A stretch of 64,000 nucleotides of DNA, from NCBI RefSeq assembly GCF_058153355.1, contig NZ_CM177019.1; one strand, written 5' to 3'. The position numbers were made by a program, and so were the translations under genes. This document shows positions 1 through 64,000 of the stretch, one piece after another. The notes beneath the pieces were generated by a model that was not told where the DNA came from, did not search any database, and worked only from the letters and a program-made list of their open reading frames with translations. How positions within the stretch are numbered: the first letter of the stretch is position 1; every line of letters starts with the position of its first letter.

Positions 1-717
1 TTGAACATTCATCACGGTGAAATGGTGGCTCTGCTTGGGCCGTCGGGTTCCGGCAAATCCACCCTTTTACGTCATTTAAGCGGTTTGATTACCGGCGATA
101 AATCTGCCGGTAGCCATATCGAGCTGCTGGGCCGCACAGTCCAGCGCGAAGGCCGCCTGGCCCGCGATATCCGCAAAAGCCGCGCCAACACCGGCTACAT
201 CTTCCAACAATTCAACCTGGTGAATCGCCTGAGCGTACTGGAGAACGTGCTGATTGGCGCGCTCGGCAGCACGCCATTCTGGCGCACCTGTTTTAGCTGG
301 TTCACCCGCGAGCAGAAACAGCGCGCGTTACAGGCGCTGACCCGCGTTGGCATGGTGCACTTTGCCCATCAGCGCGTTTCCACCCTCTCCGGCGGGCAAC
401 AGCAGCGTGTGGCGATTGCCCGCGCGCTGATGCAGCAGGCGAAGGTGATTCTGGCCGATGAACCCATCGCCTCGCTGGACCCGGAATCGGCGCGCATCGT
501 GATGGACACCCTGCGCGACATTAACCAGAACGACGGCATTACCGTGGTCGTCACGCTGCATCAGGTGGATTACGCCCTGCGCTATTGCGAACGCATCGTC
601 GCCCTGCGTCAGGGGCACGTCTTTTACGACGGCAGCAGCCAACAGTTTGATAACGAACGTTTTGACCATCTCTACCGCAGCATTAATCGCATCGAAGAGA
701 ACGCGAAAGCTGCCTGA
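1..717 (+). CDS. phnC: Phosphonate ABC transporter ATP-binding subunit PhnC, 5'-truncated by window edge
   Basis: Frame-1 ORF open from position 1; Walker [13 protein letters not shown] signature LSGGQQQR, Walker B ILADEP; phnD follows 24 nt later. The leading M in the track is an internal TTG codon. Confidence 0.9.
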
Positions 718-741
718 CATCCCCATCATTGAGGAAAACGA

Positions 742-1758
742 ATGAACGCTAAGATAATTGCCTCGCTGGCCTTCACCAGCATGTTCAGCCTCAGCACCCT
801 GTTAAGTCCGGCGCACGCCGAAGAGCAGGAAAAGGCGCTGAATTTCGGCATTATTTCAACGGAATCACAGCAAAACCTGAAACCGCAATGGACGCCGTTC
901 TTACAGGATATGGAGAAGAAGCTGGGCGTAAAGGTCAACGCCTTCTTTGCCCCGGACTACGCGGGCATTATCCAGGGGATGCGCTTCAATAAAGTGGATA
1001 TCGCCTGGTACGGCAATCTATCGGCGATGGAAGCGGTGGATCGCGCCAACGGTCAGGTCTTCGCCCAGACGGTCGCGGCGGATGGATCGCCGGGTTACTG
1101 GAGCGTGTTGATCGTCAACAAAGACAGTCCGATCAACAACCTGAACGATCTGCTGGCGAAGCGTAAAGATCTCACCTTTGGCAATGGCGATCCTAACTCC
1201 ACCTCTGGCTTCCTCGTCCCCGGCTACTACGTCTTCGCCAAAAACAATATCTCCGCCAGCGACTTCAAGCGCACCGTCAACGCCGGGCATGAAACCAACG
1301 CGCTGGCCGTCGCCAACAAGCAGGTGGATGTGGCGACCAACAACACCGAGAACCTCGACAAGCTGAAAACCTCCGCACCGGAGAAGCTCAAAGAACTGAA
1401 GGTGATCTGGAAATCGCCGCTGATCCCAGGCGATCCGATCGTCTGGCGCAAAAATCTTTCCGAAACCACCAAAGACAAGATCTACGACTTCTTTATGAAC
1501 TACGGCAAAACGCCGGAAGAGAAAGCGGTGCTGGAGCGCCTGGGCTGGGCCCCGTTCCGCGCCTCCAGCGACCTGCAACTGGTGCCGATTCGCCAGCTCG
1601 CGCTGTTTAAAGAGATGCAGGGCGTGAAAGGCAATAAAGGGCTGAATGAGCAGGACAAGCTGGCAAAAACCAGCGCCATTCAGGCGCAACTGGATGACCT
1701 GGACCGCCTGAACAACGCGTTAAGCGCGATGAGTTCGGTGAGTAAAGCGGTGCAGTAA
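742..1758 (+). CDS. phnD: Periplasmic phosphonate-binding protein PhnD
   Basis: 338-aa ORF with N-terminal signal peptide (…LLSPAHA/EE), GAGGAAAA RBS upstream, operon position after phnC. Confidence 0.92.
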   Translation: MNAKIIASLAFTSMFSLSTLLSPAHAEEQEKALNFGIISTESQQNLKPQWTPFLQDMEKKLGVKVNAFFAPDYAGIIQGMRFNKVDIAWYGNLSAMEAVDRANGQVFAQTVAADGSPGYWSVLIVNKDSPINNLNDLLAKRKDLTFGNGDPNSTSGFLVPGYYVFAKNNISASDFKRTVNAGHETNALAVANKQVDVATNNTENLDKLKTSAPEKLKELKVIWKSPLIPGDPIVWRKNLSETTKDKIYDFFMNYGKTPEEKAVLERLGWAPFRASSDLQLVPIRQLALFKEMQGVKGNKGLNEQDKLAKTSAIQAQLDDLDRLNNALSAMSSVSKAVQ

Positions 1759-1773
1759 TGTGCTCGATCGGTC

Positions 1774-1860
1774 CCCTCTCCCTTGAGGGAGAGGGTTAGG
1801 GTGAGGGGGGAAATACGCACGCTGATGCCCTCACCCCGGCCCTCTCCCACAGGGAGAGGG
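1774..1860. repeat. Three nested GC-rich stem-loops in the phnD-phnE intergenic region
   Basis: CCCTCTCCC-TTGA-GGGAGAGGG (about 1774-1795), GGGTGAGGG…CCCTCACCC (about 1799-1807 with 1828-1836) and CCCTCTCCC-ACA-GGGAGAGGG (about 1840-1860). Confidence 0.75.
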
Positions 1861-1884
1861 AGAAAACATTAAACGGAGCCAAAC

Positions 1885-2664
1885 ATGCAAACCATCACCA
1901 TCGCCCCACCCAAGCGCAGCTGGTTCTCGCTTCTGAGCTGGGCCATTGTTCTCGCCGTGCTGGTCGTCTCGTGGCAGGGCGCGGAAATGGCCCCGCTCAC
2001 GCTGATTAAAGACGGCGGCAACATGGCGACGTTCGCCGCCGACTTCTTCCCGCCCGATTTCAGCCAGTGGCAGGATTACCTCACCGAAATGGCCGTCACG
2101 CTGCAAATCGCCGTCTGGGGCACCGCGCTGGCAGTCGTTCTCTCCATCCCCTTCGGCCTGATGAGCGCCGAAAACCTGGTGCCGTGGTGGGTGTACCAGC
2201 CCGTGCGCCGTCTGATGGACGCCTGCCGCGCCATTAACGAAATGGTCTTCGCCATGCTGTTCGTGGTCGCCGTCGGTCTCGGGCCGTTCGCTGGCGTGCT
2301 GGCGCTGTTTATTCACACCACCGGCGTGCTTTCCAAACTGCTTTCCGAAGCGGTGGAAGCGATTGAACCCGGCCCGGTGGAAGGTATTCGCGCCACTGGT
2401 GCCAACAAGCTCGAAGAGATCCTCTACGGCGTGCTGCCGCAGGTGATGCCGCTGCTGATCTCCTACTCCCTCTATCGCTTCGAATCCAACGTCCGTTCGG
2501 CCACCGTTGTTGGCATGGTCGGCGCTGGCGGGATCGGCGTCACGCTGTGGGAAGCGATTCGCGGTTTCCAGTTCCAGCAAACCTGCGCCCTGATGGTGCT
2601 GATTATCGTCACGGTCAGCCTGCTGGATTTCCTCTCTCAACGGTTGCGTAAGCACTTTATCTGA
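1885..2664 (+). CDS. phnE: Phosphonate ABC transporter permease PhnE (intact reading frame)
   Basis: 259-aa hydrophobic ORF with GGAG RBS, uninterrupted; lies between phnD and phnF. Confidence 0.85.
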
Positions 2665-2684
2665 TAAGCGAGGCATTGATATCT

Positions 2685-3410
2685 ATGCACTTGTCTACAC
2701 ATCCGACCAGCTACCCAACACGCTATCAGGAGATAGCCGCAAAACTTGAGCAGGAGCTTCGTCAACACTACCGCTGCGGCGACTATCTTCCCGCCGAGCA
2801 GCAACTGGCAGCGCGCTTTGAGGTGAATCGCCACACCCTGCGCCGTGCCATCGACCAACTGGTGGAAAAAGGCTGGGTACAGCGCCGTCAGGGCGTCGGC
2901 GTGCTGGTGCTGATGCGCCCGTTCGATTACCCGCTCAACGCTCAGGCGCGTTTTAGCCAGAACCTGCTGGATCAGGGTAGCCATCCCACCAGCGAAAAAC
3001 TGCTGTCCGTGCTGCGCCCGGCCTCCGGTCACGTCGCTGACGCGCTGGGGATAACCGAGGGCGAGAACGTTATCCACCTGCGCACCCTGCGCCGGGTCAA
3101 CGGCGTCGCGCTCTGTTTAATCGACCACTACTTTGCGGACCTCACCCTCTGGCCGACGCTGCAACGCTTCGACAGCGGCTCGCTGCACGATTTTCTGCGT
3201 GAGCAAACGGGGATTGCGCTGCGCCGCAGCCAGACGCGGATCAGCGCCCGCCGCGCCCAGGCCAAAGAGTGCCAGCGTCTTGAAATCCCGAATATGTCGC
3301 CGCTGCTGTGCGTGCGCACCCTTAACCACCGTGACGGTGAAAGCAGCCCGGCGGAGTACTCCGTCAGCCTGACGCGCGCCGACATGATTGAATTCACTAT
3401 GGAGCACTGA
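2685..3410 (+). CDS. phnF: GntR-family transcriptional regulator PhnF
   Basis: Track ORF 2676-3410 trimmed to ATG giving 241 aa; N-terminal HTH region; operon context. Confidence 0.85.
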   Translation: MHLSTHPTSYPTRYQEIAAKLEQELRQHYRCGDYLPAEQQLAARFEVNRHTLRRAIDQLVEKGWVQRRQGVGVLVLMRPFDYPLNAQARFSQNLLDQGSHPTSEKLLSVLRPASGHVADALGITEGENVIHLRTLRRVNGVALCLIDHYFADLTLWPTLQRFDSGSLHDFLREQTGIALRRSQTRISARRAQAKECQRLEIPNMSPLLCVRTLNHRDGESSPAEYSVSLTRADMIEFTMEH

Positions 3411-3863
3411 ATGCACGCAGATACCGCGACCCGCCAGCACTGGATGTCCGTGCTGGCGCACAGCCAACCGGCTGAACTGGCTAACCGCCTTAAAGCGCTA
3501 AACATCACCGCCGACTATGACATTATCCGCGCCGCCGAAACCGGCCTGGTACAGATTCAGGCGCGGATGGGTGGCACCGGCGAACGCTTTTTTGCCGGCG
3601 ACGCCACGCTCACCCGCGCCGCCATACGCCTGACTGACGGCACGCTCGGCTACAGCTGGGTGCTGGGGCGCGACAAACAGCACGCCGAACGCTGCGCGCT
3701 GATTGACGCGCTGATGCAGCAATCTCGCCACTTTCAAAACTTATCAGAAACCCTTATTGCCCCGCTGGACGCTGACCGTATGGCACGCATTGCCGCACGC
3801 CAGGCCGAAGTGAACGCCAGTCGGGTCGACTTCTTTACGATGGTTCGCGGAGACAACGCATGA
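3411..3863 (+). CDS. phnG: C-P lyase core complex subunit PhnG
   Basis: 150-aa ORF; start abuts phnF stop; recognised PhnG sequence. Confidence 0.9.
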
Positions 3864-4444
3864 CCCTGGAAACCGCTTTTATGCTTCCCGTGCAGGATGC
3901 CCAGCACAGTTTTCGTCGCCTGTTAAAGGCCATGAGCGAGCCGGGCGTGATTGTCGCCCTACATCAACTCAAACGCGGCTGGCAGCCGCTGAATATTGCC
4001 TCTACCAGCGTATTGCTGACGCTGGCTGATAACGACACGCCGGTGTGGCTTTCCGCGCCATTAAGTAACGATATCGTCAGCCAGAGCCTGCGTTTTCATA
4101 CCAACGCCCCGCTGGTCAATCAGCCGGAACAGGCGACCTTCGCAGTGACGGATGAGGCGATTGCCAGCGAGCAGCTCAACGCCCTTTCCACCGGCACCGC
4201 CGTTGCGCCGGAAGCCGGTGCGACGTTGATTTTACAGGTCACCAGCCTGAGCGGCGGACGCATGCTGCGCCTCACCGGCGCGGGTATTGCCGAAGAACGG
4301 ATGATCGCCCCGCAACTGCCGGAGTGCATTCTGCACGAACTCACCGAGCGCCCGCACCCGTTCCCGCTCGGCATCGACCTGATCCTGACCTGCGGCGAGC
4401 GCCTGCTGGCTATTCCGCGAACCACTCATGTGGAGGTGTGCTGA
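3860..4444 (+). CDS. phnH: C-P lyase core complex subunit PhnH
   Basis: 194-aa ORF overlapping phnG stop by 4 nt (translational coupling). Confidence 0.9.
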
Positions 4445-5508
4445 TGTACGTTGCCGTGAAAGGGGGCGAGAAGGCGATCGACGCCGCCCACGCCCTGCAA
4501 GAGAGCCGACGCCGGGGCGATACCGATTTGCCTGAACTGAGCGTCGCCCAGATTGAACAGCAGCTTAATCTCGCGGTGGATCGCGTGATGACCGAAGGCG
4601 GCATTGCCGACCGCGAACTGGCCGCACTGGCGCTGAAACAGGCCAGTGGCGATAACGTTGAAGCAATTTTCCTGCTGCGCGCCTACCGCACGACGCTGGC
4701 AAAACTGGCGGTAAGCGAGCCGCTCGACACCACCGGGATGCGTCTCGAACGCCGTATCTCCGCCGTTTATAAAGACATTCCTGGCGGCCAGCTGCTTGGC
4801 CCGACCTACGACTACACCCATCGCCTGCTGGATTTCACCCTGCTGGCGAATGGCGAAGCGCCGACGCTGACCACCGCCGACAGCGAGCAAGCCCCATCGC
4901 CGCACGTTTTCAGCCTGCTGGCGCGTCAGGGGCTGGCGAAGTTTGAAGAGGATAGCGGCGCACAGCCGGATGACATCACCCGTACACCGCCGGTTTACCC
5001 TTGCTCTCGCGCCTCCCGCCTGCAACAGCTCATGCGCGGCGACGAAGGCTACTTGCTGGCGCTGGCCTACTCCACCCAGCGCGGATATGGTCGCAATCAC
5101 CCCTTCGCAGGTGAAATCCGCAGCGGCTATATCGACGTGTCGATTGTGCCAGAAGAGCTGGGATTTTCAGTAAACGTCGGCGAACTGCTGATGACCGAGT
5201 GTGAAATGGTCAACGGTTTTATCGACCCGCCGGATGAGCCGCCGCACTTCACGCGCGGCTACGGGCTGGTGTTCGGCATGAGCGAGCGCAAAGCGATGGC
5301 AATGGCGCTGGTTGACCGTGCGTTGCAGGCTCCGGAGTACGGCGAGCACGCGACAGGCCCGGCGCAGGATGAAGAGTTCGTGCTGGCGCATGCCGACAAC
5401 GTCGAAGCCGCAGGCTTTGTCTCGCACCTCAAACTCCCGCACTACGTCGATTTCCAGGCCGAGCTGGAGCTACTCAAACGTCTGCAACAGGAGCAGAACC
5501 ATGGCTAA
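4444..5508 (+). CDS. phnI: C-P lyase core complex subunit PhnI
   Basis: Track ORF 4324-5508 trimmed to the ATG overlapping the phnH stop ([13 protein letters not shown]…), giving 354 aa. Confidence 0.88.
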   Translation: MYVAVKGGEKAIDAAHALQESRRRGDTDLPELSVAQIEQQLNLAVDRVMTEGGIADRELAALALKQASGDNVEAIFLLRAYRTTLAKLAVSEPLDTTGMRLERRISAVYKDIPGGQLLGPTYDYTHRLLDFTLLANGEAPTLTTADSEQAPSPHVFSLLARQGLAKFEEDSGAQPDDITRTPPVYPCSRASRLQQLMRGDEGYLLALAYSTQRGYGRNHPFAGEIRSGYIDVSIVPEELGFSVNVGELLMTECEMVNGFIDPPDEPPHFTRGYGLVFGMSERKAMAMALVDRALQAPEYGEHATGPAQDEEFVLAHADNVEAAGFVSHLKLPHYVDFQAELELLKRLQQEQNHG

Positions 5509-6346
5509 TCTGAGCGGCTACAACTTTGCCTACCTCGACGAGCAGACCAAACGCATGATCCGCCGCGCCATCTTAAAAGCGGTGGCGATCCCCGGCTATC
5601 AGGTGCCGTTTGGCGGGCGCGAGATGCCGATGCCATACGGCTGGGGAACCGGCGGCATACAGCTTACCGCCAGCGTGATTGGCGAAAGCGACGTGTTGAA
5701 GGTGATTGACCAGGGCGCGGATGACACCACCAACGCCGTATCAATTCGCAACTTTTTCAAGCGCGTGACCGGGGTAAACACCACTGAACGTACGGATGAT
5801 GCGACGCTTATCCAGACGCGCCACCGCATCCCCGAAACGCCGCTGACCGAAGATCAGATCATTATTTTCCAGGTGCCCATCCCCGAACCGCTGCGCTTTA
5901 TCGAGCCGCGCGAAACGGAGACCCGCACTATGCACGCGCTGGAGGAGTACGGCGTGATGCAGGTGAAACTGTATGAAGATATCGCCCGCTTCGGTCATAT
6001 CGCCACCACCTACGCCTATCCGGTGAAGGTGAACGGACGCTACGTAATGGACCCATCGCCGATCCCGAAATTTGATAACCCGAAAATGGACATGATGCCC
6101 GCCCTGCAACTGTTCGGCGCGGGGCGCGAAAAGCGTATTTATGCGGTGCCGCCGTTTACCCGCGTGGAAAGCCTCGATTTCGACGATCATCCGTTCACCG
6201 TTCAGCAGTGGGATGAACCCTGCGCGATTTGCGGATCAACCCACAGCTATCTTGATGAAGTGGTGCTGGATGACGCCGGAAACCGCATGTTTGTCTGCTC
6301 CGATACCGATTATTGCCGCCAACAGAGCGAGGCGAAAAGCCAATGA
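5501..6346 (+). CDS. phnJ: C-P lyase catalytic subunit PhnJ (radical SAM-dependent)
   Basis: Track ORF trimmed to MANLSGYNFAYLDEQ… (281 aa); C-terminal Cys cluster CAICGSTHSYLDE…CSDTDYC; overlaps phnI by 8 nt. Confidence 0.9.
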   Translation: MANLSGYNFAYLDEQTKRMIRRAILKAVAIPGYQVPFGGREMPMPYGWGTGGIQLTASVIGESDVLKVIDQGADDTTNAVSIRNFFKRVTGVNTTERTDDATLIQTRHRIPETPLTEDQIIIFQVPIPEPLRFIEPRETETRTMHALEEYGVMQVKLYEDIARFGHIATTYAYPVKVNGRYVMDPSPIPKFDNPKMDMMPALQLFGAGREKRIYAVPPFTRVESLDFDDHPFTVQQWDEPCAICGSTHSYLDEVVLDDAGNRMFVCSDTDYCRQQSEAKSQ

Positions 6347-7101
6347 ATCAACCGTTACTTTCGGTCAATAACCTGACCCACCTCTACGCGCCGGGCAAAG
6401 GCTTTAGCGATGTCTCTTTTGATTTATGGCCGGGGGAAGTGCTGGGCATCGTCGGGGAATCCGGCTCCGGGAAGACCACGCTGCTGAAATCAATCTCCGC
6501 GCGCCTGACGCCGCAGCAGGGGGAGATTCGCTATGAAAACCGCTCCCTCTATGGCATGAGCGAAGCCGACCGCCGCCGTTTGCTGCGCACCGAATGGGGC
6601 GTGGTGCATCAGCATCCGCTCGACGGCCTGCGCCGTCAGGTGTCAGCAGGCGGCAATATCGGCGAACGGCTGATGGCGACCGGGGCGCGTCATTACGGCG
6701 ACATTCGCGCCACCGCGCAGAAGTGGCTGGAAGAGGTGGAGATTCCCGCCAACCGTATCGACGATCTGCCGACCACTTTTTCCGGCGGCATGCAGCAGCG
6801 TTTGCAGATTGCCCGCAACCTGGTGACGCATCCGAAGCTGGTGTTTATGGACGAGCCAACCGGCGGGCTGGATGTGTCAGTGCAGGCACGCCTGCTCGAC
6901 CTGCTGCGCGGTCTGGTGGTGGAGCTGAACCTGGCAGTGGTGATTGTCACCCATGATCTGGGTGTCGCACGCCTGTTGGCAGACCGTTTGCTGGTGATGA
7001 AACAGGGGCAAGTGGTGGAGAGTGGCTTAACCGACCGCGTGCTCGACGACCCGCATCACCCGTATACCCAGTTGCTGGTGTCATCGGTTTTGCAGAATTG
7101 A
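6343..7101 (+). CDS. phnK: ABC-type ATPase PhnK (C-P lyase accessory)
   Basis: Trimmed to MNQPLLSVNNL… (252 aa); Walker A GESGSGKTT, signature FSGGMQQR, Walker B VFMDEP. Confidence 0.9.
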   Translation: MNQPLLSVNNLTHLYAPGKGFSDVSFDLWPGEVLGIVGESGSGKTTLLKSISARLTPQQGEIRYENRSLYGMSEADRRRLLRTEWGVVHQHPLDGLRRQVSAGGNIGERLMATGARHYGDIRATAQKWLEEVEIPANRIDDLPTTFSGGMQQRLQIARNLVTHPKLVFMDEPTGGLDVSVQARLLDLLRGLVVELNLAVVIVTHDLGVARLLADRLLVMKQGQVVESGLTDRVLDDPHHPYTQLLVSSVLQN

Positions 7102-7104
7102 GCC

Positions 7105-7250
7105 GGTGCCGGATGCGGCGTAAACGCCTTATCCGGCTTTTCAGGCCGCAACGCCTGATGGCGCTTCGCTTATCAGGCCTACAAAACCATCGTAATACGT
7201 TGATATTGATTCATTTGTAGGCCGGATAAGGCGCAGCCGCCATCCGGCAA
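7105..7250. repeat. REP palindromic units between phnK and phnL
   Basis: GCCGGATGCGGCGTAAACGCCTTATCCGGC, GCCTGATGGCGCTTCGCTTATCAGGCCTAC and TAGGCCGGATAAGGCGCAGCCGCCATCCGGC in the 167-bp phnK-phnL gap. Confidence 0.85.
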
Positions 7251-7268
7251 AAACACGAAGAGGCCAAA

Positions 7269-7949
7269 ATGATCCGCGTCGAAAACGTCAGTAAAACCTT
7301 CATCCTGCACCAGCAAAACGGCGTGCGCCTGCCCGTCTTACAACGCGCCTCGCTCACCGTCAACGCGGGCGAATGCGTGGTGCTCCACGGTCACTCCGGC
7401 AGCGGCAAATCAACTCTGCTACGCTCGCTGTACGCCAACTATCTGCCCGACGAAGGGCAAATTCAGATCAAACATGGTGACGAGTGGGTAGACCTGGTCA
7501 CCGCGCCAGCGCGCAAAGTGGTGGAAATCCGCAAAACCACCGTCGGCTGGGTGAGCCAGTTTCTGCGGGTCATCCCGCGTATTTCAGCGCTGGAAGTGGT
7601 AATGCAGCCGCTGCTCGATACCGGCGTTTCGCGTGATGCCTGCGCCGCTAAAGCCGCGCGTCTGCTCACCCGCCTGAACGTGCCGGAACGTCTGTGGCAC
7701 CTGGCGCCATCGACCTTCTCCGGCGGCGAACAGCAGCGCGTCAACATCGCGCGCGGCTTTATCGTCGATTACCCCATTCTGCTGCTCGACGAACCTACTG
7801 CCTCGCTGGACGCCAAAAACAGCGCCGCGGTGGTGGAACTGATCCGCGAAGCTAAAACCCGCGGCGCAGCCATCGTCGGCATCTTCCACGACGAAGCCGT
7901 ACGCAATGACGTCGCCGACCGCCTCCACCCAATGGGAGCCTCTGCATGA
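7269..7949 (+). CDS. phnL: ABC-type ATPase PhnL (C-P lyase accessory)
   Basis: 226-aa ORF; Walker [10 protein letters not shown], signature FSGGEQQR, Walker B LLLDEP; preceded by a REP cluster. Confidence 0.9.
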
Positions 7950-9082
7950 TTATCAATAACGTCAAACTGGTGCTGGAAAACGAAGTGGTACACGGTTCGC
8001 TGGAGGTGCAGGACGGCGAAATTCGCGCCTTTGCCGAAAGCCAGAGCCGCCTGCCAGAGGCGATGGACGGCGAAGGCGGCTGGCTGCTGCCGGGGCTGAT
8101 TGAGCTGCATACCGACAACCTCGATAAATTCTTCACTCCGCGCCCAAAAGTGGACTGGCCTGCCCACTCGGCGATGAGCAGCCACGATGCGCTGATGGTG
8201 GCGAGCGGCATCACCACCGTGCTGGACGCCGTGGCGATTGGCGACGTGCGCGACGGCGGCGATCGGCTGGAGAATCTGGAAAAGATGATCAACGCCATCG
8301 AAGAGACGCAGAAACGCGGCGTCAACCGCGCCGAGCACCGCCTGCACCTGCGCTGCGAACTGCCGCATCACACTACGCTGCCGCTGTTTGAAAAACTGGT
8401 GCAGCGCGAGCCGGTCACGCTGGTGTCGCTAATGGACCACTCACCGGGCCAGCGCCAGTTCGCCAATCGCGAGAAATATCGCGAATATTATCAGGGCAAA
8501 TACTCGCTCACCGATGCGCAGATGCAGCAGTATGAAGGGGAACAACTGGCGCTTGCCGCACGCTGGTCGCAGCCGAATCGCGAAACCATCGCCGCAATGT
8601 GCCGCGCGCGACAAATTGCCCTCGCCAGCCACGATGACGCCACGCACGCGCACGTTGCCGAATCCCACCAGCTTGGCAGCGTAATCGCCGAATTTCCCAC
8701 CACGTTCGAAGCGGCGGAAGCTTCGCGCAAGCATGGCATGAATGTATTGATGGGCGCGCCGAATATTGTGCGCGGCGGTTCGCACTCCGGCAACGTGGCG
8801 GCCAGTGAACTGGCACAGCTTGGTCTGCTGGATATCCTCTCTTCCGACTACTACCCCGCCAGCCTGCTCGATGCGGCATTTCGCGTCGCCGATGACGAGA
8901 GCAACCGCTTTACGCTGCCGCAGGCGGTGAAGCTGGTGACTAAAAATCCGGCCCAGGCGCTTAATCTTCAGGATCGCGGGGTGATTGGCGAGGGCAAACG
9001 CGCCGACCTGGTGCTGGCGCATCGCAAGGGCAACCACATTCATATCGATCACGTCTGGCGTCAGGGTAAAAGGGTGTTCTGA
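7946..9082 (+). CDS. phnM: Amidohydrolase-family phosphonate pathway protein PhnM
   Basis: 378-aa ORF overlapping phnL stop by 4 nt; recognised PhnM sequence. Confidence 0.9.
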
Positions 9083-9639
9083 TGACGGGAAAACTGATTT
9101 GGTTAATGGGGGCCTCTGGCTCCGGAAAAGACAGTCTGTTGACGGAACTCCGCCAGCGGGAACAAACTCAGCTACTGGTAGCGCATCGCTACATCACGCG
9201 CGCCGCCAGCGCCGGAAGTGAAAACCATATCGCCCTGAGCGAGCAGGAGTTTTTTACCCGCGCGGGGCAGAACCTTCTGGCCTTAAGCTGGCACGCCAAC
9301 GGCCTGTATTATGGCATCGGCGTCGAGATTGACCTCTGGCTGCACGCTGGATTTGACGTGGTGGTCAACGGCTCACGCGCCCATCTACCGCAGGCGCGGG
9401 CGCGCTATCAATCGGCGCTGCTGCCCATCTGTTTACAGGTTTCGCCAGAGATCCTGCGCCAGCGCCTGGAAAACCGTGGCCGTGAAAACGCCAGTGAAAT
9501 TAACGCCCGCCTGGCGCGCGCCGCCCGCTATACTCCTCAGGATTGTCTTACGCTCAATAATGACGGCAGCCTGCGCCAGTCGGTCGACAAGCTGCTGACG
9601 CTGATTCATCAGAAGGAGAAACACCATGCCTGCTTGTGA
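9082..9639 (+). CDS. phnN: Ribose 1,5-bisphosphate phosphokinase PhnN
   Basis: 185-aa ORF with P-loop GASGSGKDS; start overlaps phnM stop. Confidence 0.9.
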
Positions 9640-10060
9640 GCTTCGCCCGGCCACGCAGTACGACACCGACGCAGTTTACGCGCTGATTTGTGAGCTAAAA
9701 CAGGCGGAGTTTGACCACCACGCGTTTCGCGTGGGGTTTAACGCCAATCTGCGCGACCCGAACATGCGCTACCATCTGGCGCTGCTGGATGGCGAAGTTG
9801 TCGGCATGATCGGCCTGCATTTGCAGTTTCATCTGCATCATGTCAACTGGATCGGCGAAATTCAGGAACTGGTGGTGATGCCGCAGGCGCGCGGTCTGAA
9901 CGTCGGCAGTAAATTACTGGCATGGGCCGAAGAAGAAGCCCGCCAGGCCGGGGCCGAAATGACCGAGCTTTCCACCAACGTCAAGCGCCACGACGCGCAC
10001 CGTTTCTATCTGCGCGAAGGCTACGAGCAGAGCCACTTCCGCTTCACCAAGGCGCTGTAA
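9626..10060 (+). CDS. phnO: GNAT-family aminoalkylphosphonate N-acetyltransferase PhnO
   Basis: 144-aa ORF overlapping phnN by 14 nt; recognised PhnO sequence. Confidence 0.88.
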
Positions 10061-10061
10061 C

Positions 10062-10820
10062 ATGAGCCTGACCCTCACACTTACTGGCACTGGCGGCGCA
10101 CAGGGCGTTCCCGCATGGGGCTGTGAGTGTGCGGCCTGCGCCAGAGCGCAGCGCTCACCGCAGTATCGCCGCCAGCCATGCAGCGGCGTCGTGAAGTTTA
10201 ACGAGGCGATCACCCTGATCGACGCCGGGCTGCACGATCTCGCCGATCGCTGGTCGCCCGGATCGTTCCAGCAGTTTTTGCTGACGCACTACCATATGGA
10301 TCACGTGCAGGGGCTGTTTCCGCTGCGCTGGGGCGTGGGCGATTCTATCCCGGTCTACGGCCCGCCGGATGAACAGGGCTGCGACGATCTGTTTAGACAT
10401 CCGGGCCTGCTTGATTTCAGCCACACGGTGGAGCCATTTGTGATGTTTGATTTGCAGGGATTACAGGTCACGCCGCTGCCGCTCAACCATTCGAAACTCA
10501 CTTTCGGCTATCTACTGGAAACGGCACATAGCCGGGTGGCGTGGCTGTCTGACACCGCAGGCCTGCCGGAAAAAACGGTGAAATTTTTACGCAATAATCA
10601 GCCGCAGGTGATGGTGATTGATTGCAGCCACCCACCGCGCGCGAATTCGCCACGCAATCACTGTGATTTAAACACCGTGCTGGCGCTGAATGAAGTTATC
10701 CGCTCGCCGCGCGTGGTTCTGACACATATCAGCCATCAGCTTGATGTGTGGCTGATGGAGAACGTACTGCCGTCAGGGTTTGAGGCGGGGTTTGATGGGA
10801 TGGAGATTGGGGTGGAGTAA
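10062..10820 (+). CDS. phnP: Metallo-beta-lactamase-fold phosphodiesterase PhnP
   Basis: 252-aa ORF with HxHxDH metal motif ([10 protein letters not shown]); last gene of the operon. Confidence 0.9.
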
Positions 10821-10854
10821 TGGGTGAGGGGCGATGCCTGCTCTAAACTCAACA

Positions 10855-11184
10855 TCACCGCCCATACTCATCTTCCATTCTCCGCTCTTCATCTTCTAGC
10901 TGCCGACGCTCCTGATCCAGCTGGCGCTGGCGATCGTCCAGCTGCCTGCGGCGATCTTCAAACTGGCGGCGGCGATCGTCATATTGTCTGCGCCGATCGT
11001 CGTTCACTTCACGCTGCCAGCCGTCGTCGCGCGAATCTTCATAGTCTCGCCCACGGTCAGGGTTATAAGCATCGTTAATCGCCTGCTGAATATTGCCAAT
11101 GGTGTCGTCGATAATATCGGCCTGGGCCGGAACGGTGGACAGCGTGAGCAGGGTGAATAAAAGAAATAGCGGAAAACGTTTCAT
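10855..11184 (-). CDS. yjdP: Small secreted low-complexity protein YjdP
   Basis: 109-aa ORF with signal peptide (…TVPAQA/D) and Asp/Arg/Gln-rich repeats (DDRRRQYDDRRRQFEDRRRQLDDRQRQL); position next to phnP as in K-12. Confidence 0.75.
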   Translation of the reverse strand: MKRFPLFLLFTLLTLSTVPAQADIIDDTIGNIQQAINDAYNPDRGRDYEDSRDDGWQREVNDDRRRQYDDRRRQFEDRRRQLDDRQRQLDQERRQLEDEERRMEDEYGR

Positions 11185-11252
11185 TAGCCAACCTCAAAAA
11201 GAAACTCTATCCACATTAGTCATTACTCATCCATGCAAGTAGTGGATGAATC

Positions 11253-11570
11253 TCAATTTTTCCGCTGCTCTATTGCCGTAATCGCCTCCACGCGTTGTTG
11301 ATGACGACCGCCTTCGTACTGCGCGCCCAGCCACGCATCCACAATCATTTTTGCCAGTTCGAGGCCAACCACTCGTGAACCAAAAGCCAGTGCAACTTCA
11401 CTGGCGTAATGCGGATAATCAGTGCGCTCTGACGACCTGGTTTCTTTATCAATCCCCTCACTCATTGACCATGAATAAAAGGCTGGCACAGCAACGCAGA
11501 ATCCTGCGGTGCCAGCGACATGACCGCCCATTGCTCCGGTACGTTTTTTAATAAGAAATACCGGTTGCAT
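11253..11570 (-). pseudogene. rpiB: Truncated ribose-5-phosphate isomerase B (rpiB) remnant
   Basis: 105-aa ORF whose C-terminal ~65 aa (…SSERTDYPHYASEVALAFGSRVVGLELAKMIVDAWLGAQYEGGRHQQRVEAITAIEQ) resembles the RpiB/LacAB C-terminus; the central Gly-rich catalytic segment is missing and the N-terminal 39 aa look unrelated or frameshifted. Full RpiB is about 149 aa. Confidence 0.55.
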
Positions 11571-11822
11571 TGATTAATTGTGCTCAGTATTTGCCGAAGT
11601 ACAATATATATAATAAATATATAAAACACCTCATATTATTTACAGAGATAATAAATTCGCGTACTTTTCCCTCTTCAGCACAAATGCCTAATAAAATGGC
11701 TCGTTCCGCTCACACTTCCACTTATTAAAATCGCAATTTCCCAATTATGATAACGCCAGCTTTAAATGACGTATTTTGCATGGATTACATATTTACGACA
11801 CAAATGATAAATGGAGATTTAT

Positions 11823-13808
11823 ATGAATAACTCTCGGTTATTCCGTTTGAGCAGGATTGTTATTGCGTTAACTGCCGCCAGCGGCATGATGGTAAATACC
11901 GCTCACGCAACAGATGAAGCGAAAGCCGCCACTCAATATACCCAACAGGTTAATCAGAATTACGCCAAATCATTACCGTTTAGCGATCGTCAGGATTTTG
12001 ACGATGCCCAGCGTGGATTTATCGCTCCGCTGCTGGATGAAGGTATTCTGCGTGATGCGAATGGCAAAATTTACTACCGCGCGGATGATTACAAATTTGA
12101 TATTAATGCCGCTGCGCCGGAAACCGTAAACCCCAGCCTGTGGCGTCAGTCGCAGATCAACGGCATTTCTGGCCTGTTCAAAGTCACCGATAAAATGTAT
12201 CAGGTGCGCGGCCAGGATATCTCTAACATTACATTCGTTGAGGGCGAGAAAGGCATTATTGTTATCGACCCACTGGTGACGCCGCCTGCCGCAAAAGCCG
12301 CACTTGACCTTTACTTCCAGCATCGTCCGCAAAAACCGATTGTTGCTGTTATTTACACCCACAGCCACGCCGACCATTATGGCGGTGTGAAAGGCATTAT
12401 CTCTGAAGCGGATGTTAAATCTGGCAAAGTGCAGGTGATCGCTCCGGCAGGCTTTATGGACGAAGCCATCAGCGAAAACGTGCTGGCGGGTAACATCATG
12501 AGCCGCCGTGCACTTTACTCTTACGGCCTGTTACTGCCGCACAACGCGCAAGGTAACGTGGGCAATGGGCTTGGCGTGACGCTGGCAACGGGCGACCCGA
12601 GCATTATTGCGCCAACCAAAACGATTGTCAGAACTGGCGAGAAGATGGTCATCGACGGTCTGGAGTTTGACTTTCTGATGACTCCGGGTAGCGAAGCTCC
12701 AGCCGAAATGCACTTCTATATTCCGGCCCTGAAAGCCCTGTGTACCGCCGAAAACGCCACGCATACCTTGCACAACTTCTACACCCTGCGCGGCGCGAAA
12801 ACCCGCGACACCAGCAAGTGGACAGAGTATCTGAACGAAACGCTGGATATGTGGGGTAACGACGCGGAAGTACTGTTTATGCCGCACACCTGGCCGGTCT
12901 GGGGCAATAAGCATATCAATGATTATATTGGTAAATATCGCGATACTATCAAATACATTCACGACCAGACCCTGCACCTGGCGAACCAGGGTTACACCAT
13001 GAATGAAATCGGCGACATGATTAAGCTGCCACCTGCGCTTGCCAATAACTGGGCCAGCCGCGGCTATTACGGTTCTGTTAGCCACAACGCCCGTGCAGTG
13101 TATAACTTCTATCTCGGCTATTATGACGGCAATCCAGCTAACCTACATCCGTACGGTCAGGTGGAGATGGGCAAACGTTACGTGAAAGCGCTGGGCGGTT
13201 CCGCCCGTGTCATCAACCTGGCGCAAGAAGCGAACAAGCAAGGGGATTACCGCTGGTCAGCAGAGTTGCTGAAACAGGTGATTGCTGCCAATCCGGGTGA
13301 CCAGGTGGCGAAGAATCTGCAAGCGAATAACTTTGAGCAGTTGGGTTATCAGGCCGAGTCCGCCACCTGGCGCGGTTTCTACCTGACCGGCGCAAAAGAG
13401 CTGCGCGAAGGGGTGCATAAGTTCAGCCACGGCACCACCGGTTCTCCGGACACCCTTCGCGGGATGTCGGTCGAAATGCTGTTCGACTTTATGGCCGTTC
13501 GCCTCGATAGCGCGAAAGCCGCAGGTAAGAATATCAGCCTGAACTTCAATATGAGCAACGGCGATAACCTCAACCTGACGCTGAACGATAGCGTGCTTAA
13601 CTACCGTAAAACGCTGCAACCTGAAGCCAACGCCTCTTTCTACATCAGCCGTGAAGATCTGCACGCCGTGCTGACCGGACAAGCCAAAATGGCCGATCTG
13701 GTGAAAACGAAGAAAGCCAAAATTATTGGCAATGGCGCGAAACTGGAAGAAATTATTGCCTGTCTGGATAATTTTGATTTGTGGGTGAATATCGTAACCC
13801 CAAATTAA
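11823..13808 (+). CDS. yjcS: Metallo-beta-lactamase-fold alkyl/aryl-sulfatase-like protein YjcS
   Basis: Track ORF trimmed to MNNSRLF… (661 aa); signal peptide; HSHADHYGG metal-binding motif; AT-rich promoter region upstream. Confidence 0.85.
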
Positions 13809-13818
13809 TGCCACTCAC

Positions 13819-13848
13819 TTTTGGGGGCGCTTAAGCCCCCAAAAGCAT
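13819..13848. terminator. Rho-independent terminator after yjcS
   Basis: TTTTGGGGGC-GCTTAA-GCCCCCAAAA hairpin 11 nt after the yjcS stop, followed by an AT-rich tract. Confidence 0.75.
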
Positions 13849-14016
13849 TTATTTTAAAAATACATACAACAAATTAATACATAAAATATATAAGTTATGA
13901 ATGCGGTGGCTGAATATAGCTATTTTTATTCATCGAGAAAATAGCCATACTGACGCCTTCAATGGATATTGATATTCACTACAGATATTGTTCGCAGCAG
14001 ACAGGATGTATTTAAT

Positions 14017-14292
14017 ATGCCAACAGTTCTCTCTCGCATGGCGATGCAACTAAAAAAAACAGCCTGGATAATTCCCGTCTTCATGGTTTCGGGATGCTCA
14101 TTATCTCCGGCAATCCCGGTGATCGGCGCTTATTATCCCTGCTGGTTTTTCTGCGCCATTGCCAGCCTTATTTTGACGCTCATCACGAGGCGAATTATTC
14201 AGCGGGCAAATATCAATCTGGCATTTGTCGGAATTATTTATACCGCCCTTTTTGCTCTCTACGCCATGCTGTTCTGGCTGGCATTTTTCTAA
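14017..14292 (+). CDS. ytcA: Small lipoprotein YtcA
   Basis: Track ORF 13969-14292 trimmed to MPTVLSR… (91 aa); lipobox-like VSGCS; two hydrophobic segments; immediately upstream of mdtN. Confidence 0.7.
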   Translation: MPTVLSRMAMQLKKTAWIIPVFMVSGCSLSPAIPVIGAYYPCWFFCAIASLILTLITRRIIQRANINLAFVGIIYTALFALYAMLFWLAFF

Positions 14293-14310
14293 TCTATTTG
14301 AGACGCGCTC

Positions 14311-15342
14311 ATGGAAAGTACGCCGAAAAAAGCTCCTCGCAGTAAATTCCCTGCTCTGTTAGTGGTTGCGTTGGCGCTGGTTGCCCTTGTTTTCGTTATC
14401 TGGCGCGTAGACAGTGCGCCATCAACTAATGACGCCTACGCGTCAGCAGATACCATTGATGTGGTGCCGGAAGTCAGCGGTCGCATTGTAGAACTGGCGG
14501 TCACCGACAACCAGGCGGTGAAACAGGGCGATTTGCTGTTCCGCATCGACCCGCGCCCGTACGAAGCCAATCTGGCGAAAGCCGAAGCCTCCCTCGCGGC
14601 GCTGGATAAGCAAATTATGCTCACCCAGCGTAGCGTTGACGCACAACAGTTTGGTGCCGACTCGGTTAATGCCACGGTAGAAAAAGCCCGTGCCGCCGCG
14701 AAACAGGCCAGTGATACATTACGCCGCACCGAGCCATTACTGAAAGAAGGTTTCGTCTCAGCGGAAGACGTTGACCGCGCAAGAACCGCACAGCGTGCGG
14801 CAGAAGCCGATCTTAACGCCGTATTGTTACAGGCGCAGTCAGCCGCCAGCGCTGTCAGCGGCGTTGATGCACTCGTTGCCCAACGTGCAGCTGTTGAAGC
14901 GGATATCGCCCTGACCAAGTTGCATCTGGAAATGGCAACCGTTCGCGCGCCGTTTGATGGCCGAGTCATTTCCCTCAGAACTTCGGTTGGGCAATTTGCT
15001 TCTGCCATGCGCCCTATTTTCACCCTAATCGACACCCGTCACTGGTACGTGATCGCCAACTTCCGCGAAACCGATCTGAAAAATATTCGCTCGGGTACAC
15101 CCGCAACGATTCGCCTGATGAGCGACAGCGGCAAAACCTTTGCAGGTAAAGTGGATTCGATTGGCTACGGCGTGCTACCGGATGACGGCGGCCTGGTACT
15201 GGGCGGCCTGCCGAAAGTGTCTCGTTCTATTAACTGGGTCCGCGTTGCCCAGCGTTTTCCGGTCAAAATCATGGTTGAAAAACCTGACCCGGAAATGTTC
15301 CGCATCGGCGCTTCGGCAGTCGCTAATCTTGAGCCGCAATAA
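14311..15342 (+). CDS. mdtN: Multidrug efflux membrane fusion protein MdtN (HlyD/EmrA family)
   Basis: 343-aa ORF with N-terminal membrane anchor and Ala/Gln-rich coiled-coil region; first gene of mdtNOP. Confidence 0.88.
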   Translation: MESTPKKAPRSKFPALLVVALALVALVFVIWRVDSAPSTNDAYASADTIDVVPEVSGRIVELAVTDNQAVKQGDLLFRIDPRPYEANLAKAEASLAALDKQIMLTQRSVDAQQFGADSVNATVEKARAAAKQASDTLRRTEPLLKEGFVSAEDVDRARTAQRAAEADLNAVLLQAQSAASAVSGVDALVAQRAAVEADIALTKLHLEMATVRAPFDGRVISLRTSVGQFASAMRPIFTLIDTRHWYVIANFRETDLKNIRSGTPATIRLMSDSGKTFAGKVDSIGYGVLPDDGGLVLGGLPKVSRSINWVRVAQRFPVKIMVEKPDPEMFRIGASAVANLEPQ

Positions 15343-17393
15343 TGAGCGCGCTCAACTCCCTGCCATTACCGGTGGTCAGGCTGCTGGCGTTCTTTCATGA
15401 AGAGTTAAGCGAGCGGCGACCAGGCCGCGTGCCGCAGACTATGCAACTCTGGGTAGGCTGCTTGCTGGTGATTCTGATCTCGATGACTTTTGAGATCCCT
15501 TTTGTGGCGTTATCACTGGCAGTGCTGTTTTACGGTATTCAGTCGAACGCGTTTTACACCAAATTTGTCGCGATCTTGTTTGTGGTCGCCACGATGCTGG
15601 AAATCGCCAGCCTGTTTTTGATCTACAAATGGTCATATGGCGAACCGTTGATCCGATTGATCATTGCCGGACCGATCCTGATGGGCTGTATGTTTTTGAT
15701 GCGCACCCATCGGTTGGGGCTGGTTTTTTTCGCCGTCGCCATTGTCGCCATTTACGGGCAAACCTTCCCCGCCATGCTCGACTATCCGGAAGTGGTCGTG
15801 CGCTTAACCCTGTGGTGTATCGTTGTCGGCCTCTACCCGACGTTATTGATGACGTTAATCGGCGTGCTGTGGTTTCCCAGCCGCGCTATCACGCAGATGC
15901 ATCAGGTGCTTAATGATCGGCTTGATGATGCCATTAGCCACCTGACGGACAGCCTCGCACCGCTACCCGAAACGCGGATTGAAAGAGAGGCGCTGGCGCT
16001 GCAAAAACTCAATGTCTTTTGCCTCGCGGACGATGCCAACTGGCGAACTCAGAGCGCATGGTGGCAAAGCTGCGTGGCAACGGTAACCTACATTTACTCG
16101 ACGCTGAATCGCTACGATCCCACCTCTTTTGCTGATTCTCAGGCAATTATTGAATTTCGGCAAAAATTAGCCTCAGAAATCAACAAACTGCAGCATGCCA
16201 TTGCCGAAGGTCAGTGCTGGCAAAGCGACTGGCGGATCACTGAAAGTGAAGCGATGGCGGCACGGGAATGTAACCTGGAGAATATCTGCCAGACATTGTT
16301 GCAACTGGGTCAGATGGACCCGAATACGCCGCCAACGCCCGCCGCCAAACCGCCATCAATGGTCGCCGATGCTTTTACCAATCCAGACTATATGCGCTAC
16401 GCGGTAAAAACGCTGCTCGCCTGTTTGATCTGTTACACCTTTTACAGCGGCGTGGACTGGGAAGGCATTCACACCTGTATGCTGACCTGCGTGATCGTCG
16501 CTAACCCCAATGTCGGTTCGTCGTACCAGAAGATGGTGTTGCGTTTTGGCGGGGCTTTTTGCGGCGCAATTCTGGCGCTGTTATTCACGTTACTGGTCAT
16601 GCCCTGGCTGGACAATATTGTCGAATTGCTATTTGTGCTGGCACCGATTTTCCTGTTGGGCGCATGGATTGCCACCAGCTCTGAACGCTCTTCTTATATC
16701 GGCACACAGATGGTGGTCACCTTCGCGCTCGCCACGCTCGAAAACGTTTTTGGCCCGGTGTACGACCTGGTGGAAATTCGCGATCGCGCCCTGGGTATCA
16801 TCATTGGTACCGTGGTGTCCGCGGTGATTTACACCTTTGTCTGGCCTGAAAGTGAAGCGCGCACACTGCCGCAAAAACTGGCTGGCGCGCTGGGTATGTT
16901 GAGTAAAGTAATGCGGATCCCACGCCAGCAGGAAGTCACGGCTCTGCGCACTTATCTGCAAATTCGTATAGGTCTGCATGCGGCGTTTAATGCCTGTGAA
17001 GAGATGTGCCAACGCGTGGCGCTGGAGCGTCAACTGGACAGCGAAGAACGCGCGTTACTGATTGAACGTTCGCAAACGGTTATTCGTCAGGGCCGCGATA
17101 TTCTTCACGCCTGGGATGCAACCTGGAACTCGGCGCAGGCGCTGGATAACGCACTACAGCCGGACAGAGCAGGCCTGTTTGCCGACGCACTGGAGAAATA
17201 CGCCGCCGGCCTGGCAAGCGCATTCAGTCGTTCTCCTCAAATAACGCTTGAAGAAACACCCGCCTCGCAGGCCATTCTGCCGACCTTATTAAAACAGGAG
17301 CAACACGTCTGCCAGCTTTTCGCCCGCTTGCCAGACTGGACAGCCCCGGCATTAACGCCCGCCACGGAACAGGCACAAGGAGCCACGCAATGA
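15342..17393 (+). CDS. mdtO: Multidrug efflux inner-membrane protein MdtO (FUSC/AaeB-like)
   Basis: 683-aa polytopic membrane ORF; start overlaps mdtN stop by 1 nt. Confidence 0.88.
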   Translation: MSALNSLPLPVVRLLAFFHEELSERRPGRVPQTMQLWVGCLLVILISMTFEIPFVALSLAVLFYGIQSNAFYTKFVAILFVVATMLEIASLFLIYKWSYGEPLIRLIIAGPILMGCMFLMRTHRLGLVFFAVAIVAIYGQTFPAMLDYPEVVVRLTLWCIVVGLYPTLLMTLIGVLWFPSRAITQMHQVLNDRLDDAISHLTDSLAPLPETRIEREALALQKLNVFCLADDANWRTQSAWWQSCVATVTYIYSTLNRYDPTSFADSQAIIEFRQKLASEINKLQHAIAEGQCWQSDWRITESEAMAARECNLENICQTLLQLGQMDPNTPPTPAAKPPSMVADAFTNPDYMRYAVKTLLACLICYTFYSGVDWEGIHTCMLTCVIVANPNVGSSYQKMVLRFGGAFCGAILALLFTLLVMPWLDNIVELLFVLAPIFLLGAWIATSSERSSYIGTQMVVTFALATLENVFGPVYDLVEIRDRALGIIIGTVVSAVIYTFVWPESEARTLPQKLAGALGMLSKVMRIPRQQEVTALRTYLQIRIGLHAAFNACEEMCQRVALERQLDSEERALLIERSQTVIRQGRDILHAWDATWNSAQALDNALQPDRAGLFADALEKYAAGLASAFSRSPQITLEETPASQAILPTLLKQEQHVCQLFARLPDWTAPALTPATEQAQGATQ

Positions 17394-18856
17394 TCAATCG
17401 TCAACTTTCACGCCTGCTGTTGTGCAGCATTCTCGGCAGCACGACGCTGATTTCGGGCTGTGCCCTGGTACGTAAGGATTCTGCCCCGCATCAACAGCTC
17501 AAACCGGAACAAATCAAACTGGCCGATGATATTCATCTTGCCAGCTCCGGTTGGCCGCAGGCGCAGTGGTGGAAACAACTCAATGACCCGCAGTTGGATG
17601 CTTTGATCCAACGGACGCTAAGTGGTTCACACACCCTCGCCGAAGCGAAACTGCGGGAAGAAAAAGCGCAGTCGCAGGCCGATTTGTTAGATGCCGGTTC
17701 ACAATTACAGGTCGCAGCGTTAGGGATGCTCAACCGCCAACGTGTCTCGGCGAACGGCTTTTTAAGCCCTTATGCTATGGATGCGCCAGCACTGGGTATG
17801 GACGGGCCGTACTATACGGAAGCCACAGTCGGTTTGTTTGCCGGACTGGATCTTGATTTGTGGGGTGTGCATCGCTCAGCGGTTGCCGCCGCCATTGGCG
17901 CGCATAATGCAGCGCTGGCAGAAACCGCAGCAGTAGAGCTATCGCTGACCACGGGCGTAGCGCAGCTTTATTACAGTATGCAGGCCAGCTATCAGATGCT
18001 CGATCTGTTAGAACAAACACGCGATGTTATTGATTACGCGGTGAAAGCGCATCAGAGTAAAGTGGCGCACGGTCTGGAAGCGCAAGTGCCTTTCCACGGC
18101 GCGCGGGCACAGATTCTGGCGGTCGATAAACAAATTGCTACCGTTAAAGGGCAAATCACCGAAACGCGAGAATCTCTGCGCGCATTAATGGGTGCTGGAG
18201 CCAGCGATATGCCGGAGATCAAACCGGTGGCATTACCGCAAGTCCAGACCGGTATTCCGGCGACACTCTCTTATGAGTTGCTCGCCAGACGCCCGGATCT
18301 GCAAGCCATGCGCTGGTATGTTCAGGCGTCATTAGATCAGGTGGATTCCGCGCGGGCGCTGTTCTATCCGAGCTTTGATATCAAAGCGTTTTTCGGCCTG
18401 GATTCTATCCACCTGGATACCTTATTCAAAAAAACCAGTCGCCAGTTCAACTTCATTCCTGGTCTGAAATTGCCGCTGTTTGACGGTGGACGGTTGAATG
18501 CCAATCTCGAAGGCACGCGCGCCGCCAGCAACATGATGATTGAACGTTACAACCAGTCAGTGCTGAATGCGGTGCGCGACGTTGCCGTCAACGGCACGCG
18601 TCTGCAAACGCTCAACGACGAGCGAGAGATGCAGGCTGAACGCGTGGAAGCAACGCGCTTCACCCAGCGCGCTGCCGACGCCGCCTACCAACGAGGCTTA
18701 ACCAGTCGCTTACAGGCCACCGAAGCCCAGTTGCCGGTGCTTGCCGAAGAGATGTCATTACTGATGCTGGACAGCCGCCGGGTGATCCAAAGCATTCAGT
18801 TGATGAAATCGCTGGGTGGCGGGTATCAGGCAGGTCCGGTCGTCGAGAAAAAATAA
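17390..18856 (+). CDS. mdtP: Outer-membrane efflux lipoprotein MdtP (OMF/TolC-like)
   Basis: 488-aa ORF with lipoprotein signal (LISGCA); overlaps mdtO by 4 nt. Confidence 0.88.
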   Translation: MINRQLSRLLLCSILGSTTLISGCALVRKDSAPHQQLKPEQIKLADDIHLASSGWPQAQWWKQLNDPQLDALIQRTLSGSHTLAEAKLREEKAQSQADLLDAGSQLQVAALGMLNRQRVSANGFLSPYAMDAPALGMDGPYYTEATVGLFAGLDLDLWGVHRSAVAAAIGAHNAALAETAAVELSLTTGVAQLYYSMQASYQMLDLLEQTRDVIDYAVKAHQSKVAHGLEAQVPFHGARAQILAVDKQIATVKGQITETRESLRALMGAGASDMPEIKPVALPQVQTGIPATLSYELLARRPDLQAMRWYVQASLDQVDSARALFYPSFDIKAFFGLDSIHLDTLFKKTSRQFNFIPGLKLPLFDGGRLNANLEGTRAASNMMIERYNQSVLNAVRDVAVNGTRLQTLNDEREMQAERVEATRFTQRAADAAYQRGLTSRLQATEAQLPVLAEEMSLLMLDSRRVIQSIQLMKSLGGGYQAGPVVEKK

Positions 18857-18864
18857 AATGTCAG

Positions 18865-18898
18865 CCGCGTGATGGCTGTCACGCGGTATTTCGTTTCG
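18865..18898 (+). terminator. Hairpin downstream of mdtP (CCGCGTGA-TGGCTG-TCACGCGG) followed by T-rich tract
   Basis: Perfect 8-bp inverted repeat 9 nt after the mdtP stop, then TATTTCGTTTCG. Confidence 0.45.
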
Positions 18899-18986
18899 TC
18901 ACGTCAAAACTGACGACAGCCTGTTTTTCGTCAGAGTTTTGAATAAATAGTGCCCGTAATATCAGGGAATGACCCCAAATAAAATG

Positions 18987-19002
18987 TGGCATAAAAGATG
19001 CA
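18987..19002 (+). promoter_or_regulatory. Sigma-54 (-24/-12) promoter of fdhF
   Basis: TGGCATAAAAGATGCA matches the GG-N10-GC sigma-54 consensus about 50 nt upstream of the fdhF ATG; fdhF is a classic sigma-54/FhlA-dependent gene. Confidence 0.6.
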
Positions 19003-19053
19003 TACTGTAGTCGAGAGCGCGTATGCGTGATTTGATTAACTGGAGCGAGACCG

Positions 19054-21201
19054 ATGAAAAAAGTCGTCACGGTTTGCCCCTATTGCGCATCAGGTTGCAA
19101 AATCAACCTGGTCGTCGATAACGGCAAAATCGTCCGGGCGGAGGCAGCGCAGGGCAAAACCAACCAGGGTACCCTGTGTCTGAAGGGGTATTATGGCTGG
19201 GATTTCATTAACGATACCCAGATCCTGACCCCGCGCCTGAAAACCCCCATGATTCGTCGCCAGCGTGGCGGCAAACTCGAACCTGTTTCCTGGGATGAGG
19301 CACTGAATTACGTTGCCGAGCGCCTGAGCGCCATCAAAGAGAAGTACGGTCCGGATGCCATCCAGACGACCGGCTCCTCGCGTGGTACGGGTAACGAAAC
19401 CAACTATGTAATGCAAAAATTTGCGCGCGCCGTTATTGGTACCAATAACGTTGACTGCTGCGCTCGCGTCTGACACGGCCCATCGGTTGCAGGTCTGCAC
19501 CAATCGGTCGGTAATGGCGCAATGAGCAATGCTATTAACGAAATTGATAATACCGATTTAGTGTTCGTTTTCGGGTACAACCCGGCGGATTCCCACCCTA
19601 TCGTGGCGAATCACGTAATTAACGCTAAACGTAACGGGGCGAAAATTATCGTCTGCGATCCGCGCAAAATTGAAACCGCGCGCATTGCTGACATGCACAT
19701 TGCACTGAAAAACGGCTCGAATATCGCGCTGTTGAATGCGATGGGCCATGTCATTATTGAAGAAAATCTGTACGACAAAGCGTTCGTCGCTTCCCGTACA
19801 GAAGGCTTTGAAGAGTATCGTAAAATCGTTGAAGGCTACACGCCGGAGTCGGTTGAAGATATCACCGGCGTCAGCGCCAGTGAGATTCGTCAGGCGGCGC
19901 GGATGTATGCCCAGGCGAAAAGCGCCGCCATCCTGTGGGGCATGGGTGTAACCCAGTTCTACCAGGGCGTGGAAACCGTGCGTTCTCTGACCAGCCTCGC
20001 GATGCTGACTGGTAACCTCGGTAAGCCGCATGCGGGTGTAAACCCGGTTCGTGGTCAAAACAACGTGCAGGGGGCCTGCGATATGGGCGCACTGCCAGAT
20101 ACTTACCCTGGCTACCAGTATGTGAAAGATCCGGCTAACCGCGAGAAATTCGCCAAAGCCTGGGGTGTAGAGAGTCTGCCTGCTCATACCGGTTATCGCA
20201 TCAGCGAGCTGCCGCACCGCGCAGCGCATGGTGAAGTGCGTGCCGCGTACATTATGGGCGAAGATCCGCTACAAACTGACGCGGAGCTGTCGGCAGTACG
20301 TAAAGCCTTTGAAGATCTGGAACTGGTCATCGTTCAGGACATCTTTATGACCAAAACCGCGTCGGCGGCGGATGTCATTTTACCGTCAACGTCGTGGGGC
20401 GAGCATGAAGGCGTGTTTACTGCGGCTGACCGTGGCTTCCAGCGTTTCTTCAAAGCAGTTGAACCGAAATGGGATCTGAAAACGGACTGGCAGATTATCA
20501 GTGAAATCGCCACCCGTATGGGTTATCCGATGCACTACAACAACACCCAGGAGATCTGGGATGAGTTGCGTCATCTGTGCCCGGATTTCTACGGTGCGAC
20601 TTACGAGAAAATGGGCGAACTGGGCTTCATTCAGTGGCCTTGTCGCGATACTTCAGATGCCGATCAGGGGACTTCTTATCTGTTTAAAGAGAAGTTTGAT
20701 ACTCCGAACGGTCTGGCGCAGTTCTTCACCTGCGACTGGGTAGCGCCAATCGACAAACTCACCGACGAGTATCCGATGGTACTGTCAACGGTGCGTGAAG
20801 TCGGTCACTACTCTTGCCGTTCGATGACCGGTAACTGTGCGGCACTGGCGGCGCTGGCTGATGAACCTGGCTACGCACAAATCAATACCGAAGACGCCAA
20901 ACGTCTGGGTATTGAAGATGAGGCATTGGTTTGGGTGCACTCGCGTAAAGGCAAAATTATCACCCGTGCGCAGGTCAGCGATCGTCCGAACAAAGGGGCG
21001 ATTTACATGACCTACCAGTGGTGGATTGGTGCCTGTAACGAGCTGGTTACCGAAAACTTAAGCCCGATTACGAAAACGCCGGAATACAAATACTGCGCCG
21101 TGCGCGTCGAGCCGATCGCCGATCAGCGCGCCGCCGAGCAGTACGTGATTGACGAGTACAACAAGTTGAAAACTCGCCTGCGCGAAGCGGCATTGGCGTA
21201 A
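19054..21201 (+). CDS. fdhF: Formate dehydrogenase H (selenocysteine-containing, molybdopterin) FdhF; in-frame UGA at 19471-19473 decoded as Sec
   Basis: Track ORFs 19054-19473 and 19522-21201 are in the same frame, separated only by a TGA; merged length is 715 aa; N-terminal Cys cluster CPYCASGC; the UGA sits in CCARV-U-HGPS and is followed by a hairpin. Confidence 0.92.
19474..19515 (+). promoter_or_regulatory. SECIS stem-loop directing selenocysteine insertion at the fdhF UGA
   Basis: Sequence immediately 3' of the TGA (CACGGCCCATCGGTTGCAGGTCTGCACCAATCGGTCGG…) can fold into the stem-loop expected for a bacterial SECIS. Confidence 0.7.
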
Positions 21202-21215
21202 TACAGTCCTTTCTA

Positions 21216-21243
21216 CAGCCTCCTGTCGGAGGCTGTTTTTTTA
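21216..21243 (+). terminator. Rho-independent terminator of fdhF
   Basis: CAGCCTCC-TGTC-GGAGGCTG hairpin followed by an 8-T run, 15 nt after the fdhF stop. Confidence 0.8.
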
Positions 21244-21294
21244 TCCATTCGAACTCTTTATACTGGTCACTCCCTACCCAATCGTATTATCAAA

Positions 21295-21984
21295 ATGAAA
21301 AAAATTATCGCATTGATGTTGTTTTTGACATTCTTTGCCCATGCGAACGGCTCCGAGCCTGGCAGTCAGTATCTCAAGGCTGCAGAGGCTGGAGACCGAC
21401 GCGCACAATATTTTCTTGCCGACAGCTGGTTTAGCTCCGGCGATTTGAGCAAAGCCGAATATTGGGCACAGAAAGCCGCCGACAGCGGTGATGCTGATGC
21501 CTGCGCGCTGTTGGCGCAGATCAAAATCACCAATCCGGTCAGTCTGGACTATCCACAAGCAAAAGTTCTTGCAGAGAAAGCGGCGCAAGCGGGCAGTAAA
21601 GAAGGTGAAGTGACGCTGGCGCATATTCTGGTGAATACTCAAGCGGGTAAACCGGATTATCCAAAGGCGATTTCGCTGTTAGAAAACGCCTCGGAAGATC
21701 TGGAGAACGACTCCGCCGTCGATGCCCAAATGCTGCTTGGTTTGATTTACGCCAACGGCGTGGGCATTAAGGCCGACGATGACAAGGCAACCTGGTATTT
21801 CAAACGCAGCTCTGCGATTTCACGAACCGGTTATTCCGAGTACTGGGCGGGAATGATGTTCTTAAATGGTGAAGAAGGTTTTATCGAGAAGAACAAACAG
21901 AAGGCGCTGCACTGGCTGAACCTGAGCTGTATGGAAGGGTTTGATACCGGGTGTGAAGAGTTTGAAAAATTAACTAACGGTTAA
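21295..21984 (+). CDS. yjcO: Sel1-repeat (TPR-like) periplasmic protein YjcO
   Basis: 229-aa ORF with signal peptide and repeated Sel1-like A-x-Y/W-x-x-K-A-A-x-x-G motifs. Confidence 0.85.
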   Translation: MKKIIALMLFLTFFAHANGSEPGSQYLKAAEAGDRRAQYFLADSWFSSGDLSKAEYWAQKAADSGDADACALLAQIKITNPVSLDYPQAKVLAEKAAQAGSKEGEVTLAHILVNTQAGKPDYPKAISLLENASEDLENDSAVDAQMLLGLIYANGVGIKADDDKATWYFKRSSAISRTGYSEYWAGMMFLNGEEGFIEKNKQKALHWLNLSCMEGFDTGCEEFEKLTNG

Positions 21985-21986
21985 TG

Positions 21987-22250
21987 TAGGCCTGATAAGA
22001 CGCGGTAAGCGTCGCATCAGATATTAATGTCGGATGCGGCGTAAACGCCTTATCCGACCTACAAAATCACCCTAAATCAAGCTATTGCGCAGTCTGGCGT
22101 AGGCCTGATAAGACGCGGCAAGCGTCGCATCAGGCATTGATGTCGGATGCGGCGTAAACGCCTTATCCGACCTACAAAATCACGCTAAATCAGGCTATTG
22201 CGCAGTCTGGCGTAGGCCTGATAAGACGCGGCAAGCGTCGCATCAGGCAT
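21987..22250. repeat. BIME/REP array: five REP palindromic units in alternating orientation, about 113-bp period
   Basis: Repeated units TAGGCCTGATAAGACGCGGCAAGCGTCGCATCAGGC and GTCGGATGCGGCGTAAACGCCTTATCCGACCTAC, with near-identical 113-bp repeats starting near 21987, 22100 and 22213. Confidence 0.85.
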
Positions 22251-22288
22251 CCACACATTGCCGGGTGTATGTCCCCGGCAATCCTCAA

Positions 22289-23602
22289 TTATTGATCCGC
22301 AGTTTTATCAAATTTGCCCAGCACTTCGCGCTCATAAGCCAGCGCTTTCTTACGGTCAAATTTGTGTTCCCACTTGGCAATCACCAGCACCGCCAGCGCA
22401 TTACCCACCACGTTCAGCGCAGTACGCGCCATGTCGAGGATACGGTCAACACCGGCAATAAACGCCAGACCTTCCAGCGGGATCCCTACGCTGCCCAGCG
22501 TTGCCAGCAACACCACAAACGACACGCCCGGCACGCCAGCAATCCCTTTCGAGGTCACCATCAGCGTCAGCACCAGAATGATTTCCTGCCAGATGGACAG
22601 GTCAATACCATACAGTTGAGCGATGAAGATAGCGGCAATACTTTGATATAGCGTTGAACCATCAAGGTTAAAAGAGTAACCGGTCGGCACCACGAAACTG
22701 GTGATCGACGCCGGTGCACCGTAGGCTTCCATCTTCTCAATAATTCGCGGCAGCACGCTTTCAGAACTGGCAGTGGAGTACGCCAGAATCAGCTCATCTT
22801 TCAGAATACGAATCAGGATCCAGACGCTTAACCCGCACAGGCGCGCCACAATTCCCAGCACTACCAGCGCGAAGAACAGAATGGCGAAATGCACCAGCAG
22901 CACCAGTTTCGCCAGTGGCCACAGAGACGAGAAACCAAAGTTAGCCACCGTCACCGCAATCAGCGCAAACACACCTACCGGCGCGTAACGCATCACCATG
23001 TGAGTCACTTTAAACATGGTTTCAGAAATGGAGCGGAACACGGTCACCAGCGGTTCACGATGCGTTGCGGGCAGGGAGGAAAGCCCCAGACCAAACAGTA
23101 CCGAGAAGAAGATGATCGGTAACATTTCGCCTTTCGCCATCGACGCCACAATATTCGTCGGCACCAGAGACAAAATCGTGCCCATAATACCGTGGGAACT
23201 GCTCTGTACCGCTTCTGTAGTGCTCTGATATTTCGAGATATCGACGGTCGCCAGCTGCGACATATCCACCCCGGCACCGGGCTGGAAGACGTTCGCCAGG
23301 GTGATCCCCAGAATGATGGCGACAGTGGTGATCACCTCGAAATAGATAATGGTTTTCGCGCCAATACGCCCGAGCTGTTTGGCATCACCAACACCCGCGA
23401 TACCCACCACCAGCGTGGAGATCACAATCGGCACAACAATCATTTTGATCAGATGGATGAAGATATCACCCGCCGGAGAGAGCAAATTGACGACCAGCCA
23501 TTCGCGACTGTCGCTATGGTAGTGCAGGTAGCTTCCCAGGAGAATGCCCAGCACCATAGCAAACAGAATCTGCCAGGCCAGGCTGAATTTTATATTTTTC
23601 AT
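22289..23602 (-). CDS. gltP: Proton/glutamate-aspartate symporter GltP
   Basis: 437-aa polytopic membrane ORF recognised as GltP (dicarboxylate/amino-acid:cation symporter family). Confidence 0.92.
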   Translation of the reverse strand: MKNIKFSLAWQILFAMVLGILLGSYLHYHSDSREWLVVNLLSPAGDIFIHLIKMIVVPIVISTLVVGIAGVGDAKQLGRIGAKTIIYFEVITTVAIILGITLANVFQPGAGVDMSQLATVDISKYQSTTEAVQSSSHGIMGTILSLVPTNIVASMAKGEMLPIIFFSVLFGLGLSSLPATHREPLVTVFRSISETMFKVTHMVMRYAPVGVFALIAVTVANFGFSSLWPLAKLVLLVHFAILFFALVVLGIVARLCGLSVWILIRILKDELILAYSTASSESVLPRIIEKMEAYGAPASITSFVVPTGYSFNLDGSTLYQSIAAIFIAQLYGIDLSIWQEIILVLTLMVTSKGIAGVPGVSFVVLLATLGSVGIPLEGLAFIAGVDRILDMARTALNVVGNALAVLVIAKWEHKFDRKKALAYEREVLGKFDKTADQ

Positions 23603-23943
23603 CAGAATAACTTCCTCAATGGAGCGCCGTTCCCCGTTCAGAAACGCGAGAACGTGACATACTGCCAGGGCATGAATTGTGTTGCGTTGGTTTGTAGATT
23701 TTTTTAACGCTTATGATCAGTATCATTTGCGCGGTATGTTGCGCAACCCTTTAACAACAGAGCTTTTCGCTGCATTAATGCATAATAACGCGAGTTTATG
23801 GCAGGATTAATGAATAACCATTTGTTATGGAAAGATTTTTATTTGTTTAACCTGCAATAATACTGATTAGTGATTATTTTGGGCATATGTTCATTCGATT
23901 ATTTTTTATGCAGCTCAATAACATAATCTTCATCACCAGATGA

Positions 23944-24540
23944 TTAATCTGATCTCCGCTGCAACAGTTTCGCCAAATTAATCGACTCGACCAGCTGTGT
24001 CCGGTTGATCCGGGGTGAGTTGAGATCCATCACTTTTTGCCATAGTTCGATGGCTTGCGCGTAATTCGCCTGCATAAACGCATCGGAAGCCAGCAGCATC
24101 AGAGCGGTGATTTCGTTAGAGTCCAGCGCGAGGGCTTTGTCGATCATTGCGCGAGTCTGGACGGTCATATGCTGGCTGCCCTGGTAATACAGCACCGTCG
24201 CCAGCGCCGCATACAGTTCAGCGTTATCGCCACGTAGTTGCAACGCCTGACGGTACGCCAGCAGCGAATTACTGTAATCGTTTTGCCACAAATAGTACTC
24301 ACCCAGTAACGCCCACTGTTCGCTGTTTTGTGGATAAGCGCGGATTTTATCCTGCAATGCCTGAAGCTGCGCTTCCGGGGTTTGCTGGCTGGCAAACTGA
24401 TATAGCGGATCGCGCTGACGCTGATACTCCGCACGTACCGCCTGCCATTTTGGGCTTAACAGATAACTGCCGACACAGAGAAATACCATCAATATCGTGA
24501 GTGTTGTCAGCATTTTCACCGGTATTTGAGGCTGTTTCAT
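23944..24540 (-). CDS. nrfG: TPR-repeat cytochrome c nitrite reductase biogenesis protein NrfG
   Basis: Track ORF trimmed to [13 protein letters not shown]… (198 aa); TPR-like repeats; overlaps nrfF by 4 nt. Confidence 0.85.
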
Positions 24541-24920
24541 CGCTTCGCCCTTACCCGCCAGAGGATCAGTATCATCAGCAGTAACAACACCACTGGCAGC
24601 GCCCACAACACCAACGTCTGACCGGTTAACGGTGGGTTATAGCGAACAAAATCTCCGTAGCGTTCGGTCATCCAGCCAATGATTTCGACTTCACTTTTCC
24701 CCTCCGCCACCATGCTGTAAACCTGATGGCGCATACTGACTGCCACCGGCGCATTGGATTCCAGTAAGTTCTGATTCTGGCACTGCGGGCAGCGTAACTG
24801 GCTGGCAATAGTTAACGCCTGTTCCTGTTGTTGCGGATTGGCGAATTGCCAGGTGTCTACAACCTGAGCGCGCGCAAAACAGGTAAATAACAGCAGTAGC
24901 GTGAGAAGCCCTTTATTCAT
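24537..24920 (-). CDS. nrfF: Cytochrome c-type biogenesis protein NrfF (CcmH-like)
   Basis: 127-aa ORF with signal peptide and LRCPQCQNQ motif. Confidence 0.88.
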
Positions 24921-26571
24921 CGCGCTTCCTCCCCCGCCATCCGCTTAACAATGCGCCCGCAATCATCAACAATCCTCCCCCCCAGATCCAGCGCACACCG
25001 CGTTGTACATACAAACGAAAAGCGTAACGATCCGCTCCGGTTTTCTCGCCCATGACCGCATACCAGTCATGGATGCCGTTCCAGCGAATTGCCGGTTCCA
25101 TCATTTGCTGACGACGTGCTTCGTAAAAACGCCGCTCCGGCGTCAGTTCACCAATGCGTTGCTGATGGTCAAACAGCGCCACTATCGCTTTTTCGCTGGT
25201 GTAATTACCTTTGGCTTGCAGATCGAGGCGCTCAAAACGGAAGGTATATCCTGCCAGAGTCACCTGCTGACCCGGCTGTAAATTCAGGCTGCTCTCCTGA
25301 CGGCTGACGCTTGAAACCACGATCCCCGCGGCAAATAACAGCACGCCCGCATGAGCCAGCAGCGCCGGAAGCTGCACGCGTTTGCCAGAGACAAACGTCG
25401 CCAGCACAATCACCACCAGCATCAACAGACCAAACGGTAACGTCGCGCGGTTAAAATACGGCGCGCCAACGGAGAGGCGTCCCCAGCCCAGCAGGCCGTA
25501 AATCATCGGATAAAGCGTTCCCACCAGCACTATCAGTAGCACTGCGCAAAACAGCAACAGCGTAGCGAGGATTAACATTTCCCGCGATAACCCCGAAAAA
25601 CGCACCGCCGGGCCACCGTCCCGCGCTCGCCAGCCATACAGAGCCAGAGACGCAAGGCTAATCAGTGCAAACAGGCTGAACAACGGCACGGCGCGGACGT
25701 TATCCAGTGCGAACGCATGAACCGAAACCAGAATGCCAGAACGGACAATTAAGGTGCCCAGCAGCGACAGCATCAGAGTAACTATCGCCAGTAACAGCGA
25801 CCAGTGGCGGAAAATCCCCCGCTGGCGTGTCAGGGACAAACTGTGCAGCAGCGCAGTGGCAGAAAGCCAGGGTAATAAAGAGGCGTTTTCCACCGGGTCC
25901 CAGAACCACCAGCCGCCCCAGCCCAGTTCGCAATAGGCCCACCAGGAACCAAGGATGATCCCCGCCGTTAATGCGCTCCAGCCAGGTAGTGCCCAACGCC
26001 AGCAAATTCGGGCGTTGACACCATCAAACTCGCCGCGCAGTAGACTCGCCAGCGCCACGCTCGCCGCTACCATCAAACCGCCATAGCCAAGATAAAGCAG
26101 CGGTGGATGAAAGATAAGACCGGGATGTTGCAGCATCGGATTGAGATCTCGGCCTTCGATTGCTGGTGGAAATATCCGCACGAAGGGATCGGACCACAGC
26201 ACCACAAACAGTAGCAGTGCGGCGAGCATGAGAGATAAAACGGCTAGCGTCAGCGGAAATAGCGGATCGGTTTGCTGCCGATAATGCCAGGCAAACAGCG
26301 CGCTCCACGCGGAAAGGAGTAGCACCCAAAGTAGCAGCGAACCTTCATGCCCTCCCCACACTGCCGCCAGTTTGAGTTCCCACGACAGCAGGCTGTAGCT
26401 ATGTTGGGCGACATAAATGACCGAGAAATCGCTGATGAGAAAACAATACGTCAGTACGCCAAAGGCGAGCAGCAGGAGCGCGAACTGCGCCAGAATGCCG
26501 ATGCAAGTGAGTCGCATCATGGCAGGCCAGCGCAACCGCACTCCCGCAAAGGTTGTCAACGGGGTCAACAC
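24913..26571 (-). CDS. nrfE: Haem lyase NrfE (CcmF-like)
   Basis: Large polytopic membrane ORF; track start 26595 trimmed to a GTG giving 552 aa; start choice is tentative. Confidence 0.85.
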   Translation of the reverse strand: MLTPLTTFAGVRLRWPAMMRLTCIGILAQFALLLLAFGVLTYCFLISDFSVIYVAQHSYSLLSWELKLAAVWGGHEGSLLLWVLLLSAWSALFAWHYRQQTDPLFPLTLAVLSLMLAALLLFVVLWSDPFVRIFPPAIEGRDLNPMLQHPGLIFHPPLLYLGYGGLMVAASVALASLLRGEFDGVNARICWRWALPGWSALTAGIILGSWWAYCELGWGGWWFWDPVENASLLPWLSATALLHSLSLTRQRGIFRHWSLLLAIVTLMLSLLGTLIVRSGILVSVHAFALDNVRAVPLFSLFALISLASLALYGWRARDGGPAVRFSGLSREMLILATLLLFCAVLLIVLVGTLYPMIYGLLGWGRLSVGAPYFNRATLPFGLLMLVVIVLATFVSGKRVQLPALLAHAGVLLFAAGIVVSSVSRQESSLNLQPGQQVTLAGYTFRFERLDLQAKGNYTSEKAIVALFDHQQRIGELTPERRFYEARRQQMMEPAIRWNGIHDWYAVMGEKTGADRYAFRLYVQRGVRWIWGGGLLMIAGALLSGWRGRKRDE

Positions 26572-26650
26572 GTTGACCCCAAGACTTAACAACAACGCCA
26601 GAAAACCGACTTCAGGAAGGAATACGTCCAGAAACCACCTCTTTTCTGGC

Positions 26651-27607
26651 TTACGCCACCGTCAACTGCCCAGCGTAGAGAATGAAAAAGCGCAGCATCA
26701 ACACCCCGACCAGGCTGGCCCCACACGCTGCCAGCACGGCAGGAATTCCGGAACTGCGATTGACCCACGGTTTGAGCAACATTGGCACAATCAGCCCCAA
26801 CCCGGCGACACCAAGCCAGAACCACCACGTCCAGAAACCACCGCCCAATGCTGCCACCAGCGCACGCACTTTGCCGTCATCGCCCAGCGCCAGTCCAACA
26901 AAAAACGCCACCAGCAAGAAGATTTCGCCCCATACCACAGGGATTTCCATACGGTGAACAAAGTGCGCTTCCGTGGAATGCGGGTTACTGCGTTGGCGTA
27001 TCGCCATAGCGATCAACGCCACCGCCGCACCGGACGAAATGCCGGAGAAGAGGAATAGCACCGGTAAAATCGGATTATTGAGGAACGGATATGATTTCAG
27101 CGCAGACAGCAGAAAGCCGGTATAAGCCCCCAGCAACACCGCCAGCACCAGCATTAGCGTTTCCAGTCCGCGGTGAACGGGCGTCAGCAGGCTCAGAACC
27201 TTTTGCACAATTCCCAGCTTCGGCAACCAGCGTTGTTGCAGGGCAAGCAAATCGTGTTCAAAGATTTTCGCCAGCCACAACACCAGCACCACCATGTAGA
27301 GCTGAAACAGCATCACCCCCATCGACATCACCGAGGTAAAACTGTAATGGAACATCAGCTTCCAGAAGGTCCACGGTCTTGTCAGGTGGAAGACGAGAAT
27401 CAACAGACCGAGGATCACCGCGCCAGGCCCGACAATCAGCGTGGTTCGCAGCAACGTACTGTCTGCACCACCCGCCTGCGGGTAGAAGCGACGTAACAGC
27501 ACGGCCAGCGTCACCAGACCGGCAGAAATACCAATCAAAAACAGGTAGATGGCAATCGGCCAGTCCCACACCAGCGATTCAAAATGAAATGCGGAAGTCT
27601 GCGTCAT
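26651..27607 (-). CDS. nrfD: Nitrite reductase membrane subunit NrfD (quinol-interacting)
   Basis: 318-aa polytopic membrane ORF; overlaps nrfC stop. Confidence 0.9.
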   Translation of the reverse strand: MTQTSAFHFESLVWDWPIAIYLFLIGISAGLVTLAVLLRRFYPQAGGADSTLLRTTLIVGPGAVILGLLILVFHLTRPWTFWKLMFHYSFTSVMSMGVMLFQLYMVVLVLWLAKIFEHDLLALQQRWLPKLGIVQKVLSLLTPVHRGLETLMLVLAVLLGAYTGFLLSALKSYPFLNNPILPVLFLFSGISSGAAVALIAMAIRQRSNPHSTEAHFVHRMEIPVVWGEIFLLVAFFVGLALGDDGKVRALVAALGGGFWTWWFWLGVAGLGLIVPMLLKPWVNRSSGIPAVLAACGASLVGVLMLRFFILYAGQLTVA

Positions 27608-28275
27608 TGGCTCACCTCCCCGTATTTAAACGGTACGCGGTACAGCTTCGGTTTGGTTCCCAGCGCCAGCTTGTAGCGGTAAGTGGGCTTCTGGCGTAGC
27701 AGTTGTGAAATCTCACTGTTGGGATCGTCCAGATTGCCAAACGTCAGCGCCTTCGTCGGGCAAGCCTCAACGCACGCGGGGAGCTTACCGGCCTGCAAAT
27801 TGGTCTTACGGCAGAAATCGCATTTGTCCGCCGTCTTCGTGACCGGATGGATAAAGCGCACACGGTACGGACAGGCGGCGATGCAGTACTGACAACCGAC
27901 GCAGAGATCCGGGTTAACATCGACAATCCCGCTGGCAGCATCGCGAAAAGACGCACCCGTTGGGCAGACGTCAACGCACGGTGCATGGTCGCAGTGCTGG
28001 CAAGACTTACGAAAGAAGCGATATTTCACATCAGGAAATTCGCCCTGCGGCTCGCTACGAATAATTGTCAGGCGCGAGACGCCTTCCGGCACCTTGTTCA
28101 CTTCCCGACAAGCATCCATACAGGCAGTACAGCCGATGCATAACGACTCGTCATGCACCATGCCGTAACGCACCCCATTGATATTCAACGTTTTCGCCAC
28201 CACGCGTCCTGCGGTGCCGCTGACGGCTGCCAGCACGCCGACGCCGGTGAGAAACTGGCGACGAGACCAGGTCAT
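27604..28275 (-). CDS. nrfC: Nitrite reductase 4Fe-4S ferredoxin subunit NrfC
   Basis: 223-aa ORF with Tat-like signal (RRQFLTG) and four CxxCxxCxxxCP iron-sulfur motifs. Confidence 0.9.
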
Positions 28276-28838
28276 GGCTGCTCCTTAAGCAACGGAACAG
28301 ACGCTGGGTTAAAGTTCGGATTGGTGCGCTGATCGCTGTGGCAATCGACGCAAATCTTAATCCGTCCTTTGTCACTTAACGTCTGCATCGTATCTTGCTG
28401 TGGATGCAGGGAATGGCAGCTGGCGCACGCCACTTTGGTTACGTGGACATCGTGCGGCCAGAACGCTTTTTGCAACTGTTCCGGCAGATGGCAGGACATA
28501 CAGACGCTGTTCTGCTCTCCAACCTTGTACATCGGCTCGTTAAAGCGCATCACATCTTTCACCCCTTCGCGGTGTTGCGGTGATGGCTGGCCGTGACAGT
28601 TGGTGCAGGTGACCGGCAGTTTGTTATTCGGGTTGATAACGGAAGCATGTTTGCCATGCATACCTTCGGTATCTGGTTTATGACAGTCCAGACAGGCGGC
28701 ATCCGGGTTACGCTGCTGGGTAACTTCGTAGCGATCACCAGATGCCTGCGACGCAGGGGTAGCGGTAATTCCGTTCAGGCTCCACAACAGGCCCGACGCC
28801 AGCACCCCGGCAGTTAATAACGAACGTAATACGCTCAT
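28272..28838 (-). CDS. nrfB: Pentahaem cytochrome c NrfB
   Basis: Signal peptide plus five CxxCH haem motifs; track start trimmed by two codons to ATG (188 aa). Confidence 0.9.
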
Positions 28839-28882
28839 ATTCACTCCATTGTGTTTTCCGCCCCTTGCGAGGCGGAACGGGG

Positions 28883-30711
<1,829 letters not shown>

Positions 30712-32670
30712 ATGAGTCAAATTCACAAACACACCATTCCTGCCAACATCGCAGACCGTTGCCTGATAAACCCTCAGCAGTACGAGGCGATGTATCAACA
30801 ATCTATTAACGCACCAGATACCTTCTGGGGCGAACAGGGAAAAATTCTCGACTGGATCAAACCGTACCAGAAGGTGAAAAACACCTCCTTTGCCCCCGGT
30901 AATGTGTCCATTAAATGGTACGAGGACGGCACGCTGAATCTGGCGGCAAACTGCCTTGACCGCCATCTGCAAGAAAACGGCGATCGTACCGCCATCATCT
31001 GGGAAGGCGACGACGCCAGCCAGAGCAAACATATCAGCTATAAAGAGCTGCACCGCGACGTCTGCCGCTTCGCCAATACCCTGCTCGGGCTGGGCATTAA
31101 AAAAGGTGACGTGGTGGCGATTTATATGCCGATGGTGCCGGAAGCTGCGGTCGCAATGCTGGCCTGCGCCCGCATTGGCGCGGTGCATTCGGTAATTTTC
31201 GGCGGCTTCTCGCCGGAAGCCGTTGCCGGACGCATTATCGATTCTAACTCACGACTGGTGATCACTTCCGACGAAGGCGTGCGTGCCGGGCGTAGTATTC
31301 CGCTGAAGAAAAACGTTGATGACGCGCTGAAAAACCCGAACGTCACCAGCATTGAACATGTGGTGGTACTGAAGCGTACTGGCGGAAAAATTGACTGGCA
31401 GGAAGGGCGCGACCTCTGGTGGCACGACCTGGTTGAGCAAGCCAGCGATCAGCACCAGGCGGAAGAGATGAACGCCGAAGATCCGCTGTTTATTCTCTAT
31501 ACCTCCGGTTCTACCGGTAAGCCGAAAGGCGTGCTGCACACTACCGGCGGTTATCTGGTGTACGCGGCGCTGACCTTTAAATATGTCTTTGATTATCATC
31601 CTGGCGATATCTACTGGTGCACCGCCGATGTGGGCTGGGTTACCGGGCACAGTTATTTGCTGTATGGCCCGCTGGCCTGCGGCGCGACCACGTTGATGTT
31701 TGAAGGCGTACCGAACTGGCCGACGCCTGCCCGTATGGCCCAGGTGGTGGACAAGCATCAGGTCAATATTCTCTATACCGCGCCCACGGCGATCCGCGCG
31801 CTGATGGCAGAAGGCGATAAAGCGATCGAAGGCACTGACCGTTCGTCGCTGCGCATTCTCGGTTCCGTAGGCGAGCCAATCAACCCGGAAGCGTGGGAGT
31901 GGTACTGGAAGAAGATCGGCAACGAGAAATGTCCGGTAGTCGACACCTGGTGGCAGACCGAAACTGGCGGTTTCATGATCACGCCGCTGCCTGGCGCTAC
32001 CGAGCTGAAAGCCGGTTCTGCAACGCGTCCGTTCTTCGGCGTGCAACCGGCGCTGGTCGATAACGAAGGTAACCCGCTGGAAGGGGCTACCGAAGGCAGC
32101 CTGGTGATCACCGACTCCTGGCCGGGTCAGGCGCGTACATTGTTTGGCGATCATGAGCGTTTTGAACAGACCTACTTCTCCACCTTCAAAAATATGTATT
32201 TCAGTGGCGACGGCGCGCGACGTGATGAAGATGGCTATTACTGGATCACCGGGCGTGTGGACGACGTGCTGAACGTCTCCGGTCATCGTCTGGGAACAGC
32301 GGAGATTGAGTCGGCGCTGGTGGCACATCCGAAGATTGCCGAAGCCGCTGTCGTCGGTATTCCGCACAATATTAAAGGTCAGGCGATCTACGCCTACGTC
32401 ACGCTTAATCACGGGGAGGAACCGTCACCAGAACTGTACGCAGAAGTCCGCAACTGGGTGCGTAAAGAGATTGGCCCGCTGGCAACGCCAGACGTGCTGC
32501 ACTGGACCGACTCCCTGCCAAAAACCCGCTCCGGCAAAATTATGCGCCGTATTCTGCGCAAAATTGCGGCGGGCGATACCAGCAACCTGGGCGATACCTC
32601 GACGCTTGCCGATCCTGGCGTAGTCGAGAAGCTGCTTGAAGAGAAGCAGGCTATCGCGATGCCCTCGTAA
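30712..32670 (+). CDS. acs: Acetyl-CoA synthetase (AMP-forming) Acs
   Basis: 652-aa ORF with AMP-binding signature [11 protein letters not shown] and C-terminal SGKIMRR; strong RBS AGGAGA. Confidence 0.95.
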
Positions 32671-32678
32671 CTCTCAAT

Positions 32679-32795
32679 TGCCGGATGCGATCCGGGCAAC
32701 AAGTCGGAAACGATTTGTAGGCCTGATAAGACGCGACAGCGTCGCATCAGGCATTGATTGCCGGATGCGGCGTATAACGCCTTATCCGGCCTACA
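32679..32795. repeat. REP palindromic units between acs and yjcH
   Basis: TAGGCCTGATAAGACGCGACAGCGTCGCATCAGGC and GCCGGATGCGGCGTATAACGCCTTATCCGGCCTAC. Confidence 0.8.
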
Positions 32796-32882
32796 TAAGG
32801 CAAGGGTTACCTGGGCGTTAACCCGCTCCCATAAGGGCGCGGGAATTAAAACAATCCCTACATTACCTCTGGAGAATCTGTG

Positions 32883-34843
<1,961 letters not shown>

Positions 34844-35020
34844 TCTCTACCCTTCCCCGGTCGCTTGATCGGGGAATACTCTTCCTCTCCAATATGCATC
34901 ACCTTTTCTAATAATATTAAACAAATAAACTCAATAAAAAATGAGCGATTTTTGACAGTCGTAGAAAAAGATAATGCAGAGAATATGCCTTTTCTTTCTT
35001 GTTAATTATAAGGATATTTT

Positions 35021-36313
35021 ATGCGCTATAATGGTTTAAATAATATGTTTTTCCCTCTTTGCCTGATTAACGATAACCACCCTGTCACAAGTCCATCACA
35101 TACAAAGAAAACAAAATCAGATAATTATAGCAAACATCATAAAGACACGTTAATTGACAATAAAGCCCTCTCTCTTTTCAAAATGGATGATCATGAAAAA
35201 GTGATAGGCTTGATTCAGAAAATGAAAAGAACTTATGATACTTTACCATCAGGAAAAATCACTAAAGAAACGGACAGGAAAATTCATAAATATTTTATAG
35301 ATATAGCTTTATACGCAAGTAATAAATATGACGATAGAATTACGAGAAGAGTTTACCTTAATAAAGATAAGGAAGTATCAATTAAGGTAGTGTATTTTAT
35401 AAATAATGTCACTGTCCATAATAATACTATCGAAATCCCACAGACAGTAAATGGTGGTTACGATTTTTCATACCTTAGCCTGAAAGGTATCAGGATTAAA
35501 GATGAAGATTTATCCAATTCGGATTTTGCAGGTTGCAGACTACAAAATGCTATTTTCCAGGGCTGTAATATGTATCAAACGAATTTTAATTTTGCCATAA
35601 TGGAAAAAATAATTTTTGATAATTGTATTCTCGATGACTCAAATTTCGCTCAGATAAAAATGACTGACGGAACTCTAAATGCATGCTCCGCTATGCATGT
35701 TGAATTCTTCAATGCAACAATGATTAGAGCTAAAATTAAAAATACCTTCCTTGACTATTCAAATTTTTATATGGCGTACATGGCTGAGGTGAATCTTTAT
35801 AAAGTAATAGCGCCATATGTTAATTTATTTAGAGCCGACCTTAGTTTCTCTAAACTCGATTTAATTAACTTTGAACATGCTAATCTTTCTCGCGTCAACC
35901 TGAACAAAGCAACCCTCCAGAATATAAACTTAATTAATAGCAAACTCTTTTTTACGCGGCTGACAAATACGTTCCTCGAAATGGTTATATGTACCGATTC
36001 TAATATGGCTAATGCTAATTTTAATAATGCCAATTTAAGCAATTGCCATTTCAACTGTTCTATTTTAACAAAAGCCTGGATGTTTAATACCCGTTTCTAT
36101 CGGGTTAATTTCGATGAGGCTATCGTCCAGGGAATGGGCATATCCATTCTCCGTGGGGAGGATAATATTCCCATTAATAGTGATATCCTGATAACACTAC
36201 AGCAACTCTTTGAAGAGGATTGTGCCACTCATACTGGCATGTCACAAACTGAGCATAATATTCAGGAAGTGTCTATGAATACCACTGAAGATACTATGCA
36301 ATACGCAGATTGA
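35021..36313 (+). CDS. yjcF: Pentapeptide-repeat protein YjcF
   Basis: 430-aa ORF in strongly AT-rich DNA; C-terminal two-thirds made of tandem pentapeptide-like repeats (…NFNFA…, …ANLSRVNLNKATLQNINLINSKL…, ANANFNNANLSNCHFN…). Confidence 0.8.
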   Translation: MRYNGLNNMFFPLCLINDNHPVTSPSHTKKTKSDNYSKHHKDTLIDNKALSLFKMDDHEKVIGLIQKMKRTYDTLPSGKITKETDRKIHKYFIDIALYASNKYDDRITRRVYLNKDKEVSIKVVYFINNVTVHNNTIEIPQTVNGGYDFSYLSLKGIRIKDEDLSNSDFAGCRLQNAIFQGCNMYQTNFNFAIMEKIIFDNCILDDSNFAQIKMTDGTLNACSAMHVEFFNATMIRAKIKNTFLDYSNFYMAYMAEVNLYKVIAPYVNLFRADLSFSKLDLINFEHANLSRVNLNKATLQNINLINSKLFFTRLTNTFLEMVICTDSNMANANFNNANLSNCHFNCSILTKAWMFNTRFYRVNFDEAIVQGMGISILRGEDNIPINSDILITLQQLFEEDCATHTGMSQTEHNIQEVSMNTTEDTMQYAD

Positions 36314-36402
36314 GATTAAGCCGAAGAATAGCCAATGAATTGACTTTAAAAGAGAGATACTCACGGACTTCTGACTTATTTATTTTAGAATCATGAATGT
36401 TA

Positions 36403-36460
36403 GCCCGAGGTAATCTGAAAAAGGTGCAAAAGATTGCACCTTTTTCAGATTACCTCGGGC
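36403..36460. terminator. 58-nt perfect palindrome between convergent yjcF and yjcE; likely bidirectional terminator
   Basis: GCCCGAGGTAATCTGAAAAAGGTGCAA-AAGA-TTGCACCTTTTTCAGATTACCTCGGGC: 27-bp arms with no mismatch, 20 nt from the yjcE stop. Confidence 0.6.
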
Positions 36461-36480
36461 CTGGTTACGTCGCTTTCGGC

Positions 36481-38130
36481 TTACTGATTTTCCTCAATCA
36501 ACAACGCTTCAAGCAAATCGAGATCGTGCAATAATTTTTGCAGCGTTTCGTTACTGATCTCCCGCGTGGCGCGCAGGTGGTAAAGTTCAGCTCGTTCAGA
36601 ACGCAATGCTGCCAGACGGAAGCGACGCTCCAGATTCTCTTCCTGCACGGAACTTTCAACGTCGTTACGTCCATCGGCGCGACGACGCAGGTTACCAATG
36701 ACGCGAGAACTGACCTCCGTGAGCAGCTGGTTATCGATATTCTCTTCGGTATCCGCCGCCAGACGCTCCTCCATTTTCTGGATTGCCACAATCGCCACTT
36801 CTGCCGTTGCCGCTCGCGCAATACGCTCCTCTTTCAACTGCTGCGAATGGTCTGCGACTTCAATGTGTTGCAGCAGAATGGGCAACATCACCACGCCGAC
36901 AAACAGCGAGAAGAGAATGACGCCAGCCGCCAGGAACACCAACTCATAGCGCGCCGGGAAGACGTTGCCATCCGGCAAGAGCAGCGGGATAGAGAGCACA
37001 CCGGCTAGTGTGATCGCCCCACGCACCCCGGCAAAAGACGCAATCAGGATTTCTCGTGTGGTCCACGAACCAAACTCCATCGGCTTCTTCTTCAGAAAAC
37101 GGTTGCTGAACTTTTTCATCGTCCACAGCCAGCCAAAACGGACCAGCATCAGCGCCGCATAAATCAGAATGATATCGGTAAACAGCATCCAGATTTCGAC
37201 GTTAGGGTCGATTTCTGCCGCCATCAGCGACGTCTCCAGAATACCCGGCAACTGCAGACCTAACAGCAGGAATACCATGCCGTTGAAGACAAATTCCAGC
37301 ATCGCCCAGGTGCTGTTTGCGCGCAGGCGCATCGCCAGCGGCGCACGGCGCATTACACCGGAGCGGGTGATGGTCATCCCAGCGGCAACCGCAGCAAGAA
37401 TACCGGAAACGCCAATATGTTCGGCAATCAGATAAGAAGCGAATGGCAGCAGGAACAGCAGTACAATCTGCGTCGCGGGTTCATCACCGCCCCAGCGGCT
37501 GAGGAATCGCAGCGAACGACCATACAGCCAGCTCACCACAAAACCGGCGAGAATACCGCCAATGGCCACTTTCATAAATTCCACCGTTGCACCGCCGACG
37601 GTGAAGATCATCGTCCCCATCGCCACTGCCACAGCAAACTTTAATGACACCAGGCCGGAGGCGTCATTCATCAACGCTTCGCCCTGCAAAATACCCATGA
37701 TTTTTTTCGGGATGCGCCCTTCGCCAACAATACCGGAAAGCGCCACAGCATCGGTCGGAGAAAGCACCGCCGCCAGCGCAAAGGCGGGAATCAGCGGAAT
37801 GCCCGGCACCACCCAGTAAATAAGGAAGCCAATGCCAACCACGGTGACCACCACCAGCGCCAGCGCGAGGCCGAAAATCTCCCGACCATGTTCGAGAAAT
37901 TCACGGGTCGGCGTTTTCCAGCCATCTGCGAACAGCAACGGCGGGATAAACAAGACTAAAAAGAGTTCAGGATCAAACTCCACATGCAAACCAAACGTCG
38001 GCCACGCCAGTAGCGCACCGATGGCGATTTGCATAAGCGGAAGCGGGATCTGAAAGGGCATGACACGAGTGACCACCCCGGACAGCGAGACCACGAGGGT
38101 CATTATCAGTATGGTGAAGAAGATTTCCAT
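36481..38130 (-). CDS. yjcE: CPA1-family Na+(K+)/H+ exchanger YjcE
   Basis: 549-aa ORF with hydrophobic N-terminal transporter domain and charged coiled-coil-like C-terminal tail. Confidence 0.88.
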   Translation of the reverse strand: MEIFFTILIMTLVVSLSGVVTRVMPFQIPLPLMQIAIGALLAWPTFGLHVEFDPELFLVLFIPPLLFADGWKTPTREFLEHGREIFGLALALVVVTVVGIGFLIYWVVPGIPLIPAFALAAVLSPTDAVALSGIVGEGRIPKKIMGILQGEALMNDASGLVSLKFAVAVAMGTMIFTVGGATVEFMKVAIGGILAGFVVSWLYGRSLRFLSRWGGDEPATQIVLLFLLPFASYLIAEHIGVSGILAAVAAGMTITRSGVMRRAPLAMRLRANSTWAMLEFVFNGMVFLLLGLQLPGILETSLMAAEIDPNVEIWMLFTDIILIYAALMLVRFGWLWTMKKFSNRFLKKKPMEFGSWTTREILIASFAGVRGAITLAGVLSIPLLLPDGNVFPARYELVFLAAGVILFSLFVGVVMLPILLQHIEVADHSQQLKEERIARAATAEVAIVAIQKMEERLAADTEENIDNQLLTEVSSRVIGNLRRRADGRNDVESSVQEENLERRFRLAALRSERAELYHLRATREISNETLQKLLHDLDLLEALLIEENQ

Positions 38131-38281
38131 GCGTTCCCTGTTTGCGATGTTTTTTTATGATCTGAGAAAGGCGTTATGCCTGAATTCTCATTTTTTCAGA
38201 ATATCGCAAAAGCTCACACAATGTGCGGAGAAAATAAAAACGGGCAGCCATTGCCACCCGTTTTCAGAATCTTATTAAAGC

Positions 38282-39631
38282 TTAGATAGCCCAGCCGCCC
38301 GCATAGAAGGTCACCAGCGCCACGGCAATGACGACCGTACCGATGTTCAACTTGCGCCATTCTCCGGAAACCAGACGACCAATCACCAGAGTCGCGAAGC
38401 CGATCATAATACCCGTTACGATGTTACAGGTCAGTACGATGAATACTGCTGTTACCAGACCCGCCATCGCATCAACAAAATCAGCAAAGTCAATTTTCGC
38501 CACATTACTCAGCATCAGCAGGCCAACGTACATCAGCGCCGGAGCCGTTGCGTAACCCGGAACGAGGTAAGAGAGTGGAGAGAGGAACAGAATCAGCAGG
38601 AACAACACGCCAACGGTGATAGCCGTCAGACCGGTTTTTCCGCCCGCCGCTGTACCCGCCGCAGACTCGATGTATACCGCTGCCGGAGCTGCCCCCACCA
38701 GACCAGAGAAAACACTGCTCATGGAGTCGGTGGTCAGTGCTTTCCCGCCGTCGATAATTTGCCCGTCTTTATCCAGCAGGTTTGCCTGGCCCGCGACGGC
38801 CCGGATGGTTCCGGTGGCATCGAAAACAGCAGTCATCACCAGTGCCAGCACGCTCGGCAGAACCACAGGGTTCAGCGCGCCCATAATGTCCAGGCTGCCA
38901 ATCAGTGAATTGCCGTTTTCATCGCTCAATGAAGGCATGGCGAAAACGCCAGAGAAGTGGACGTTAGGATCGAAGATCAAACCGACAATTGAGATACCGA
39001 TAATGGTCAGCAGAATGCCACCGGGGACTTTCAGTTTTTCCAGGCCGATGATCACAGCCAGACCTACCAGTGACATAATCACCGGGAAGGTCGCGAAATC
39101 ACCCAGCGCAACAGGCAGACCATCAAGCGGGTTTTTAATCACCAGACCGACACCATTAGCAGCAATCAGCAGCAGGAACAGACCGATACCGATCCCCGTG
39201 CCGTGCGCCACACCGTGCGGCAAGTTGCGCAAAATCCAGCTACGAATACCCGTGGCAGAAATTACCGTAAACAGTACACCCATCAGGAACACGGCACCCA
39301 GCGCGACAGGTACGCTAATATGTTGCCCCAGCACCAGACTGAATGCGGTAAACGCCGTCAGGGAGATGGCGCAACCAATCGCCAACGGCAGATTAGCCCA
39401 CAGACCCATCACGATAGAACCGAGTCCGGCAACCAGACAGGTCGCAACGAAAACTGCCGCAGGCGGGAAGCCTGCTTTACCCAACATGCCTGGAACGACG
39501 ATAACCGAGTAGACCATCGCCAGAAATGTTGTTAACCCGGCAACCACTTCCTGACGGACAGAGCTTCCACGTTGTGAAATTTTAAACCAGGCGTCGAGTG
39601 AACCGCCGGTACGCGCTGATGGCGTAGACAT
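38282..39631 (-). CDS. ghxP: NCS2-family guanine/hypoxanthine permease GhxP (YjcD)
   Basis: 449-aa polytopic membrane ORF recognised as YjcD/GhxP. Confidence 0.88.
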
Positions 39632-40044
39632 AAGAAAACATCCCCTGAGAGTTTAATTTTCGTCAAGATGCGTGGCGGACATTCCCCTGCCAGCGAAACG
39701 TTATCTTCCTGTTCCAGGTTTGCGACAATTTGGTGCGTCGCAAAAAAGCAAACGTTTAGCTCCGCGCATACAAAACGGGTGGTAAAAAAAAGCAAACGAT
39801 TATCCGGCGATCATAGCGGCTTTTTCAACCGAAGTTTGCTGCTTTTTTCTCTTTTATGGTCTTGACGATGAAAAACCAGGCAATTGATGCGCAAACGTTA
39901 TCGTCGATGCGCAAGATTGCAGCGTTATCGAGCCGCATACCGTTCAGGATTGCGATAAAAAATCGTCTGAGATGACAAAAATATTGCGGCTAAAAAGCGT
40001 CCTTTTACACTGGCGAAGAAACGCCGGTGACATACAATTAAAGC

Positions 40045-40186
40045 ATCAACACCAACCGGAACCTCCACCACGTGCTCGAATGAGGTGTGTTGACGTCGGG
40101 GGAAACCCTCCTGTGTACCAGCGGGATAGAGAGAAAGACAAAGACCGGAAAACAAACTAAAGCGCCCTTGTGGCGCTTTAGTTTTG
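40045..40186 (+). ncRNA. ryjA: Small RNA RyjA (SraL), converging on the soxR 3' end
   Basis: Known K-12 sRNA location between ghxP and soxR on the strand opposite soxR; a TACAAT -10-like element near 40033-40038; ends at a hairpin TAAAGCGCC-CTTGT-GGCGCTTTA plus GTTTTGTT that overlaps the soxR stop. 5' end is approximate. Confidence 0.45.
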
Positions 40187-40642
40187 TTCATCTTCCAGCA
40201 AGCGTGCGCCTGTGCCTTCTTCTCCTAAGCAGTCGCCCGGGTTACGCAATGGGCAATCACTGCGCGAAAGGCAGCCGCAACCAATACATCCGTCCAGTTC
40301 GTCACGCAGTGCCACTAAGGTATGAATACGCCGATCCAACTCTTCTCGCCATTGGGACGAAAGCTGTTTCCACTCTTTCGCACTTAATGTATGCCCTTCG
40401 GGCAACACGCCAAACGCTTCACGAATGGTCGCCAGCGGAATGCCAATACGCTGAGCAATTTTGATGATTGCGACATATCGCAACACATCACGCTTATATC
40501 GCCGCTGATTACCGCTGTTACGAATACTGGTAATCAACCCTTTGCTTTCATAGAAATGCAGCGCCGATACCGCCACACCGCTGCGTTTTGCCACTTCGCC
40601 GGGGGTTAGCAGCGCTTTAATGCGGGGTAATTTCTTTTCCAT
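40178..40642 (-). CDS. soxR: Redox-sensing MerR-family regulator SoxR ([2Fe-2S])
   Basis: 154-aa ORF with C-terminal [12 protein letters not shown] iron-sulfur cluster motif. Confidence 0.95.
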
Positions 40643-40653
40643 AAATCGCTTTA

Positions 40654-40671
40654 CCTCAAGTTAACTTGAGG
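40654..40671. promoter_or_regulatory. SoxR operator in the soxS promoter
   Basis: Perfect 18-bp palindrome CCTCAAGTTAACTTGAGG in the 85-bp divergent soxR-soxS intergenic region. Confidence 0.85.
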
Positions 40672-40727
40672 AATTATACTCCCCAACAGATGAATTAACG
40701 AACTGAACACTGAAAAGAGGCAGATTT

Positions 40728-41051
40728 ATGTCCCATCAGAAAATTATTCAGGATCTTATCGCATGGATTGACGAGCATATTGACCAGCCGCTTAACATTG
40801 ATGTCGTCGCAAAAAAATCAGGCTATTCAAAGTGGTACTTACAGCGGATGTTCCGCACGGTGACGCATCAGACACTTGGTGATTACATTCGCCAACGCCG
40901 CCTGTTACTGGCCGCCGTTGAGTTGCGCACCACCGAGCGTCCGATTTTTGATATCGCAATGGACCTTGGTTATGTCTCGCAGCAGACTTTTTCCCGCGTT
41001 TTCCGTCGGCAGTTTGATCGCACTCCCAGCGATTATCGCCACCGCCTGTAG
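40728..41051 (+). CDS. soxS: AraC/XylS-family superoxide-response activator SoxS
   Basis: 107-aa ORF divergent from soxR; recognised SoxS sequence. Confidence 0.95.
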   Translation: MSHQKIIQDLIAWIDEHIDQPLNIDVVAKKSGYSKWYLQRMFRTVTHQTLGDYIRQRRLLLAAVELRTTERPIFDIAMDLGYVSQQTFSRVFRRQFDRTPSDYRHRL

Positions 41052-41053
41052 TT

Positions 41054-42640
41054 TTATTGCCCGCGCGTTAACTCCTGCGCGGGTGATTGCTCCATCCATT
41101 GCATGAACACCTGCGGTGGCATCGCCTTAGCAAAGAACCATCCCTGGCAATAGCGCACGCCGCGTTTACGCAACCAGTTAACCTGATCCTCAGTTTCTAC
41201 CCCTTCTGCAATCGTTTTCAGCCCCAGGCTGTGCGCCAGCTCGATGATGTGTTCCGCAATCAAATGACTGGTTTTATGGGTGGTCAGCGTCTCAACAAAC
41301 GATTTATCGATTTTCAAAATATCGACATTCAATGATTTAAGGTTATGCAAGTTAGAGTAGCCAATACCAAAATCATCAATTGCCACTTCGTAACCAGCCT
41401 GGCGGAAAGCCAGAATAATTGGTGTCATTTTGTCGACATCAAGAAATGCATGTTCAGTCACTTCAAATTTAATTTGCTGTGGACGCACCGCGTATTGCTC
41501 TGTTTTCTGATTGGTTCGCGCTATCAACCGGGACGTATGAAAATCGGAGGCCGACAGGTTAATAGAAACATAGCGATCGGCATGTGTTGCCAGGTACGCG
41601 CCCAGATCGCGGAAGACATTATCAATAACATAATCAGTTACCTGTCCGATCATCCCCTCCTTTTCTGCCAGCGGAATAAACTCTGCCGGATTCATTACTT
41701 GCCCCTGCTCACCAGGCCAACGTAACAATGCTTCAGCGCCGATACATTTTTCTGTTTTGATATCGATTATTGGCTGGTAATAAAGGCAAAGTTGATGTTT
41801 TTCGAGGGCGCGTTGCAATTTGCGTTTGGGAGACAAATAGTTTTGTCGAATACGTAGCCAGAGTAATAACAGAACAAGACTCCCCAAAATGCCGGCGGGT
41901 AACGCAAAAATAAGATGATTATAAAAATGCGCTATAAGACGTTGATATGAAGTCGCAACAATGGCTGCAATTGGGCGTTTTGTCGAATAAACTGTCGCAT
42001 ATAAATAGCCATTTCTTTGTACGGTTAAATCATTCAAATGAATCAGTGGAGAAAACGTTGCTGCCGAGGCCTCGTTGCTTAACGAGAAAAAGGTTTTCGT
42101 TACCGTATCATACACACCCCATTGCAATGTCGGATCATCAGACATCACTTCACTCCAGAATAGAGGGTTGATGACCGCCACATAATTTCCCCGCTGCATA
42201 TAGGTCATTTTATAGCCAGAGAAAAAAGGCGTATCGCGGTAATAATAGATAGAAACGTTAGGTGCACGCTTATAATCGGCCGGTGCAATCGTATAACCGT
42301 TTACAGGCGCTATCAGCGATGAGCATAAAAAATGGTTATCACGGGCATAGATCAATTCATTAATATAAAGATAGCCACGAATAATATTCAACATTCGCTT
42401 TTGATGGGCCGGAGTGCAAACTTGCCCCTGATAGCGTTCTGCTGCATCGCTCACTAAATCTGCCTGGCGAATGACCAGCTCGGATTTATCCAGCGCCAGC
42501 TGAGCAAAAGTTTGGAGCTGACTATTCACTTCTGATTTTGCCCAAAGGAAAGCAATCCATAGCGACAGAATGATGGGAAAGAGAACTAAAAAGATAATGC
42601 CCGGCAACGCCAGTAATTGGTGTCGTGCATGATGACTCAT
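41054..42640 (-). CDS. pdeC: c-di-GMP phosphodiesterase PdeC (YjcC), membrane-anchored EAL domain
   Basis: Two TM segments flanking a periplasmic region, then an EAL domain ([19 protein letters not shown]); track ORF trimmed by 3 codons to MSHHARHQ…. Confidence 0.85.
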
Positions 42641-43069
42641 TGCTATCAATTTCCTGCCTGTTTATACCCGGTCATTGCAAGGCGAGAACCCTGGTTATCG
42701 ACGTCTTTAGATAAATCTTACGGTATAAATAGCACTTTTGCCTGATTTGAAATTGATACCTTTTTAATCGTCACCTGAATAAAAATAATTCATTGATATT
42801 CAAAATTAATTTCCTACAGGAATGCAGAGGCGGCGGGAAGATATGCCCTTAATGCCGCTGAAAAAACACATAATCTGTACGGCAATAAAAGTCACGGCCT
42901 AATCTGGCTAACAAACAATCAATTGTGATATAGTTCACAAAATTAATGAAACAAACAGAGTGTTTCTTTTTTGTGTTCTGCAAGCCCCGCGATAGCCAGA
43001 TTGTATCACGCCTCCCGTGAACAACGCCGCGCTGTCCAGGGCATCGGCTCTTTTCAGAGGAATTGTTTG

Positions 43070-43351
43070 ATGGCTACCCTCACCACTGGCGTGGTTCTTC
43101 TTCGCTGGCAACTTCTTAGTGCCGTAATGATGTTTCTGGCCAGCACGCTCAACATCCGTTTTCGTCGGTCTGATTATGTCGGGCTTGCAGTGATCAGCAG
43201 CGGTCTGGGCGTGGTTTCCGCCTGTTGGTTCGCAATGGGGTTGCTTGGCATCACAATGGCGGACATCACCGCCATCTGGCACAACATCGAGTCGGTGATG
43301 ATAGAAGAGATGAATCAGACACCGCCACAATGGCCAATGATTTTGACTTGA
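43070..43351 (+). CDS. yjcB: Small inner-membrane protein YjcB
   Basis: Track ORF 42971-43351 trimmed to MATLTTGVVLL… (93 aa); three hydrophobic segments; followed by a terminator. Confidence 0.7.
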   Translation: MATLTTGVVLLRWQLLSAVMMFLASTLNIRFRRSDYVGLAVISSGLGVVSACWFAMGLLGITMADITAIWHNIESVMIEEMNQTPPQWPMILT

Positions 43352-43357
43352 TATGTA

Positions 43358-43387
43358 GAAGCCTCCATAACGGAGGCTTCTTTTTTT
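43358..43387. terminator. Rho-independent terminator between yjcB and ssb
   Basis: GAAGCCTCC-ATAAC-GGAGGCTTC hairpin followed by TTTTTTT. Confidence 0.8.
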
Positions 43388-43450
43388 ATGGCTGGCAGAT
43401 GCTTTAATCATCCACCTTAAAACAATATAACCTATTGGTTTAATGACAAA

Positions 43451-43987
43451 TCAGAACGGAATGTCGTCATCAAAGTCCATCGGCGGCTCGTTAGACGGCG
43501 CTGCCGGAGCGGACTGCTGCGGGCGAGACTGCGCGCCGCCGCTGAACTGATTGCCGCCCTGCGGCTGCTGAGGCTGACCCCAACCGCCCTGCGGCTGACC
43601 ACCACCGATATTGCCACCTGCAGGAGCGCCACCACCCTGACGACCACCCAGCATCTGCATGGTGCCGCCAACGTTCACCACGACTTCTGTGGTGTAGCGA
43701 TCCTGACCGGATTGATCGGTCCATTTGCGGGTACGCAGCTGACCTTCGATATAAACCTGAGAACCTTTACGCAGATATTCGCTGGCTACTTCTGCCAGTT
43801 TGCCGAACAGCACAACGCGGTGCCATTCAGTCTGCTCTTTCATCTCGCCGGTCGCTTTATCACGCCAGGATTCGGAAGTAGCCAGCGTAATGTTGGCAAC
43901 TGCGCCACCATTTGGCATGTAGCGTACTTCCGGGTCCTGACCCAGATTACCAACGAGAATAACCTTGTTTACGCCTCTGCTGGCCAT
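43451..43987 (-). CDS. ssb: Single-stranded DNA-binding protein SSB
   Basis: 178-aa ORF: OB-fold N-terminus, Gly/Gln/Pro-rich linker, acidic C-terminal tail DFDDDIPF. Confidence 0.97.
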
Positions 43988-44140
43988 GTTCGTGTCTCCT
44001 GAAAAAAAATCGTTCTGAATAAGTGTAAACGCGCGATTGTACCATTACCAATAGCGCTTTTACTATGTTGTGACCTCGGTTCAGGGAAACAAACCTGGCC
44101 AGACATTGTTACACAACACTCCGGGTAATGCATTCCAATA

Positions 44141-44156
44141 CTGTATATTCATTCAG
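44141..44156. promoter_or_regulatory. LexA (SOS) box in the divergent ssb-uvrA promoter region
   Basis: CTGTATATTCATTCAG matches the CTGT-N8-ACAG SOS box, about 85 nt upstream of the uvrA ATG. Confidence 0.8.
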
Positions 44157-44241
44157 GTCAATTTGTGTCATAATTAACCGTTTGTGATCGCCGGTAGCAC
44201 CATGCCACCGGGCAAAAAAGCGTTTAATCCGGGAAAGGTGA

Positions 44242-47064
44242 ATGGATAAGATCGAAGTTCGGGGCGCCCGCACCCATAATCTCAAAAACATCAACCTCGT
44301 TATCCCCCGCGACAAGCTCATTGTCGTGACCGGGCTTTCGGGTTCTGGCAAATCCTCGCTCGCTTTCGACACCTTATATGCCGAAGGGCAGCGCCGTTAC
44401 GTTGAATCCCTTTCCGCCTACGCGCGGCAGTTTCTGTCACTGATGGAAAAGCCGGACGTCGATCATATTGAGGGGCTTTCTCCTGCCATCTCGATTGAGC
44501 AGAAATCGACGTCTCATAACCCGCGTTCTACGGTGGGGACAATCACCGAAATCCACGACTATTTGCGTTTGTTGTTCGCCCGCGTCGGTGAGCCGCGCTG
44601 CCCGGACCACGATGTACCGCTGGCGGCGCAAACCGTCAGCCAGATGGTGGATAACGTGCTGTCGCAGCCGGAAGGTAAACGCCTGATGCTGCTCGCGCCA
44701 ATCATTAAAGAGCGCAAAGGCGAACACACCAAAACGCTGGAAAATCTGGCAAGCCAGGGTTACATCCGTGCTCGTATTGATGGCGAAGTCTGCGATCTTT
44801 CCGATCCGCCGAAACTGGAATTGCAAAAGAAACACACCATTGAAGTGGTGGTTGATCGCTTCAAGGTGCGTGACGATCTTACCCAACGTCTTGCCGAGTC
44901 GTTTGAAACCGCGCTGGAGCTTTCCGGTGGTACAGCGGTGGTTGCTGATATGGACGATCCAAAAGCGGAAGAGCTGCTTTTCTCAGCGAACTTCGCTTGT
45001 CCAATTTGCGGCTACAGTATGCGTGAACTGGAGCCGCGACTGTTTTCGTTTAACAACCCGGCGGGGGCCTGCCCGACCTGTGACGGCCTTGGCGTACAGC
45101 AATATTTCGATCCTGATCGCGTGATCCAAAACCCGGAACTGTCGCTGGCTGGCGGTGCGATCCGAGGCTGGGATCGCCGCAACTTCTATTATTTCCAGAT
45201 GCTGAAATCGCTGGCAGATCACTATAAGTTCGACGTCGAAGCGCCGTGGGGCAGCCTGAGCGCGAACGTGCATAAAGTGGTGCTGTACGGTTCAGGCAAA
45301 GAAAACATTGAATTCAAATACATGAACGATCGCGGCGATACCTCCATTCGTCGTCATCCGTTCGAAGGCGTGCTGCACAATATGGAGCGCCGTTATAAAG
45401 AGACGGAATCCAGTGCGGTACGCGAAGAATTAGCCAAGTTTATCAGCAATCGCCCGTGCGCCAGCTGCGAAGGAACGCGTCTGCGTCGGGAAGCGCGCCA
45501 TGTGTATGTCGAGAATACGCCGCTGCCTGCTATCTCCGACATGAGCATCGGTCATGCGATGGAATTCTTCAACAATCTCAAACTCGCAGGTCAACGAGCG
45601 AAGATTGCGGAAAAAATTCTTAAGGAGATTGGCGATCGCCTGAAATTCCTCGTTAACGTCGGCCTGAATTACCTGACACTTTCCCGCTCGGCAGAAACGC
45701 TTTCTGGCGGTGAAGCCCAGCGTATCCGTCTGGCGAGCCAGATTGGTGCGGGCCTGGTTGGCGTGATGTACGTGCTGGATGAGCCGTCTATCGGCCTGCA
45801 CCAGCGCGATAACGAGCGTCTGTTGGGTACGCTTATCCATCTGCGCGATCTTGGTAATACCGTGATTGTGGTGGAGCACGACGAAGACGCGATTCGTGCG
45901 GCTGACCATGTGATCGACATCGGTCCTGGTGCGGGTGTACATGGCGGTGAAGTGGTCGCGGAAGGTCCCCTGGAAGCGATTATGGCGGTGCCTGAGTCGT
46001 TAACCGGGCAGTACATGAGCGGCAAACGCAAGATTGAAGTGCCAAAGAAACGCGTTCCGGCGAATCCGGAAAAAGTGCTGAAGCTGACCGGCGCACGTGG
46101 CAACAACCTCAAAGACGTGACGCTGACGCTGCCGGTGGGTCTGTTTACCTGCATCACAGGGGTTTCAGGTTCCGGTAAATCGACGCTGATTAACGACACA
46201 CTGTTCCCGATTGCCCAACGCCAGTTGAATGGTGCGACCATCGCCGAACCGGCACCTTATCGCGATATTCAGGGGCTGGAGCATTTCGATAAAGTGATCG
46301 ATATCGACCAAAGCCCAATTGGTCGTACTCCGCGTTCTAACCCGGCGACCTATACCGGCGTGTTTACGCCTGTGCGCGAACTGTTTGCGGGCGTACCGGA
46401 ATCCCGTGCGCGCGGTTATACACCAGGACGATTCAGCTTTAACGTTCGCGGCGGACGCTGCGAAGCCTGTCAGGGCGATGGCGTGATCAAAGTGGAGATG
46501 CACTTCCTGCCGGACATTTACGTACCGTGCGACCAGTGCAAAGGTAAACGCTATAACCGTGAAACGCTGGAGATTAAGTACAAAGGCAAAACCATCCACG
46601 AAGTGCTGGATATGACCATCGAAGAGGCGCGTGAGTTCTTTGATGCGGTACCAGCTCTGGCACGTAAGCTGCAAACATTGATGGACGTTGGCCTGACGTA
46701 CATTCGCCTGGGGCAGTCCGCAACCACACTTTCTGGTGGTGAAGCCCAGCGCGTGAAGCTGGCGCGTGAGCTGTCAAAACGCGGCACCGGGCAGACACTG
46801 TATATTCTCGACGAGCCGACCACCGGTCTGCACTTCGCCGATATTCAGCAACTGCTCGACGTATTGCATAAACTGCGCGATCAGGGCAATACCATCGTGG
46901 TGATTGAGCACAATCTCGACGTGATCAAAACCGCTGACTGGATTGTCGACCTGGGGCCGGAAGGCGGCAGTGGCGGCGGCGAGATCCTCGTCTCCGGTAC
47001 ACCAGAAACCGTCGCGGAGTGCGAAGCTTCGCATACGGCGCGCTTCCTCAAGCCGATGCTGTAA
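44242..47064 (+). CDS. uvrA: Excinuclease ABC subunit UvrA
   Basis: 940-aa ORF with two ABC ATPase modules (GLSGSGKSS and GVSGSGKST Walker A; two LSGGEAQR signatures) and zinc-finger Cys clusters. Confidence 0.97.
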
Positions 47065-47098
47065 TCGTTAAGGCCGCTTTCTGAGCGGCCTTTTTCTT

Positions 47099-47455
47099 TC
47101 AGAGTTGCACCAGCAATTTACGTTTTTCTTCCGGCAGTAAATTCACCGCCTGCTGATAAGACGCATCCACCAGATAATAGATTTGCGAATCTGGCAGCGA
47201 ACCGTCGAGATACACGGTGCTCCAGTGCGCTTTATTCAGATGGCGGCTTGGACGCACATCGCTGTGCTGCTGACGTAGCAGCTCCGCCAGCTCCGGGCTG
47301 GTTTTCAGCGAAACAGCTGGGCGATTTTCTACTTCTTTCACCATCGCAAACAGTACATCTTCCACTTTGATCTGCGTCGCTTTCCAGTCGTTATGCACGC
47401 TCTGTTCTGCGCCTGGTTTTGCCATGCAATATTGTAGCAACTCCGAAATGGTCAT
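47099..47455 (-). CDS. yjbR: Uncharacterised protein YjbR
   Basis: 118-aa ORF recognised as YjbR; co-oriented and adjacent to yjbQ. Confidence 0.8.
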   Translation of the reverse strand: MTISELLQYCMAKPGAEQSVHNDWKATQIKVEDVLFAMVKEVENRPAVSLKTSPELAELLRQQHSDVRPSRHLNKAHWSTVYLDGSLPDSQIYYLVDASYQQAVNLLPEEKRKLLVQL

Positions 47456-47458
47456 TTT

Positions 47459-47875
47459 TTACTCCCCTTGTAGTGTCGCGATGATGCGACGCGATCCGCC
47501 GTGGATGCGATGTTCCCCCAGCCAGATGCCTTGCCAGGTGCCGGTCTGAATACGCCCTTTATGCACCGGCAATACAAGCGATGTTCCCAACATTGAGGAT
47601 TTGATATGAGAAGGCATATCGTCGGCCCCCTCATAGTCATGCTCATAATTTCCGTTATCGGGAACGGTGCGGAGGAAAAAACGCTCCATGTCCTGGCGTA
47701 CGGTGGGATCGCAGTTCTCATTAAGTGTCAGAGAGGCGGAGGTATGTTGCAGCAACAGATGCAGTAAGCCGATGTTAACACGCGGCATATCAGCCAGCTG
47801 ATGCAGTATTTCATCCGTTACCAGATGAAATCCACGAGATTTGGCGCTAAGCGTGAGCGTCTTTTGATACCACAT
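47459..47875 (-). CDS. yjbQ: UPF0047-family protein YjbQ
   Basis: 138-aa ORF recognised as YjbQ. Confidence 0.8.
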
Positions 47876-47985
47876 GTGCTGCTCCTTGATAAAACTCTCT
47901 TAATCAGTTTGCAGCAAGACAGCGAAAGGATAAAGGTGTGATTAAAAAAACAGCATTCGGGAGAGTGTCACGCTCTCCCGCTCTG

Positions 47986-48840
<855 letters not shown>

Positions 48841-64000: not shown

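Follow-up and report, generated by a model that had tools for sequence, protein, structure and literature searches.

A BoxC-type palindromic pair between phnD and phnE of Escherichia coli, its alternative alleles and a possible role in the mRNA

Introduction

What occupies the gap between phnD and phnE in the phosphonate (phn) operon of Escherichia coli, and does it affect the genes on either side? The phn operon has 14 genes, and the use of phosphonate requires that transcription from the phnC promoter reaches phnE–P. The phnD–phnE gap is the sole sizeable gap in the operon. According to the original prediction, it holds a module of three consecutive GC-rich stem-loops, which differ from canonical REP units and act either as an mRNA stabiliser or as a partial attenuator. 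The gap was analysed as part of a 64-kb stretch of DNA; this whole stretch is called the window in the following.

Results

Locus and gene layout

The window starts in the E. coli phn operon. In the list of open reading frames, phnC (to position 717) is followed by phnD, phnE and then phnF, phnG etc. E. coli 2020CK-00188 matches the phn region with 100% identity and has the genes annotated alike. The features next to the gap are as follows:

742–1758, plus strand: phnD, phosphonate ABC transporter periplasmic binding protein, 338 aa, TAA stop codon at 1756–1758 (open reading frame and 2020CK-00188 annotation)
1875–1878, plus strand: Shine-Dalgarno sequence GGAG of phnE, 6 nt 5' of the ATG at 1885 and 14 nt past the last stem base
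1885–2664, plus strand: phnE permease, intact, 259 aa (open reading frame list and 2020CK-00188 annotation)

The gap comprises 126 nt (1759–1884), and the repeat element described below is wholly intergenic, lying between the stop codon of phnD and the start codon of phnE. There are 15 nt between the phnD stop codon (1756–1758) and the first stem base (1774). In the RNA folds, the Shine-Dalgarno sequence of phnE is outside the main stems and not sequestered. The sequence CGGAGCCAAAC-ATG at the phnE start is conserved over alleles and genera.

The window phnE is intact, and K-12 phnE is annotated as a pseudogene (phnE1, locus L001, 2444–3282). The annotated start of phnE1 lies ~51 nt upstream of the conserved ATG, within a REP pair. 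This is a warning for annotation, as BoxC/REP-type repeats generate spurious open reading frames. One minus-strand frame of the window (1680–1850, 56 aa, GEG/LTL-rich translation) runs through the repeat and was rejected as a by-product of the repeat rather than a gene. A second one (1831–2676, 281 aa), antisense to phnE, also appeared to be a by-product and not a gene.

Hairpins and predicted fold

From 5' to 3', the gap reads TGTGCTCGATCGGTC-CCCTCTCCC-TTGA-GGGAGAGGG-TTA-GGGTGAGGG-(20 nt)-CCCTCACCC-CGG-CCCTCTCCC-ACA-GGGAGAGGG-AGAAAAC and so on. A repeat finder reported three perfect inverted repeats of about 9–10 bp each, which form three local hairpins:

1774–1795, plus strand: hairpin 1, arms CCCTCTCCC (1774–1782) and GGGAGAGGG (1787–1795), 9 bp, 4-nt loop TTGA, ~−18.6 kcal/mol
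1799–1836, plus strand: hairpin 2, arms GGGTGAGGG (1799–1807) and CCCTCACCC (1828–1836), 9 bp, 20-nt loop, ~−18.4 kcal/mol
1840–1860, plus strand: hairpin 3, arms CCCTCTCCC (1840–1848) and GGGAGAGGG (1852–1860), 9 bp, 3-nt loop ACA, ~−18.1 kcal/mol

The arms were strongly over-represented. The arrangement CCCTCTCCC-N2-6-GGGAGAGGG was found twice in the window and not once in 100 shuffles. The block GGGAGAGGG occurred four times (0.14 expected) and GGGTGAGGG three times (0.17 expected).

The predicted RNA fold of 1750–1895 had an energy of −74.7 kcal/mol (z = −7.0), and none of 200 shuffles was as stable. The opposite strand of the same interval reached −71.7 kcal/mol (z = −5.75). As the arms of hairpin 1 and hairpin 3 are complementary to each other, the lowest-energy structure is one nested hairpin. 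For the gap alone (1759–1884), this single nested hairpin has ~30 near-continuous base pairs and −69.8 kcal/mol. Three side-by-side hairpins amounted to −54.7 kcal/mol, or −60.8 kcal/mol when the RNA was refolded with the three hairpins enforced.

Most of the original prediction on structure was therefore upheld. The gene coordinates confirmed a gap of 126 bp between the binding-protein and the permease genes, three perfect 9-bp hairpins were present beyond chance expectation in shuffled sequences, and the calculated folding energy showed a very stable structure. The parsing as a triple hairpin module did not hold: the hairpins are there, and they are really parts of an inverted pair of three-block units.

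Assignment to the BoxC family

BoxC is a known family of palindromic repeats in E. coli (PMC2267715). Its members are non-coding, GC-rich and dispersed in Enterobacteriaceae. The family was found anew under the name of 'potential intrastrand triplex' (PIT) elements, which were later called TMECO (Holder et al. 2015, PMC4666352). The TMECO consensus is 5'-CCCTCNCCC N3-6 GGGNGAGGG N3 GGGNGAGGG-3' (PMC4666352). The K-12 catalogue holds 23 TMECO units, and five K-12 loci have two inverted units, which are always one type A and one type B (Holder et al. 2015, PMC4666352).

A regular expression of this consensus had exactly two matches in the 64-kb window, at 1774–1807 (plus strand) and 1860–1828 (minus strand). 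Both are in the phnD–phnE gap, which can be divided as follows:

1774–1808, plus strand: type A TMECO/BoxC unit, CCCTCTCCC-TTGA-GGGAGAGGG-TTA-GGGTGAGGG-G, second loop TTA
1808–1827, no strand: central spacer GGGAAATACGCACGCTGATG between the units, the most variable part among full-length alleles
1827–1860, minus strand: type B TMECO/BoxC unit, CCCTCTCCC-TGT-GGGAGAGGG-CCG-GGGTGAGGG-C, second loop CCG
1759–1867, no strand: full composite BoxC, consisting of flank TGTGCTCGATCGGTC, type A unit, spacer, inverted type B unit and flank AGAAAAC

The type A unit equals MG1655 TMECO no. 2 save for the last base, and the type B unit is identical to MG1655 TMECO nos. 1 and 4. The limits of the composite (~1759–1867) were set by alignment with four MG1655 composites, which showed that the flanks belong to the unit. 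The conserved parts of the composites are the flanks GTGCTCGATCGGTC (left) and GAGAAAAC (right) and a spacer of ~20–30 nt. The same architecture is found in the K-12 pairs at hrpB–mrcB, on the 3' side of fepB, at ygfF–gcvP and on the 3' side of alx. The middle 'hairpin' of the gap is the pairing between the outer G-blocks of the two inverted units. Judged by its sequence, the gap element is one composite BoxC/PIT/TMECO copy in the 'palindromic pair' form, i.e. a type A unit with an inverted type B unit. Further literature on the BoxC/PIT/TMECO family reportedly includes Bergler 1992, Bachellier, and Hoyne and Maher 2000 and 2002.

A BLAST search with the 126-nt gap as a query found matches in 4507 of 5426 complete E. 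coli genomes. There was a median of five places per genome (a maximum of 13), nearly all of them chromosomal. The commonest strong match was not the phn copy but the copy at hrpB–mrcB, with 93.6% identity over 109 nt (query positions 1–109). With many places per genome and the commonest strong match at another locus, the element is a dispersed repeat.

No motif of the REP consensus (GCC[G/T]GATG... core plus imperfect palindrome) was found in 1759–1884. At gathering thresholds, Rfam 15 assigned no family, including naRNA4/REP, to the element in a search of the whole window. At permissive E-values, the BoxC region matched just generic miRNA-precursor hairpins, with at most 28 bits against gathering thresholds of 55–168. 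The idea that the arms form a dispersed repeat family distinct from REP, raised along with the original prediction, thus proved correct in both parts: the family is the known BoxC/PIT/TMECO, and REP motifs are present elsewhere in the window and absent from 1759–1884.

The Rfam matches at gathering thresholds lay at 19466–19520, 40045–40185, 21989–22172 and 32720–32791 and comprised SECIS_2, the sRNA sraL and three naRNA4 (REP-derived). REP-like motifs or naRNA4 outside the gap were found, for example, at 21989–22172 and 32680–32791, with further motifs near 7108, 55285 and 63329–63418.

The phn copy shares its structural features with catalogued BoxC elements. These are the consensus on both strands, the TTA and CCG loops, the inverted A and B units, the spacer of ~20 nt and the flanks. 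It is also alike in being intergenic, dispersed in many copies, variable between strains at its locus and prone to deletions that preserve a hairpin. Nothing structural differs; what sets the phn copy apart is its place within an operon, where a binding-protein gene precedes it and a permease gene follows.

The element also resembles MITEs (ERIC/IRU, RUP, NEMIS), which are small, non-coding, dispersed inverted repeats that fold as RNA and are present or absent depending on the strain. No recognisable target-site duplication of the MITE kind was seen at the phn or the hrpB–mrcB copy, and inspection of the junctions of the phn copy and its paralogues showed no consistent direct duplication. For this reason the MITE reading, though still conceivable, was set aside. 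We know of no transposase for the BoxC family.

In summary of the family comparison, every defining BoxC feature that was tested at the sequence level was found, and the features of REPs and of intrinsic terminators were not. The element itself is of an already known kind: the first description of the family dates from the 1990s, and a catalogue of its copies in E. coli genomes from 2015.

The two ends of the phn operon

The available part of the supplement of Holder et al. names phn just for the K-12 unit located 3' of phnP. The phnD–phnE copy is absent from the K-12 catalogue because K-12 has a REP pair there. Directly 3' of phnP, K-12 carries the full TMECO unit no. 22 and a partial BoxC hairpin. 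In the window, phnP ends at 10820 and is followed at 10821–10835 by a single GGGTGAGGGG block, and the gap is ~100 nt shorter than in K-12. With REP at phnD–phnE and BoxC 3' of phnP in K-12, and the reverse in the window strain, the BoxC occupancy at the two places is opposite.

Alleles of the site within E. coli

K-12 MG1655 has the same flanks (GTGCAGTAA ... CGGAGCCAAACATG) with a wholly different insert, which consists of two canonical REPs, i.e. a BIME. The alleles were distributed over the 5426 complete E. coli genomes as follows:

K-12-type BIME at phnD–phnE: 3874 genomes (71.4%)
BoxC-derived, window orientation, full or collapsed: 1338 genomes (24.7%)
Full BoxC pair, a subset of the 1338: 354 genomes (6.5%)

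The number 1338 refers to the window orientation; counts of the oppositely oriented collapsed allele are blurred by the cross-alignment of palindromic alleles. The BoxC pair was collapsed to a single hairpin in about 18% of the genomes. In an evenly spaced sample of 59 genomes, 42 had the BIME, two the BIME with a 16-nt deletion, four the full BoxC pair, ten a collapsed pair and one an intermediate form. That REP and BoxC stand in for each other as alleles at a single site within the operon is a small new point. The window allele is also carried by E. coli 042, which was sequenced long ago. An empty site was not seen in any of the 59 sampled genomes; a 60-nt junction query of the complete genomes let half-matches pass the E-value limit.

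The gap lengths of the BoxC alleles were 126/125/124, 67, 61, 60 and 64 nt, the last being an inverted allele. Strain U1 retains CCCTCTCCC-ACA-GGGAGAGGG, which corresponds to a deletion between the direct copies of CCCTCTCCC. Strain 2014C-4587 retains CCCTCTCCC-TTGA-GGGAGAGGG, corresponding to a deletion between the direct copies of GGGAGAGGG, while EC11 and VCSW8 retain the left hairpin plus TTAGGG. Each of the three different deletion alleles joins direct repeats and leaves a hairpin. They match the 'palindrome effect' of Holder et al., in which hairpin-preserving deletions are attributed to replication slippage (Holder et al. 2015, PMC4666352). The deletion alleles show that the BoxC pair at phnD–phnE is unstable. 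In strain 2021CK-00607, the collapsed hairpin is reversed in orientation. The reversal includes the flanks, which points to a separate insertion or to an inversion of the whole element.

One PhnD protein (accession WP_000992002.1, loci L005–L011) was found beside the full pair, two collapsed BoxC kinds and the deleted BIME. Changes or recombination of the gap allele are therefore not tied to the coding sequence beside it.

The same gap in other species

The comparison between species covered 80 species-representative loci encoding a PhnD relative, which are phylogenetically non-independent; 79 of them had a measurable phnD–phnE gap. BoxC blocks were present in 41 of these gaps and REP-like motifs in ~29. 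Another seven gaps (Atlantibacter, Enterobacillus, two Vibrio and others) contained GC hairpins of neither type, with energies of ~−19 to −31 kcal/mol (z of ~−3 to −5). The remaining two gaps were bare (22–23 nt); Enterobacteriaceae bacterium LSJC7 has such a bare gap of ~22 nt. Some strong palindrome, be it BoxC, REP or a unique hairpin, was thus present in 77 of the 79 gaps. The neighbouring gaps were short and only occasionally expanded, with medians of 24 nt (phnC–phnD) and 20 nt (phnE–phnF).

The near-universal palindrome at this site across genera is a second small new point. The pattern fits selection for some stem-loop here, and it is also compatible with a strong bias of palindromic repeats towards insertion and retention at this spot. 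A comparison of sense and antisense folds of the 79 gaps gave no signal of selection at the RNA level: the antisense strand was the more stable one in 51 gaps (Wilcoxon p = 4e-5), with the purine-rich Shine-Dalgarno flank as a possible confounder. The spacing between stop codon and first paired base in the lowest-energy folds was discarded as a measure, because weak outer pairs made it uninformative.

BoxC occurred in several arrangements across genera: in the window orientation (several Enterobacter), inverted (Lelliottia, Leclercia and E. asburiae), everted, collapsed and in tandem arrays. Four loci, L038 (Pseudenterobacter), L063 (Leclercia), L087 (Buttiauxella) and L094, had gaps of 200–280 nt. 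Their expansion consists of tandem arrays with units of ~35–45 nt, which lie between or beside the BoxC units.

Two Pseudocitrobacter loci, L019 (P. faecalis) and L020 (P. vendiensis), encode a PhnD that shares 99% identity with the E. coli protein. In L019, a gap of 251 nt holds two composite BoxC pairs in tandem; in L020, the collapsed allele (61 nt) has the same sequence as in E. coli 2014C-4587. Going by sequence likeness, this suggests a recent intergeneric exchange of the phn region or a taxonomic mislabel.

Discussion

A possible role in the phn mRNA

To our knowledge, a function of BoxC has never been established. The explanation that we favour, with somewhat better than even confidence, is that the BoxC pair, if it has any effect, acts like a REP as a block to 3'-to-5' exonucleases and does not stop RNA polymerase. 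The pair would be transcribed within the phnC–P mRNA, and the transcript would fold with −55 to −70 kcal/mol, beginning 15 nt past the phnD stop codon. Exonucleases moving in the 3'-to-5' direction would be blocked at this structure, and the upstream phnCD segment would outlive the segment of the permease and the C–P lyase. The element itself was probably a selfish or neutral repeat when it came to this site. A benefit, if there is one, would then consist in the supply of a stem-loop, a job that unrelated palindromes would do in other lineages.

The stabiliser proposed in the original prediction, here as one that sets the PhnD:PhnE ratio, is plausible by analogy, because of the likeness to REP and the near-universal strong palindrome in the gap across genera. 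REPs located after binding-protein genes are described as a barrier to 3'-to-5' exonucleases (Newbury et al. 1987, in the passage of PMC12306157 that cites it). As with the REP/BIME elements of ABC-transporter operons (malE–malF, hisJ–hisQ), the BoxC pair directly follows the binding-protein gene and precedes the genes of the membrane components. Each of the two is a stable, GC-rich palindrome within the mRNA, and at the phnD–phnE site REP/BIME is the alternative allele. The two differ in that BoxC is an unrelated sequence family with no REP consensus, and that mRNA stabilisation is experimental for REP and an analogy for BoxC. A literature search on phnD/phnE with REP or stem-loop returned nothing useful.

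Several observations speak against a stabiliser. Two lineages have a bare gap, and E. coli strains differ in having the full pair, one 9-bp hairpin or the BIME at this site, which argues against a strong dependence on a particular structure. The comparison of sense and antisense folds and the negative published tests of PIT elements also count against it. Moreover, palindromic repeats may prefer sites just after stop codons or within earlier palindromes.

Alternative explanations

In the alternative that survives best, the pair is purely a selfish or neutral repeat and leaves phn expression unaffected; its gap would be the one place of the operon that tolerates insertions, where palindromic repeats preferentially land by stop codons or replace one another. 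We give it about one chance in three. The site is highly polymorphic within one species, slippage between direct repeats is enough to produce the collapsed alleles mechanically, and neither the bare gaps of two lineages nor the missing sense-strand bias in fold stability point to a function. The published tests, as summarised in Holder et al. 2015 (PMC4666352), likewise detected neither promoter nor terminator activity, nor any connection with what the neighbouring genes do. Against neutrality, a strong palindrome is kept in 77 of 79 species representatives, while the adjacent gaps are rarely expanded. In Atlantibacter, Enterobacillus and Vibrio, the hairpins match neither BoxC nor REP motifs, and the sampled E. 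coli genomes included no empty site.

An activity at the DNA level seems doubtful to us, slightly more so than neutrality. The G-rich strand would form a purine-motif triplex, or the DNA a cruciform, when single-stranded; this would stall replication and create a hotspot of deletion and rearrangement, and any effect on expression would be incidental. Purine-motif intrastrand triplex formation by the G-rich single strand was observed by CD and NMR with type A and type B oligonucleotides (PMC4666352). TMECO oligonucleotides form stable triplexes in vitro, with a Tm of 70–82 °C, and TMECO loci vary more than control loci (PMC4666352). Variation of this kind was also found at phnD–phnE, with three or more independent deletion alleles plus one allele of opposite orientation in E. 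coli and with tandem duplicated or arrayed versions in other genera (L019, L038, L063 and L087). However, the double-stranded form gave no triplex signal, and in vivo DMS footprinting was unsupportive (Holder et al. 2015, PMC4666352). Instability is also a property and not a function, and it leaves the retention of a palindrome in nearly all lineages unexplained.

Effects on translation or RNA processing are unlikely. Either the stem would stall terminating ribosomes and lower PhnD, or RNase III would cut the nested duplex of ~30 bp and separate phnCD from phnE–P. Stalling of terminating ribosomes has been reported for REPs less than 16 nt from a stop codon (Liang, Rudd and Deutscher 2015, as far as quoted in PMC12306157), and the 15 nt between the phnD stop codon and the stem are exactly at this limit. 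The distance is thus at the very edge of the reported range, the rule was set up on REPs and not on BoxC, and less binding protein would go against the usual stoichiometry of ABC importers. The ~30 near-continuous base pairs of the nested fold would suit RNase III, but an RNA that folds while it is being transcribed may instead form the three local hairpins, and these are too short for this enzyme.

A partial attenuator or terminator that lowers the transcription of phnE–P relative to phnCD, the second option of the original prediction, is highly improbable: a very stable GC-rich stem-loop inside a polycistronic operon is what the element shares with Rho-independent terminators, but there is no T/U run after the structure on either strand (downstream sequence AGAAAACAUUAAA, tail AGAAAACATTAAA), a promoter and terminator scan of 1500–2200 found nothing at the BoxC element on either strand, phnE–P need transcription from the phnC promoter for phosphonate use, and PIT elements tested for function had neither promoter nor terminator activity and left RNA polymerase unaffected, according to the summary in Holder et al. 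2015 (PMC4666352).

Significance

A further reading is that the phnD–phnE gap is a selected 'hairpin slot'. A strong stem-loop right after the binding-protein gene would be kept across Enterobacteriaceae and Vibrio, and unrelated palindromes would interchange with no loss of function. These palindromes may comprise unique hairpins, REP/BIME and BoxC in three arrangements. We regard this idea as tentative and rather less likely to be right than wrong. If it is true, BoxC does at the RNA level what REP does, even though the published tests were negative, and the full pair, the single hairpin and the BIME found in natural E. coli strains would form a ready-made allelic series.

The element as such is ordinary. 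Its value lies in the context, as a natural BoxC pair, a collapsed hairpin and a REP pair are found at one and the same operon position. Such an allelic series bears on whether BoxC can do the mRNA job of REP, and on whether there is selection for a stem-loop after the binding-protein genes of ABC-transporter operons.

What the first reader, a model, noticed from the sequence alone, without database searches (positions are those of the whole stretch)
2286..2310. phnE is intact, with a two-copy short direct repeat at a likely slipped-strand site
phnE is an uninterrupted 259-codon permease gene here. K-12 laboratory strains are described as carrying a cryptic phnE caused by an extra 8-bp repeat unit that reverts by repeat loss. 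At about 2290-2305 the gene contains GCTGGCGT GCTGGCGC, two tandem 8-bp units, which would be the in-frame ON configuration. Phosphonate uptake should therefore be functional, and the site may be a phase-variation switch. That this is the same repeat as the K-12 lesion is my inference.
Basis: partly seen in the sequence, partly recalled or inferred. Interest (0 to 1): 0.4.

Follow-up and report, generated by a model that had tools for sequence, protein, structure and literature searches.

The report
Intact phnE at known repeat switch
The phosphonate-uptake gene phnE in this Escherichia genome is intact and has two copies of the 8-bp repeat whose third copy inactivates the gene in E. coli K-12, a textbook case correctly recognised rather than a new discovery.

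Summary
phnE is an uninterrupted 259-codon ORF at 1885..2664 (+). It contains GCTGGCGT (2290-2297) followed by GCTGGCGC (2298-2305).

Aligned to K-12 MG1655, the only indel is one extra GCTGGCGT at exactly this place, so K-12 has three units and the window has two. [quoted passage not shown]

The window's PhnE is a full-length TIGR01097 equivalog. It is residue-identical to a very widespread E. coli PhnE. phnD to phnP all have normal lengths.

The repeat is not statistically unusual by itself. It is largely a by-product of the conserved peptide AGVLAL plus codon choice.

A survey of 5,426 complete E. coli genomes adds some context:
- About 19% carry the 3-unit OFF tract, almost all on one K-12-type haplotype, including wild isolates.
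- 12 records carry 4 units, and none carries 1 unit.
- One bovine isolate shows an independent 2-to-3 expansion on the E. coli B-type allele.
- No expansion was seen on the window's own haplotype.

Verdict: this is the already known ON state of the phnE repeat. Interest is low.

The parts
1885..2664 (+). phnE, phosphonate ABC transporter permease, intact 259 codons plus stop
   Evidence: ORF found. TIGR01097 311 bits against cutoff 216.7. PF00528 over residues 88-258. The exact protein is widespread in public assemblies.
2290..2297 (+). 8-bp repeat unit 1, GCTGGCGT. This is the unit that is duplicated in K-12 and lost in revertants.
   Evidence: Sequence read. Alignment to MG1655. PMC6469041 gives the deleted unit as GCTGGCGT at 407-414.
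2298..2305 (+). 8-bp repeat unit 2, GCTGGCGC. This terminal unit variant is present once in all alleles examined.
1..717 (+). phnC, ATP-binding subunit. The 5' end is cut off by the window start.
   Evidence: ORF found. Synteny with the annotated EC42405 region.
742..1758 (+). phnD, periplasmic phosphonate-binding protein, 338 aa, intact
1759..1884 (.). phnD-phnE spacer holding a nested GC-rich palindromic element. It is allelic to a different REP-like spacer in K-12 and E. coli B.
   Evidence: Fold energy -71 kcal/mol, z = -6. Spacer alignment A2. Single copy in the window.
2685..10820 (+). phnF, G, H, I, J, K, L, M, N, O and P: regulator, C-P lyase and accessory genes, all with the same lengths as the annotated E. 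coli genes
   Evidence: ORF coordinates, compared with the PGAP annotation of EC42405.

Best explanation
This is the functional ('ON') allele of phnE, the membrane subunit of the PhnCDE phosphonate/phosphate ABC importer. It carries two tandem 8-bp units at the known slipped-strand site.

Mechanism. The two units share 7 identical bases at a spacing of 8. During replication the nascent or template strand can mispair by one unit. Gaining a unit gives 3 units (+8 nt), which shifts the frame after codon about 141. The product is then 189 aa and lacks the C-terminal half of the permease domain, including the EAA-type loop that contacts PhnC. The importer fails and the cell cannot use phosphonates; this is the K-12 state. 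Losing that unit restores the frame. With two units the gene is in frame, so uptake is predicted to work.

Origin of the repeat. It encodes part of a peptide ([12 protein letters not shown]) that is conserved far beyond Escherichia. It is mostly a side effect of that peptide plus GC-rich codon choice, not a purpose-built long repeat tract.

Stability. In the two-unit state the tract is comparatively stable. It is a hot spot for rare expansions rather than a demonstrated fast switch in this genome.

What is shown: the anatomy, the mapping to the K-12 lesion, the frame consequences, and the natural length polymorphism. What is inferred: transport activity here and the rate of switching here.
For: - Mapping: the only indel against MG1655 is one GCTGGCGT unit at the tract.
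- Literature: K-12 is cryptic through an 8-bp duplication that is lost in Phn+ revertants (PMC3463581). The deletion is GCTGGCGT at 407-414 (PMC6469041). It arises by slippage between direct repeats at high frequency (PMC4759930). K-12 has three, not two, copies (PMC7566553).
- Frame: only 2 units give 259 aa. One, three and four units give 157, 189 and 165 aa.
- Protein integrity. There are 17-36 nucleotide differences from other E. coli alleles but only 0-3 amino-acid changes, which indicates purifying selection.
- Operon: phnD to phnP are intact by length.
- Natural length variation at this exact site:
  - About 1,010 of 5,394 records have 3 units.
  - 12 records have 4 units.
  - PGAP marks these as 'frameshifted'.
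  - One haplotype occurs with 2, 3 and 4 units.
  - An independent 3-unit allele sits on the E. coli B-type haplotype in bovine strain 35.
- Origin of the repeat: in 120 species-representative genomes with the same peptide, 5-6 of the 7 lag-8 matches are common and 7 of 7 is rare (1 of 120).
Against: - phnC's start and the Pho-regulated promoter lie outside the window, so expression cannot be checked.
- No phenotype can be tested with these tools.
- No 3-unit allele was found on the window's flanking haplotype. At most 16 of about 4,400 records outside the K-12-type 65-mer carry 3 units. Switching from the 2-unit state therefore looks rare in nature.
- About 7% of E. coli records carry an interrupted tract (GTG to GTA) with no obvious consequence. 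This argues against selection to keep the repeat perfect.
Confidence: 0.9

Rival explanations
1. The tract is a genuine high-frequency, reversible phase-variation switch in this strain too. Populations continually generate 3-unit OFF cells and revert, as a bet-hedging device for phosphonate uptake.
For: - Iqbal et al. [quoted passage not shown] The paper itself was not readable here.
- An independent 2-to-3 expansion exists in nature on the E. coli B-type allele.
- The window has the uninterrupted 7-of-7 repeat.
Against: - Three-unit tracts are nearly absent outside one haplotype: at most 16 of about 4,400 records, and none on the window's flanks.
- Only 7 bp of homology is available for misalignment with two units, against 15 bp with three.
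- The repeat is explained by the conserved peptide plus codon bias.
- It is interrupted in at least 399 genomes.
Confidence: 0.2
2. The repeat is a meaningless coincidence of codons with no mutational consequence. The K-12 insertion is an unrelated one-off lesion.
For: - Lag-8 repeats of this quality are as frequent in the window as chance predicts: 2 observed against 3.9 expected.
- Near-repeats arise in many species from the same peptide.
Against: - The K-12 indel is exactly one repeat unit at exactly this tract.
- 2-, 3- and 4-unit alleles occur on one haplotype, and a second haplotype independently gained a unit.
- Repeated laboratory reversion by precise 8-bp loss is published.
Confidence: 0.02
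3. phnE is intact, but phosphonate uptake is still non-functional in this organism because of a defect elsewhere, for example in the phnC 5' end, the promoter or Pho box, or through missense changes.
For: - phnC is truncated by the window edge, so its start and the promoter are unseen.
- The lineage is 1-2% diverged from every complete E. coli genome.
Against: - Every phn gene visible has the normal length.
- PhnE is identical to the commonest E. coli protein.
- Substitutions are overwhelmingly synonymous, as expected for a gene in use.
Confidence: 0.07

Closest known systems
E. coli K-12 cryptic phnE, phn(EcoK0), versus functional phn(EcoB) or phn(EcoK+) (Makino et al. 1991; Iqbal et al. 2004; Guillemet & Moreau 2012)
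   Same: Same gene, same position (CDS nucleotides 406-421), same unit sequence GCTGGCGT/GCTGGCGC. The window has the two-unit configuration of E. coli B and of K-12 Phn+ revertants.
   Different: The window's allele differs from the K-12 and B alleles at 29-30 synonymous-dominated sites and 1 amino acid. Its phnD-phnE spacer holds a different palindromic element. No expanded form of this particular haplotype was found.
Classical simple-sequence-repeat contingency loci (tetranucleotide or pentanucleotide tracts in Haemophilus, Neisseria and Campylobacter phase-variable genes; comparison from general knowledge)
   Same: An intragenic tandem repeat whose unit length is not a multiple of three. 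Slipped-strand gain or loss of a unit toggles the reading frame on and off.
   Different: There are only 2 to 4 units, rather than many. The repeat is imperfect at its last base. It encodes a conserved transmembrane peptide and is largely explained by codon bias. OFF alleles are inherited as a lineage marker rather than scattered across lineages.
PhnE/PtxC family ABC permeases (TIGR01097; Pfam BPD_transp_1)
   Same: Full-length equivalog match, in the phnCDE operon context.
   Different: Nothing notable.

Membership tests
PhnE phosphonate ABC transporter permease (TIGR01097 equivalog) | Scores above the curated cutoff over the full model length | tested here: met
   311.3 bits against cutoff 216.7. 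Residues 16-258 align to model positions 8-251 of 252.
PhnE phosphonate ABC transporter permease (TIGR01097 equivalog) | ABC permease transmembrane domain (BPD_transp_1) uninterrupted | tested here: met
   PF00528, 91.8 bits, residues 88-258. There is no internal stop.
PhnE phosphonate ABC transporter permease (TIGR01097 equivalog) | Encoded next to phnC (ATPase) and phnD (binding protein), upstream of phnF to phnP | tested here: met
   Gene order phnC'-D-E-F-G-H-I-J-K-L-M-N-O-P, with lengths matching the PGAP annotation of EC42405.
PhnE phosphonate ABC transporter permease (TIGR01097 equivalog) | Transports phosphonate or phosphate in vivo | not testable with these tools
   Needs growth or uptake assays.
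phnE 8-bp repeat ON/OFF site of E. coli (Makino 1991; Iqbal 2004) | Tandem GCTGGCGT/GCTGGCGC units at about nucleotide 406 of phnE, homologous to the K-12 tract | tested here: met
   Alignment A1 shows a single 8-bp indel at the tract. The literature gives the unit and the position.
phnE 8-bp repeat ON/OFF site of E. coli (Makino 1991; Iqbal 2004) | Two units in frame (ON); three units frameshifted (OFF) | tested here: met
   In-silico variants: 2 units give 259 aa and 3 units give 189 aa. PGAP flags 3- and 4-unit alleles as 'frameshifted'.
phnE 8-bp repeat ON/OFF site of E. coli (Makino 1991; Iqbal 2004) | Unit number varies among otherwise identical alleles, showing that switching actually happens | tested here: met
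   The K-type haplotype is seen with 2 units (ETEC1732), 3 units (GD33 and others) and 4 units (VR50 and others). The B-type haplotype is seen with 2 units (E. coli B) and 3 units (strain 35). In each case there are 0 other differences.
phnE 8-bp repeat ON/OFF site of E. coli (Makino 1991; Iqbal 2004) | Unit number varies on the window's own haplotype or within this strain | tested here: not met
   No 3-unit tract has the window's flanks among 5,394 records. Within-strain variation is not testable here.
Simple-sequence-repeat contingency locus (evolved phase-variation switch) | Long tract of many identical units giving a high switching rate | tested here: not met
   There are two units, with 15 nt of perfect periodicity.
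Simple-sequence-repeat contingency locus (evolved phase-variation switch) | Repeat maintained beyond what coding constraints explain | tested here: not met
   The peptide is conserved across phyla, and 5-6 of 7 lag-8 matches arise from codon bias alone. At least 399 E. coli records carry a synonymous interruption.
Simple-sequence-repeat contingency locus (evolved phase-variation switch) | Measured reversible switching at high frequency | not testable with these tools
   Reported for K-12 in Iqbal 2004. Only the title was seen; the paper is not held.

The most novel reading that the evidence does not exclude
The phnE tract may be a naturally segregating, lineage-structured ON/OFF polymorphism in wild E. 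coli, not a K-12 laboratory curiosity.

Shown here:
- A single haplotype carried by roughly a fifth of complete genomes, from human, poultry, dog, cattle, water and food isolates, sits almost entirely in the 3-unit OFF state.
- That haplotype has occasional 4-unit and 2-unit derivatives.
- At least one independent expansion occurred on another haplotype.

The persistence of a supposedly unstable OFF tract suggests that loss of PhnCDE uptake is favoured in that lineage, for example by excluding toxic phosphonates. On this reading, genomes like the window's represent the stable ancestral ON state.

The distribution is shown. Selective maintenance of OFF is speculation.
Probability: 0.25. Interest if true: 0.45.

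Novelty: already known. Interest (0 to 1): 0.15.

Why it matters
For this genome, it means the annotation should call phnE a functional gene, and the organism is predicted to import phosphonates (and phosphate) through PhnCDE, unlike K-12 laboratory strains.

More generally, the site is a well-documented example of an accidental short repeat in a conserved coding segment acting as a frameshift hot spot.

The only new element is the census made here. OFF (3-unit) and 4-unit alleles are common in sequenced natural isolates, but they are tied to essentially one haplotype. This qualifies the usual statements that the lesion is a K-12 peculiarity. It also cautions against assuming that every two-unit allele is a fast switch.

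Tried and rejected
- Primary papers: attempts to read Iqbal 2004 (PMC515159), Guillemet & Moreau 2012 (PMC3256660) and Makino 1991 (PMC207835) failed because none is held. Switching frequencies therefore could not be quoted from source.
- 1-unit alleles: a search found none.
- 3-unit alleles on other flanks: none on the window's own flanks or on L124-type flanks.
- Rfam: a scan of 1-12000 found nothing.
The exact-protein look-up returned only accession numbers. The organism remains 'Escherichia, 98-99% to the nearest complete E. coli'.
- Pure chance repeat: considered and rejected (see rivals).
- Sequencing or assembly artefact as the cause of the 3- and 4-unit calls: considered unlikely. The differences are exact whole-unit indels, recur in hundreds of independent assemblies, and match the experimentally characterised K-12 state. 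A single-record case such as strain 35 cannot be verified without reads.

Full report
**1. The observation**

The window reads ...GGGCCGTTC GCTGGCGT GCTGGCGC TGTTTATT... Unit 1 is at 2290-2297 and unit 2 at 2298-2305.

The enclosing ORF, 1885..2664 on the + strand, is 259 codons with an ATG start. The tract starts at CDS nucleotide 406, codon 136, in frame. It spells part of the peptide [12 protein letters not shown].

The perfectly periodic stretch is 15 nt: GCTGGCG, T, GCTGGCG.

As a bare sequence feature it is not exceptional. Runs of at least 7 matches at lag 8 occur twice in the whole window, against 3.9 +/- 2.2 expected. The chance of one in a 780-nt gene of this composition is about 5%.

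**2. Does the K-12 lesion map here?**

Yes. I fetched NC_000913.3 4321000-4325000, where phnE is annotated as the pseudogene phnE1, b4583. Aligning it to the window shows a single indel in the region: one extra GCTGGCGT. MG1655 therefore reads GCTGGCGT GCTGGCGT GCTGGCGC where the window reads GCTGGCGT GCTGGCGC.

The literature describes the same thing:
- A revertant with [quoted passage not shown] (PMC6469041).
[quoted passage not shown] The paper that named it phase variation is Iqbal et al. 2004, J Bacteriol 186:6118. It is cited in those papers, but neither it, Makino 1991 nor Guillemet & Moreau 2012 could be read here.

**3. Is the permease otherwise intact?**

- The protein scores 311 bits against the NCBIfam equivalog TIGR01097 PhnE (cutoff 216.7), over essentially the whole model.
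- It has a complete BPD_transp_1 domain at residues 88-258.
- Its exact amino-acid sequence is extremely common in public assemblies, indexed in 32,613 blocks.
- Its DNA differs from other E. coli alleles at 17-36 positions, but these cause only 0-3 amino-acid changes (1 against E. coli B and K-12). This is the signature of purifying selection on a working gene.
- Building the gene with 0, 1, 2, 3 or 4 units gives ORFs of 181, 157, 259, 189 and 165 aa, so only two units are in frame.
- The 3-unit product loses everything after about residue 141. By my reading of the sequence against the general EAA-x3-G-x9-I-x-LP consensus (established knowledge of ABC permeases; inference here), this includes the EAA-type cytoplasmic loop [20 protein letters not shown] at about residues 166-185.

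**4. Surroundings**

The window opens inside phnC (1-717). It continues with phnD (742-1758, 338 aa), phnE, phnF (2685-3410) and phnG to phnP (3411-10820). All have the lengths annotated in a syntenic E. coli genome.

The phnC start and the promoter are outside the window, so expression cannot be assessed. No Rfam family matches in 1-12000.

The window is not K-12 and not any lineage among the complete RefSeq E. coli genomes. The best identity over 1-20000 is 98.0%, and over 40000-60000 it is 98.9%.

**5. How the tract behaves in nature**

I used short queries carrying defined unit numbers against 5,426 complete E. coli genomes.

- **3 units:** 994 records match the K-12 65-mer exactly and 16 more at 95-99% identity. 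That is about 1,010 of 5,394 records, or 19%. A further 4,384 records align with an 8-nt gap and so have 2 units.
- **Who carries 3 units:** not only laboratory K-12 derivatives. Carriers include isolates from humans, chickens, ducks, dogs, cucumber, river water and bovine mastitis.
- **4 units:** 12 records have four units. These are VR50, EH10-18-47, EF7-18-51, FDAARGOS_1248, YZ22PE244, LR-71-1, three SW0716 isolates, 200112, TB4019 and TB4328.
- **1 unit:** none found.
- **Annotation:** PGAP marks the 3- and 4-unit genes as "frameshifted" pseudogenes.
- **One haplotype:** after normalising the tract, all sampled 3- and 4-unit natural alleles are identical to one another and 1 nt from MG1655.
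- **2 units on that haplotype:** the two-unit state is rare there. Five records were found: one MG1655 derivative, pig ETEC1732 and ETEC1734, and hospital Z217-2 and Z217-4. The next nearest ON alleles are 99.1% identical.
- **Independent expansion:** bovine strain 35 has three units on an allele with 0 differences from the E. coli B ON allele, which is 16-17 nt from the K-type.
- **Other flanks:** no 3-unit tract exists on the window's own flanks or on the L124-type flanks.

The site is therefore a real recurrent indel hot spot, with changes in both directions. However, expansion from two units is rare in the sampled population: at most 16 of about 4,400 records outside the K-12-type 65-mer.

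**6. Why the repeat exists**

A peptide-degenerate DNA pattern for [12 protein letters not shown] found at least 120 matches in species-representative genomes from Proteobacteria, Cyanobacteria and others. The amino acids are therefore strongly constrained.

In those 120 sites the number of lag-8 matches, out of 7, peaks at 5, and 23 sites have 6. This is because GCC GGC GTG CTG GCG is the favoured GC-rich spelling. Only one site (a Stutzerimonas stutzeri genome) reaches 7 of 7. E. coli reaches 7 of 7 by using GCT for the first alanine.

Within E. coli, at least 399 records carry a synonymous GTG-to-GTA change that interrupts the repeat.

The tract thus looks like an accidental proto-repeat in a conserved coding segment. 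It does not look like a structure maintained for switching.

**7. Mechanism and rivals**

Best explanation (confidence about 0.9): this is the ON allele at the known slipped-strand site.
- Replication slippage across 7 bp of homology can add a unit (OFF).
- With three units, 15 bp of homology makes loss or further gain easier.
- ON restores PhnCDE-mediated uptake.

A fast reversible switch in this very strain is possible but not supported by the census (about 0.2). A meaningless coincidence is refuted. A hidden defect elsewhere in the pathway cannot be excluded but has no support (about 0.07).

One thing is unexplained. On the K-type haplotype the supposedly unstable 3-unit state outnumbers the 2-unit state by about 200 to 1. 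Either natural switching is much slower than laboratory selection experiments suggest, or OFF is favoured in that lineage.

**8. Comparison with known systems and novelty**

The feature is a member of the described phnE 8-bp repeat site. It has the same gene, position, unit and frame logic.

It works like a simple-sequence contingency locus, but it fails two defining features of that class. It does not have a long tract, and the repeat is not maintained beyond what coding constraint explains.

The modest addition here is the census of tract states in natural genomes.

Overall interest is 0.15.

Noticed in passing
window 1759-1884: The phnD-phnE spacer (126 nt) holds a nested GC-rich palindrome (CCCTCTCCC..GGGAGAGGG and GGGTGAGGGG..CCCTCACCCC). 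It folds at -71 kcal/mol, z = -6. EC42405 shares it, and one assembly (L123) has a 60-nt single-stem form. K-12, E. coli B and L126 instead have an unrelated 105-nt REP-like spacer. Two different extragenic palindromic elements are therefore allelic at this spot.
   Followed up: partly
window 1-20000 and 40000-60000: The window is only 98.0% and 98.9% identical to the nearest of 5,426 complete RefSeq E. coli genomes. It therefore comes from an Escherichia lineage not represented there. The organism was not identified.
   Followed up: partly
E. coli genomes: L130 (VR50), L132 (TB4019), L133 (SW071611), tract at phnE nt 406: Twelve complete-genome records carry a four-unit tract (796-nt phnE), all on the K-12-type haplotype. 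No one-unit allele was found.
   Followed up: yes
L135 (E. coli strain 35, bovine, NZ_CP172867.1), phnE 1114-1901: A three-unit, frameshifted phnE sits on an allele otherwise identical to the E. coli B ON allele. This is an independent expansion outside the K-12-type haplotype.
   Followed up: yes
L122 (EC42405) and L123, tract at phnE nt 406-421: An interrupted tract GCTGGCGTACTGGCGC (synonymous Val GTG to GTA) is present in at least 399 complete E. coli records. It is presumably a more slip-resistant ON allele.
   Followed up: partly
E. coli genomes, K-12-type phnE haplotype: Unexplained: about 1,000 records are 3-unit, 12 are 4-unit and only about 5 are 2-unit on this haplotype, even though the 3-unit tract is reported to revert readily. 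Either natural switching is slow or OFF is favoured in that lineage.
   Followed up: partly
window 1831-2676, minus strand: A 281-aa ORF lies antisense to the whole of phnE. It is probably a spurious stop-free antisense frame of a GC-rich gene.
   Followed up: no
E. coli genome search results: Five phnE matches lie on plasmids rather than chromosomes.
   Followed up: no

Follow-up and report, generated by a model that had tools for sequence, protein, structure and literature searches.

What do the junctions between genes do in an operon where neighbouring cistrons mostly overlap or abut, and where only two gaps are sizeable? Positions 1–10,820 of the 64,000-nt stretch of DNA analysed here (the window) raise this question. 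They hold the classical Pho-regulated 14-gene phn (C–P lyase) operon of the E. coli type, phnCDEFGHIJKLMNOP, in canonical order on one strand, with each product homologous to a named protein. The window begins inside phnC, and the promoter of the operon lies upstream of it. The locus shares 97% identity with an annotated E. coli locus (RefSeq annotation), PhnJ matches carry PF06007, and PhnI is ~99% identical to the PDB entry 7Z15 sequence (3–4 substitutions in 354 aa). In K-12, phn is induced by phosphate starvation, under which the operon is one transcript whose coverage decreases along its length; a phnGHIJK sub-transcript has also been observed (PMC3734233).

Gene map and junctions

Gene coordinates agree across four sources: the open reading frame list, the sequence, our own translation check and the RefSeq annotation of the 97%-identical locus (Table 1). 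By the same four sources, the lengths of the seven overlaps listed in the initial annotation, from phnG/phnH to phnN/phnO, are all exact. Its claim that the phnD–phnE (D/E) and phnK–phnL (K/L) gaps are the only sizeable ones also holds. The C/D, E/F, F/G and O/P junctions, absent from that list, bring the tally to seven overlaps and two abutments.

Table 1. Genes and intergenic elements of the phn operon, with junction distances (negative values, overlaps) and in silico ribosome binding site (RBS) opening energies
Feature	Position	Strand	Distance from upstream gene (nt)	Predicted RBS opening energy (kcal/mol)	Remarks
phnC, 3′ part, phosphonate ABC transporter ATPase	1–717	+			truncated by window start
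phnD, periplasmic phosphonate-binding protein	742–1758	+	+24	6.5	RBS predicted open
D/E gap, 126 nt	1759–1884	+			inverted BoxC/PIT/TMECO pair
BoxC/PIT/TMECO type A	~1774–1808	+			sequence identical to published TMECO no. 2 (PMC4666352)
BoxC/PIT/TMECO type B	~1827–1860	−			reverse complement of TMECO no. 1 (PMC4666352)
phnE, permease, 259 aa	1885–2664	+	+126	1.1	intact; most accessible predicted RBS of the operon
phnF, GntR-type regulator	2685–3410	+	+20
phnG, C–P lyase core subunit	3411–3863	+	0 (TGAATG)	7.4	predicted open ribosome entry
phnH	3860–4444	+	−4 (ATGA)	15.8	Shine–Dalgarno GGAG within phnG; RBS predicted closed
phnI	4444–5508	+	−1 (TGATG)	12.5	Shine–Dalgarno GGAGG, −10.6 kcal/mol, strongest of the operon
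phnJ, radical-SAM C–P bond-cleaving subunit	5501–6346	+	−8
phnK, ABC ATPase bound to PhnJ	6343–7101	+	−4	13.1
K/L gap, 167 nt	7102–7268	+			three-REP cluster
REP1 hairpin	7108–7137				starts 6 nt past phnK stop
REP2 tail	7169–7182	+
Predicted IHF site, exact consensus TAATACGTTGATA	7193–7205				reverse-complement form YAANNNNTTGATW; between inverted REP2 and REP3
REP3 tail	7217–7230	−
Ancestral phnL Shine–Dalgarno GAGGCCAAA	7260–7268				retained
phnL, second ABC ATPase, PhnK-binding	7269–7949	+	+167	6.0	RBS predicted open
phnM, RPnTP diphosphatase	7946–9082	+	−4
phnN, ribose 1,5-bisphosphokinase	9082–9639	+	−1	13.1
phnO, aminoalkylphosphonate N-acetyltransferase	9626–10060	+	−14		Shine–Dalgarno AAGGAG, −8.8 kcal/mol
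phnP, phosphodiesterase	10062–10820	+	+1		weakest Shine–Dalgarno, −3.2 kcal/mol

Because the junction set of E. coli K-12 is identical, the overlapping layout is known E. coli architecture: a correct and ordinary finding that carries little weight as discovery. Databases have carried the phn sequence, with its overlapping cistrons, ever since the first sequencing of the operon. Overlaps are enriched, yet not extraordinary for a long operon: 7/13 phn junctions overlap, versus 73/326 operonic pairs of Burkhardt 2017 (binomial P = 0.013), and 8/13 fall within −8 to +6, versus 24% of E. coli unidirectional pairs (Huber 2023; P = 0.004).

The initial annotation had conceded that different start codons could remove the overlaps. 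Computationally, the annotated starts hold, both by Shine–Dalgarno strength and by orthologue alignment. Shine–Dalgarno duplexes of −5.5 kcal/mol or stronger precede 12 of the 13 starts (background mean −2.1), and at all seven overlapped starts these duplexes (−5.5 to −10.6 kcal/mol) place the initiation signal inside the upstream reading frame. No alternative in-frame start with an equally strong Shine–Dalgarno was found at any overlapped junction. Homology to orthologues from 72–80 other species begins at query residue 1–4, and the phnI start aligns exactly in 76/76 orthologous loci. The overlaps are not start-calling artefacts.

Conserved junctions and predicted ribosome entry

Across ~49 genera, whose loci are not phylogenetically independent and whose starts were picked by our own heuristic, partly anchored on E. 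coli N-termini, genes overlap at G/H in 29/47, H/I in 31/47 (with 13 more abutting), I/J in 41/47, J/K in 42/49, L/M in 35/44, M/N in 22/43 and N/O in 12/13; I/J, J/K and L/M thus overlap in 80–87% of genera. Overlap occurs at K/L in only 2/49 genera (Fisher p = 1.6e-20) and at D/E in 0/31. The same pattern recurs in the independently annotated operons of Thermus, the haloarchaeon Natronorubrum, Paracoccus and Methylibium, where K/L distances are +11, 0, +4 and +11, respectively. Tight junctions are near-continuous from phnF to phnP and are retained far beyond E. coli, and the overlap pattern is junction-specific across genera.

Overlap lengths vary by taxon (G/H −1 or −4; I/J −4 or −8; L/M −4, −7 or −11; N/O −8, −11 or −14). 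Such drift would be expected if nothing here were tuned for expression, the overlaps arising from genome compaction and stop-codon drift, by which ATGA and TGATG form easily, and the gaps being tolerated landing places for selfish REP and BoxC elements. That −4 and −1 are the commonest overlaps in all prokaryotes (PMC10666635) fits such an origin as well. Each junction's type is nevertheless stable across phyla, the archaeon included, a good Shine–Dalgarno is kept at every overlapped start, and predicted RBS accessibility follows junction type, and we regard this neutral account as very improbable.

In silico opening energies split the operon into predicted open entries at phnD, phnE, phnG and phnL and predicted closed starts at phnH, phnI, phnK and phnN, against a background of 13.6 kcal/mol; phnJ, phnM and phnO are intermediate, not closed. 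Pooled over 45 genera, the median predicted opening energy is 7.7 kcal/mol for D/E/G/L versus 11.0 for H/I/J/K/N (p = 4e-14). This split matches what coupling predicts, and phnL, since its RBS is predicted to be open, appears to be a new ribosome entry point.

We therefore favour, as the probable explanation, a layout in which one long mRNA is split into translational modules, with two exceptional junctions. Free ribosomes would load at the few open sites (phnD, phnE, phnG and phnL). Within phnG-H-I-J-K and phnL-M-N-O-P, downstream starts overlap or abut upstream stops and their Shine–Dalgarno sites are buried in upstream coding sequence, so that downstream translation would depend mainly on a ribosome completing the upstream gene, through termination–reinitiation or ribosome-driven unfolding of the start region. 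Short overlaps are known to couple translation, an effect that has vanished once genes stand about +20 nt apart (PMC10666635); a direct test in phn was sought in the searchable literature and none was found. Coupling, which we infer for phn, would keep the distal genes of this ~11-kb, low-abundance transcript (~10.8 kb in the window) translated, and would fix the synthesis ratios of neighbours without leaving ribosome-free RNA.

The chain runs from phnG to phnK and so spans the same genes as PhnGHIJK, a complex expressed from a phnGHIJK plasmid, purified and structurally solved (PMC9947105). The initial annotation had gone further and read the overlaps as stoichiometric co-translation of the core complex, with the structured gaps as likely points of differential regulation. 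The coincidence of chain and complex speaks for this, as do the equimolar Phn(GHIJ)2 core and the 4.5-fold enrichment of short overlaps among E. coli heteromeric-complex pairs (PMC10666635). Overlap is not specific to the complex, however: enzymes outside it (L/M, M/N, N/O, N/P) overlap about as often, with the stand-alone pairs L/M, M/N and N/O doing so in 80%, 51% and 92% of genera versus 62–87% for G/H to J/K. Nor does overlap guarantee a 1:1 ratio, for in E. coli ribosome profiling the translation ratios of overlapping pairs vary about as much as those of other pairs (PMC5318159). The K/L gap, moreover, falls within the complex instead of bordering it, since PhnK and PhnL bind 1:1 in Phn(GHIJKL)2 (PMC9947105). 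A coupled G-to-K chain is plausible; the stoichiometric reading as a whole is, in our judgement, unlikely.

Two structured gaps

Both gaps are strongly structured, as differential regulation would have it, with folds of −70.2 kcal/mol at D/E (z −6.9 versus shuffles) and −76.1 kcal/mol at K/L (z −5.5). At D/E, the type A and type B elements fold together into one hairpin of roughly 40 bp. They show the BoxC/PIT/TMECO motif CCCTCTCCC-loop-GGGAGAGGG-(TTA or CCG)-GGGTGAGGG in an inverted tandem pair and are dispersed, with a median of 5 matching places per genome; a further copy lies between mrcB and hrpB. A search of the D/E gap for a T-run terminator or a promoter-like site found neither, and work cited within PMC4666352 describes BoxC/PIT elements as lacking promoter or terminator activity and any effect on RNA polymerase.

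BoxC loci are rearrangement hotspots (PMC4666352), and the contents of the gaps have been swapped between E. coli lineages, BoxC for REP, as the neutral account would have it. Against that account, 22/26 genera have a structured D/E gap (z ≤ −2), including cases that involve no known repeat family, versus 1/16 at C/D and 2/11 at E/F. Structure persists whatever sequence fills the gap, be it the BoxC pair here, the REP pair of K-12 or a unique hairpin elsewhere, and D/E is a conserved hairpin slot. A stable hairpin 3′ of the binding-protein gene, as in malEFG-type stabilisers, is thus present at phnD. By this analogy D/E is a credible point of differential expression, and here that part of the initial annotation stands. 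We infer that the hairpin would most likely act as a 3′-exonuclease barrier or an attenuator, raising PhnD over downstream products as in malEFG; the inactivity described for BoxC/PIT elements counts against such a role.

The K/L gap has a different history. REP/BIME elements are dispersed, many-copy extragenic imperfect palindromes, about 35 nt long and bearing a conserved CTTATC(C/A)GGCCTAC tail; the gap holds two REPs with exact tails and one without a tail. The tail has nine further matches in the window, versus 0.5 expected by chance, and a K/L REP query finds a median of 3 matching places per E. coli genome. Inverted REP2 and REP3 flank the predicted IHF site, an arrangement that would place the cluster in the BIME-1/RIP subtype. 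In Salmonella, Citrobacter and Leclercia the K/L gap is only 9 nt and reads TAAGAGGCCAACATG, and after the REP cluster the window retains GAGGCCAAAATG; the cluster thus entered after the phnK stop and ahead of an ancestral Shine–Dalgarno that had adjoined this stop. It is absent from most genera, and REP content at K/L varies even between E. coli strains. The short gap in the three relatives and this variation mark the cluster as a lineage-specific, opportunistic insertion rather than a conserved device for regulation. Where REPs lie between tandem genes they do generally favour the upstream one, raising the upstream/downstream expression ratio (bioRxiv 10.64898/2026.03.23.713779); this speaks for the initial annotation's reading of K/L as a regulatory point, and the lineage-specific distribution of the cluster speaks against it.

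Why K/L alone was open to insertion may lie in PhnK itself, whose C-terminal domain is conserved (PMC9947105). Conservation of the PhnK tail (…QLLVSSVLQN) runs right to the stop codon, at 0.65–0.94 per position versus 0.18–0.45 for the tails of G, H, I, J, L and N. Such a tail would leave no coding room for the phnL Shine–Dalgarno, which would therefore sit just past the phnK stop and set the ancestral gap at about +9 to +14 nt. K/L would then be the sole insertable spot between phnG and phnP, colonised by REPs in Escherichia and some other enterics. The PhnM tail is also conserved, yet phnN overlaps phnM by 1 nt, and the argument thus depends on which residues are conserved. The two gaps differ in history: at D/E a slot for a hairpin has been conserved, and at K/L REPs have landed opportunistically.

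A more speculative extension, which we hold to be doubtful, is that a deeply conserved phnK/phnL uncoupling point (Proteobacteria, Thermus and the haloarchaeon) lets PhnL be set independently of the PhnGHIJK chain, and that in E. coli the REPs and BoxC elements inserted at K/L and D/E in particular lineages give heritable strain differences in PhnK:PhnL and PhnD:PhnE ratios. If true, this could shift the balance between single-PhnK and K2L2 enzyme and change the capacity for phosphonate utilisation. The analysis separates probably coupled phn junctions from independent ribosome entry points, and the junction map should be useful for re-engineering C–P lyase expression in glyphosate and methylphosphonate work or for reading polar mutations.

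Comparison with known systems

Among the closest known systems is phnCDEFGHIJKLMNOP of E. coli K-12/B (b4106–b4092), whose 14 genes and gene order are the same and whose distances at F/G, G/H, H/I, I/J, J/K, L/M, M/N, N/O and O/P are identical. Nucleotide identity to K-12 is only 92–97%, however; phnE, intact in the window, is a pseudogene there, a BoxC pair takes the place of two REPs at D/E, and K/L measures 167 nt with 3 REPs and a predicted IHF site, versus 110 nt with 2 REPs.

In the operon adjoining phn, outside the window, REP325 of yjdM-yjdN stabilises upstream mRNA and attenuates the downstream gene (bioRxiv 10.64898/2026.03.23.713779). Like the K/L cluster it lies between tandem genes; its REP composition is different. 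In malEFG, mRNA decays differentially, with REP hairpins 3′ of the binding-protein gene (PMC5927463). The phn D/E hairpin differs in being a BoxC pair and not REP, and phnD comes second in its operon, behind the ATPase gene phnC; judged from sequence, the hairpin likewise separates binding-protein and ABC importer permease genes on a polycistronic mRNA.

The overlaps themselves are comparable with the termination–reinitiation (TeRe)-coupled native gene pairs of E. coli (Huber et al. 2019/2023; for example those with hyfI or menH downstream), which are enriched for complex subunits (PMC10666635). Unlike them, half of the phn pairs that overlap code for enzymes that do not interact, and N/O (−14) lies outside the −8 to +10 range used for TeRe pairs. 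What phn shares with these pairs is both the same-strand −1, −4 and −8 overlaps and a Shine–Dalgarno in the final ~15 nt of the gene upstream.

Layout and start codons of the phn junctions

The phn operon runs on the plus strand from phnC, whose 5′ end is lost at the start of the window, to phnP. Coordinates were taken from the ORF list, the raw sequence and our own translation check, and agree gene for gene with the RefSeq annotation of a 97%-identical E. coli locus. By all of these, the overlaps reported in the initial annotation are exact, and the two sizeable gaps, phnD–phnE (D/E) and phnK–phnL (K/L), lie where it placed them. E. coli K-12 MG1655 has the same set of overlaps and abutments, and the observation is therefore a restatement of known genome architecture. 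Overlaps occur at 7 of 13 phn junctions versus 73 of 326 E. coli operonic pairs (P = 0.013; PMC5318159), and 8 of 13 junctions fall within −8 to +6 nt versus 24% of unidirectional pairs (P = 0.004; PMC10666635). The overlap count is enriched, yet inside the range of long operons; the overlapping architecture is correct, already known and ordinary.

Junctions and features of the phn operon and its surroundings (negative distances, overlap; 0, abutting; genera, those of other species with overlap)
Feature	Coordinates	Distance (nt)	Genera	Remark
phn operon	1-10820			+ strand, phnC to phnP
C/D		+24
D/E	1759-1884	+126	0/31	>30 nt in 30/31
E/F		+20
F/G		0
G/H		−4	29/47
H/I		−1	31/47	abutting in 13 more
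I/J		−8	41/47
J/K		−4	42/49
K/L	7102-7268	+167	2/49	median +14 nt
L/M		−4	35/44
M/N		−1	22/43
N/O		−14	12/13
O/P		+1
phnE	1885-2664			259-aa ORF
Terminator-like site	4201-4235			inside phnH, coding strand
IHF consensus	7193-7205			in K/L gap
yjdP-like ORF	10855-11184			− strand
REP cluster	21986-22225			five-REP array, ~22.0-22.2 kb
REP cluster	32717-32794
soxRS region	36000-42000
REP cluster	63349-63412

Other start codons that remove the overlaps, the scenario raised in the initial annotation, are unlikely because of Shine–Dalgarno (SD) strength, N-terminal homology and the deposited PhnI sequence. The SD/anti-SD duplex is −5.5 to −10.6 kcal/mol at 12 of 13 annotated starts, with an operon-wide position mean of −2.1; in 20,000 random draws of 13 positions, no set equalled the SD strength of the annotated starts. 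For each of the seven overlaps, the annotated ATG outranks every other in-frame candidate in SD strength, and the candidates downstream would truncate conserved N-termini. Homology begins at residue 1–4 (tblastn, 72–80 other species), the alignment at the phnI start is exact in all 76 loci, and PhnI PDB entries carry the same 354-residue sequence.

Junction types across genera and strains

We compared 80 phnJ loci from other species, covering Enterobacterales, Vibrio, Pseudomonas, Halomonas, and alpha- and beta-proteobacteria. Gene models were built from tblastn and a start-choice heuristic that gives the RefSeq starts in three E. coli loci, and overlap fractions use one value per genus. K/L stands apart from the other six G-to-N junctions (Fisher p = 1.6e-20). 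As a distant check, the independently annotated operons of Thermus thermophilus, the haloarchaeon Natronorubrum, Paracoccus and Methylibium all overlap at G/H, I/J, J/K and L/M, with K/L distances of +11, 0, +4 and +11, respectively, and D/E distances in distant operons of +85 and +63. Exact overlap length drifts between taxa. The agreement of distant operons with the genus counts shows that junction types have been kept junction by junction, for which pure compaction drift is no explanation.

The strain carries a minority, divergent and apparently mosaic phn haplotype: the operon is 92–97% identical to K-12 and 90–95% to most of 5,400 E. coli genomes, whereas the soxRS region is 95–99% identical to nearly all of them. 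Despite this divergence, all phn junction distances are unchanged. The phnE ORF is intact here and a pseudogene in K-12, so the phosphonate transporter is probably functional in this strain. Just 3′ of phnP lies a yjdP-like ORF with DDRRRQL-type repeats, and the phnP stop is followed by a half-BoxC-like fragment, GGGTGAGGGG, in the place occupied in K-12 by a full BoxC element.

Translational coupling and complex stoichiometry

Opening energies were computed for positions −18 to +10 around each start. In the window they are low at phnD (6.5), phnE (1.1), phnG (7.4) and phnL (6.0 kcal/mol) and high at phnH (15.8), phnI (12.5), phnK (13.1) and phnN (13.1), with a coding background of 13.6 kcal/mol. 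Across 45 genera, medians are 6.8–8.6 at D, E, G and L versus 10.5–11.9 at H, I, J, K and N (pooled p = 4e-14). These energies suggest that phnD, phnE, phnG and phnL are open entry points and that starts within the G-to-K chain and, more tentatively, within the L-to-P chain are dependent. The G-to-K chain matches the PhnGHIJK complex, which was purified and solved from a phnGHIJK plasmid (PMC9947105). A literature search found no open-access paper testing coupling in phn.

The overlaps had been read as stoichiometric co-translation of the core complex, with the structured gaps as points of differential regulation, and this reading is partly supported. Coupling across the junctions is conserved and, on the modelled energies, plausible. 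Stoichiometry fares less well: overlap does not follow complex membership, as the stand-alone enzyme pairs L/M, M/N and N/O overlap as often as core subunits, and phnK and phnL are separated even though their products are equimolar partners in Phn(GHIJKL)2. In E. coli overlapping pairs, the translation ratio varies as much as in non-overlapping pairs (PMC5318159).

Two further observations concern the core genes. The best terminator-like match of our scan, an 11-bp GC-rich stem followed by TTGATTTTAC inside phnH, may have arisen by chance or may act as an internal attenuator. PhnJ database matches P0001, P0003 and P0019 (89–100% identical, 398–442 aa) carry extra PhnH, ABC-ATPase or PhnI domains and look like fusions or miscalls across overlapping junctions, such as a single-base frameshift would yield.

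The K/L and D/E gaps

The K/L gap contains three REPs, the first beginning 6 nt past the phnK stop. The second and third are inverted and flank an exact IHF consensus, TAATACGTTGATA, in a BIME-1/RIP-like unit; the window holds 10 exact IHF-consensus matches versus 2 expected by chance. REPs within 15 nt of a stop codon reportedly stall ribosomes and trigger tmRNA tagging, a finding attributed to Liang, Rudd and Deutscher in 2015. Additional REP clusters lie elsewhere in the window (Table). The K/L cluster is not a conserved feature: the junction spans 9 nt, TAAGAGGCCAACATG, in Salmonella, Citrobacter and Leclercia, and REP content differs among E. coli strains (167 nt here, 110 nt in K-12 and 179 nt in EC42405), with no other complete E. 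coli genome matching over 80% of the gap length. The window retains GAGGCCAAAATG immediately before phnL, which, with the short junction of these genera, places the insertion point of the REP cluster between the phnK stop codon and the ancestral phnL SD.

PhnK ends in ten residues (QLLVSSVLQx) whose conservation is 0.65–0.94 per position up to the stop, versus 0.18–0.45 in the PhnG, H, I, J, L and N tails; PhnK has a conserved C-terminal domain and PhnL lacks it (PMC9947105). The S-V-L-Q codons are unable to spell an SD, so the site falls just past the phnK stop, giving a K/L distance of +8 to +14 nt. We infer that coding constraint, not regulatory need, created this spacer, which as the only one between phnG and phnP became the landing site for REPs. 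In K-12, RNA-seq under phosphate starvation shows a single phnC–P transcript with coverage falling along the operon, and under another condition a phnGHIJK sub-transcript (PMC3734233). Because REPs lying between tandem genes tend to favour the upstream one (bioRxiv 10.64898/2026.03.23.713779) and coverage falls along phn, a step in expression at K/L is plausible in E. coli, though as a secondary effect.

The D/E gap is predicted to fold into a ~40-bp hairpin (−70.2 kcal/mol, z −6.9) whose arms correspond to published TMECO elements (PMC4666352): one reproduces the no. 2 sequence exactly, and the other is no. 1 in reverse complement. This inverted BoxC/PIT/TMECO pair (~1774-1860) is not a unique regulatory element, as the BoxC family is dispersed (median 5 places per E. 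coli genome, with a further copy between mrcB and hrpB) and the K-12 gap (L002, the K-12 locus, 9726-9845) has two inverted REPs instead. EC42405 and 2020CK-00188 carry the BoxC/TMECO pair as in the window; in these E. coli lineages the hairpin is always there, its sequence replaced by different palindromic repeat families. Of 26 genera, 22 nevertheless have significant structure in the gap 3′ of phnD; in the control gaps the counts are 1 of 16 (C/D) and 2 of 11 (E/F). What is conserved 3′ of the binding-protein gene is therefore a strong hairpin, built from interchangeable sequences. Our scan found no T-tailed or intrinsic terminators and no internal sigma-70 promoter-like sites in either gap. 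The D/E gap is credible as a point of differential expression; the REPs at K/L are a lineage-specific feature. Repeat turnover and the conservation of the K/L spacer and of the D/E hairpin slot refine the known architecture in minor ways. The D/E arrangement resembles that of malEFG, where a strong hairpin likewise follows the binding-protein gene (PMC5927463).

Follow-up and report, generated by a model that had tools for sequence, protein, structure and literature searches.

The small repeat protein YjdP, encoded in the 64-kb stretch of DNA analyzed here (the window), is probably an exported protein, with a repeat that folds into a salt-bridged helical rod bearing a single hydrophobic stripe, and is probably induced by envelope stress. 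Here, YjdP would be exported through the Sec pathway and cleaved between A22 and D23. The mature protein would consist of an N-terminal amphipathic helix, a flexible acidic linker and a rigid helix of about 55 residues (about 8 nm). Within each heptad, the acidic residues (Asp or Glu) at b and c and the Arg residues at d, e and f would form a dense salt-bridge network along this helix, since acidic and basic residues placed three or four positions apart are able to form salt bridges, as in stable single α-helices (SAHs). The hydrophobic stripe (Y, F, L, L, L, M) would be the likely contact surface, either for self-association or for a partner. The promoter is predicted to depend on an activator, with an RcsB-type box abutting a weak -35 element, so that YjdP would be made during envelope stress via the Rcs system, possibly together with sigma-S. 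YjdP is near-universal in complete Escherichia coli genomes, found only in Enterobacteriaceae and tightly constrained, and it has no known function or structural relative. The handles gained are an RcsB-like box with promoter geometry, a helix anatomy comprising the stripe and a charge gradient, and a set of natural length variants.

NCBIfam, Pfam and RefSeq already list the gene with its repeat as uncharacterised, and the family identity is not new. The only new leads are the RcsB-like box and a repeat within the signal peptide. The open reading frame starts with ATG and encodes 109 amino acids (Table 1). The NCBIfam model NF041443, 'DDRRRQL repeat protein YjdP', matches with 147.4 bits versus a cutoff of 90; residues 1-103 cover positions 1-101 of the 101-position profile, above the equivalog cutoff. 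Relatives of YjdP carry the precomputed Pfam family PF28054, and a Pfam profile scan of YjdP, using a copy of Pfam that lacks the PF28054 model, gave no match. A preliminary description of the window had used the name YjdP and called the function uncharacterised; the name is borne out by the NCBIfam score and the RefSeq annotation, and the family is indeed catalogued as uncharacterised in function. A literature search did not find an experiment on the YjdP protein, and one published report describes a modest decrease of yjdP upon over-expression of CsiR. Using megablast, yjdP was found in 5404 of the 5426 complete E. coli genomes, and all matches listed carry the annotation yjdP. The protein of the window differs from YjdP of K-12 in a single residue, S61N. 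The Shine-Dalgarno sequence is purine-rich (GAGG, GGAG, AGGA or GAGA) in nine of the ten aligned loci, the P0135 locus having only CAGG.

Table 1. Features of yjdP and its upstream region, in positions of the window.
Feature	Position	Strand	Basis or remark
yjdP coding sequence	10855..11184	-	109 codons plus TGA; ORF list, NCBIfam NF041443, RefSeq annotation of near-identical loci, dN/dS 0.03-0.08
Heptad-repeat region, residues 61-109	10858..11004	-	Seven units [N/Y/F/L/M]-[D/E]-[D/Q]-[R/E]-[R/Q/E]-R-[Q/R]
21-bp tandem DNA repeat under heptads 2-5	10921..11001	-	Tandem Repeats Finder: 3.9 copies, 77% matches, score 83
Acidic variable linker, residues 41-60	11005..11064	-	Length and sequence differ among homologues
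Amphipathic N-terminal helix of the mature protein (predicted), residues 23-40 (DIIDDTIGNIQQAINDAY)	11065..11118	-	Cross-genus conservation; helix model
Signal peptide (predicted), residues 1-22 (MKR / hydrophobic core / PAQA)	11119..11184	-	Sequence reading; predicted signal peptidase I cleavage after A22
Shine-Dalgarno sequence GAGG	11192..11195	-	7 nt 5' of the ATG; read from the sequence
-10-like hexamer TAATGT	11213..11218	-	TAnnnT invariant, C or T before it in 9 of 10 loci
Upstream box TGAGATTCATCCAC, candidate RcsB box	11242..11255	-	Ungapped conserved block in 10 loci with non-aligning flanks
rpiB remnant ORF, 105 aa (context only)	11253..11570	-	Pfam and NCBIfam match the C-terminal part only

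The N-terminus, MKRFPLFLLFTLLTLSTVPAQA followed by D (DIIDD), carries a basic n-region ahead of a hydrophobic core, and the cleavage motif is A-x-A. Across 27 homologues A22 is invariant and D23 nearly so, which fits the predicted cleavage site. Residues 23-40 are the best conserved block outside the heptad core. The heptad region reads NDDRRRQ, YDDRRRQ, FEDRRRQ, LDDRQRQ, LDQERRQ, LEDEERR and MEDEYGR. Its self-identity at an offset of seven residues is 26, compared to 7.6 ± 2.3 in shuffled sequences (n = 5000; z = 8.0), a value reached by none of the shuffles, and the offset of 14 gives z = 5.1. The seven-residue period is thus not explained by composition. A separate repeat search on yjdP returned one chance 15-nt pair only. 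The mature protein has 87 residues and about 11 kDa, of which 55% of the residues are charged (20 R, 19 D, 9 E) and none is Lys, resulting in a net charge of -8, a pI of 4.6 and a GRAVY of -2.3. Thus, the predicted signal peptide, the Asp/Arg/Gln repeat unit and the high charge noted in the preliminary description all hold, and the tandem nucleotide repeat matching such a protein repeat is present with a 21-bp period.

Only 51 matches were obtained among 1.84 billion representative proteins, the named ones belonging to Escherichia, Shigella, Citrobacter, Klebsiella, Buttiauxella, Cronobacter and Entomohabitans. yjdP is a stand-alone gene confined to the Enterobacteriaceae. Its architecture is common to all homologues, down to 41% identity, in the order of an Ala-ending signal peptide, a conserved helix, a variable acidic linker and heptads in the same register. 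In Escherichia, Citrobacter and Klebsiella the N-terminal helix reads DIIDDxIGNIQQAINDAY; it has diverged further in the remaining genera. Heptad register and hydrophobic position are kept in 27 sequences from seven genera, and the register persists in Citrobacter, Klebsiella, Buttiauxella, Cronobacter and Entomohabitans. Here, L89 and L96 are invariant in the 27 homologues and Y68 is invariant or nearly so. The possibility that the repeat units are unconserved in homologues, raised in the preliminary description, can be set aside. In comparison to Citrobacter, dN/dS is 0.07-0.08 overall and 0.07 in residues 23-60. The repeat is the most constrained part, with about 0.03 at saturated synonymous sites, and the signal peptide shows 0.31-0.54; relaxed constraint is typical of signal peptides. 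yjdP is under strong purifying selection.

Structurally, AlphaFold2 with a 27-sequence alignment modeled residues 53-108 as one helix with a pLDDT of 91-97 over residues 61-100, bearing in mind that AlphaFold2 is prone to high confidence on any charged helix. The N-terminal helix (residues 23-40) was predicted with low confidence (pLDDT 57-67), regular structure was absent from the linker residues 46-52 (pLDDT about 53), and the pTM of the whole protein was 0.37. Asp is a poorer helix former than Glu, the usual residue of single α-helices. The distribution of charges within residues 53-108 is strongly ordered: pairs of opposite charge outnumber pairs of the same charge 17:2 at i+3 and 19:2 at i+4, and at i+7 pairs of the same charge outnumber those of opposite charge 23:3.

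A second layer of order is hydrophobic. One conserved hydrophobic residue is present per heptad (Y68, F75, L82, L89, L96 and M103), which results in a single stripe along the helix. The second core position of a coiled coil is occupied by Arg, Gln or Glu in every heptad and is hydrophobic in none. By definition, SAHs are rich in Glu, Lys and Arg and lack a hydrophobic seam (PMC5347031). Since the stripe is present and the second core position is polar, the YjdP repeat, as judged from its sequence, fits neither the SAH nor the coiled-coil class cleanly. Beside the stripe, Arg/Arg in the N-terminal heptads changes into Glu/Glu in the C-terminal ones; in the 27 sequences positions d and e together carry a charge of +1.3 to +1.8 in the N-terminal heptads, which turns to -1.0 to -1.5 in the two final heptads. 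The gradient suggests either antiparallel pairing or a polar docking surface.

The strongest competitor to the isolated rod, although a somewhat doubtful one, is a coiled coil, in which YjdP self-associates via the Leu stripe. Two copies could, for instance, pair in antiparallel orientation, so that Arg-flanked N-terminal heptads of one face Glu-flanked C-terminal heptads of the other. The strict period of seven, the invariant hydrophobic position and the reversal of the flanking charges along the helix, which is kept in distant homologues, are in line with this. Furthermore, designed AEEEXXX heptads (X = K or R) form single α-helices or, if Arg-rich, self-associate, AEEERRR heptads aggregating in vitro (PMC5347031). 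On the other side, a hydrophobic residue fills just one core position per heptad, with Arg or Glu at the second, and an AlphaFold2 model of a tandem-linked dimer brought no gain in confidence (pTM 0.46, pLDDT of the helix at most 91 and of the N-terminal helix 35). Searches of the PDB with the single sequence and with a profile found no relative: the best profile match had an E value of 0.037, i.e., coiled-coil noise, and the weak profile matches, with E values of 0.04 or worse, all belong to coiled-coil proteins (M protein and tropomyosin, for example), which speaks for the coiled coil. Foldseek gave no match for the YjdP monomer model, and a fold search with the linked-dimer model returned nothing useful.

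It is unlikely that mature YjdP is instead a disordered polyampholyte, acting as a periplasmic buffer or binder of ions (e.g., Mg2+ or Ca2+) or as a hydrophilin-like protectant. The composition described above, with 19 Asp among its many charges and a strongly negative GRAVY, would fit this, as would the low confidence of the linker in the model and the co-induction of yjdP with osmotic and desiccation genes. However, conservation extends to the precise order of residues and to the register, at the lowest dN/dS of the protein, which is not expected if the function rested on composition alone. The repeat is also predicted to be helical with a pLDDT above 90, and its acidic and basic residues are placed to pair, leaving no clusters of free carboxylates. 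The intrinsic disorder proposed in the preliminary description therefore applies at best to the linker, residues of about 41-52, which looks disordered, and not to the repeat, which is the most constrained part of the protein and is modeled with high confidence. A disordered ion binder is not supported by the predicted helix, the conserved register and the paired charges. Nucleic-acid binding, the other function suggested there, is unlikely for a protein that is probably exported and has a net charge of -8.

The helical rod outlined at the beginning includes a prediction on when YjdP is made. The upstream box TGAGATTCATCCAC begins with the three-base stop codon of the rpiB remnant and belongs to an ungapped block common to ten loci, TTG(A/G)GA-N-T-NN-TC(C/T)-N-(C/G)-T. 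In the window, in O157 and in Citrobacter, the upstream ORF ends at a TGA within this box. The hexamer TAnnnT follows at a fixed distance of 23 nt after the box in all ten loci, which represent at least six genera. The neighbor upstream of yjdP varies (rpiB, a hybrid histidine kinase, a transporter or a nitroreductase), yet both the box and TAnnnT are kept. From this arrangement, yjdP appears to be transcribed from its own promoter. A strict sigma-70 scan found no promoter upstream of yjdP. The terminator scan did flag places within yjdP, but on the other strand and as a by-product of the repeat.

The consensus of the RcsB box is TN(G/A)GAN4TC(T/C)NA (PMC7913699), and the yjdP box agrees with it at seven of the eight specified positions in each of the ten loci. 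The last base of the consensus is missed in all loci, being C or G and not A. In a single genome such a match is weak, as 25 sites with at most one mismatch were found in the 64-kb window versus 52 expected from shuffling. Sites of the RcsB homodimer are usually located just 5' of the -35 element (PMC5651002). With 23 nt between its end and the -10-like hexamer, the box would abut a predicted 6-nt -35 element with a 17-nt spacer, and transcription would be expected to start near 11206, about 22 nt 5' of the ATG. A CpxR site (GTAAA-N5-GTAAA), judged by eye across the ten upstream regions, is unconserved and was rejected as a candidate.

In the single informative transcriptome found, inhibition of LolCDE raised yjdP 9.5-fold and 10.6-fold; osmB, bdm, wca, rcsA, ivy and yjbEFG were co-induced (PMC5105897). 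The RcsB-like box, which is described here for the first time, fits this published induction. The inhibitor of LolCDE also induces the Cpx and sigma-S regulons (PMC5105897), and therefore the induction of yjdP does not single out Rcs. Taking box, geometry and induction together, the odds that RcsB controls yjdP directly are roughly even.

A role of YjdP in phosphonate or phosphate metabolism, which its position at the end of the phn operon could imply, is highly improbable. yjdP adjoins phnP or phn/yjdM remnants in Escherichia, Citrobacter, Buttiauxella, Cronobacter, Entomohabitans and two further loci, and expression under phosphate limitation had been proposed on account of this neighborhood. 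However, yjdP and phnP are convergent in the window, K-12, O157, Citrobacter, Buttiauxella and two further loci, and thus are not co-transcribed. E. fergusonii has kept yjdP with no phn genes within 4 kb downstream, and Cronobacter and Entomohabitans have kept it with only phnH or yjdM nearby. Within or near 11185-11400, a search for a Pho box with up to three mismatches, using a consensus from general knowledge, found none, and the upstream element is not Pho-like. Convergence, persistence without phn and the missing Pho box therefore make the phn neighborhood positional and not functional, and the proposed link to phosphate limitation is not supported. The sole Pho-box-like match in the 64-kb window is CTGTCAAAAATCGCTCAT at 34941-34958 on the minus strand, with three mismatches and a shuffle expectation of 0.09.

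Like the YjdP family locus of K-12, the locus of the window lies between rpiB and phnP; it differs from K-12 in the truncation of rpiB and in the missing REP-type element between yjdP and phnP. The stop codons of the convergent phnP and yjdP are separated by 34 bp (10821-10854). In K-12 this gap is longer by about 112 bp, an extra stretch that is a REP-type element and has been characterized as a G-quadruplex/hairpin motif (PMC5100583). Neither phnP nor yjdP is left with an obvious terminator in the window.

On the other side of yjdP, the preliminary description had noted an adjoining rpiB remnant, and this is correct: in BLASTP the remnant matches only residues 29-53 and 107-149 of K-12 RpiB. 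It has undergone a 5' truncation and an in-frame internal loss of 53 codons (RpiB residues 54-106). The junction of this deletion is located near 11386-11405 on the minus strand, and the deleted segment is flanked in K-12 rpiB by two copies of CTGGCT, which suggests a microhomology-mediated deletion. The junction also creates a hairpin followed by a T-run, which was picked up by the terminator scan. About 1564-1575 of the 5426 complete E. coli genomes share this arrangement of the remnant. The last ~140 nt of the remnant and the 68-nt spacer are nearly identical to K-12, and this 3' end together with the spacer holds the putative yjdP promoter. More generally, the slot 5' of yjdP is a hot spot of replacement (locus L012, 146-2416; L006, 2667-4931; L008, 3085-4917). 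In O157:H7, Citrobacter and Entomohabitans a hybrid sensor kinase is found upstream of yjdP, replacing rpiB and als; the kinase slot of O157:H7 is the island OI167 (PMC10128022).

All length variants of yjdP seen are in frame (95, 102, 112, 118, 123 and 130 aa), and relative to the 109-aa protein the 95-, 102- and 123-aa forms have fewer or more heptads, always in whole units. The 102-aa allele is rare, occurring in about 16-18 of the 5404 complete E. coli genomes with yjdP, and thus the number of heptads is nearly fixed. Copy-number variation across strains, which the preliminary description had considered, does exist and is modest and rare. Given the strong coding constraint, with a reading frame kept throughout these variants, a signal peptide, a Shine-Dalgarno sequence, 3-9 stop codons in each of the other five frames and no Rfam match in 10600-11900, it is extremely unlikely that the ORF is untranslated and the repeat a DNA- or RNA-level feature, for which the low complexity of the sequence and an overlapping antisense ORF might speak. 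This antisense ORF (84 aa, 10824-11078, plus strand) is rich in Gly, Ala, Asp and Arg, overlaps the repeat and contains stops in Citrobacter; it is most likely a by-product of GC-rich repeated codons.

A separate and more striking polymorphism is located in the hydrophobic core of the signal peptide, where a perfect 9-bp repeat, TTCACGCTG, encodes Phe-Thr-Leu (FTL). It is present in 9.6 copies in E. coli GCU-H1 (L019, 128-213), giving a protein of 130 aa, in about 5 copies in ST131 (L011, 449-805; 118 aa) and in about 3 copies in EC04 (L010, 301-639; 112 aa). The window (~11133-11156, minus strand) and K-12 carry an imperfect FTL repeat of about 2.5 copies. A hydrophobic core of at least 30 residues might alter the targeting or the cleavage of YjdP.

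A more far-reaching version of the preferred explanation would make YjdP a periplasmic spring or spacer rod that is directly activated by RcsB and docks by its Leu stripe, with in-frame repeats adjusting both rod length and export; taken as a whole, this combination is improbable. Here, the stripe, with flanking charges that turn from positive to negative, would bind either another YjdP in antiparallel orientation or an envelope partner that the conserved N-terminal helix holds. The 21-bp heptad units would tune the length of the rod and the 9-bp FTL units its export. If the link to Rcs is true, YjdP joins the poorly understood small exported proteins that are made upon damage to the outer membrane or to lipoprotein traffic.

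Among known systems, yjdP resembles osmB, bdm, ivy, ymgD and yjbEFGH, envelope-stress genes that are activated by RcsB and encode small exported proteins, in its induction by the LolCDE inhibitor and in its RcsB-like box. It differs from them in that the box is off-consensus at its last position and control by RcsB is putative.

Compared to the SAHs, both of the ER/K type and of the designed AEEEXXX type, YjdP shares a seven-residue unit of acidic followed by basic residues, dense opposite charges at i+3 and i+4 and, according to the model, a long isolated helix. In contrast to SAHs, Asp (19) outnumbers Glu (9), Arg (20) occurs without Lys, and a conserved hydrophobic residue is found in each heptad of YjdP, whereas an SAH is seamless by definition. 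Furthermore, an SAH is a spacer joining two domains, whereas YjdP is predicted to be a whole small exported protein. With canonical coiled coils YjdP has the heptad periodicity in common (z = 8.0), but positions a and d are not both hydrophobic.

Braun's lipoprotein Lpp, an example of the heptad coiled coils of the cell envelope, is a small, exported protein with heptad periodicity, in which, as would be the case in YjdP, the length of the helix is set by the number of heptads. In this comparison, which is drawn from general knowledge, YjdP differs from Lpp since it has neither a lipobox Cys nor a C-terminal attachment Lys, shows no sequence similarity and contains only one hydrophobic core position per heptad. 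It resembles Lpp in being small, heptad-periodic and, as its N-terminus predicts, exported.

Follow-up and report, generated by a model that had tools for sequence, protein, structure and literature searches.

The D-allose regulon of Escherichia coli K-12 has been described previously (Kim 1997; Poulsen 1999; Sorensen and Hove-Jensen 1996, as cited in PMC2808357 and PMC13192267). The als genes are missing from several other strains. In EAEC 042, als is absent and no growth on allose was found with Biolog plates (PMC2808357). The non-use of allose by E. coli W has been explained by the absence of als (PMC3032704), and an inability to use allose was predicted for PCN033, which lacks alsBACEK (PMC4578781). 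Among metabolic models of Escherichia, allose use is predicted for only 34% (PMC9393557). In EHEC O157:H7, the site between yjdP and yjcS is occupied, instead of als, by OI-167, which carries lmvK/lmvR and mannose/lyxose utilisation genes (PMC10128022).

We analyzed the same site in a 64-kb stretch of DNA (hereafter the window), an E. coli-type chromosome segment that runs from the phn operon to ubiA/plsB and is collinear with strain Z0117EC0005. When the window was compared with 5,426 complete E. coli genomes, the closest match over 25–50 kb had about 98.1–98.2% identity. The short region described below was by itself 99.5% identical to Z0117EC0005 and 2013C-4282. The window may come from a lineage that has been little sampled, or it may be a recombination mosaic. 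Synteny is conserved on both flanks, with phn-yjdP on one side and yjcS-ytcA-mdtN on the other; yjdP is 97–98.5% identical to its K-12 counterpart, and YjcS shares 98.3% amino acid identity with K-12 YjcS across 661 aa. The yjdP–yjcS interval (11185–11822), however, is 638 bp long, compared with 7,270 bp in K-12 MG1655, where it contains rpiB, alsR, and alsBACEK. The features are as follows.

10062–10820, plus strand: phnP (ORF and gene layout).
10855–11184, minus strand: yjdP, encoding a DDRRRQL-repeat protein, the intact left flank (ORF; annotated in the closest genome).
11185–11252, no strand assigned: native 68-bp spacer from the rpiB stop to the yjdP start (in the block 11185–11390, 98.5% K-12 identity).
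11253–11390, minus strand: rpiB 3' remnant, the last 138 nt, codons ~105–149 plus stop (blastn block 10822–11390 against K-12).
11253–11570, minus strand: chimeric ORF of 318 nt and 105 aa, labelled RpiB/LacA/LacB by PGAP (ORF, BLASTP, HMM).
11385–11390, minus strand: junction of deletion 1, one hybrid copy of the CTGGCT direct repeat, AGCCAG on the plus strand (junction display, rpiB allele alignment).
11391–11458, minus strand: rpiB 5'-proximal remnant of 68 nt, nt ~86–153, codons ~29–51, strongly diverged (blastn).
11455–11458, no strand assigned: junction of deletion 2 (~6.55 kb), where rpiB nt ~86 meets the terminal ~16 nt of alsK (displayed alongside K-12, E. whittamii, and L005, a divergent Escherichia allele).
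11459–11474, plus strand: last ~16 nt of alsK, with the TGA stop at 11472–11474 (blastn of 11469–11520 against K-12 and of 11455–11523 against L005).
11482–11516, plus strand: retained hairpin downstream of alsK (fold −22.1 kcal/mol, z = −4.8).
11521–11598, no strand assigned: 78-bp orphan segment specific to this allele, absent from the alleles compared.
11599–11822, plus strand: native AT-rich region upstream of yjcS, the alsK–yjcS intergenic region of als+ strains (92–94% K-12 identity).
11823–13808, plus strand: yjcS, encoding an alkyl sulfatase, the intact right flank (ORF; annotated in the closest genome).

With a probability of about 90%, we conclude that a deletion at the rpiB-alsR-alsBACEK locus left an inactive scar in the window, and that this scar is an inherited allele, old and common in E. 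coli. It is identified as such by conserved synteny of the flanks, by sequence homologous to the lost block on either side of the gap, and by an intact locus in close relatives. Because the rpiB pieces lie on the yjdP side and the alsK end with its hairpin lies on the yjcS side, the site is a deletion scar and not a place that was never occupied. Relative to the K-12 locus, which occupies the same site with flanks 92–98% identical and shows homology to the remnants in rpiB and the alsK 3' end, ~6.7 kb is missing here (159 bp plus ~6.55 kb) and 78 bp is extra; no als gene is left in the window and the RpiB active site is lost. The als operon had already been called absent, and rpiB a remnant, in the initial annotation, and both calls were borne out by alignment with K-12 and by tblastn. 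With K-12 proteins as queries, tblastn found no als gene within the 64 kb; the Als queries gave just generic ABC-ATPase similarity (23–31% identity) in phn and elsewhere. The annotation had read the remnant as the RpiB C-terminus only. That end is indeed kept and the central segment lost, but a 68-nt piece covering codons ~29–51 also survives. What had been described as about 240 bp of AT-rich DNA before yjcS corresponds to 11571–11822 (252 bp, 31% G+C), mostly the native yjcS upstream region. Beyond that description, the present analysis revealed two deletions and a 78-bp orphan, and an allele that is not specific to the strain.

To determine the anatomy of the scar, we used blastn and inspected the junctions by hand in displays against K-12, E. 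whittamii, and divergent Escherichia. The K-12 alignment proposed earlier defined breakpoints at both junctions and microhomology at the internal one. Deletion 1 removed 159 bp in frame, so that rpiB codons 52–104, or equivalently 54–106, are gone. In K-12, the direct-repeat copies GCACTGGCTGTTG and GTGCTGGCTTTTG are spaced 159 bp apart; in the window, there is a single hybrid copy, GCACTGGCTTTTG. The repeat is perfect over 6 bp (CTGGCT) and matches at 10/13 positions when extended, in agreement with the earlier observation that the internal junction falls between CTGGC-containing segments. As read from these alignments, the surviving rpiB piece is shown to have lost the 159 bp between CTGGCT repeats, which may have occurred by slipped-strand or short-homology recombination. 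This loss resembles the short-direct-repeat deletions of bacteria that are ascribed to slipped-strand or illegitimate recombination. A side effect of deletion 1 concerns the native rpiB hairpin: a T-run now follows it directly (GCCAGTGAAGTTGCACTGGC|TTTTGG; window 11386–11405, minus strand), creating a terminator-like site within the remnant ORF.

Deletion 2 is of a different kind from those short-direct-repeat deletions, as it has accompanying orphan DNA and microhomology that is possible but at most 3–4 bp (CCT). Compared with K-12, ~6,549 bp is gone, comprising the first 85 nt of rpiB, alsR, alsB, alsA, alsC, alsE, and nearly all of alsK. The sequence comparison shows that an als+ ancestor lost ~6.55 kb, from rpiB codon ~29 to ~16 nt before the alsK end. 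Illegitimate recombination is a plausible route for this larger deletion. The 78-bp segment lies next to the retained, terminator-like alsK hairpin. The sizes agree, since 159 + 6,549 − 78 gives ~6,630 bp and the observed difference is 6,632 bp. The hairpin stem carries a compensatory change (GUUGGCAC/GUGCCAAC in K-12 versus GCUGGCAC/GUGCCAGC in the window), and the alsK-downstream counterparts in K-12 and E. whittamii fold too.

The papers on 042, W, and PCN033 report a 'complete absence' of als and do not describe remnants, two junctions, or a 78-bp orphan; the likeness of these strains to the window lies in the published absence of als. In the literature searched, we found no description of the fine structure of the scar, namely its two junctions, microhomology, hairpin, orphan, and chimeric ORF. 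The absence of als and the loss of growth on allose are already known, and the fine anatomy adds detail to a known phenomenon.

The 78-bp orphan is the part of the scar that als+ alleles do not explain. It was found in no als+ genome among the 5,426 complete E. coli genomes, and E. whittamii, L005, and the OI-167 carriers hold no counterpart. A sensitive local alignment with shuffles detected no origin within the K-12 als region. Likewise, the loci of Escherichia, Kluyvera, Salmonella, and Pluralibacter gave no match, and neither did phage or true plasmid records; the apparent 'plasmid' matches were E. coli records of 0.37 to 4.9 Mb that contain the same chromosomal scar. One explanation is that a third cassette or mobile element displaced als and was itself deleted later, leaving the orphan as its last trace. 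The lack of any homologue in als+ alleles fits this idea, as does the behaviour of the yjdP–yjcS interval as a replacement hotspot, with a right boundary at ~11599–11603 common to the als+, OI-167, MOD1-EC7003, and scar alleles. However, these searches gave the orphan no match in OI-167, at the outgroup loci, or among phage and true plasmid records. It also occupies a single place per genome and has no recognisable element end, which argues against an origin in a repeated or mobile element. Moreover, with the alsK hairpin lying between the rpiB remnant and the orphan, a simple deletion with filler DNA explains the arrangement equally well. We therefore consider a lost third cassette unlikely.

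We then considered how far the deletion scar extends among genomes. The identical architecture was present in 1,567–1,568 of the 5,426 complete E. coli genomes (~29%) according to two independent queries. An intact K-12-type als locus was present in 3,367 and the OI-167 island at the same site in 411; other arrangements of the interval accounted for ~80 genomes, NT1W25 being one example. Among the sampled copies, the architecture was the same in 26/26, and scar alleles differed among themselves by up to ~3.7% over a 646-bp interval. Carriers include HS, an O111:H8 strain, and an ST69 strain (the last by collinear coverage), and als+ carriers include K-12 and LF82. We take HS and K-12 to belong to phylogroup A, O111:H8 to B1, ST69 to D, and LF82 to B2; on this assignment, the scar allele crosses phylogroup lines. 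By megablast, whose detection limit is roughly 85% nucleotide identity, scar genomes covered just 6% of the K-12 als region; therefore, these genomes have no second als/rpiB copy at ~85%+ identity. Judging from these other scar-bearing genomes, als would also be absent elsewhere in the source strain of the window.

The yjdP–yjcS interval is thus a hotspot with three states, als, scar, and OI-167; it illustrates cassette turnover neatly but introduces no new principle. OI-167 occupies the same interval as the scar and has a right flank 98–99% identical to that of the window, but it is a functional replacement cassette of ~9.3 kb, whereas the window has als remnants and no cassette. In O157:H7 NE1127 (L068 6579–15729), the ~9.3-kb island encodes a hybrid sensor kinase, a sugar ABC transporter, a D-lyxose/D-mannose isomerase, an aldolase, a kinase, and a response regulator, and the replaced DNA starts directly at the yjdP start codon. 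Window positions 11660–11830 are 98–99% identical to the OI-167 carriers O157:H7 and Escherichia sp. E1V33 (L068 15857–16027; L062 9838–10008), and the wider flank (11599–11830) has just ~92% identity to K-12, which suggests that flank haplotypes do not track cassette state. In Escherichia sp. MOD1-EC7003 (L003 9632–9766), an isolated phnO fragment (aa 14–58) abuts the yjcS upstream region at ~window 11603. The 10 kb upstream of this fragment contained no other window-like phn sequence and no als genes; this arrangement is a larger rearrangement at the same hotspot.

A scan of metagenomes with a 25-mer of the orphan yielded 18 contigs, 17 with ordinary scars and one without the 159-bp deletion (L083, contig OGGX01003690.1, 2593–3506). 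The latter has deletion 2, the hairpin, and the orphan, but its rpiB is unbroken from codon 29 to 149. We did not accept it as an ancestral intermediate, because its 159 bp has 100% K-12-type states, its switch to scar-type states sits in a 24-nt run common to both allele types, and no such arrangement was found in the 5,426 complete genomes (0/5,426). It is probably a chimera or a rare recombinant.

The two rpiB remnants differ sharply in divergence. The 138-nt 3' remnant shows 0–4 differences from E. coli als+ alleles. The 68-nt island shows 7–9 differences (10–13%) from these alleles and 5–6 from the divergent allele L005, and the E. coli als+ alleles differ among themselves at only 0–1 of the 68 positions. 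Identity to K-12 over 11381–11460 was 88.75% by blastn. For the most extreme allele pair alone (8/68 versus 0/138), Fisher's test gave p ~1e-4. Three of the island differences are shared with the divergent SCPM allele. Among the others, three alter the protein (V to G, G to E, and W to R) and one is silent, a pattern to be expected of a decaying pseudogene. Because heterology borders the island on both sides, it is barred from recombining with als+ alleles. Recombination may have made the flanks uniform with als+ alleles, whereas the small island would have retained its old divergence, and with it the true depth of the allele. This pattern points to an old scar allele, and not to a recent private deletion, that would then have spread or persisted across several phylogroups.

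A stronger version of this idea is that the scar is an ancient presence/absence polymorphism, older than phylogroup diversification or imported from divergent Escherichia, and kept at intermediate frequency by selection, not drift. The 10–13% divergence of the island, the three states shared with divergent Escherichia, and the uniformly open ORF hint in this direction; selection might act, for example, against a costly als operon or in favour of the fused 105-aa product. On this evidence, such a selected polymorphism seems improbable.

Both remnants contribute to the 105-aa ORF. In BLASTP against K-12 RpiB (E = 4e-35), ORF residues 38–62 correspond to RpiB 29–53 and residues 63–105 to RpiB 107–149, and the 53-residue gap between them is the missing central segment. 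ORF residues 1–37 are not RpiB; this part is translated from sequence antisense to the alsK 3' end and its hairpin and from the 78-bp orphan. RpiB residues 1–28 and 54–106 have no counterpart in the ORF, and with them Cys66, Thr68, and His99 are missing. Cys66 is the catalytic base of RpiB, and roles have been assigned to both Cys66 and His99 (PMC4783025, citing Roos 2008); we checked the positions of these two residues in the K-12 sequence. In profile searches, the ORF scored 77 bits with TIGR01120 (cut-off 138.65; K-12 RpiB 255.7) and 61.7 with TIGR00689 (cut-off 88.3; K-12 RpiB 211.1), and Pfam PF02502 matched it at model positions 102–138 of 138 only. The ORF thus contains no full-length RpiB domain above a curated cut-off. 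Given these scores and the partial Pfam match, it does not qualify as a functional RpiB or as a full-length representative of any other family; the latter outcome would have spoken against the deletion proposed initially. ORF residues 8–20 (KKRTGAMGGHVAG) were also considered as a diverged RpiB N-terminus (KKIAFGCDHVG). This candidate was rejected; DNA alignment traced the stretch encoding KKRTGAMGGHVAG to the complement of the alsK hairpin and orphan and gave no significant similarity to the rpiB 5' region.

PGAP annotates the ORF as an 'RpiB/LacA/LacB family sugar-phosphate isomerase' CDS, with no pseudogene flag, in every complete genome inspected. Its frame, free of frameshifts and stops, is open in 26/26 sampled copies (9 complete genomes and 17 metagenome contigs), which comprise 15 nucleotide alleles. 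These facts would suit a functional, neofunctionalised small protein under selection, in which the C-terminal helix region of RpiB is joined to a new N-terminus. So would a modest over-representation of synonymous variants, which number 8 against 11 nonsynonymous when two sites in multiply-variable codons are reclassified by hand. However, the excess is not significant. A codon-level script assigned the 19 variable sites of the 26 copies to 6 synonymous and 13 nonsynonymous changes (binomial p = 0.28), and the 8/11 split gives p of about 0.06–0.07 by our estimate, with a similar value for the 9-allele set; given transition bias, the variation appears indistinguishable from neutrality. When so few sites (19) segregate, chance alone would be expected to leave the frame open. 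There are nine protein variants, some with non-conservative changes (G/V, R/S, G/C, Y/S). Furthermore, the ORF has none of the catalytic residues, a scan of 10800–11950 for promoter-like sites was negative on both strands, and direct reading showed no Shine-Dalgarno-like motif before the ATG at 11570 (GGCAAATACTGAGCACAATTAATCA|ATG). A search of 10700–12000 likewise returned no Rfam RNA family. One natural strain has the ORF truncated by IS903B. We therefore regard a selected small protein as very improbable. The 105-aa ORF is best read, on its sequence, as a pseudogene remnant with a small residual chance of function.

The insertion in question is in NT1W25 (L067 4051–5331), where IS903B lies in the scar at ~window 11509 and shortens the remnant ORF to an annotated 237 nt (78 aa). 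In this strain, yjcS and ytcA are lost alongside the insertion.

The gene content of the scar allows a prediction of phenotype. A carrier would have neither the allose transporter nor the allose catabolic enzymes and would be expected to have lost allose utilisation. Since the fused ORF lacks the RpiB active site, the cell would also be without a second ribose-5-phosphate isomerase; RpiA, encoded outside the window, is expected to supply this activity. The source strain is thus predicted to lack both D-allose use and RpiB, which agrees with the loss of Cys66/His99 and with the published Biolog data (PMC2808357). This prediction bears on metabolic models and on debates about rare-sugar sweeteners and the gut flora (PMC9393557). 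As for annotation, the PGAP 'RpiB/LacA/LacB' CDS in ~1,500 complete genomes is a pseudogene fragment and should not be counted as a second ribose-5-phosphate isomerase.

Whether the state in the window is ancestral or derived, a point raised in the initial annotation, was settled by genome comparison in favour of a scar derived from the als+ state. If close relatives had no als or rpiB genes at this site, the deletion would have lost its basis; 3,367/5,426 E. coli genomes and E. whittamii carry them. The K-12 layout is found in E. whittamii and also in the divergent 'E. coli' SCPM-O-B-8794. In Kluyvera georgiana, Kluyvera genomosp. 3, and S. enterica arizonae, phnP-(yjdP)-yjcS are directly adjacent, and no rpiB/als traces were found in these empty sites. 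The empty outgroup sites suggest that als/rpiB was probably inserted on the lineage leading to Escherichia; as they have no remnants and the scar does, the scar derives from an als+ ancestor. It is hardly credible, then, that the window preserves an ancestral empty yjdP–yjcS junction, with als an insertion in K-12-like strains only: the adjacency in the Kluyvera and S. enterica arizonae genomes invites this view, but the window contains two rpiB fragments (E = 4e-35) together with the last ~16 nt of alsK and a hairpin colinear with K-12, none of which occurs in the outgroup empty sites.

A Pluralibacter MAG (L023 942–1196) has phnP-yjdP followed by a partial rpiB (aa 64–148, 88% identity), so that rpiB–yjdP adjacency is not confined to Escherichia. 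In this MAG, ~8.8 kb of unrelated genes, including a 1,478-aa ORF, separate the partial rpiB from yjcS.

Several smaller polymorphisms were seen in the window. The phnP–yjdP gap contains ~111 bp of extra DNA in K-12 and HS that is absent from the window (10820–10855) and LF82. The extra DNA (L002 13198–13345) holds inverted repeats of the type CCCTCTCCCC...GGGGTGAGGGG and looks like a small repeat-element polymorphism. YjdP also differs in length among strains, presumably through variation in repeat number: the protein of the window has 109 aa, and two als+ strains (L094 901–1248, L095 901–1257) encode versions of 115 and 118 aa. Finally, window positions 21986–22246 gave self-overlapping matches to the reference genome, offset by ~113 bp, which suggests a short tandem or dispersed repeat.

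Follow-up and report, generated by a model that had tools for sequence, protein, structure and literature searches.

A comparative footprint of the mdtP-fdhF intergenic region, very probably the classical fdhF control region

Between mdtP and fdhF, two genes on the plus strand, lies an intergenic region of 197 bp (18857-19053) with a GG-N10-GC element and inverted repeats upstream of it. This raises the question whether these elements form the control region of fdhF, and which of the repeats serve the activation of fdhF and which the end of mdtP. All positions are those of the window, by which we mean the whole 64-kb stretch of DNA that was analysed. With high confidence, we identify the interval as the classical fdhF control region, made up of the mdtP terminator, the FhlA enhancer and the sigma-54 promoter. 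It is a real feature, though an ordinary one that was known before. Since the late 1980s, the fdhF promoter and the enhancer that responds to formate have served as a model for sigma-54 systems that depend on an enhancer, and the promoter and upstream activating sequence of E. coli K-12 fdhF were reportedly mapped by Birkmann and Bock in 1989.

The locus and its sigma-54 promoter

The genes and the promoter elements are positioned as follows.

17390-18856, plus strand: mdtP coding sequence (ORF list, BLAST annotation and K-12 annotation)
18854-18856, plus strand: mdtP stop codon TAA (ORF list)
18987-19002, plus strand: sigma-54 (RpoN) -24/-12 promoter TGGCATAAAAGATGCA, with GG at 18988-89 and GC at 19000-01, identical to K-12 and conserved
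19013, plus strand: predicted transcription start (G), from the rule of motif centre + 19 and the tabulated 41 bp to fdhF (PMC4591121)
19042-19045, plus strand: Shine-Dalgarno sequence GGAG, 8 nt 5' of the fdhF ATG, read from the sequence
19054-21201, plus strand: fdhF (formate dehydrogenase H) coding sequence, from the in-frame ORFs 19054-19473 and 19522-21201 and BLAST annotation

The gene identities given in the initial annotation, mdtP and fdhF, hold according to both the BLAST and the K-12 annotation. A 601-bp query spanning the gap has matches in 5,419 of 5,426 complete E. coli genomes, and the BLAST matches are annotated as mdtP and fdhF every time. The fdhF reading frame contains an in-frame TGA at 19471-19473 (plus strand), read from the sequence as selenocysteine in the context V-U-H-G, and a SECIS element at 19466-19520 (plus strand; Rfam SECIS_2, 87.9 bits against a gathering score of 70). 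This SECIS element was the sole match in an Rfam scan of 18500-19700 with E <= 1, in which the intergenic region had no match to an RNA family. The minus strand carries an ORF of 63 amino acids over the promoter and the enhancer (18879-19070), which we treated as spurious, as the conservation lies in discrete motifs and does not follow a coding pattern.

Aligned to K-12 MG1655, the intergenic region differs at two bases, with A for T at 18863 in the flank of the terminator stem and A for C at 18978 just 5' of the -24 element. Both substitutions lie outside the hexamers described below and outside the GG and GC doublets. The K-12 fdhF promoter and upstream activating sequence thus have the same locus, the same flanking genes and the same sigma-54 element, and because the intergenic regions are nearly identical, published facts on the K-12 fdhF control region apply directly here. 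The window itself is not K-12: over the 601 bp from 18700 to 19300, identity of at least 99% is reached in only 2 of 5,420 E. coli records, while most show 95-99%. Since the control region is nearly invariant, most of the divergence in 18700-19300 sits in the flanking coding sequence.

The element TGGCATAAAAGATGCA reads TGGCAT-AAAAG-ATGCA, with exactly 10 nt between its GG and GC doublets, and its end is separated by 51 nt from the fdhF ATG (19054) on the same strand. The initial annotation had placed this GG-N10-GC element at 18987-19002, about 50 nt before the ATG, and these coordinates are exact. As a sequence pattern alone, the promoter is within chance expectation. The pattern TGGCAYN6TGCW has two matches in the window where 1.05 are expected, and 31 of 100 shuffled sequences reach two. 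With the published RpoN position-weight matrix (like the FhlA matrix used below, from PMC7658346, Table 2), TGGCATAAAAGATGCA scores 13.6 of 21.3 bits and ranks only sixth in the window.

We therefore accept the promoter as real on other grounds: where it lies, how well it is conserved and what has been published on its occupancy. For conservation, we retrieved 80 species-level genomes with the N-terminus of FdhF, and column conservation was computed over 81 sequences. The strict pattern TGGCAY-N6-TGCW is kept in 75 of the 80 other enterobacterial species, 51-84 nt 5' of the fdhF ATG, and the element has a column identity of at least 0.9 in the 81 sequences. The columns 19033-19053, directly before the ATG, are highly conserved in the same alignment.

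Sigma-54 occupancy is known from the literature. The 17-mer GTGGCATAAAAGATGCA, which is identical here, was detected by ChIP-seq in E. coli K-12 as the sigma-54 site OS41. The study assigns it to fdhF and marks the promoter as having experimental confirmation in EcoCyc (PMC4591121), so that the sigma-54 reading of the initial annotation agrees with the mapped promoter. In vitro, sigma-54 holoenzyme binds the mdtP-fdhF spacer in gSELEX (PMC8743547). The orthologous element of Salmonella Typhimurium fdhF (STM4285), TGGCATAAAACATGCATA, differs from the window by one substitution in the promoter spacer; ChIP-chip shows sigma-54 holoenzyme bound to it, and fdhF expression there, followed by microarray, depends on sigma-54, with FhlA as the activator (PMC3844500). 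A scan of 18600-19300 for sigma-70-like promoters gave no hits. The predicted leader of fdhF is 41 nt long, and a start at 19013 is equivalent to placing the C of the GC element at -12.

There are five sites in the window that outscore the fdhF promoter with the RpoN matrix, at 59283-59298 (minus strand), 172-187 (minus), 17299-17314 (minus), 6977-6992 (plus) and 46658-46673 (plus), one of them inside mdtO. These may be chance matches, or they may belong to the class of sigma-54 sites inside genes that Bonocora et al. described. Another sigma-54-like site, TGGCATGATTCTTGTA at 54538-54553 (minus strand; 13.45 bits with the RpoN matrix), is the known pspG sigma-54 promoter, which corresponds to the ChIP-seq site OS40, TTGGCATGATTCTTGTA (PMC4591121).

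The hairpin behind mdtP

Immediately downstream of mdtP there are two overlapping features.

18864-18897, plus strand: intrinsic terminator of mdtP, with a stem from 18864/5 to 18886/7, arms CCGCGTGA...TCACGCGG, and then an interrupted T tract, ATTTCGTTTC
18877-18883, plus strand: conserved TGTCACG in the 3' arm of the hairpin, at -136 to -130, a candidate distal enhancer half-site

A hairpin just after mdtP, at 18865-18886, had been noted initially, together with the caveat that it is perhaps the mdtP terminator, and both the hairpin and the caveat are confirmed. Its arms occupy 18865-72 and 18879-86, the first of them beginning 9 nt behind the mdtP stop, and the stem has 8-10 bp with six G-C pairs. 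The RNA fold has a free energy of -18.8 kcal/mol (z = -3.7), and none of 200 shuffled sequences is as stable. The tract that follows, ATTTCGTTTC, reaches the scan threshold of 5 T in 8 bases, and the scan calls the hairpin terminator-like; the tract is interrupted, so that the termination of mdtP may be partial.

Species were grouped by whether the gene that ends immediately before this position is a homologue of mdtP, and a hairpin in this position counted as stable when it folded with -15 kcal/mol or lower. All 11 species with such a homologue have a stable hairpin, compared to only 1 of the 61 others (Fisher p = 4e-12). From this co-occurrence with mdtP, we identify the hairpin at 18865-18886 as the mdtP terminator.

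The alternative, that the hairpin is a binding palindrome for FhlA or another dimeric activator and not a terminator, has some features on its side. Its 8-bp arms match perfectly, it lies 127-148 nt before the predicted start, the conserved GTCAC falls in its right arm, and it can be read as a CRP-like cGTGA-N6-TCACg site (18868-18883) with two mismatches. However, the left arm is not conserved across genera, with column identities of 0.1-0.5, and the stem sits right behind the mdtP stop codon with a T-rich tract after it and follows the presence of mdtP as described above. Furthermore, the window contains 54 equally good CRP-like matches, and the CRP-like reading is probably a by-product of the stem. 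We therefore consider an activator palindrome in place of the terminator to be very unlikely.

The enhancer and its putative half-sites

Between the terminator and the promoter, the following elements were detected.

18894-18916, plus strand: putative enhancer (UAS) core TTTCGTCACGTCAAAACTGACGA, at -119 to -97, from its conservation and its shared motif
18896-18916, plus strand: outer repeat TCGTCA-N9-TGACGA, with arms at 18896-901 and 18911-16
18902-18915, plus strand: inner palindrome CGTCA-AAAC-TGACG, the best local match to the FhlA matrix, with a motif shared across the regulon
18926-18942, plus strand: putative proximal enhancer element TTTCGTCAG-AGTTTTGA, containing TCGTCA at 18928-33 in fixed spacing across species
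18954-18976, plus strand: conserved spacer block between enhancer and promoter, CCGTAATATCAGG...CCCnCAA, with identities of 0.6-0.9 across 81 species

Per-column identity over the 81 sequences peaks at 18877-82, 18894-18916, 18920-42 and 18987-19003. The core, 18894-18916, is the best-conserved upstream block, with a column identity of at least 0.9 in 81 species except for the W position and the 4-nt spacer, and the enhancer block is also conserved in genera where the upstream gene is not mdtP. For counting half-sites by position, 73 sequences were anchored on ACGTCA-N4-TGWCGA. In all 73 species TCGWCA is found exactly at 18896, and TCGTCA at 18928-33 is exact and in fixed spacing in 70 of them. 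This proximal TCGTCA (-85 to -80) forms TGACGA-N11-TCGTCA with the core and has a weak partner, TGAATA, at 18940. It is a third hexamer that the initial annotation had overlooked. The octamer TTTCGTCA is present twice, at 18894-901 and 18926-33, 32 bp apart, out of six copies in the whole window.

Across the 64 kb, this is the only place with three TCGWCA/TGWCGA hexamers within 45 bp, and 14 of 200 shuffled sequences have any such cluster; the hexamer cluster is thus exceptional compared to chance. The 14-bp palindrome YGWCA-N4-TGWCR likewise has a single occurrence in the 64-kb window. The initial annotation had described the repeat TCGTCA...TGACGA at about 18897-18918, which is present with coordinates 1-2 nt off (18896-18916). 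The inner palindrome combines the right arm of that repeat with a left arm 5-6 nt further in, and from the alignment we read the outer left arm as an additional, equally conserved tandem half-site.

The core lies 97-119 nt before the predicted start at 19013, the proximal hexamer at -85 to -80 and the GTCAC of the hairpin at -135 to -131. Measured from the start of the -24 element, the hairpin is 101-122 nt upstream and the second repeat 71-91 nt, so that the 90-125 nt given initially is a loose figure and slightly too large. Activator sites are typically found 70-150 bp upstream of sigma-54 promoters (PMC3844500). As -119 to -97 and -85 to -80 are within this range, the distance fits an FhlA enhancer. 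The position is also consistent with the mapped fdhF UAS, which we take to be centred near -110.

As an independent test, we applied the hexamer rule to formate-regulon DNA of K-12 (L002 and L003). In the 20 kb of the hyc/hyp/hydN region, two gaps alone hold triple hexamer clusters, hycA-hypA (17546-75) and hycA-hycB (16879-924), and there is a hexamer pair upstream of hydN. The palindrome YGWCA-N4-TGWCR is found in K-12 upstream of hydN (CGTCACTAGTGTCG), in the hycA-hycB gap (TGTCATTTTTGACG) and upstream of hyfA (CGACACGGGTGTCG). From this recurrence we identify the palindrome shared across the regulon as the inner CGTCA-AAAC-TGACG (18902-15). In K-12, TCGWCA/TGWCGA clusters like the one at fdhF are present in all the FhlA-dependent enhancers, those of hyc, hyp, hydN-hypF and hyf, and at hyc and hydN the sequences place them at a distance similar to fdhF, about 55-90 bp before a GG-N10-GC element. 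The number, order and orientation of the hexamers vary, from > > < > at fdhF to < > > at hycA-hypA, and at hycA-hypA a 13-bp variant, TGTCATTTCGACA, takes the place of the 14-bp palindrome. S. enterica subsp. arizonae has the same enhancer core; in Salmonella the first hexamer is TCGACA in place of TCGTCA, and the mdtP terminator hairpin has a different sequence. Being the most conserved upstream block, with a motif shared with other FhlA-dependent control regions, the core bears out the FhlA-type upstream activator site that had been suggested initially.

The published descriptions of FhlA binding fit the region only in part. With the FhlA matrix (PMC7658346), the best local site is CGTCAAAACTGACG at 18902-15, a weak match with 8.1 of 17.5 bits and rank 132 in the window, and we conclude that this matrix is too weak to discriminate. 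The 16-bp FhlA consensus CATTTCGTACGAAATG comes from Leonhartsberger et al. 2000 as quoted in PMC4987338. The whole of this consensus has no match in 18857-19053 with up to six mismatches. Only half-sites of it are present, namely TATTTCGT at 18887-94, CGTTTCGT at 18892-99 and the two copies of TTTCGTCA given above, and the K-12 hyc/hyp sites likewise carry only half-sites of the ATTTCGWC type. The quoted consensus is an idealised palindrome. From their overlap in sequence, TCGWCA and the quoted half-site CATTTCGT appear to be overlapping descriptions of one half-site, (C/T)ATTTCGWCA.

Could the repeats at 18896-18934 be sites of NarL/NarP, ModE, FNR or IHF instead of FhlA? The expression of fdhF does respond to nitrate, oxygen and molybdate (PMC7759655; PMC3149613). 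However, the effects of oxygen and nitrate are explained by a lowered intracellular formate level (PMC11841067), the interval has no NarL heptamer, FNR box or ModE-like half-site, and the other places where the hexamer motif turns up are specifically control regions that depend on FhlA. We regard this explanation as extremely improbable. Motif scans of 18857-19053 for CRP, FNR, NarL, ModE and IHF returned only the CRP-like reading of the hairpin and an IHF-like site with one mismatch, TATCAGGGAATGA at 18960-72, inside the conserved spacer block, where 0.41 such matches are expected by chance in 197 bp. Neither match is above background density, and both were rejected as explanations.

How far the FhlA enhancer extends upstream is a question of the GTCAC at 18878-82. 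GTCAY is found at this offset in 62 of 73 species, with column identities of 0.7-0.8, and GTCACG is repeated 20 bp downstream, at 18898 inside the core. The 3' arm of the terminator might have a dual use, closing the mdtP stem as RNA and providing GTCAC as a distal half-site of the fdhF enhancer as DNA. Consistent with this, GTCAY stands 21-24 nt 5' of the core in 52 of 61 species without mdtP and the hairpin and in 11 of 11 with both, the 20 bp between the two GTCACG copies are equal to two helical turns, and in many species of the Enterobacter type there is one more partner, GTGAC/TGACGA, further upstream. On the other hand, GTCAC is short, its conservation could reflect another constraint, and it is absent in about 11 of the 73 species. 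We consider such a dual use to be a plausible suggestion that is still somewhat doubtful. Taking the hexamers and GTCAC together, the fdhF enhancer could be an array of four to six half-sites of the (TT)TCGWCA type from about -136 to -70, including the hexamer at 18928-33 and the distal GTCAC in the 3' arm of the mdtP terminator; we put this array forward tentatively and with more doubt than conviction. If true, the same DNA would be both a terminator stem for mdtP and an activator half-site for fdhF.

An additional conserved GTGAC(G)...N13-15...GTCAC pair is found about 40-65 nt 5' of the core in the loci L040, L047, L058 and L064 and in other Enterobacter, Lelliottia and Kosakonia loci, none of which has mdtP upstream. 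Judged by its sequence, this pair may represent additional activator half-sites that are replaced in Escherichia by the left arm of the mdtP terminator.

Proposed mechanism and further observations

FhlA is an AAA+ activator of the NtrC family whose N-terminal domain binds formate, and it binds upstream of fdhF and hyc (PMC11291172; PMC11841067). The FhlA and formate dependence of fdhF is thus taken from the literature, whereas we infer which hexamers FhlA touches and that the GTCAC of the terminator 3' arm may be part of the site. In the proposed sequence of events, mdtP transcription would end at the hairpin 18864-18887. Sigma-54 RNA polymerase would bind TGGCAT-N5-ATGCA (18987-19002) in a closed complex that it is unable to open by itself. 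FhlA would bind the half-site cluster about 80-120 nt, possibly up to 136 nt, 5' of the start, using TCGTCA at 18896, CGTCA at 18902, TGACGA at 18911, TCGTCA at 18928 and probably GTCAC at 18878. Formate-bound FhlA would then contact the closed complex by DNA looping and open it with ATP hydrolysis, with transcription starting near 19013, and oxygen and nitrate would act indirectly by draining formate.

This arrangement is comparable to that of generic sigma-54 promoters such as glnAp2 with NtrC and norV with NorR, where a closed complex at -24/-12 is combined with several activator sites about 70-150 bp upstream and with looping, as at fdhF (PMC3844500; PMC4987338). In contrast to the generic case, the activator of fdhF is gated by a ligand, formate, and is not phosphorylated, and its half-site sequence is specific to FhlA.

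Beyond a correct annotation, the finding has little importance, and the fdhF promoter (PfdhF) is already in use as a formate biosensor part. The modest added value lies in the comparative footprint of 80 species, which gives the conserved half-sites at single-base resolution, ties the hairpin to mdtP and not to the regulation of fdhF, and flags the conserved block at 18954-18976.

Four genomes were inspected upstream of fdhF, at locus positions of about 1300-1500, in which the -24/-12 element is not intact: Phytobacter massiliensis (L057), Entomohabitans (L076), Leclercia sp. 29361 (L080) and Enterobacter sp. BIGb0383 (L083). Their enhancer hexamers are decayed too, which suggests from the sequences that the promoter and the enhancer of fdhF were lost together in these four.

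An extra copy of the 14-bp palindrome, CGTCAATGATGTCA, is located inside ascG of K-12 (L002, 5851-5864), about 600-750 bp upstream of hydN, and is the only copy found outside a known control region of the formate regulon.

Follow-up and report, generated by a model that had tools for sequence, protein, structure and literature searches.

The interval 19054-21201 (+ strand) of the window, by which we mean the whole 64-kb stretch of DNA analysed here, is almost certainly E. coli fdhF, with the in-frame UGA at codon 140 translated as selenocysteine (Sec) and a SECIS hairpin on its 3' side. The identity of the product to formate dehydrogenase H (FDH-H), the score of the hairpin against the Rfam SECIS_2 model and comparative data from homologous genes together place this observation far beyond chance, and no finding speaks against this reading. 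The UGA and SECIS of fdhF have been known since the late 1980s and are the textbook case of bacterial Sec recoding, fdhF being the original example of UGA recoding in bacteria.

A single reading frame across the UGA

19054..21201, + strand: fdhF coding sequence, 715 codons plus TAA, formate dehydrogenase H with Sec at codon 140 (translation, PDB identity, TIGR01591, syntenic annotation)
19471..19473, + strand: in-frame UGA, read as the Sec codon for residue 140 (sequence, translation, X (Sec) at position 140 of the PDB chains, homologue column)

A mechanical list of open reading frames divides this locus in two: frame 1 of the + strand holds one of 139 aa at 19054-19473 and another of 559 aa at 19522-21201. 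The TGA at 19471-19473 is read in the context GTT GAC TGC TGC GCT CGC GTC TGA CAC GGC CCA TCG, and translation of 19054-21201 yields 716 codons (715 and a terminal TAA) in which codon 140, within CCARV*HGPS, is the sole internal stop; there is no frameshift. An earlier note on this DNA had proposed one gene here rather than two, with the UGA in an active-site context CCARV-U-HGPS. That context is indeed seen in both the sequence and the translation, and the proposal of one gene is borne out by the common frame, the lack of a frameshift and homology that continues unbroken across the TGA to a 715-aa chain. The shared frame is not diagnostic by itself, because pairs of long stop-free stretches in the same frame with one stop between them occur 11 times in the 64-kb window, mostly at ordinary gene junctions, and we dropped 'two ORFs, same frame' as evidence.

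For comparison with proteins in the PDB and NCBIfam, Sec140 was entered as C. Over residues 1-715 the merged product shows 100% identity with the chains of PDB entries 1aa6, 1fdo, 1fdi, 2iv2 and 7z0t, in which position 140 is X (Sec) and aligns with the UGA of the window, so that the assignment of the merged 715-aa product to formate dehydrogenase H, also made in the earlier note, stands over its full length. The NCBIfam profile TIGR01591 ('formate dehydrogenase subunit alpha') matches residues 6-685 across its whole extent (profile 1-672/672) with 1095.7 bits, compared to a cut-off of 666.25. Residues C8, C11, C15, C42, Sec140, His141 and Arg333 are all present in the translation and aligned to the solved chain. 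From the 1FDO structure, we take the four cysteines to be the N-terminal 4Fe-4S ligands and Sec140, His141 and Arg333 to form the active site at the molybdenum centre, where Sec140 would be a Mo ligand. FDH-H itself is the subunit of the formate hydrogenlyase complex that holds molybdenum and selenium.

If the TGA were a real stop, the locus would encode one protein of 139 aa and a separate one of 559 aa, which is exactly what the mechanical ORF caller returns, and the 11 same-frame pairs of the window show how common such an arrangement is at ordinary junctions. Both pieces, however, align without a break to one crystallised 715-aa chain with Sec at their junction, and the ATG at 19522 from which the 559-aa frame would start is the internal Met157 of that chain. 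Moreover, the column occupied by the TGA holds Cys in 50 homologues, and a SECIS above the gathering score follows the TGA. Two separate proteins are therefore, in our judgement, so improbable that the possibility can practically be set aside in favour of one selenoprotein gene.

Anatomy of the SECIS hairpin

19466..19520, + strand: full extended SECIS hairpin, SECIS_2 (RF01988) (covariance-model match, pairing across 31 distinct homologues)
19466-19470 with 19516-19520, + strand: 5-bp basal helix enclosing the UGA (Rfam SECIS_2 model)
19471..19510, + strand: classical 40-nt fdhF SECIS, counted from the U of UGA (definition of PMC8659212, sequence, fold)
19474-19484, + strand: 11-nt spacer CACGGCCCAUC (sequence)
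19485..19501, + strand: minimal 17-nt apical stem-loop GGUUGCAGGUCUGCACC, nt 15-31, putative SelB-binding site (sequence, PMC8659212, homologues)
19487, + strand: bulged U17 (sequence, PMC8659212)
19492-19495, + strand: GGUC loop, with G23 and U24 at 19493 and 19494 (sequence, PMC8659212)

The Rfam SECIS_2 model (RF01988) matches positions 19466-19520 over its full length (model 1-55/55) with 87.9 bits (E 1.2e-17; the gathering score is 70), and the matched sequence is identical to the consensus at all 55 positions. This is the only SECIS match in the 64-kb window. The E. coli fdhF SECIS has been described as a 40-nt hairpin in which the upper 17-nt stem-loop spans nt 15-31 (the U of UGA being nt 1) at a distance of 11 nt from the UGA, with U17 bulged and with U17, G23 and U24 as critical bases (PMC8659212); the sequence of the window agrees with this published anatomy base for base. 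The minimum free energy (MFE) structure of 19471-19520 is the same as the SECIS_2 consensus structure. A stem-loop for Sec insertion directly after the UGA, as the earlier note had suggested, is thus supported by the full-length model match, by the MFE fold and by the fit to the published anatomy.

The MFE of 19471-19520 is -14.9 kcal/mol, a value that does not stand out from dinucleotide shuffles (z -0.08; 90/200 shuffles fold as well). For the 40-nt element the MFE is nearly the same in the two classes of gene, -12.0 kcal/mol in Sec-type and -11.2 kcal/mol in Cys-type. Folding energy was consequently dropped as a SECIS criterion, and the fdhF case illustrates that the free energy of a hairpin alone cannot identify a SECIS.

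Sec-specific selection on the hairpin

Homologues were collected by scanning one genome per prokaryotic species with the pattern TGYGCNCGNGTNTGHCAYGGNCC, that is CARV-x-HGP with TGA, TGC or TGT at the key codon, which gave 120 stretches. Six chance matches were discarded, and sequences were kept that had at least 70% identity to the window protein over 76 codons together with full flanks. The resulting set divides evenly into 50 Sec-type homologues, with TGA in the column of codon 140, and 50 Cys-type homologues, with TGC or TGT there; often a Sec-type and a Cys-type gene come from one and the same genome.

Over codons +1 to +13 the synonymous codon diversity is 0.17 in Sec-type and 0.58 in Cys-type genes (50 each, the species in the two groups not being phylogenetically independent samples), whereas in the flanks it is 0.42 and 0.45 in Sec-type and 0.48 and 0.47 in Cys-type genes. 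The difference is sharpest at codons +6 to +9, which encode the apical stem-loop, where Sec-type genes show a diversity of 0.00 compared to 0.22-0.74 in the Cys-type. GGUC at nt 22-25 is present in every Sec-type sequence (52/52) and in only 3/62 Cys-type sequences, all six apical pairs can form in 42/52 and 0/62, respectively, and the SECIS_2 gathering score was reached at 5/10 Sec-type and 0/10 Cys-type loci scanned. The Sec-type loci that fall below this threshold are diverged versions from Pasteurellaceae, Budvicia and Coriobacteriales. The fdhF SECIS RNA is under Sec-specific selection, beyond what the protein needs.

Pairing across the homologues bears out the structure described in the literature, which is paired in 92.6% of cells among 31 distinct Sec-type sequences, compared to 22-48% in slid controls with the partners placed 1-3 columns off. 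Two apical pairs have undergone compensatory change in these 31 sequences, G15-C31 to U-A and U18-A29 to A-U; both changes are confined to Pasteurellaceae and may therefore each represent one evolutionary event. Both the apical and the basal helix emerge de novo from RNAalifold, including the U18-A29 register. The literature register, with U17 bulged, accounts for 92.6% of cells paired and two compensatory pairs, against 91.6% and one for the Rfam consensus register, in which U18 is bulged; we set the latter aside since it fits slightly worse across the homologues.

Cys-type homologues and paralogues of FdhF in Enterobacterales and other bacteria (L003, L006, L007 and L025 are examples) belong to the same family and carry the motif CCARV-C-HGPSVAGL; across 76 residues surrounding the site, their identity to the window protein is ~75-79%. 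They differ in having TGC or TGT for TGA and in a free synonymous drift over the hairpin region (0.58), with no conserved GGUC loop, at most 5/6 apical pairs and no SECIS_2 match; SelB is not needed for their synthesis. The Sec-type fdhF genes of Pasteurellaceae, Morganellaceae and Hafniaceae (L004, L027, L045, L026, L075 and L119) share with the window the UGA codon, GGUC at nt 22-25 and the spacing. Their hairpins nonetheless differ in detail: in Pasteurellaceae the apical pairs are swapped (U15-A31, A18-U29), with an A19.C28 mismatch in three genomes, while Morganella, Hafnia, Edwardsiella and Proteus have G in place of C30. All three Pasteurellaceae loci that were scanned, as well as that of Budvicia, fail to reach the gathering score of SECIS_2.

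Eukaryotic and archaeal SECIS elements are likewise mRNA structures that redefine UGA as Sec, and they lie in untranslated regions, are structures of the kink-turn type and act through other factors; PMC9622424 discusses the archaeal system. The fdhF SECIS, unlike these, is of the SelB-binding bacterial type and sits within the coding sequence, immediately 3' of the UGA.

The basal helix, which brackets the UGA and lies partly beyond the classical 40-nt SECIS, is 99.4% paired across the 31 distinct Sec-type sequences. Three third-codon positions pair with G in this helix, and these are pyrimidines in 49/50, 50/50 and 50/50 Sec-type compared to 32/50, 38/50 and 44/50 Cys-type homologues. It is conceivable, though we think it rather unlikely, that the basal helix is itself Sec-specifically selected and tunes how SelB and release factor 2 compete, for example by occluding the UGA or timing its exposure. 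Rfam already includes this helix in its model, and were the idea true, the novelty would lie solely in what the helix does.

Variation within Escherichia and genomic context

The best E. coli match departs from the fdhF gene of the window at 14 nt and the E. coli species representative at 62 nt, with 0 amino-acid changes in the latter; for E. albertii the difference is 91 nt, and 3 amino acids change. Changes in the hairpin within Escherichia are limited to C to U at 19467, which converts a C-G pair to U-G, and to T/C at the unpaired bulge position 19515. Compared with E. coli K-12 fdhF, the protein is identical (715/715) and the SECIS corresponds to the Rfam consensus (55/55), with the same 11-nt spacing, bulged U17 and GGUC loop and the same neighbours, mdtP and yjcO. 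The only differences from other E. coli fdhF genes are the 14 to 62 synonymous nt changes, of which 0-1 fall in the hairpin and leave its structure intact; in function the genes do not differ.

These data bear on whether fdhF might instead be a pseudogene created by a nonsense mutation such as TGC to TGA, for which it can be said that a single base change turns a Cys codon into TGA and that Cys-type homologues exist. The TGA is nevertheless common to 50 species-level homologues that have a selected hairpin absent from the Cys-type genes, and 0 amino-acid changes against 62 nt changes relative to another E. coli are the opposite of decay. Together with the unbroken identity to the solved chain, these observations exclude both two genes and a nonsense pseudogene, and we accord the latter, too, only a negligible probability compared with an intact selenoprotein gene.

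The window has the gene order of E. coli chromosomes, with the phn operon, an rpiB remnant, yjcS, ytcA-mdtNOP, fdhF, yjcO, gltP, nrf and acs, and its mdtNOP-fdhF-yjcO-gltP order is shared with E. coli genomes that annotate fdhF as one coding sequence. No tRNA gene, including selC, was found in the 64-kb window, and in E. coli genomes with the same synteny the annotation shows no sel gene anywhere along the stretch that corresponds to the window. This absence of sel genes near fdhF is expected for E. coli. According to the syntenic annotation, the hyc operon and fhlA are not within the 64-kb window; in E. coli these formate hydrogenlyase partner genes are located elsewhere on the chromosome.

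The UGA and SECIS could in principle be intact and yet remain undecoded in the source strain, were a sel gene missing or defective, in which case the 139-aa fragment would be the only product. Such a situation would be compatible with a window that has no tRNA gene and a syntenic annotation that has no sel gene. In addition, no complete E. coli genome exceeds 98.5% identity to the window, which leaves no close relative from which to read off the gene content of the strain. Against this, the perfect conservation of the fdhF protein and SECIS argues for continuing selection for function, and E. coli generally carries selA, selB, selC and selD. We consider an undecoded UGA improbable, if a little less so than a pseudogene or a pair of genes, and decoding as Sec remains the reading that we adopt.

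Expression signals around fdhF

18864-18887: terminator-like hairpin of mdtP
18987..19002, + strand: sigma-54-type -24/-12 promoter-like element TGGCATAAAAGATGCA, putative promoter, 52 nt upstream of the fdhF ATG (match to TGGCAY-N5-WTGCW, position)
19042..19045, + strand: Shine-Dalgarno-like GGAG, 8 nt before the ATG (sequence)
21215..21236, + strand: intrinsic-terminator-like hairpin and T-run, 14 nt past the fdhF stop, 9 pairs (6 G-C), tail TTTTTTTATCC

The sigma-54-type element is the single match to TGGCAY-N5-WTGCW in the window, where 0.64 would be expected by chance; the count is not significant, and we retain the element as a putative promoter because of its position and not on statistical grounds. 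The region upstream of fdhF yielded no sigma-70-like promoter. The gene has been listed as a sigma-54/FhlA target, with CATTTCGTACGAAATG given as the 16-mer FhlA consensus (PMC4987338). When this consensus was compared with the region upstream of fdhF, the best match had 7 mismatches, a figure that many random sites in the window equal, and at this random level we claim no FhlA enhancer site there. Repeats are also present upstream of fdhF, at 18894-18933.

Proposed decoding of the UGA

In the scheme that we propose from established knowledge, the mRNA 3' of the UGA folds into the SECIS, with its apical 17-nt stem-loop beginning 11 nt after the UGA. The apical loop would be bound by the C-terminal domain of SelB carrying Sec-tRNA(Sec) and GTP (PMC8659212, PMC4513850), and the SECIS-bound SelB would hold this ternary complex at the right distance from the UGA. 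Once the UGA enters the ribosomal A site, Sec-tRNA(Sec) would compete with release factor 2 and Sec would be inserted, while ribosomes that lose the competition would be expected to release the 139-aa fragment. Recoding at the fdhF SECIS amounts to 30-40% in vivo (PMC4513850). The UGA finding at fdhF adds nothing new to this mechanism.

Implications for annotation and for the fdhF family

The earlier note expected a truncated gene from any automated annotation. This is what a naive ORF caller gives, but not RefSeq, which in other E. coli genomes gives the orthologous fdhF as a single 2148-nt coding sequence with no pseudogene flag. Truncation is a widespread problem according to a 2026 database paper (PMC13326102). 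Annotation quality is indeed the only respect in which the UGA finding at fdhF matters: a naive ORF call cuts a 715-aa selenoenzyme in two, and merging the pieces restores the active-site Sec. For the fdhF family, the comparison of Sec-type with Cys-type homologues is a clean illustration of RNA-level selection within a coding sequence.

SECIS register and natural variation

In the apical stem-loop of fdhF at 19485–19501 (alignment A1, columns 20–36), the SECIS_2 consensus structure (Rfam RF01988) has U18 bulged, counting from the U of the UGA as 1. Comparative sequence data favour the U17-bulged register of the literature over this Rfam register, because of the A18-U29 pair in Pasteurellaceae and the RNAalifold de novo fold.

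The basal helix (19466–19470 with 19516–19520) can be followed through the third-codon positions that take part in its pairing. These are all but confined to pyrimidines in Sec-type genes (49/50, 50/50 and 50/50), while the same three positions of Cys-type genes, which carry TGC or TGT at the key codon, hold a pyrimidine in 32/50, 38/50 and 44/50 (Fisher p = 1.4e-5, 2.3e-4 and 0.027, uncorrected for phylogeny).

Natural variants of the apical stem are coupled to changes in the protein. Three Pasteurellaceae, an Actinobacillus sp. (homologue stretch L045), Cricetibacter (L079) and Pasteurella bettyae (L087), have an A19.C28 mismatch together with Ala to Thr at codon +6 after the UGA, and in Morganella, Providencia, Hafnia, Edwardsiella and Proteus (L026, L056, L075, L081, L108, L119) C30 is replaced by G, giving G16.G30, with a change of HQ to QR. 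A distant Sec-type homologue from an uncultured Coriobacteriales (L104, 58% local identity) keeps GGUC at exactly nt 22–25 after its own UGA, with different stem sequences; the Rfam model scan gave no SECIS_2 match to this locus.

Sec-type fdhF and a Cys-type paralogue occur together in many Enterobacterales genomes (L002/L003, L005/L006, L025/L026, L072–L074 and others), and in Pluralibacter gergoviae a single Cys-type copy accompanies two of the Sec-type.

Features around fdhF

Approximately 55–110 nt upstream of the sigma-54-like element (18987–19002) lie two repeat features:

18894–18901 and 18926–18933, direct repeat TTTCGTCA
18902–18915, palindrome CGTCAAAACTGACG

This region (18894–18933) may be an FhlA enhancer; its repeats and palindrome do not match the published FhlA 16-mer consensus (PMC4987338).

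The Rfam scan of the window also returned three matches to naRNA4, a REP-derived nucleoid-associated RNA, scoring 68–79 bits, and a full-length match (153 bits) to an Hfq-binding sRNA:

21989–22059, minus strand, naRNA4, yjcO-gltP spacer just downstream of fdhF
22102–22172, minus strand, naRNA4, same spacer
32720–32791, minus strand, naRNA4, acs-yjcH spacer
40045–40185, plus strand, sraL

At the rpiB-yjcS junction only the C-terminal part of RpiB is kept:

11253–11570, minus strand, RpiB remnant, 105 aa

In the window yjcS follows directly, at 11811, and the D-allose (als) operon, which lies between rpiB and yjcS in K-12, is absent between the two. One syntenic complete E. coli genome has the same annotation of this region.

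Relation to other E. coli genomes

The best identity for the 24 kb at 8000–32000 among 5,426 complete E. coli genomes is 98.5%, and the source lineage is therefore without a close complete relative among them. Despite this ceiling for the surrounding 24 kb, the FdhF protein is identical to the K-12 crystal-structure sequence, and fdhF differs from that of the E. coli species representative by 62 nt and 0 aa.

Follow-up and report, generated by a model that had tools for sequence, protein, structure and literature searches.

What kind of repeat fills the gap between the convergent genes yjcO and gltP, how did it reach its present size, and what might it contribute to the two genes beside it? 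The DNA analyzed here, referred to below as the window, is a stretch of 64,000 nucleotides from contig NZ_CM177019.1 (assembly GCF_058153355.1), in which a repeat array takes up most of the 304-bp gap between these genes. The initial annotation described a tandemly amplified BIME array of five REP units in alternating orientation, with a unit of approximately 113 bp present in about 2.3 near-identical copies.

Layout of the array and its flanks

Tandem Repeats Finder placed a 113-bp period at positions 21986 to 22250, with 2.3 copies, 96% matches, 0% indels, and a score of 488. A gapless repeat search found two 113-nt copies of 95% identity and a 35-nt REP core that occurs three times at spacings of 113 and 113. 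The unit length and copy number first described are thereby borne out; of the original range, 21987 to 22250, the end holds and the start is off by one base. Copy 1 matches copy 2 at all but 6 of 113 positions, while the partial third copy equals copy 2 over its first 39 nt and then passes into unique sequence. A 44-nt string spanning tail, linker, and tail is present twice in the window and in none of 100 dinucleotide-preserving shuffles, and a chance origin of this repeat is excluded.

Pattern matching identified five REP-like palindromes of types Z2-Y-Z2-Y-Z2 in the orientations -, +, -, +, -, in agreement with the five alternating REPs of the initial annotation. An inverted-repeat search with a seed of 9 returned no inverted pairs at the array, because the REP stems are short and interrupted, and the palindromes were shown instead by pattern matching and RNA folding. 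Read on the plus strand, the 113-bp unit opens with a Z2-type REP, its GTAG end leading (GTAGGCCTGATAAGACGCGGCAAGCGTCGCATCAGGC). A Y-type REP (GTCGGATGCGGCGTAAACGCCTTATCCGACCTAC) follows across a short head-to-head linker, and a tail-to-tail linker of 36 nt (AAAATCACGCTAAATCAGGCTATTGCGCAGTCTGGC) completes the unit. The array closes with an extra Z2 REP.

REP 1 (Z2 type; 21986 to 22025, minus strand), recognized by pattern match and by alignment to REP325 and the canonical Z2, turns its GTAG end toward yjcO. Its outer stem is weakened, reading CAGATAT rather than CAGGCAT, and its RNA hairpin folds at -15.2 kcal/mol (z, -3.7). REP 2 (22025 or 22029 to 22062, plus strand) is a locus-specific variant of the Y type with a hairpin of -19.2 kcal/mol (z, -5.7), and it is followed by the first copy of the 36-nt linker (22063 to 22098). 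REP 3 (Z2 type; 22099 to 22139, minus strand) folds at -21.8 kcal/mol (z, -5.6), and REP 4 (22138 or 22142 to 22175, plus strand) is of the same Y variant as REP 2; REPs 2 to 4 were all recognized by pattern match and alignment. The second copy of the linker (22176 to 22211) leads to REP 5 (Z2 type; 22212 to 22252, minus strand; pattern match), which forms the terminal partial unit and is the sole REP kept in single-REP alleles, as seen in a fetched allele. The linker occurs in two variants, A (AATCAAGCTATTG) and B (AATCAGGCTATTG). In every unit of the array the Y REP reads GTCGG...CCGAC as opposed to the canonical GCCGG...CCGGC, so that the outer stem pair is altered on both sides. The REP cores align column for column with the REP325 units of Escherichia coli MG1655 and with a canonical Z2-S-Y pair at window positions 32720 to 32794.

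On the yjcO side, the array is preceded by a 229-amino-acid open reading frame (21295 to 21984, plus strand) for a Sel1/TPR-like repeat protein, whose homologous stretch is annotated as yjcO in E. coli genomes. Its stop codon lies at 21982 to 21984, and the first REP starts 1 nt later. On the other side, a 437-amino-acid open reading frame (22289 to 23602, minus strand) is annotated in homologous regions as gltP, encoding the glutamate/aspartate:proton symporter. The annotation of both genes covers homologous DNA in thousands of E. coli genomes, and together with the flanking open reading frames it confirms the location between yjcO and gltP. A stem-loop that is not a REP (ATTGCCGGG/CCCGGCAAT; 22258 to 22283) has a 9-bp stem, lies 5 nt past the gltP stop codon, and folds at -17.5 kcal/mol on the gltP strand and at -15.4 kcal/mol on the other. 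Its stem is invariant and its loop variable in all E. coli alleles inspected, as well as in Escherichia whittamii and Escherichia sp. E1V33. No T-run follows this stem-loop, and the terminator scan makes no call there. It is probably the 3' stem-loop of the gltP mRNA and, since it is without a T-run, it probably serves as an mRNA 3' stabilizer rather than as a classical terminator.

Elsewhere in the window, a SECIS_2 element (Rfam; 87.9 bits) at 19466 to 19520 lies just upstream of a 559-amino-acid open reading frame (19522 to 21201). This reading frame is the C-terminal part of fdhF, which the list of open reading frames splits at the selenocysteine UGA codon. The Hfq-binding small RNA sraL (RF01408; 153 bits) was found at 40045 to 40185 on the plus strand.

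Class membership and known relatives

BIME-2 elements are tandem arrangements of Y and Z2 REPs joined through a short S linker, with an s, l, or r motif at the flanks; their linkers vary in length and sequence, and their copy number differs from locus to locus and, at any one locus, from strain to strain (Ton-Hoang 2012, PMC3333891). They have also been described as "two to twelve Y and Z2" (Chiapello 2005). In the array of the window, three Z2 and two Y cores align with these types, the Y being a variant, and successive REPs alternate between REP and iREP orientation. The head-to-head linker measures about 8 to 12 nt, depending on where the REP edge is drawn, and the tail-to-tail linker is 36 nt long and specific to yjcO-gltP. 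The array holds 5 REPs in the window and from 1 to 13 full REPs in the inspected alleles. Going by the REP types, their alternating orientation, the short head-to-head linker, and the tandem copies, we assign the array to the BIME-2 type. The 77-nt doublet of REPs 3 and 4 (22099 to 22175) also has the form of a REPIN, two inverted REPs folding as one unit, and the list of open reading frames of the window contains no RAYT (tnpA_REP) gene near the array.

EcoCyc lists REP321a-k as eleven REPs, predicted to be RAYT-associated REPINs, less than 15 nt from the upstream gene. The gltP-yjcO region of MG1655 carries 5.3 units, equal to 11 REPs, and matches this entry. The MG1655 RefSeq record has no repeat_region feature at yjcO-gltP, and the name REP321 is therefore inferred from the literature. 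The same BIME of MG1655, under the name "B319," is a substrate of TnpA_REP with four cleavage sites in its linkers in vitro (Ton-Hoang 2012, PMC3333891). The window array shares with the K-12 element the locus, the flanking genes, the 113-bp unit, the 36-nt linker, and the Y variant. It differs in having 2.3 units (5 REPs) rather than 5.3 units (11 REPs) and in a few unit-specific single-nucleotide polymorphisms, and the variant of its first copy, with a GGTAAG loop, CAGATAT, and the linker CACCC...TCAAG, is not found in K-12 REP321. We estimate a probability of about 0.85 that the array is the allele of REP321 (gltP-yjcO) carried by the strain of the window, a reading that includes local stepwise amplification and a role inferred from the class. 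As such, the yjcO-gltP BIME-2 array is already known and ordinary, having been annotated in K-12 and used in published biochemistry.

The second close relative is REP325, located between yjdM and yjdN. Like the window array, it consists of tandem doublets of Z2, short linker, and Y with a constant spacer, with a unit identity of 96% in REP325; the REP cores of the two arrays align, and one Rfam model matches both. In contrast to the window array, REP325 has a 100-bp period, an unrelated tail-to-tail spacer of about 20 nt, a longer head-to-head linker, and a canonical Y REP (GCCGG...CCGGC), and it lies inside an operon between codirectional genes, whereas the window array lies between convergent genes.

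The predicted folds are strong. For individual REPs the fold energies are -15 to -22 kcal/mol (z, -3.7 to -5.7), whichever strand is folded, and the 77-nt Z2/Y doublet reaches -40.6 kcal/mol (z, -6.4), with GTAG and CTAC closing the fold. Measured against shuffles, the whole yjcO-gltP gap has a fold z score of -9.0 on the plus strand and -6.7 on the minus strand. A consensus scan of the gap found no canonical intrinsic terminator, that is, no hairpin with a T-run, and a plain intrinsic bidirectional terminator was rejected on this ground. The consensus scan likewise found no promoter-like site inside the gap or the array.

The only Rfam family that matches the array is naRNA4 (RF02564). On the minus strand, which is the gltP-sense strand, the covariance model scores 79 bits at 22102 to 22172, which comprises REP 3 and REP 4, and 68.1 bits at 21989 to 22059, both above the gathering score of 59.5, and there is a third, partial match of 46 bits. 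The scores on the plus strand, 48.8 and 39.5 bits, fall below the gathering score. The remark in the initial annotation that such arrays are easily mistaken for other repeat classes is thus apt, as Rfam calls two of the units naRNA4. The same model matches at 76.9 bits (32720 to 32791, minus strand) a lone canonical BIME-2 doublet of Z2, short linker, and canonical Y at window positions 32720 to 32794.

Could the array then be a cluster of naRNA4-like small RNA genes, the doublets of which yield an HU-binding RNA that condenses the nucleoid, as once proposed for REP325 (Qian 2015, PMC4550694)? The scores above the gathering threshold on the gltP-sense strand, the organization into Z2-linker-Y units that REP325 shares (Qian 2015, PMC4550694), and the two-hairpin shape that the doublet takes when folded are all consistent with that proposal. 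However, naRNA4 was defined from REP325, an array of six units, each with a linker between its Y and Z2 and with a spacer of constant form between units (Qian 2015, PMC4550694), and because the model also matches the lone pair at 32720 to 32791, it is in effect a model of any BIME-2 doublet. The Rfam match is a quantitative statement that BIME-2 doublets are present and not evidence for a small RNA gene. The premise has also been revised: REP325 and naRNA4 were found to give no measurable nucleoid compaction and no stable ternary complex of HU, DNA, and RNA, by authors who include the senior author of the original proposal (Harris 2026, bioRxiv 10.64898/2026.03.23.713779). With a locus that has no internal promoter-like site and that is without any doublet in half of E. 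coli genomes, we consider a cluster of small RNA genes very unlikely.

A related question is whether the array is an IHF-binding, DNA-bending RIB/RIP (BIME-1) element at the 3' ends of the transcription units, since the initial annotation held that such arrays bind both gyrase and IHF. BIME-1/RIB/RIP elements resemble the window array in having two inverted REPs around a linker of about 35 nt that is able to carry an IHF consensus and in being placed at the 3' ends of transcription units (Boccard and Prentki 1993, via PMC3333891). The IHF core consensus (WATCAANNNNTTR) has one perfect match in the array, in the linker of copy 1 (22075 to 22087; AATCAAGCTATTG), and a site with one mismatch (ATCAGG) in the linker of copy 2, and the unit variant with the perfect core recurs in other strains. 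Against this, the mismatched ATCAGG form is present in most alleles, including those of K-12, family B (described below), and other Escherichia species. A 13-nt core by itself is weak evidence, because the window holds 10 perfect matches compared with 2.4 (standard deviation, 1.5) expected from shuffles. It is the L linker of single-copy BIME-1 elements, made of Y and Z1, that binds IHF (Ton-Hoang 2012, PMC3333891), whereas gyrase binding is a property of the tandem BIME-2 elements, made of Y and Z2 (Ton-Hoang 2012, PMC3333891; Sutormin 2018). The array of the window has Z2 rather than Z1 REPs, is tandem rather than single copy, and carries a linker unique to its locus instead of the conserved L linker common to several loci. 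The BIME-1 element was therefore rejected as an explanation, given also that the core is perfect in copy 1 only, and we regard such an identity as highly improbable. Of the earlier statement, the gyrase part stands at the level of the BIME-2 class, while the IHF part belongs to the BIME-1 linker; judged from the motif, IHF binding at the array itself is possible but unsupported. A CRISPR-like array, or another class of regularly spaced repeats, could be suspected from the repeats of about 35 nt at regular spacing, but the would-be spacers are two sequences that recur, identical between units, adjacent repeats are inverted relative to each other rather than direct, and the neighbors are fdhF, yjcO, gltP, and nrfG, with no cas genes among them. 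This candidate is refuted by the sequence. For annotation, the array should accordingly be reported neither as a small RNA gene cluster on account of its naRNA4 matches nor as CRISPR-like.

Length variation and origin of the array

A census of the locus used the two flanks alone as a query, with the span of the match giving the length of the insert. One joined flank match was obtained in 5,329 of 5,426 complete E. coli genomes, and insert lengths were read from a systematic sample of 59 genomes. In this sample the insert ranges from 39 bp, with 1 REP, to 788 bp, with 13 REPs and one truncated REP. The most frequent length is about 39 bp (one REP; 25 genomes), followed by 491 bp (8 genomes), 449 bp (6 genomes), about 151 bp (4 genomes), and 138 bp (4 genomes, all O157). 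The length found in the window, 265 bp, occurs in 3 genomes, as does 378 bp; 108 bp and about 673 bp occur in 2 genomes each, and 221 bp and 788 bp in 1 genome each. The allele inserts of 39, 152, 265, 378, and 491 bp are separated by steps of 113 bp.

The parsed examples that were fetched fall into two allele families. Family A, to which the alleles of the window and of K-12 belong, has a Z2 REP at both ends and contains 1, 3, 5, 9, or 11 REPs. In family B the first Z2 is internally deleted and the last Z2 is absent, and these alleles contain 1, 3, 7, 11, or 13 REPs in steps of whole 113-bp units. The O157 allele is decayed, with three REPs and a 24-nt linker.

The 36-nt linker provides an independent count. 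Of the 5,426 complete E. coli genomes, 2,814 carry it, each at 1 to 9 places (median, 4; total, 9,707), and across E. coli genomes it was found only at yjcO-gltP. In each inspected genome the number of linker places equals the number of units at the locus (5 in MG1655, 4 in J53, 3 in DH5alpha, 7 in SSGw2, and 1 in E17). The share of genomes free of the linker, 48%, agrees with the sample, where 29 of 59 alleles are of the single-REP or O157 kind, and about half of E. coli genomes have a single REP at yjcO-gltP. The statement that copy number can vary between strains is well founded, with inserts of 39 to 788 bp in the 59 sampled genomes and 0 to 9 linkers per genome in the 5,426; the comparison of copy number across E. 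coli genomes that had been proposed as a check was run at this locus and revealed large variation in unit number. Some of the copy number differences between assemblies could result from collapse of the repeat during assembly. Plasmid-labeled records in the E. coli collection yielded 6 linker places and 5 yjcO/gltP flank matches, which are possibly chromosomal segments on F-prime-like plasmids or mislabeled replicons.

Array size also differs among K-12 derivatives, with 5.3 units in MG1655, 4.3 in PG20180061, 4.3 in J53, and 3.3 in DH5alpha. Loop markers show that the steps among MG1655, PG20180061, and DH5alpha each correspond to one in-register [Z2(TT)-Y(CAT)] unit gained or lost, and the J53 genome paper reports that "a part of REP321" was lost relative to MG1655. 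The two unit variants of the window array stand in the order A-B, and in the reverse order, B-A, in other 2.3-copy alleles. The window allele therefore did not arise by simple copying of one of these and needs more than one exchange event. Three genomes with flanks 99.5 to 99.6% identical to those of the window have one REP only.

Beyond E. coli, the linker was found at yjcO-gltP in E. whittamii, with 4 REPs, and in Escherichia sp. E1V33, with 10 REPs. A scan for the exact linker pattern in one genome per bacterial species detected it nowhere outside Escherichia except on one contaminating contig. The array predates E. coli as a species and, so far as the exact-pattern scan shows, is confined to Escherichia. 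The contig in question (NZ_JAAIYA010000177.1, positions 1 to 240) is part of the Pyxidicoccus caerfyrddinensis assembly, is 240 bp long at 0.53x coverage, and consists entirely of REP321 units that bear the K-12-specific markers GGCATAAAC and GTTAAG. Laboratory E. coli DNA has almost certainly contaminated this myxobacterial assembly.

Allele comparisons show that the array arose once at yjcO-gltP, before the split between E. coli and its sister Escherichia lineages, with later expansions and contractions by whole 113-bp units. Unequal homologous exchange in register, or replication slippage, between 113-bp units would account for the changes in size. Cleavage and rejoining assisted by TnpA_REP may contribute to changes in unit number; transposase-assisted amplification of BIMEs has been proposed (Ton-Hoang 2012, PMC3333891), and such local amplification is a possible route beside plain recombination. 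A different origin would be repeated and independent transposition of REPs or REPINs by RAYT/TnpA_REP, with no tandem duplication. RAYT is thought to mobilize REP doublets, REP321 is predicted in EcoCyc to comprise RAYT-associated REPINs, and TnpA_REP cuts the gltP-yjcO BIME in vitro (Ton-Hoang 2012, PMC3333891), all of which would fit insertion. Yet the 36-nt linker occurs nowhere else in E. coli genomes or in the window, the locus-specific Y variant is common to all units, and the sizes of alleles differ by exact multiples of 113 bp. These three features contradict repeated independent insertion as the origin of the array, and we give it very little credence. Local amplification is preferred because the private linker was copied and the register kept, and the locus-unique linker makes this array clean evidence for the growth of BIME-2 arrays through tandem amplification in place and against growth through repeated insertion.

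Predicted role and significance of the polymorphism

Most of what can be said about function comes from relatives of the array. REP325 is a partly Rho-dependent terminator and mRNA stabilizer, and its transcripts form a ladder of products that end in hairpins; where REPs separate convergent genes, their presence correlates with stronger expression of both (Harris 2026, bioRxiv 10.64898/2026.03.23.713779). Some BIME-2 elements, though not all, show an enrichment of gyrase cleavage sites, mainly at Y REPs and independently of transcription (Sutormin 2018); the accessible part of the supplement to that study names neither gltP nor yjcO. By analogy, the array is likely to serve both genes as a common 3'-end element, with RNA hairpins that form a barrier and terminate transcription in part, and to be a gyrase site, with termination, stabilization, and gyrase binding at yjcO-gltP extrapolated from REP325 and the BIME-2 class. 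Placed at the 3' end of either gene's transcript, the hairpins would block 3'-5' exonucleases and, as expected from the class, would attenuate read-through in a partly Rho-dependent manner, so that each gene would be insulated from antisense transcription. The Y REPs would be preferred gyrase cleavage sites that absorb the positive supercoils of convergent transcription. The first REP, 1 nt past the yjcO stop codon, is within the 15 nt reported to affect upstream translation and may dampen translation of yjcO. In a genomic-SELEX paper on RpoD, yjcO is listed for the yjcO/fdhF spacer only, not for the yjcO-gltP array.

The extra units are dispensable, because about half of E. coli genomes keep one REP and the gltP stem-loop, and this dispensability speaks against a function that scales with dose. 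Differences in unit number are most likely near-neutral. It is conceivable, though we think it improbable, that unit number, by setting the count of hairpins or gyrase sites between yjcO and gltP, instead acts as a heritable, reversible dial on 3'-end formation, mRNA stability, or local supercoiling of the two convergent genes, making this a contingency-like locus. In favor of such a dial, the array persists across Escherichia species and changes among K-12 laboratory derivatives, and REP325 yields its ladder of hairpin-terminated transcripts (Harris 2026, bioRxiv 10.64898/2026.03.23.713779).

As a textbook BIME-2, of a class long known for variable copy number, the array itself carries little biological weight. 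The locus is nevertheless strongly polymorphic in length, with 1 to at least 13 REPs in 113-bp steps and two allele families, and differs among K-12 stocks too. This polymorphism explains why resequencing studies repeatedly call "gltP/yjcO intergenic" variants, and it could be used as a simple marker to tell strains apart.

Several published calls fall in this region. In the MG1655 reference, the first Y REP lacks 2 bp (GGATGCGGTAAAC rather than GGATGCGGCGTAAAC), which gives unit 1 a length of 111 bp, and the CG missing from its loop coincides with a call of "+CG at 4,296,380, frequency 1.0." Studies using breseq list +CG at 4,296,380 and a partial-frequency C>T at 4,296,060 for MG1655 ancestors. 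These two calls look like a reference discrepancy and mismapping in the repeat and not like evolution. In a study of ampC amplification in E. coli K-12, a 164-kb amplicon and an 86-kb duplicon both have a junction in the gltP/yjcO intergenic region (PMC12625342), with REPs going unmentioned by the authors; a natural explanation would be recombination between REP arrays where the segments join.
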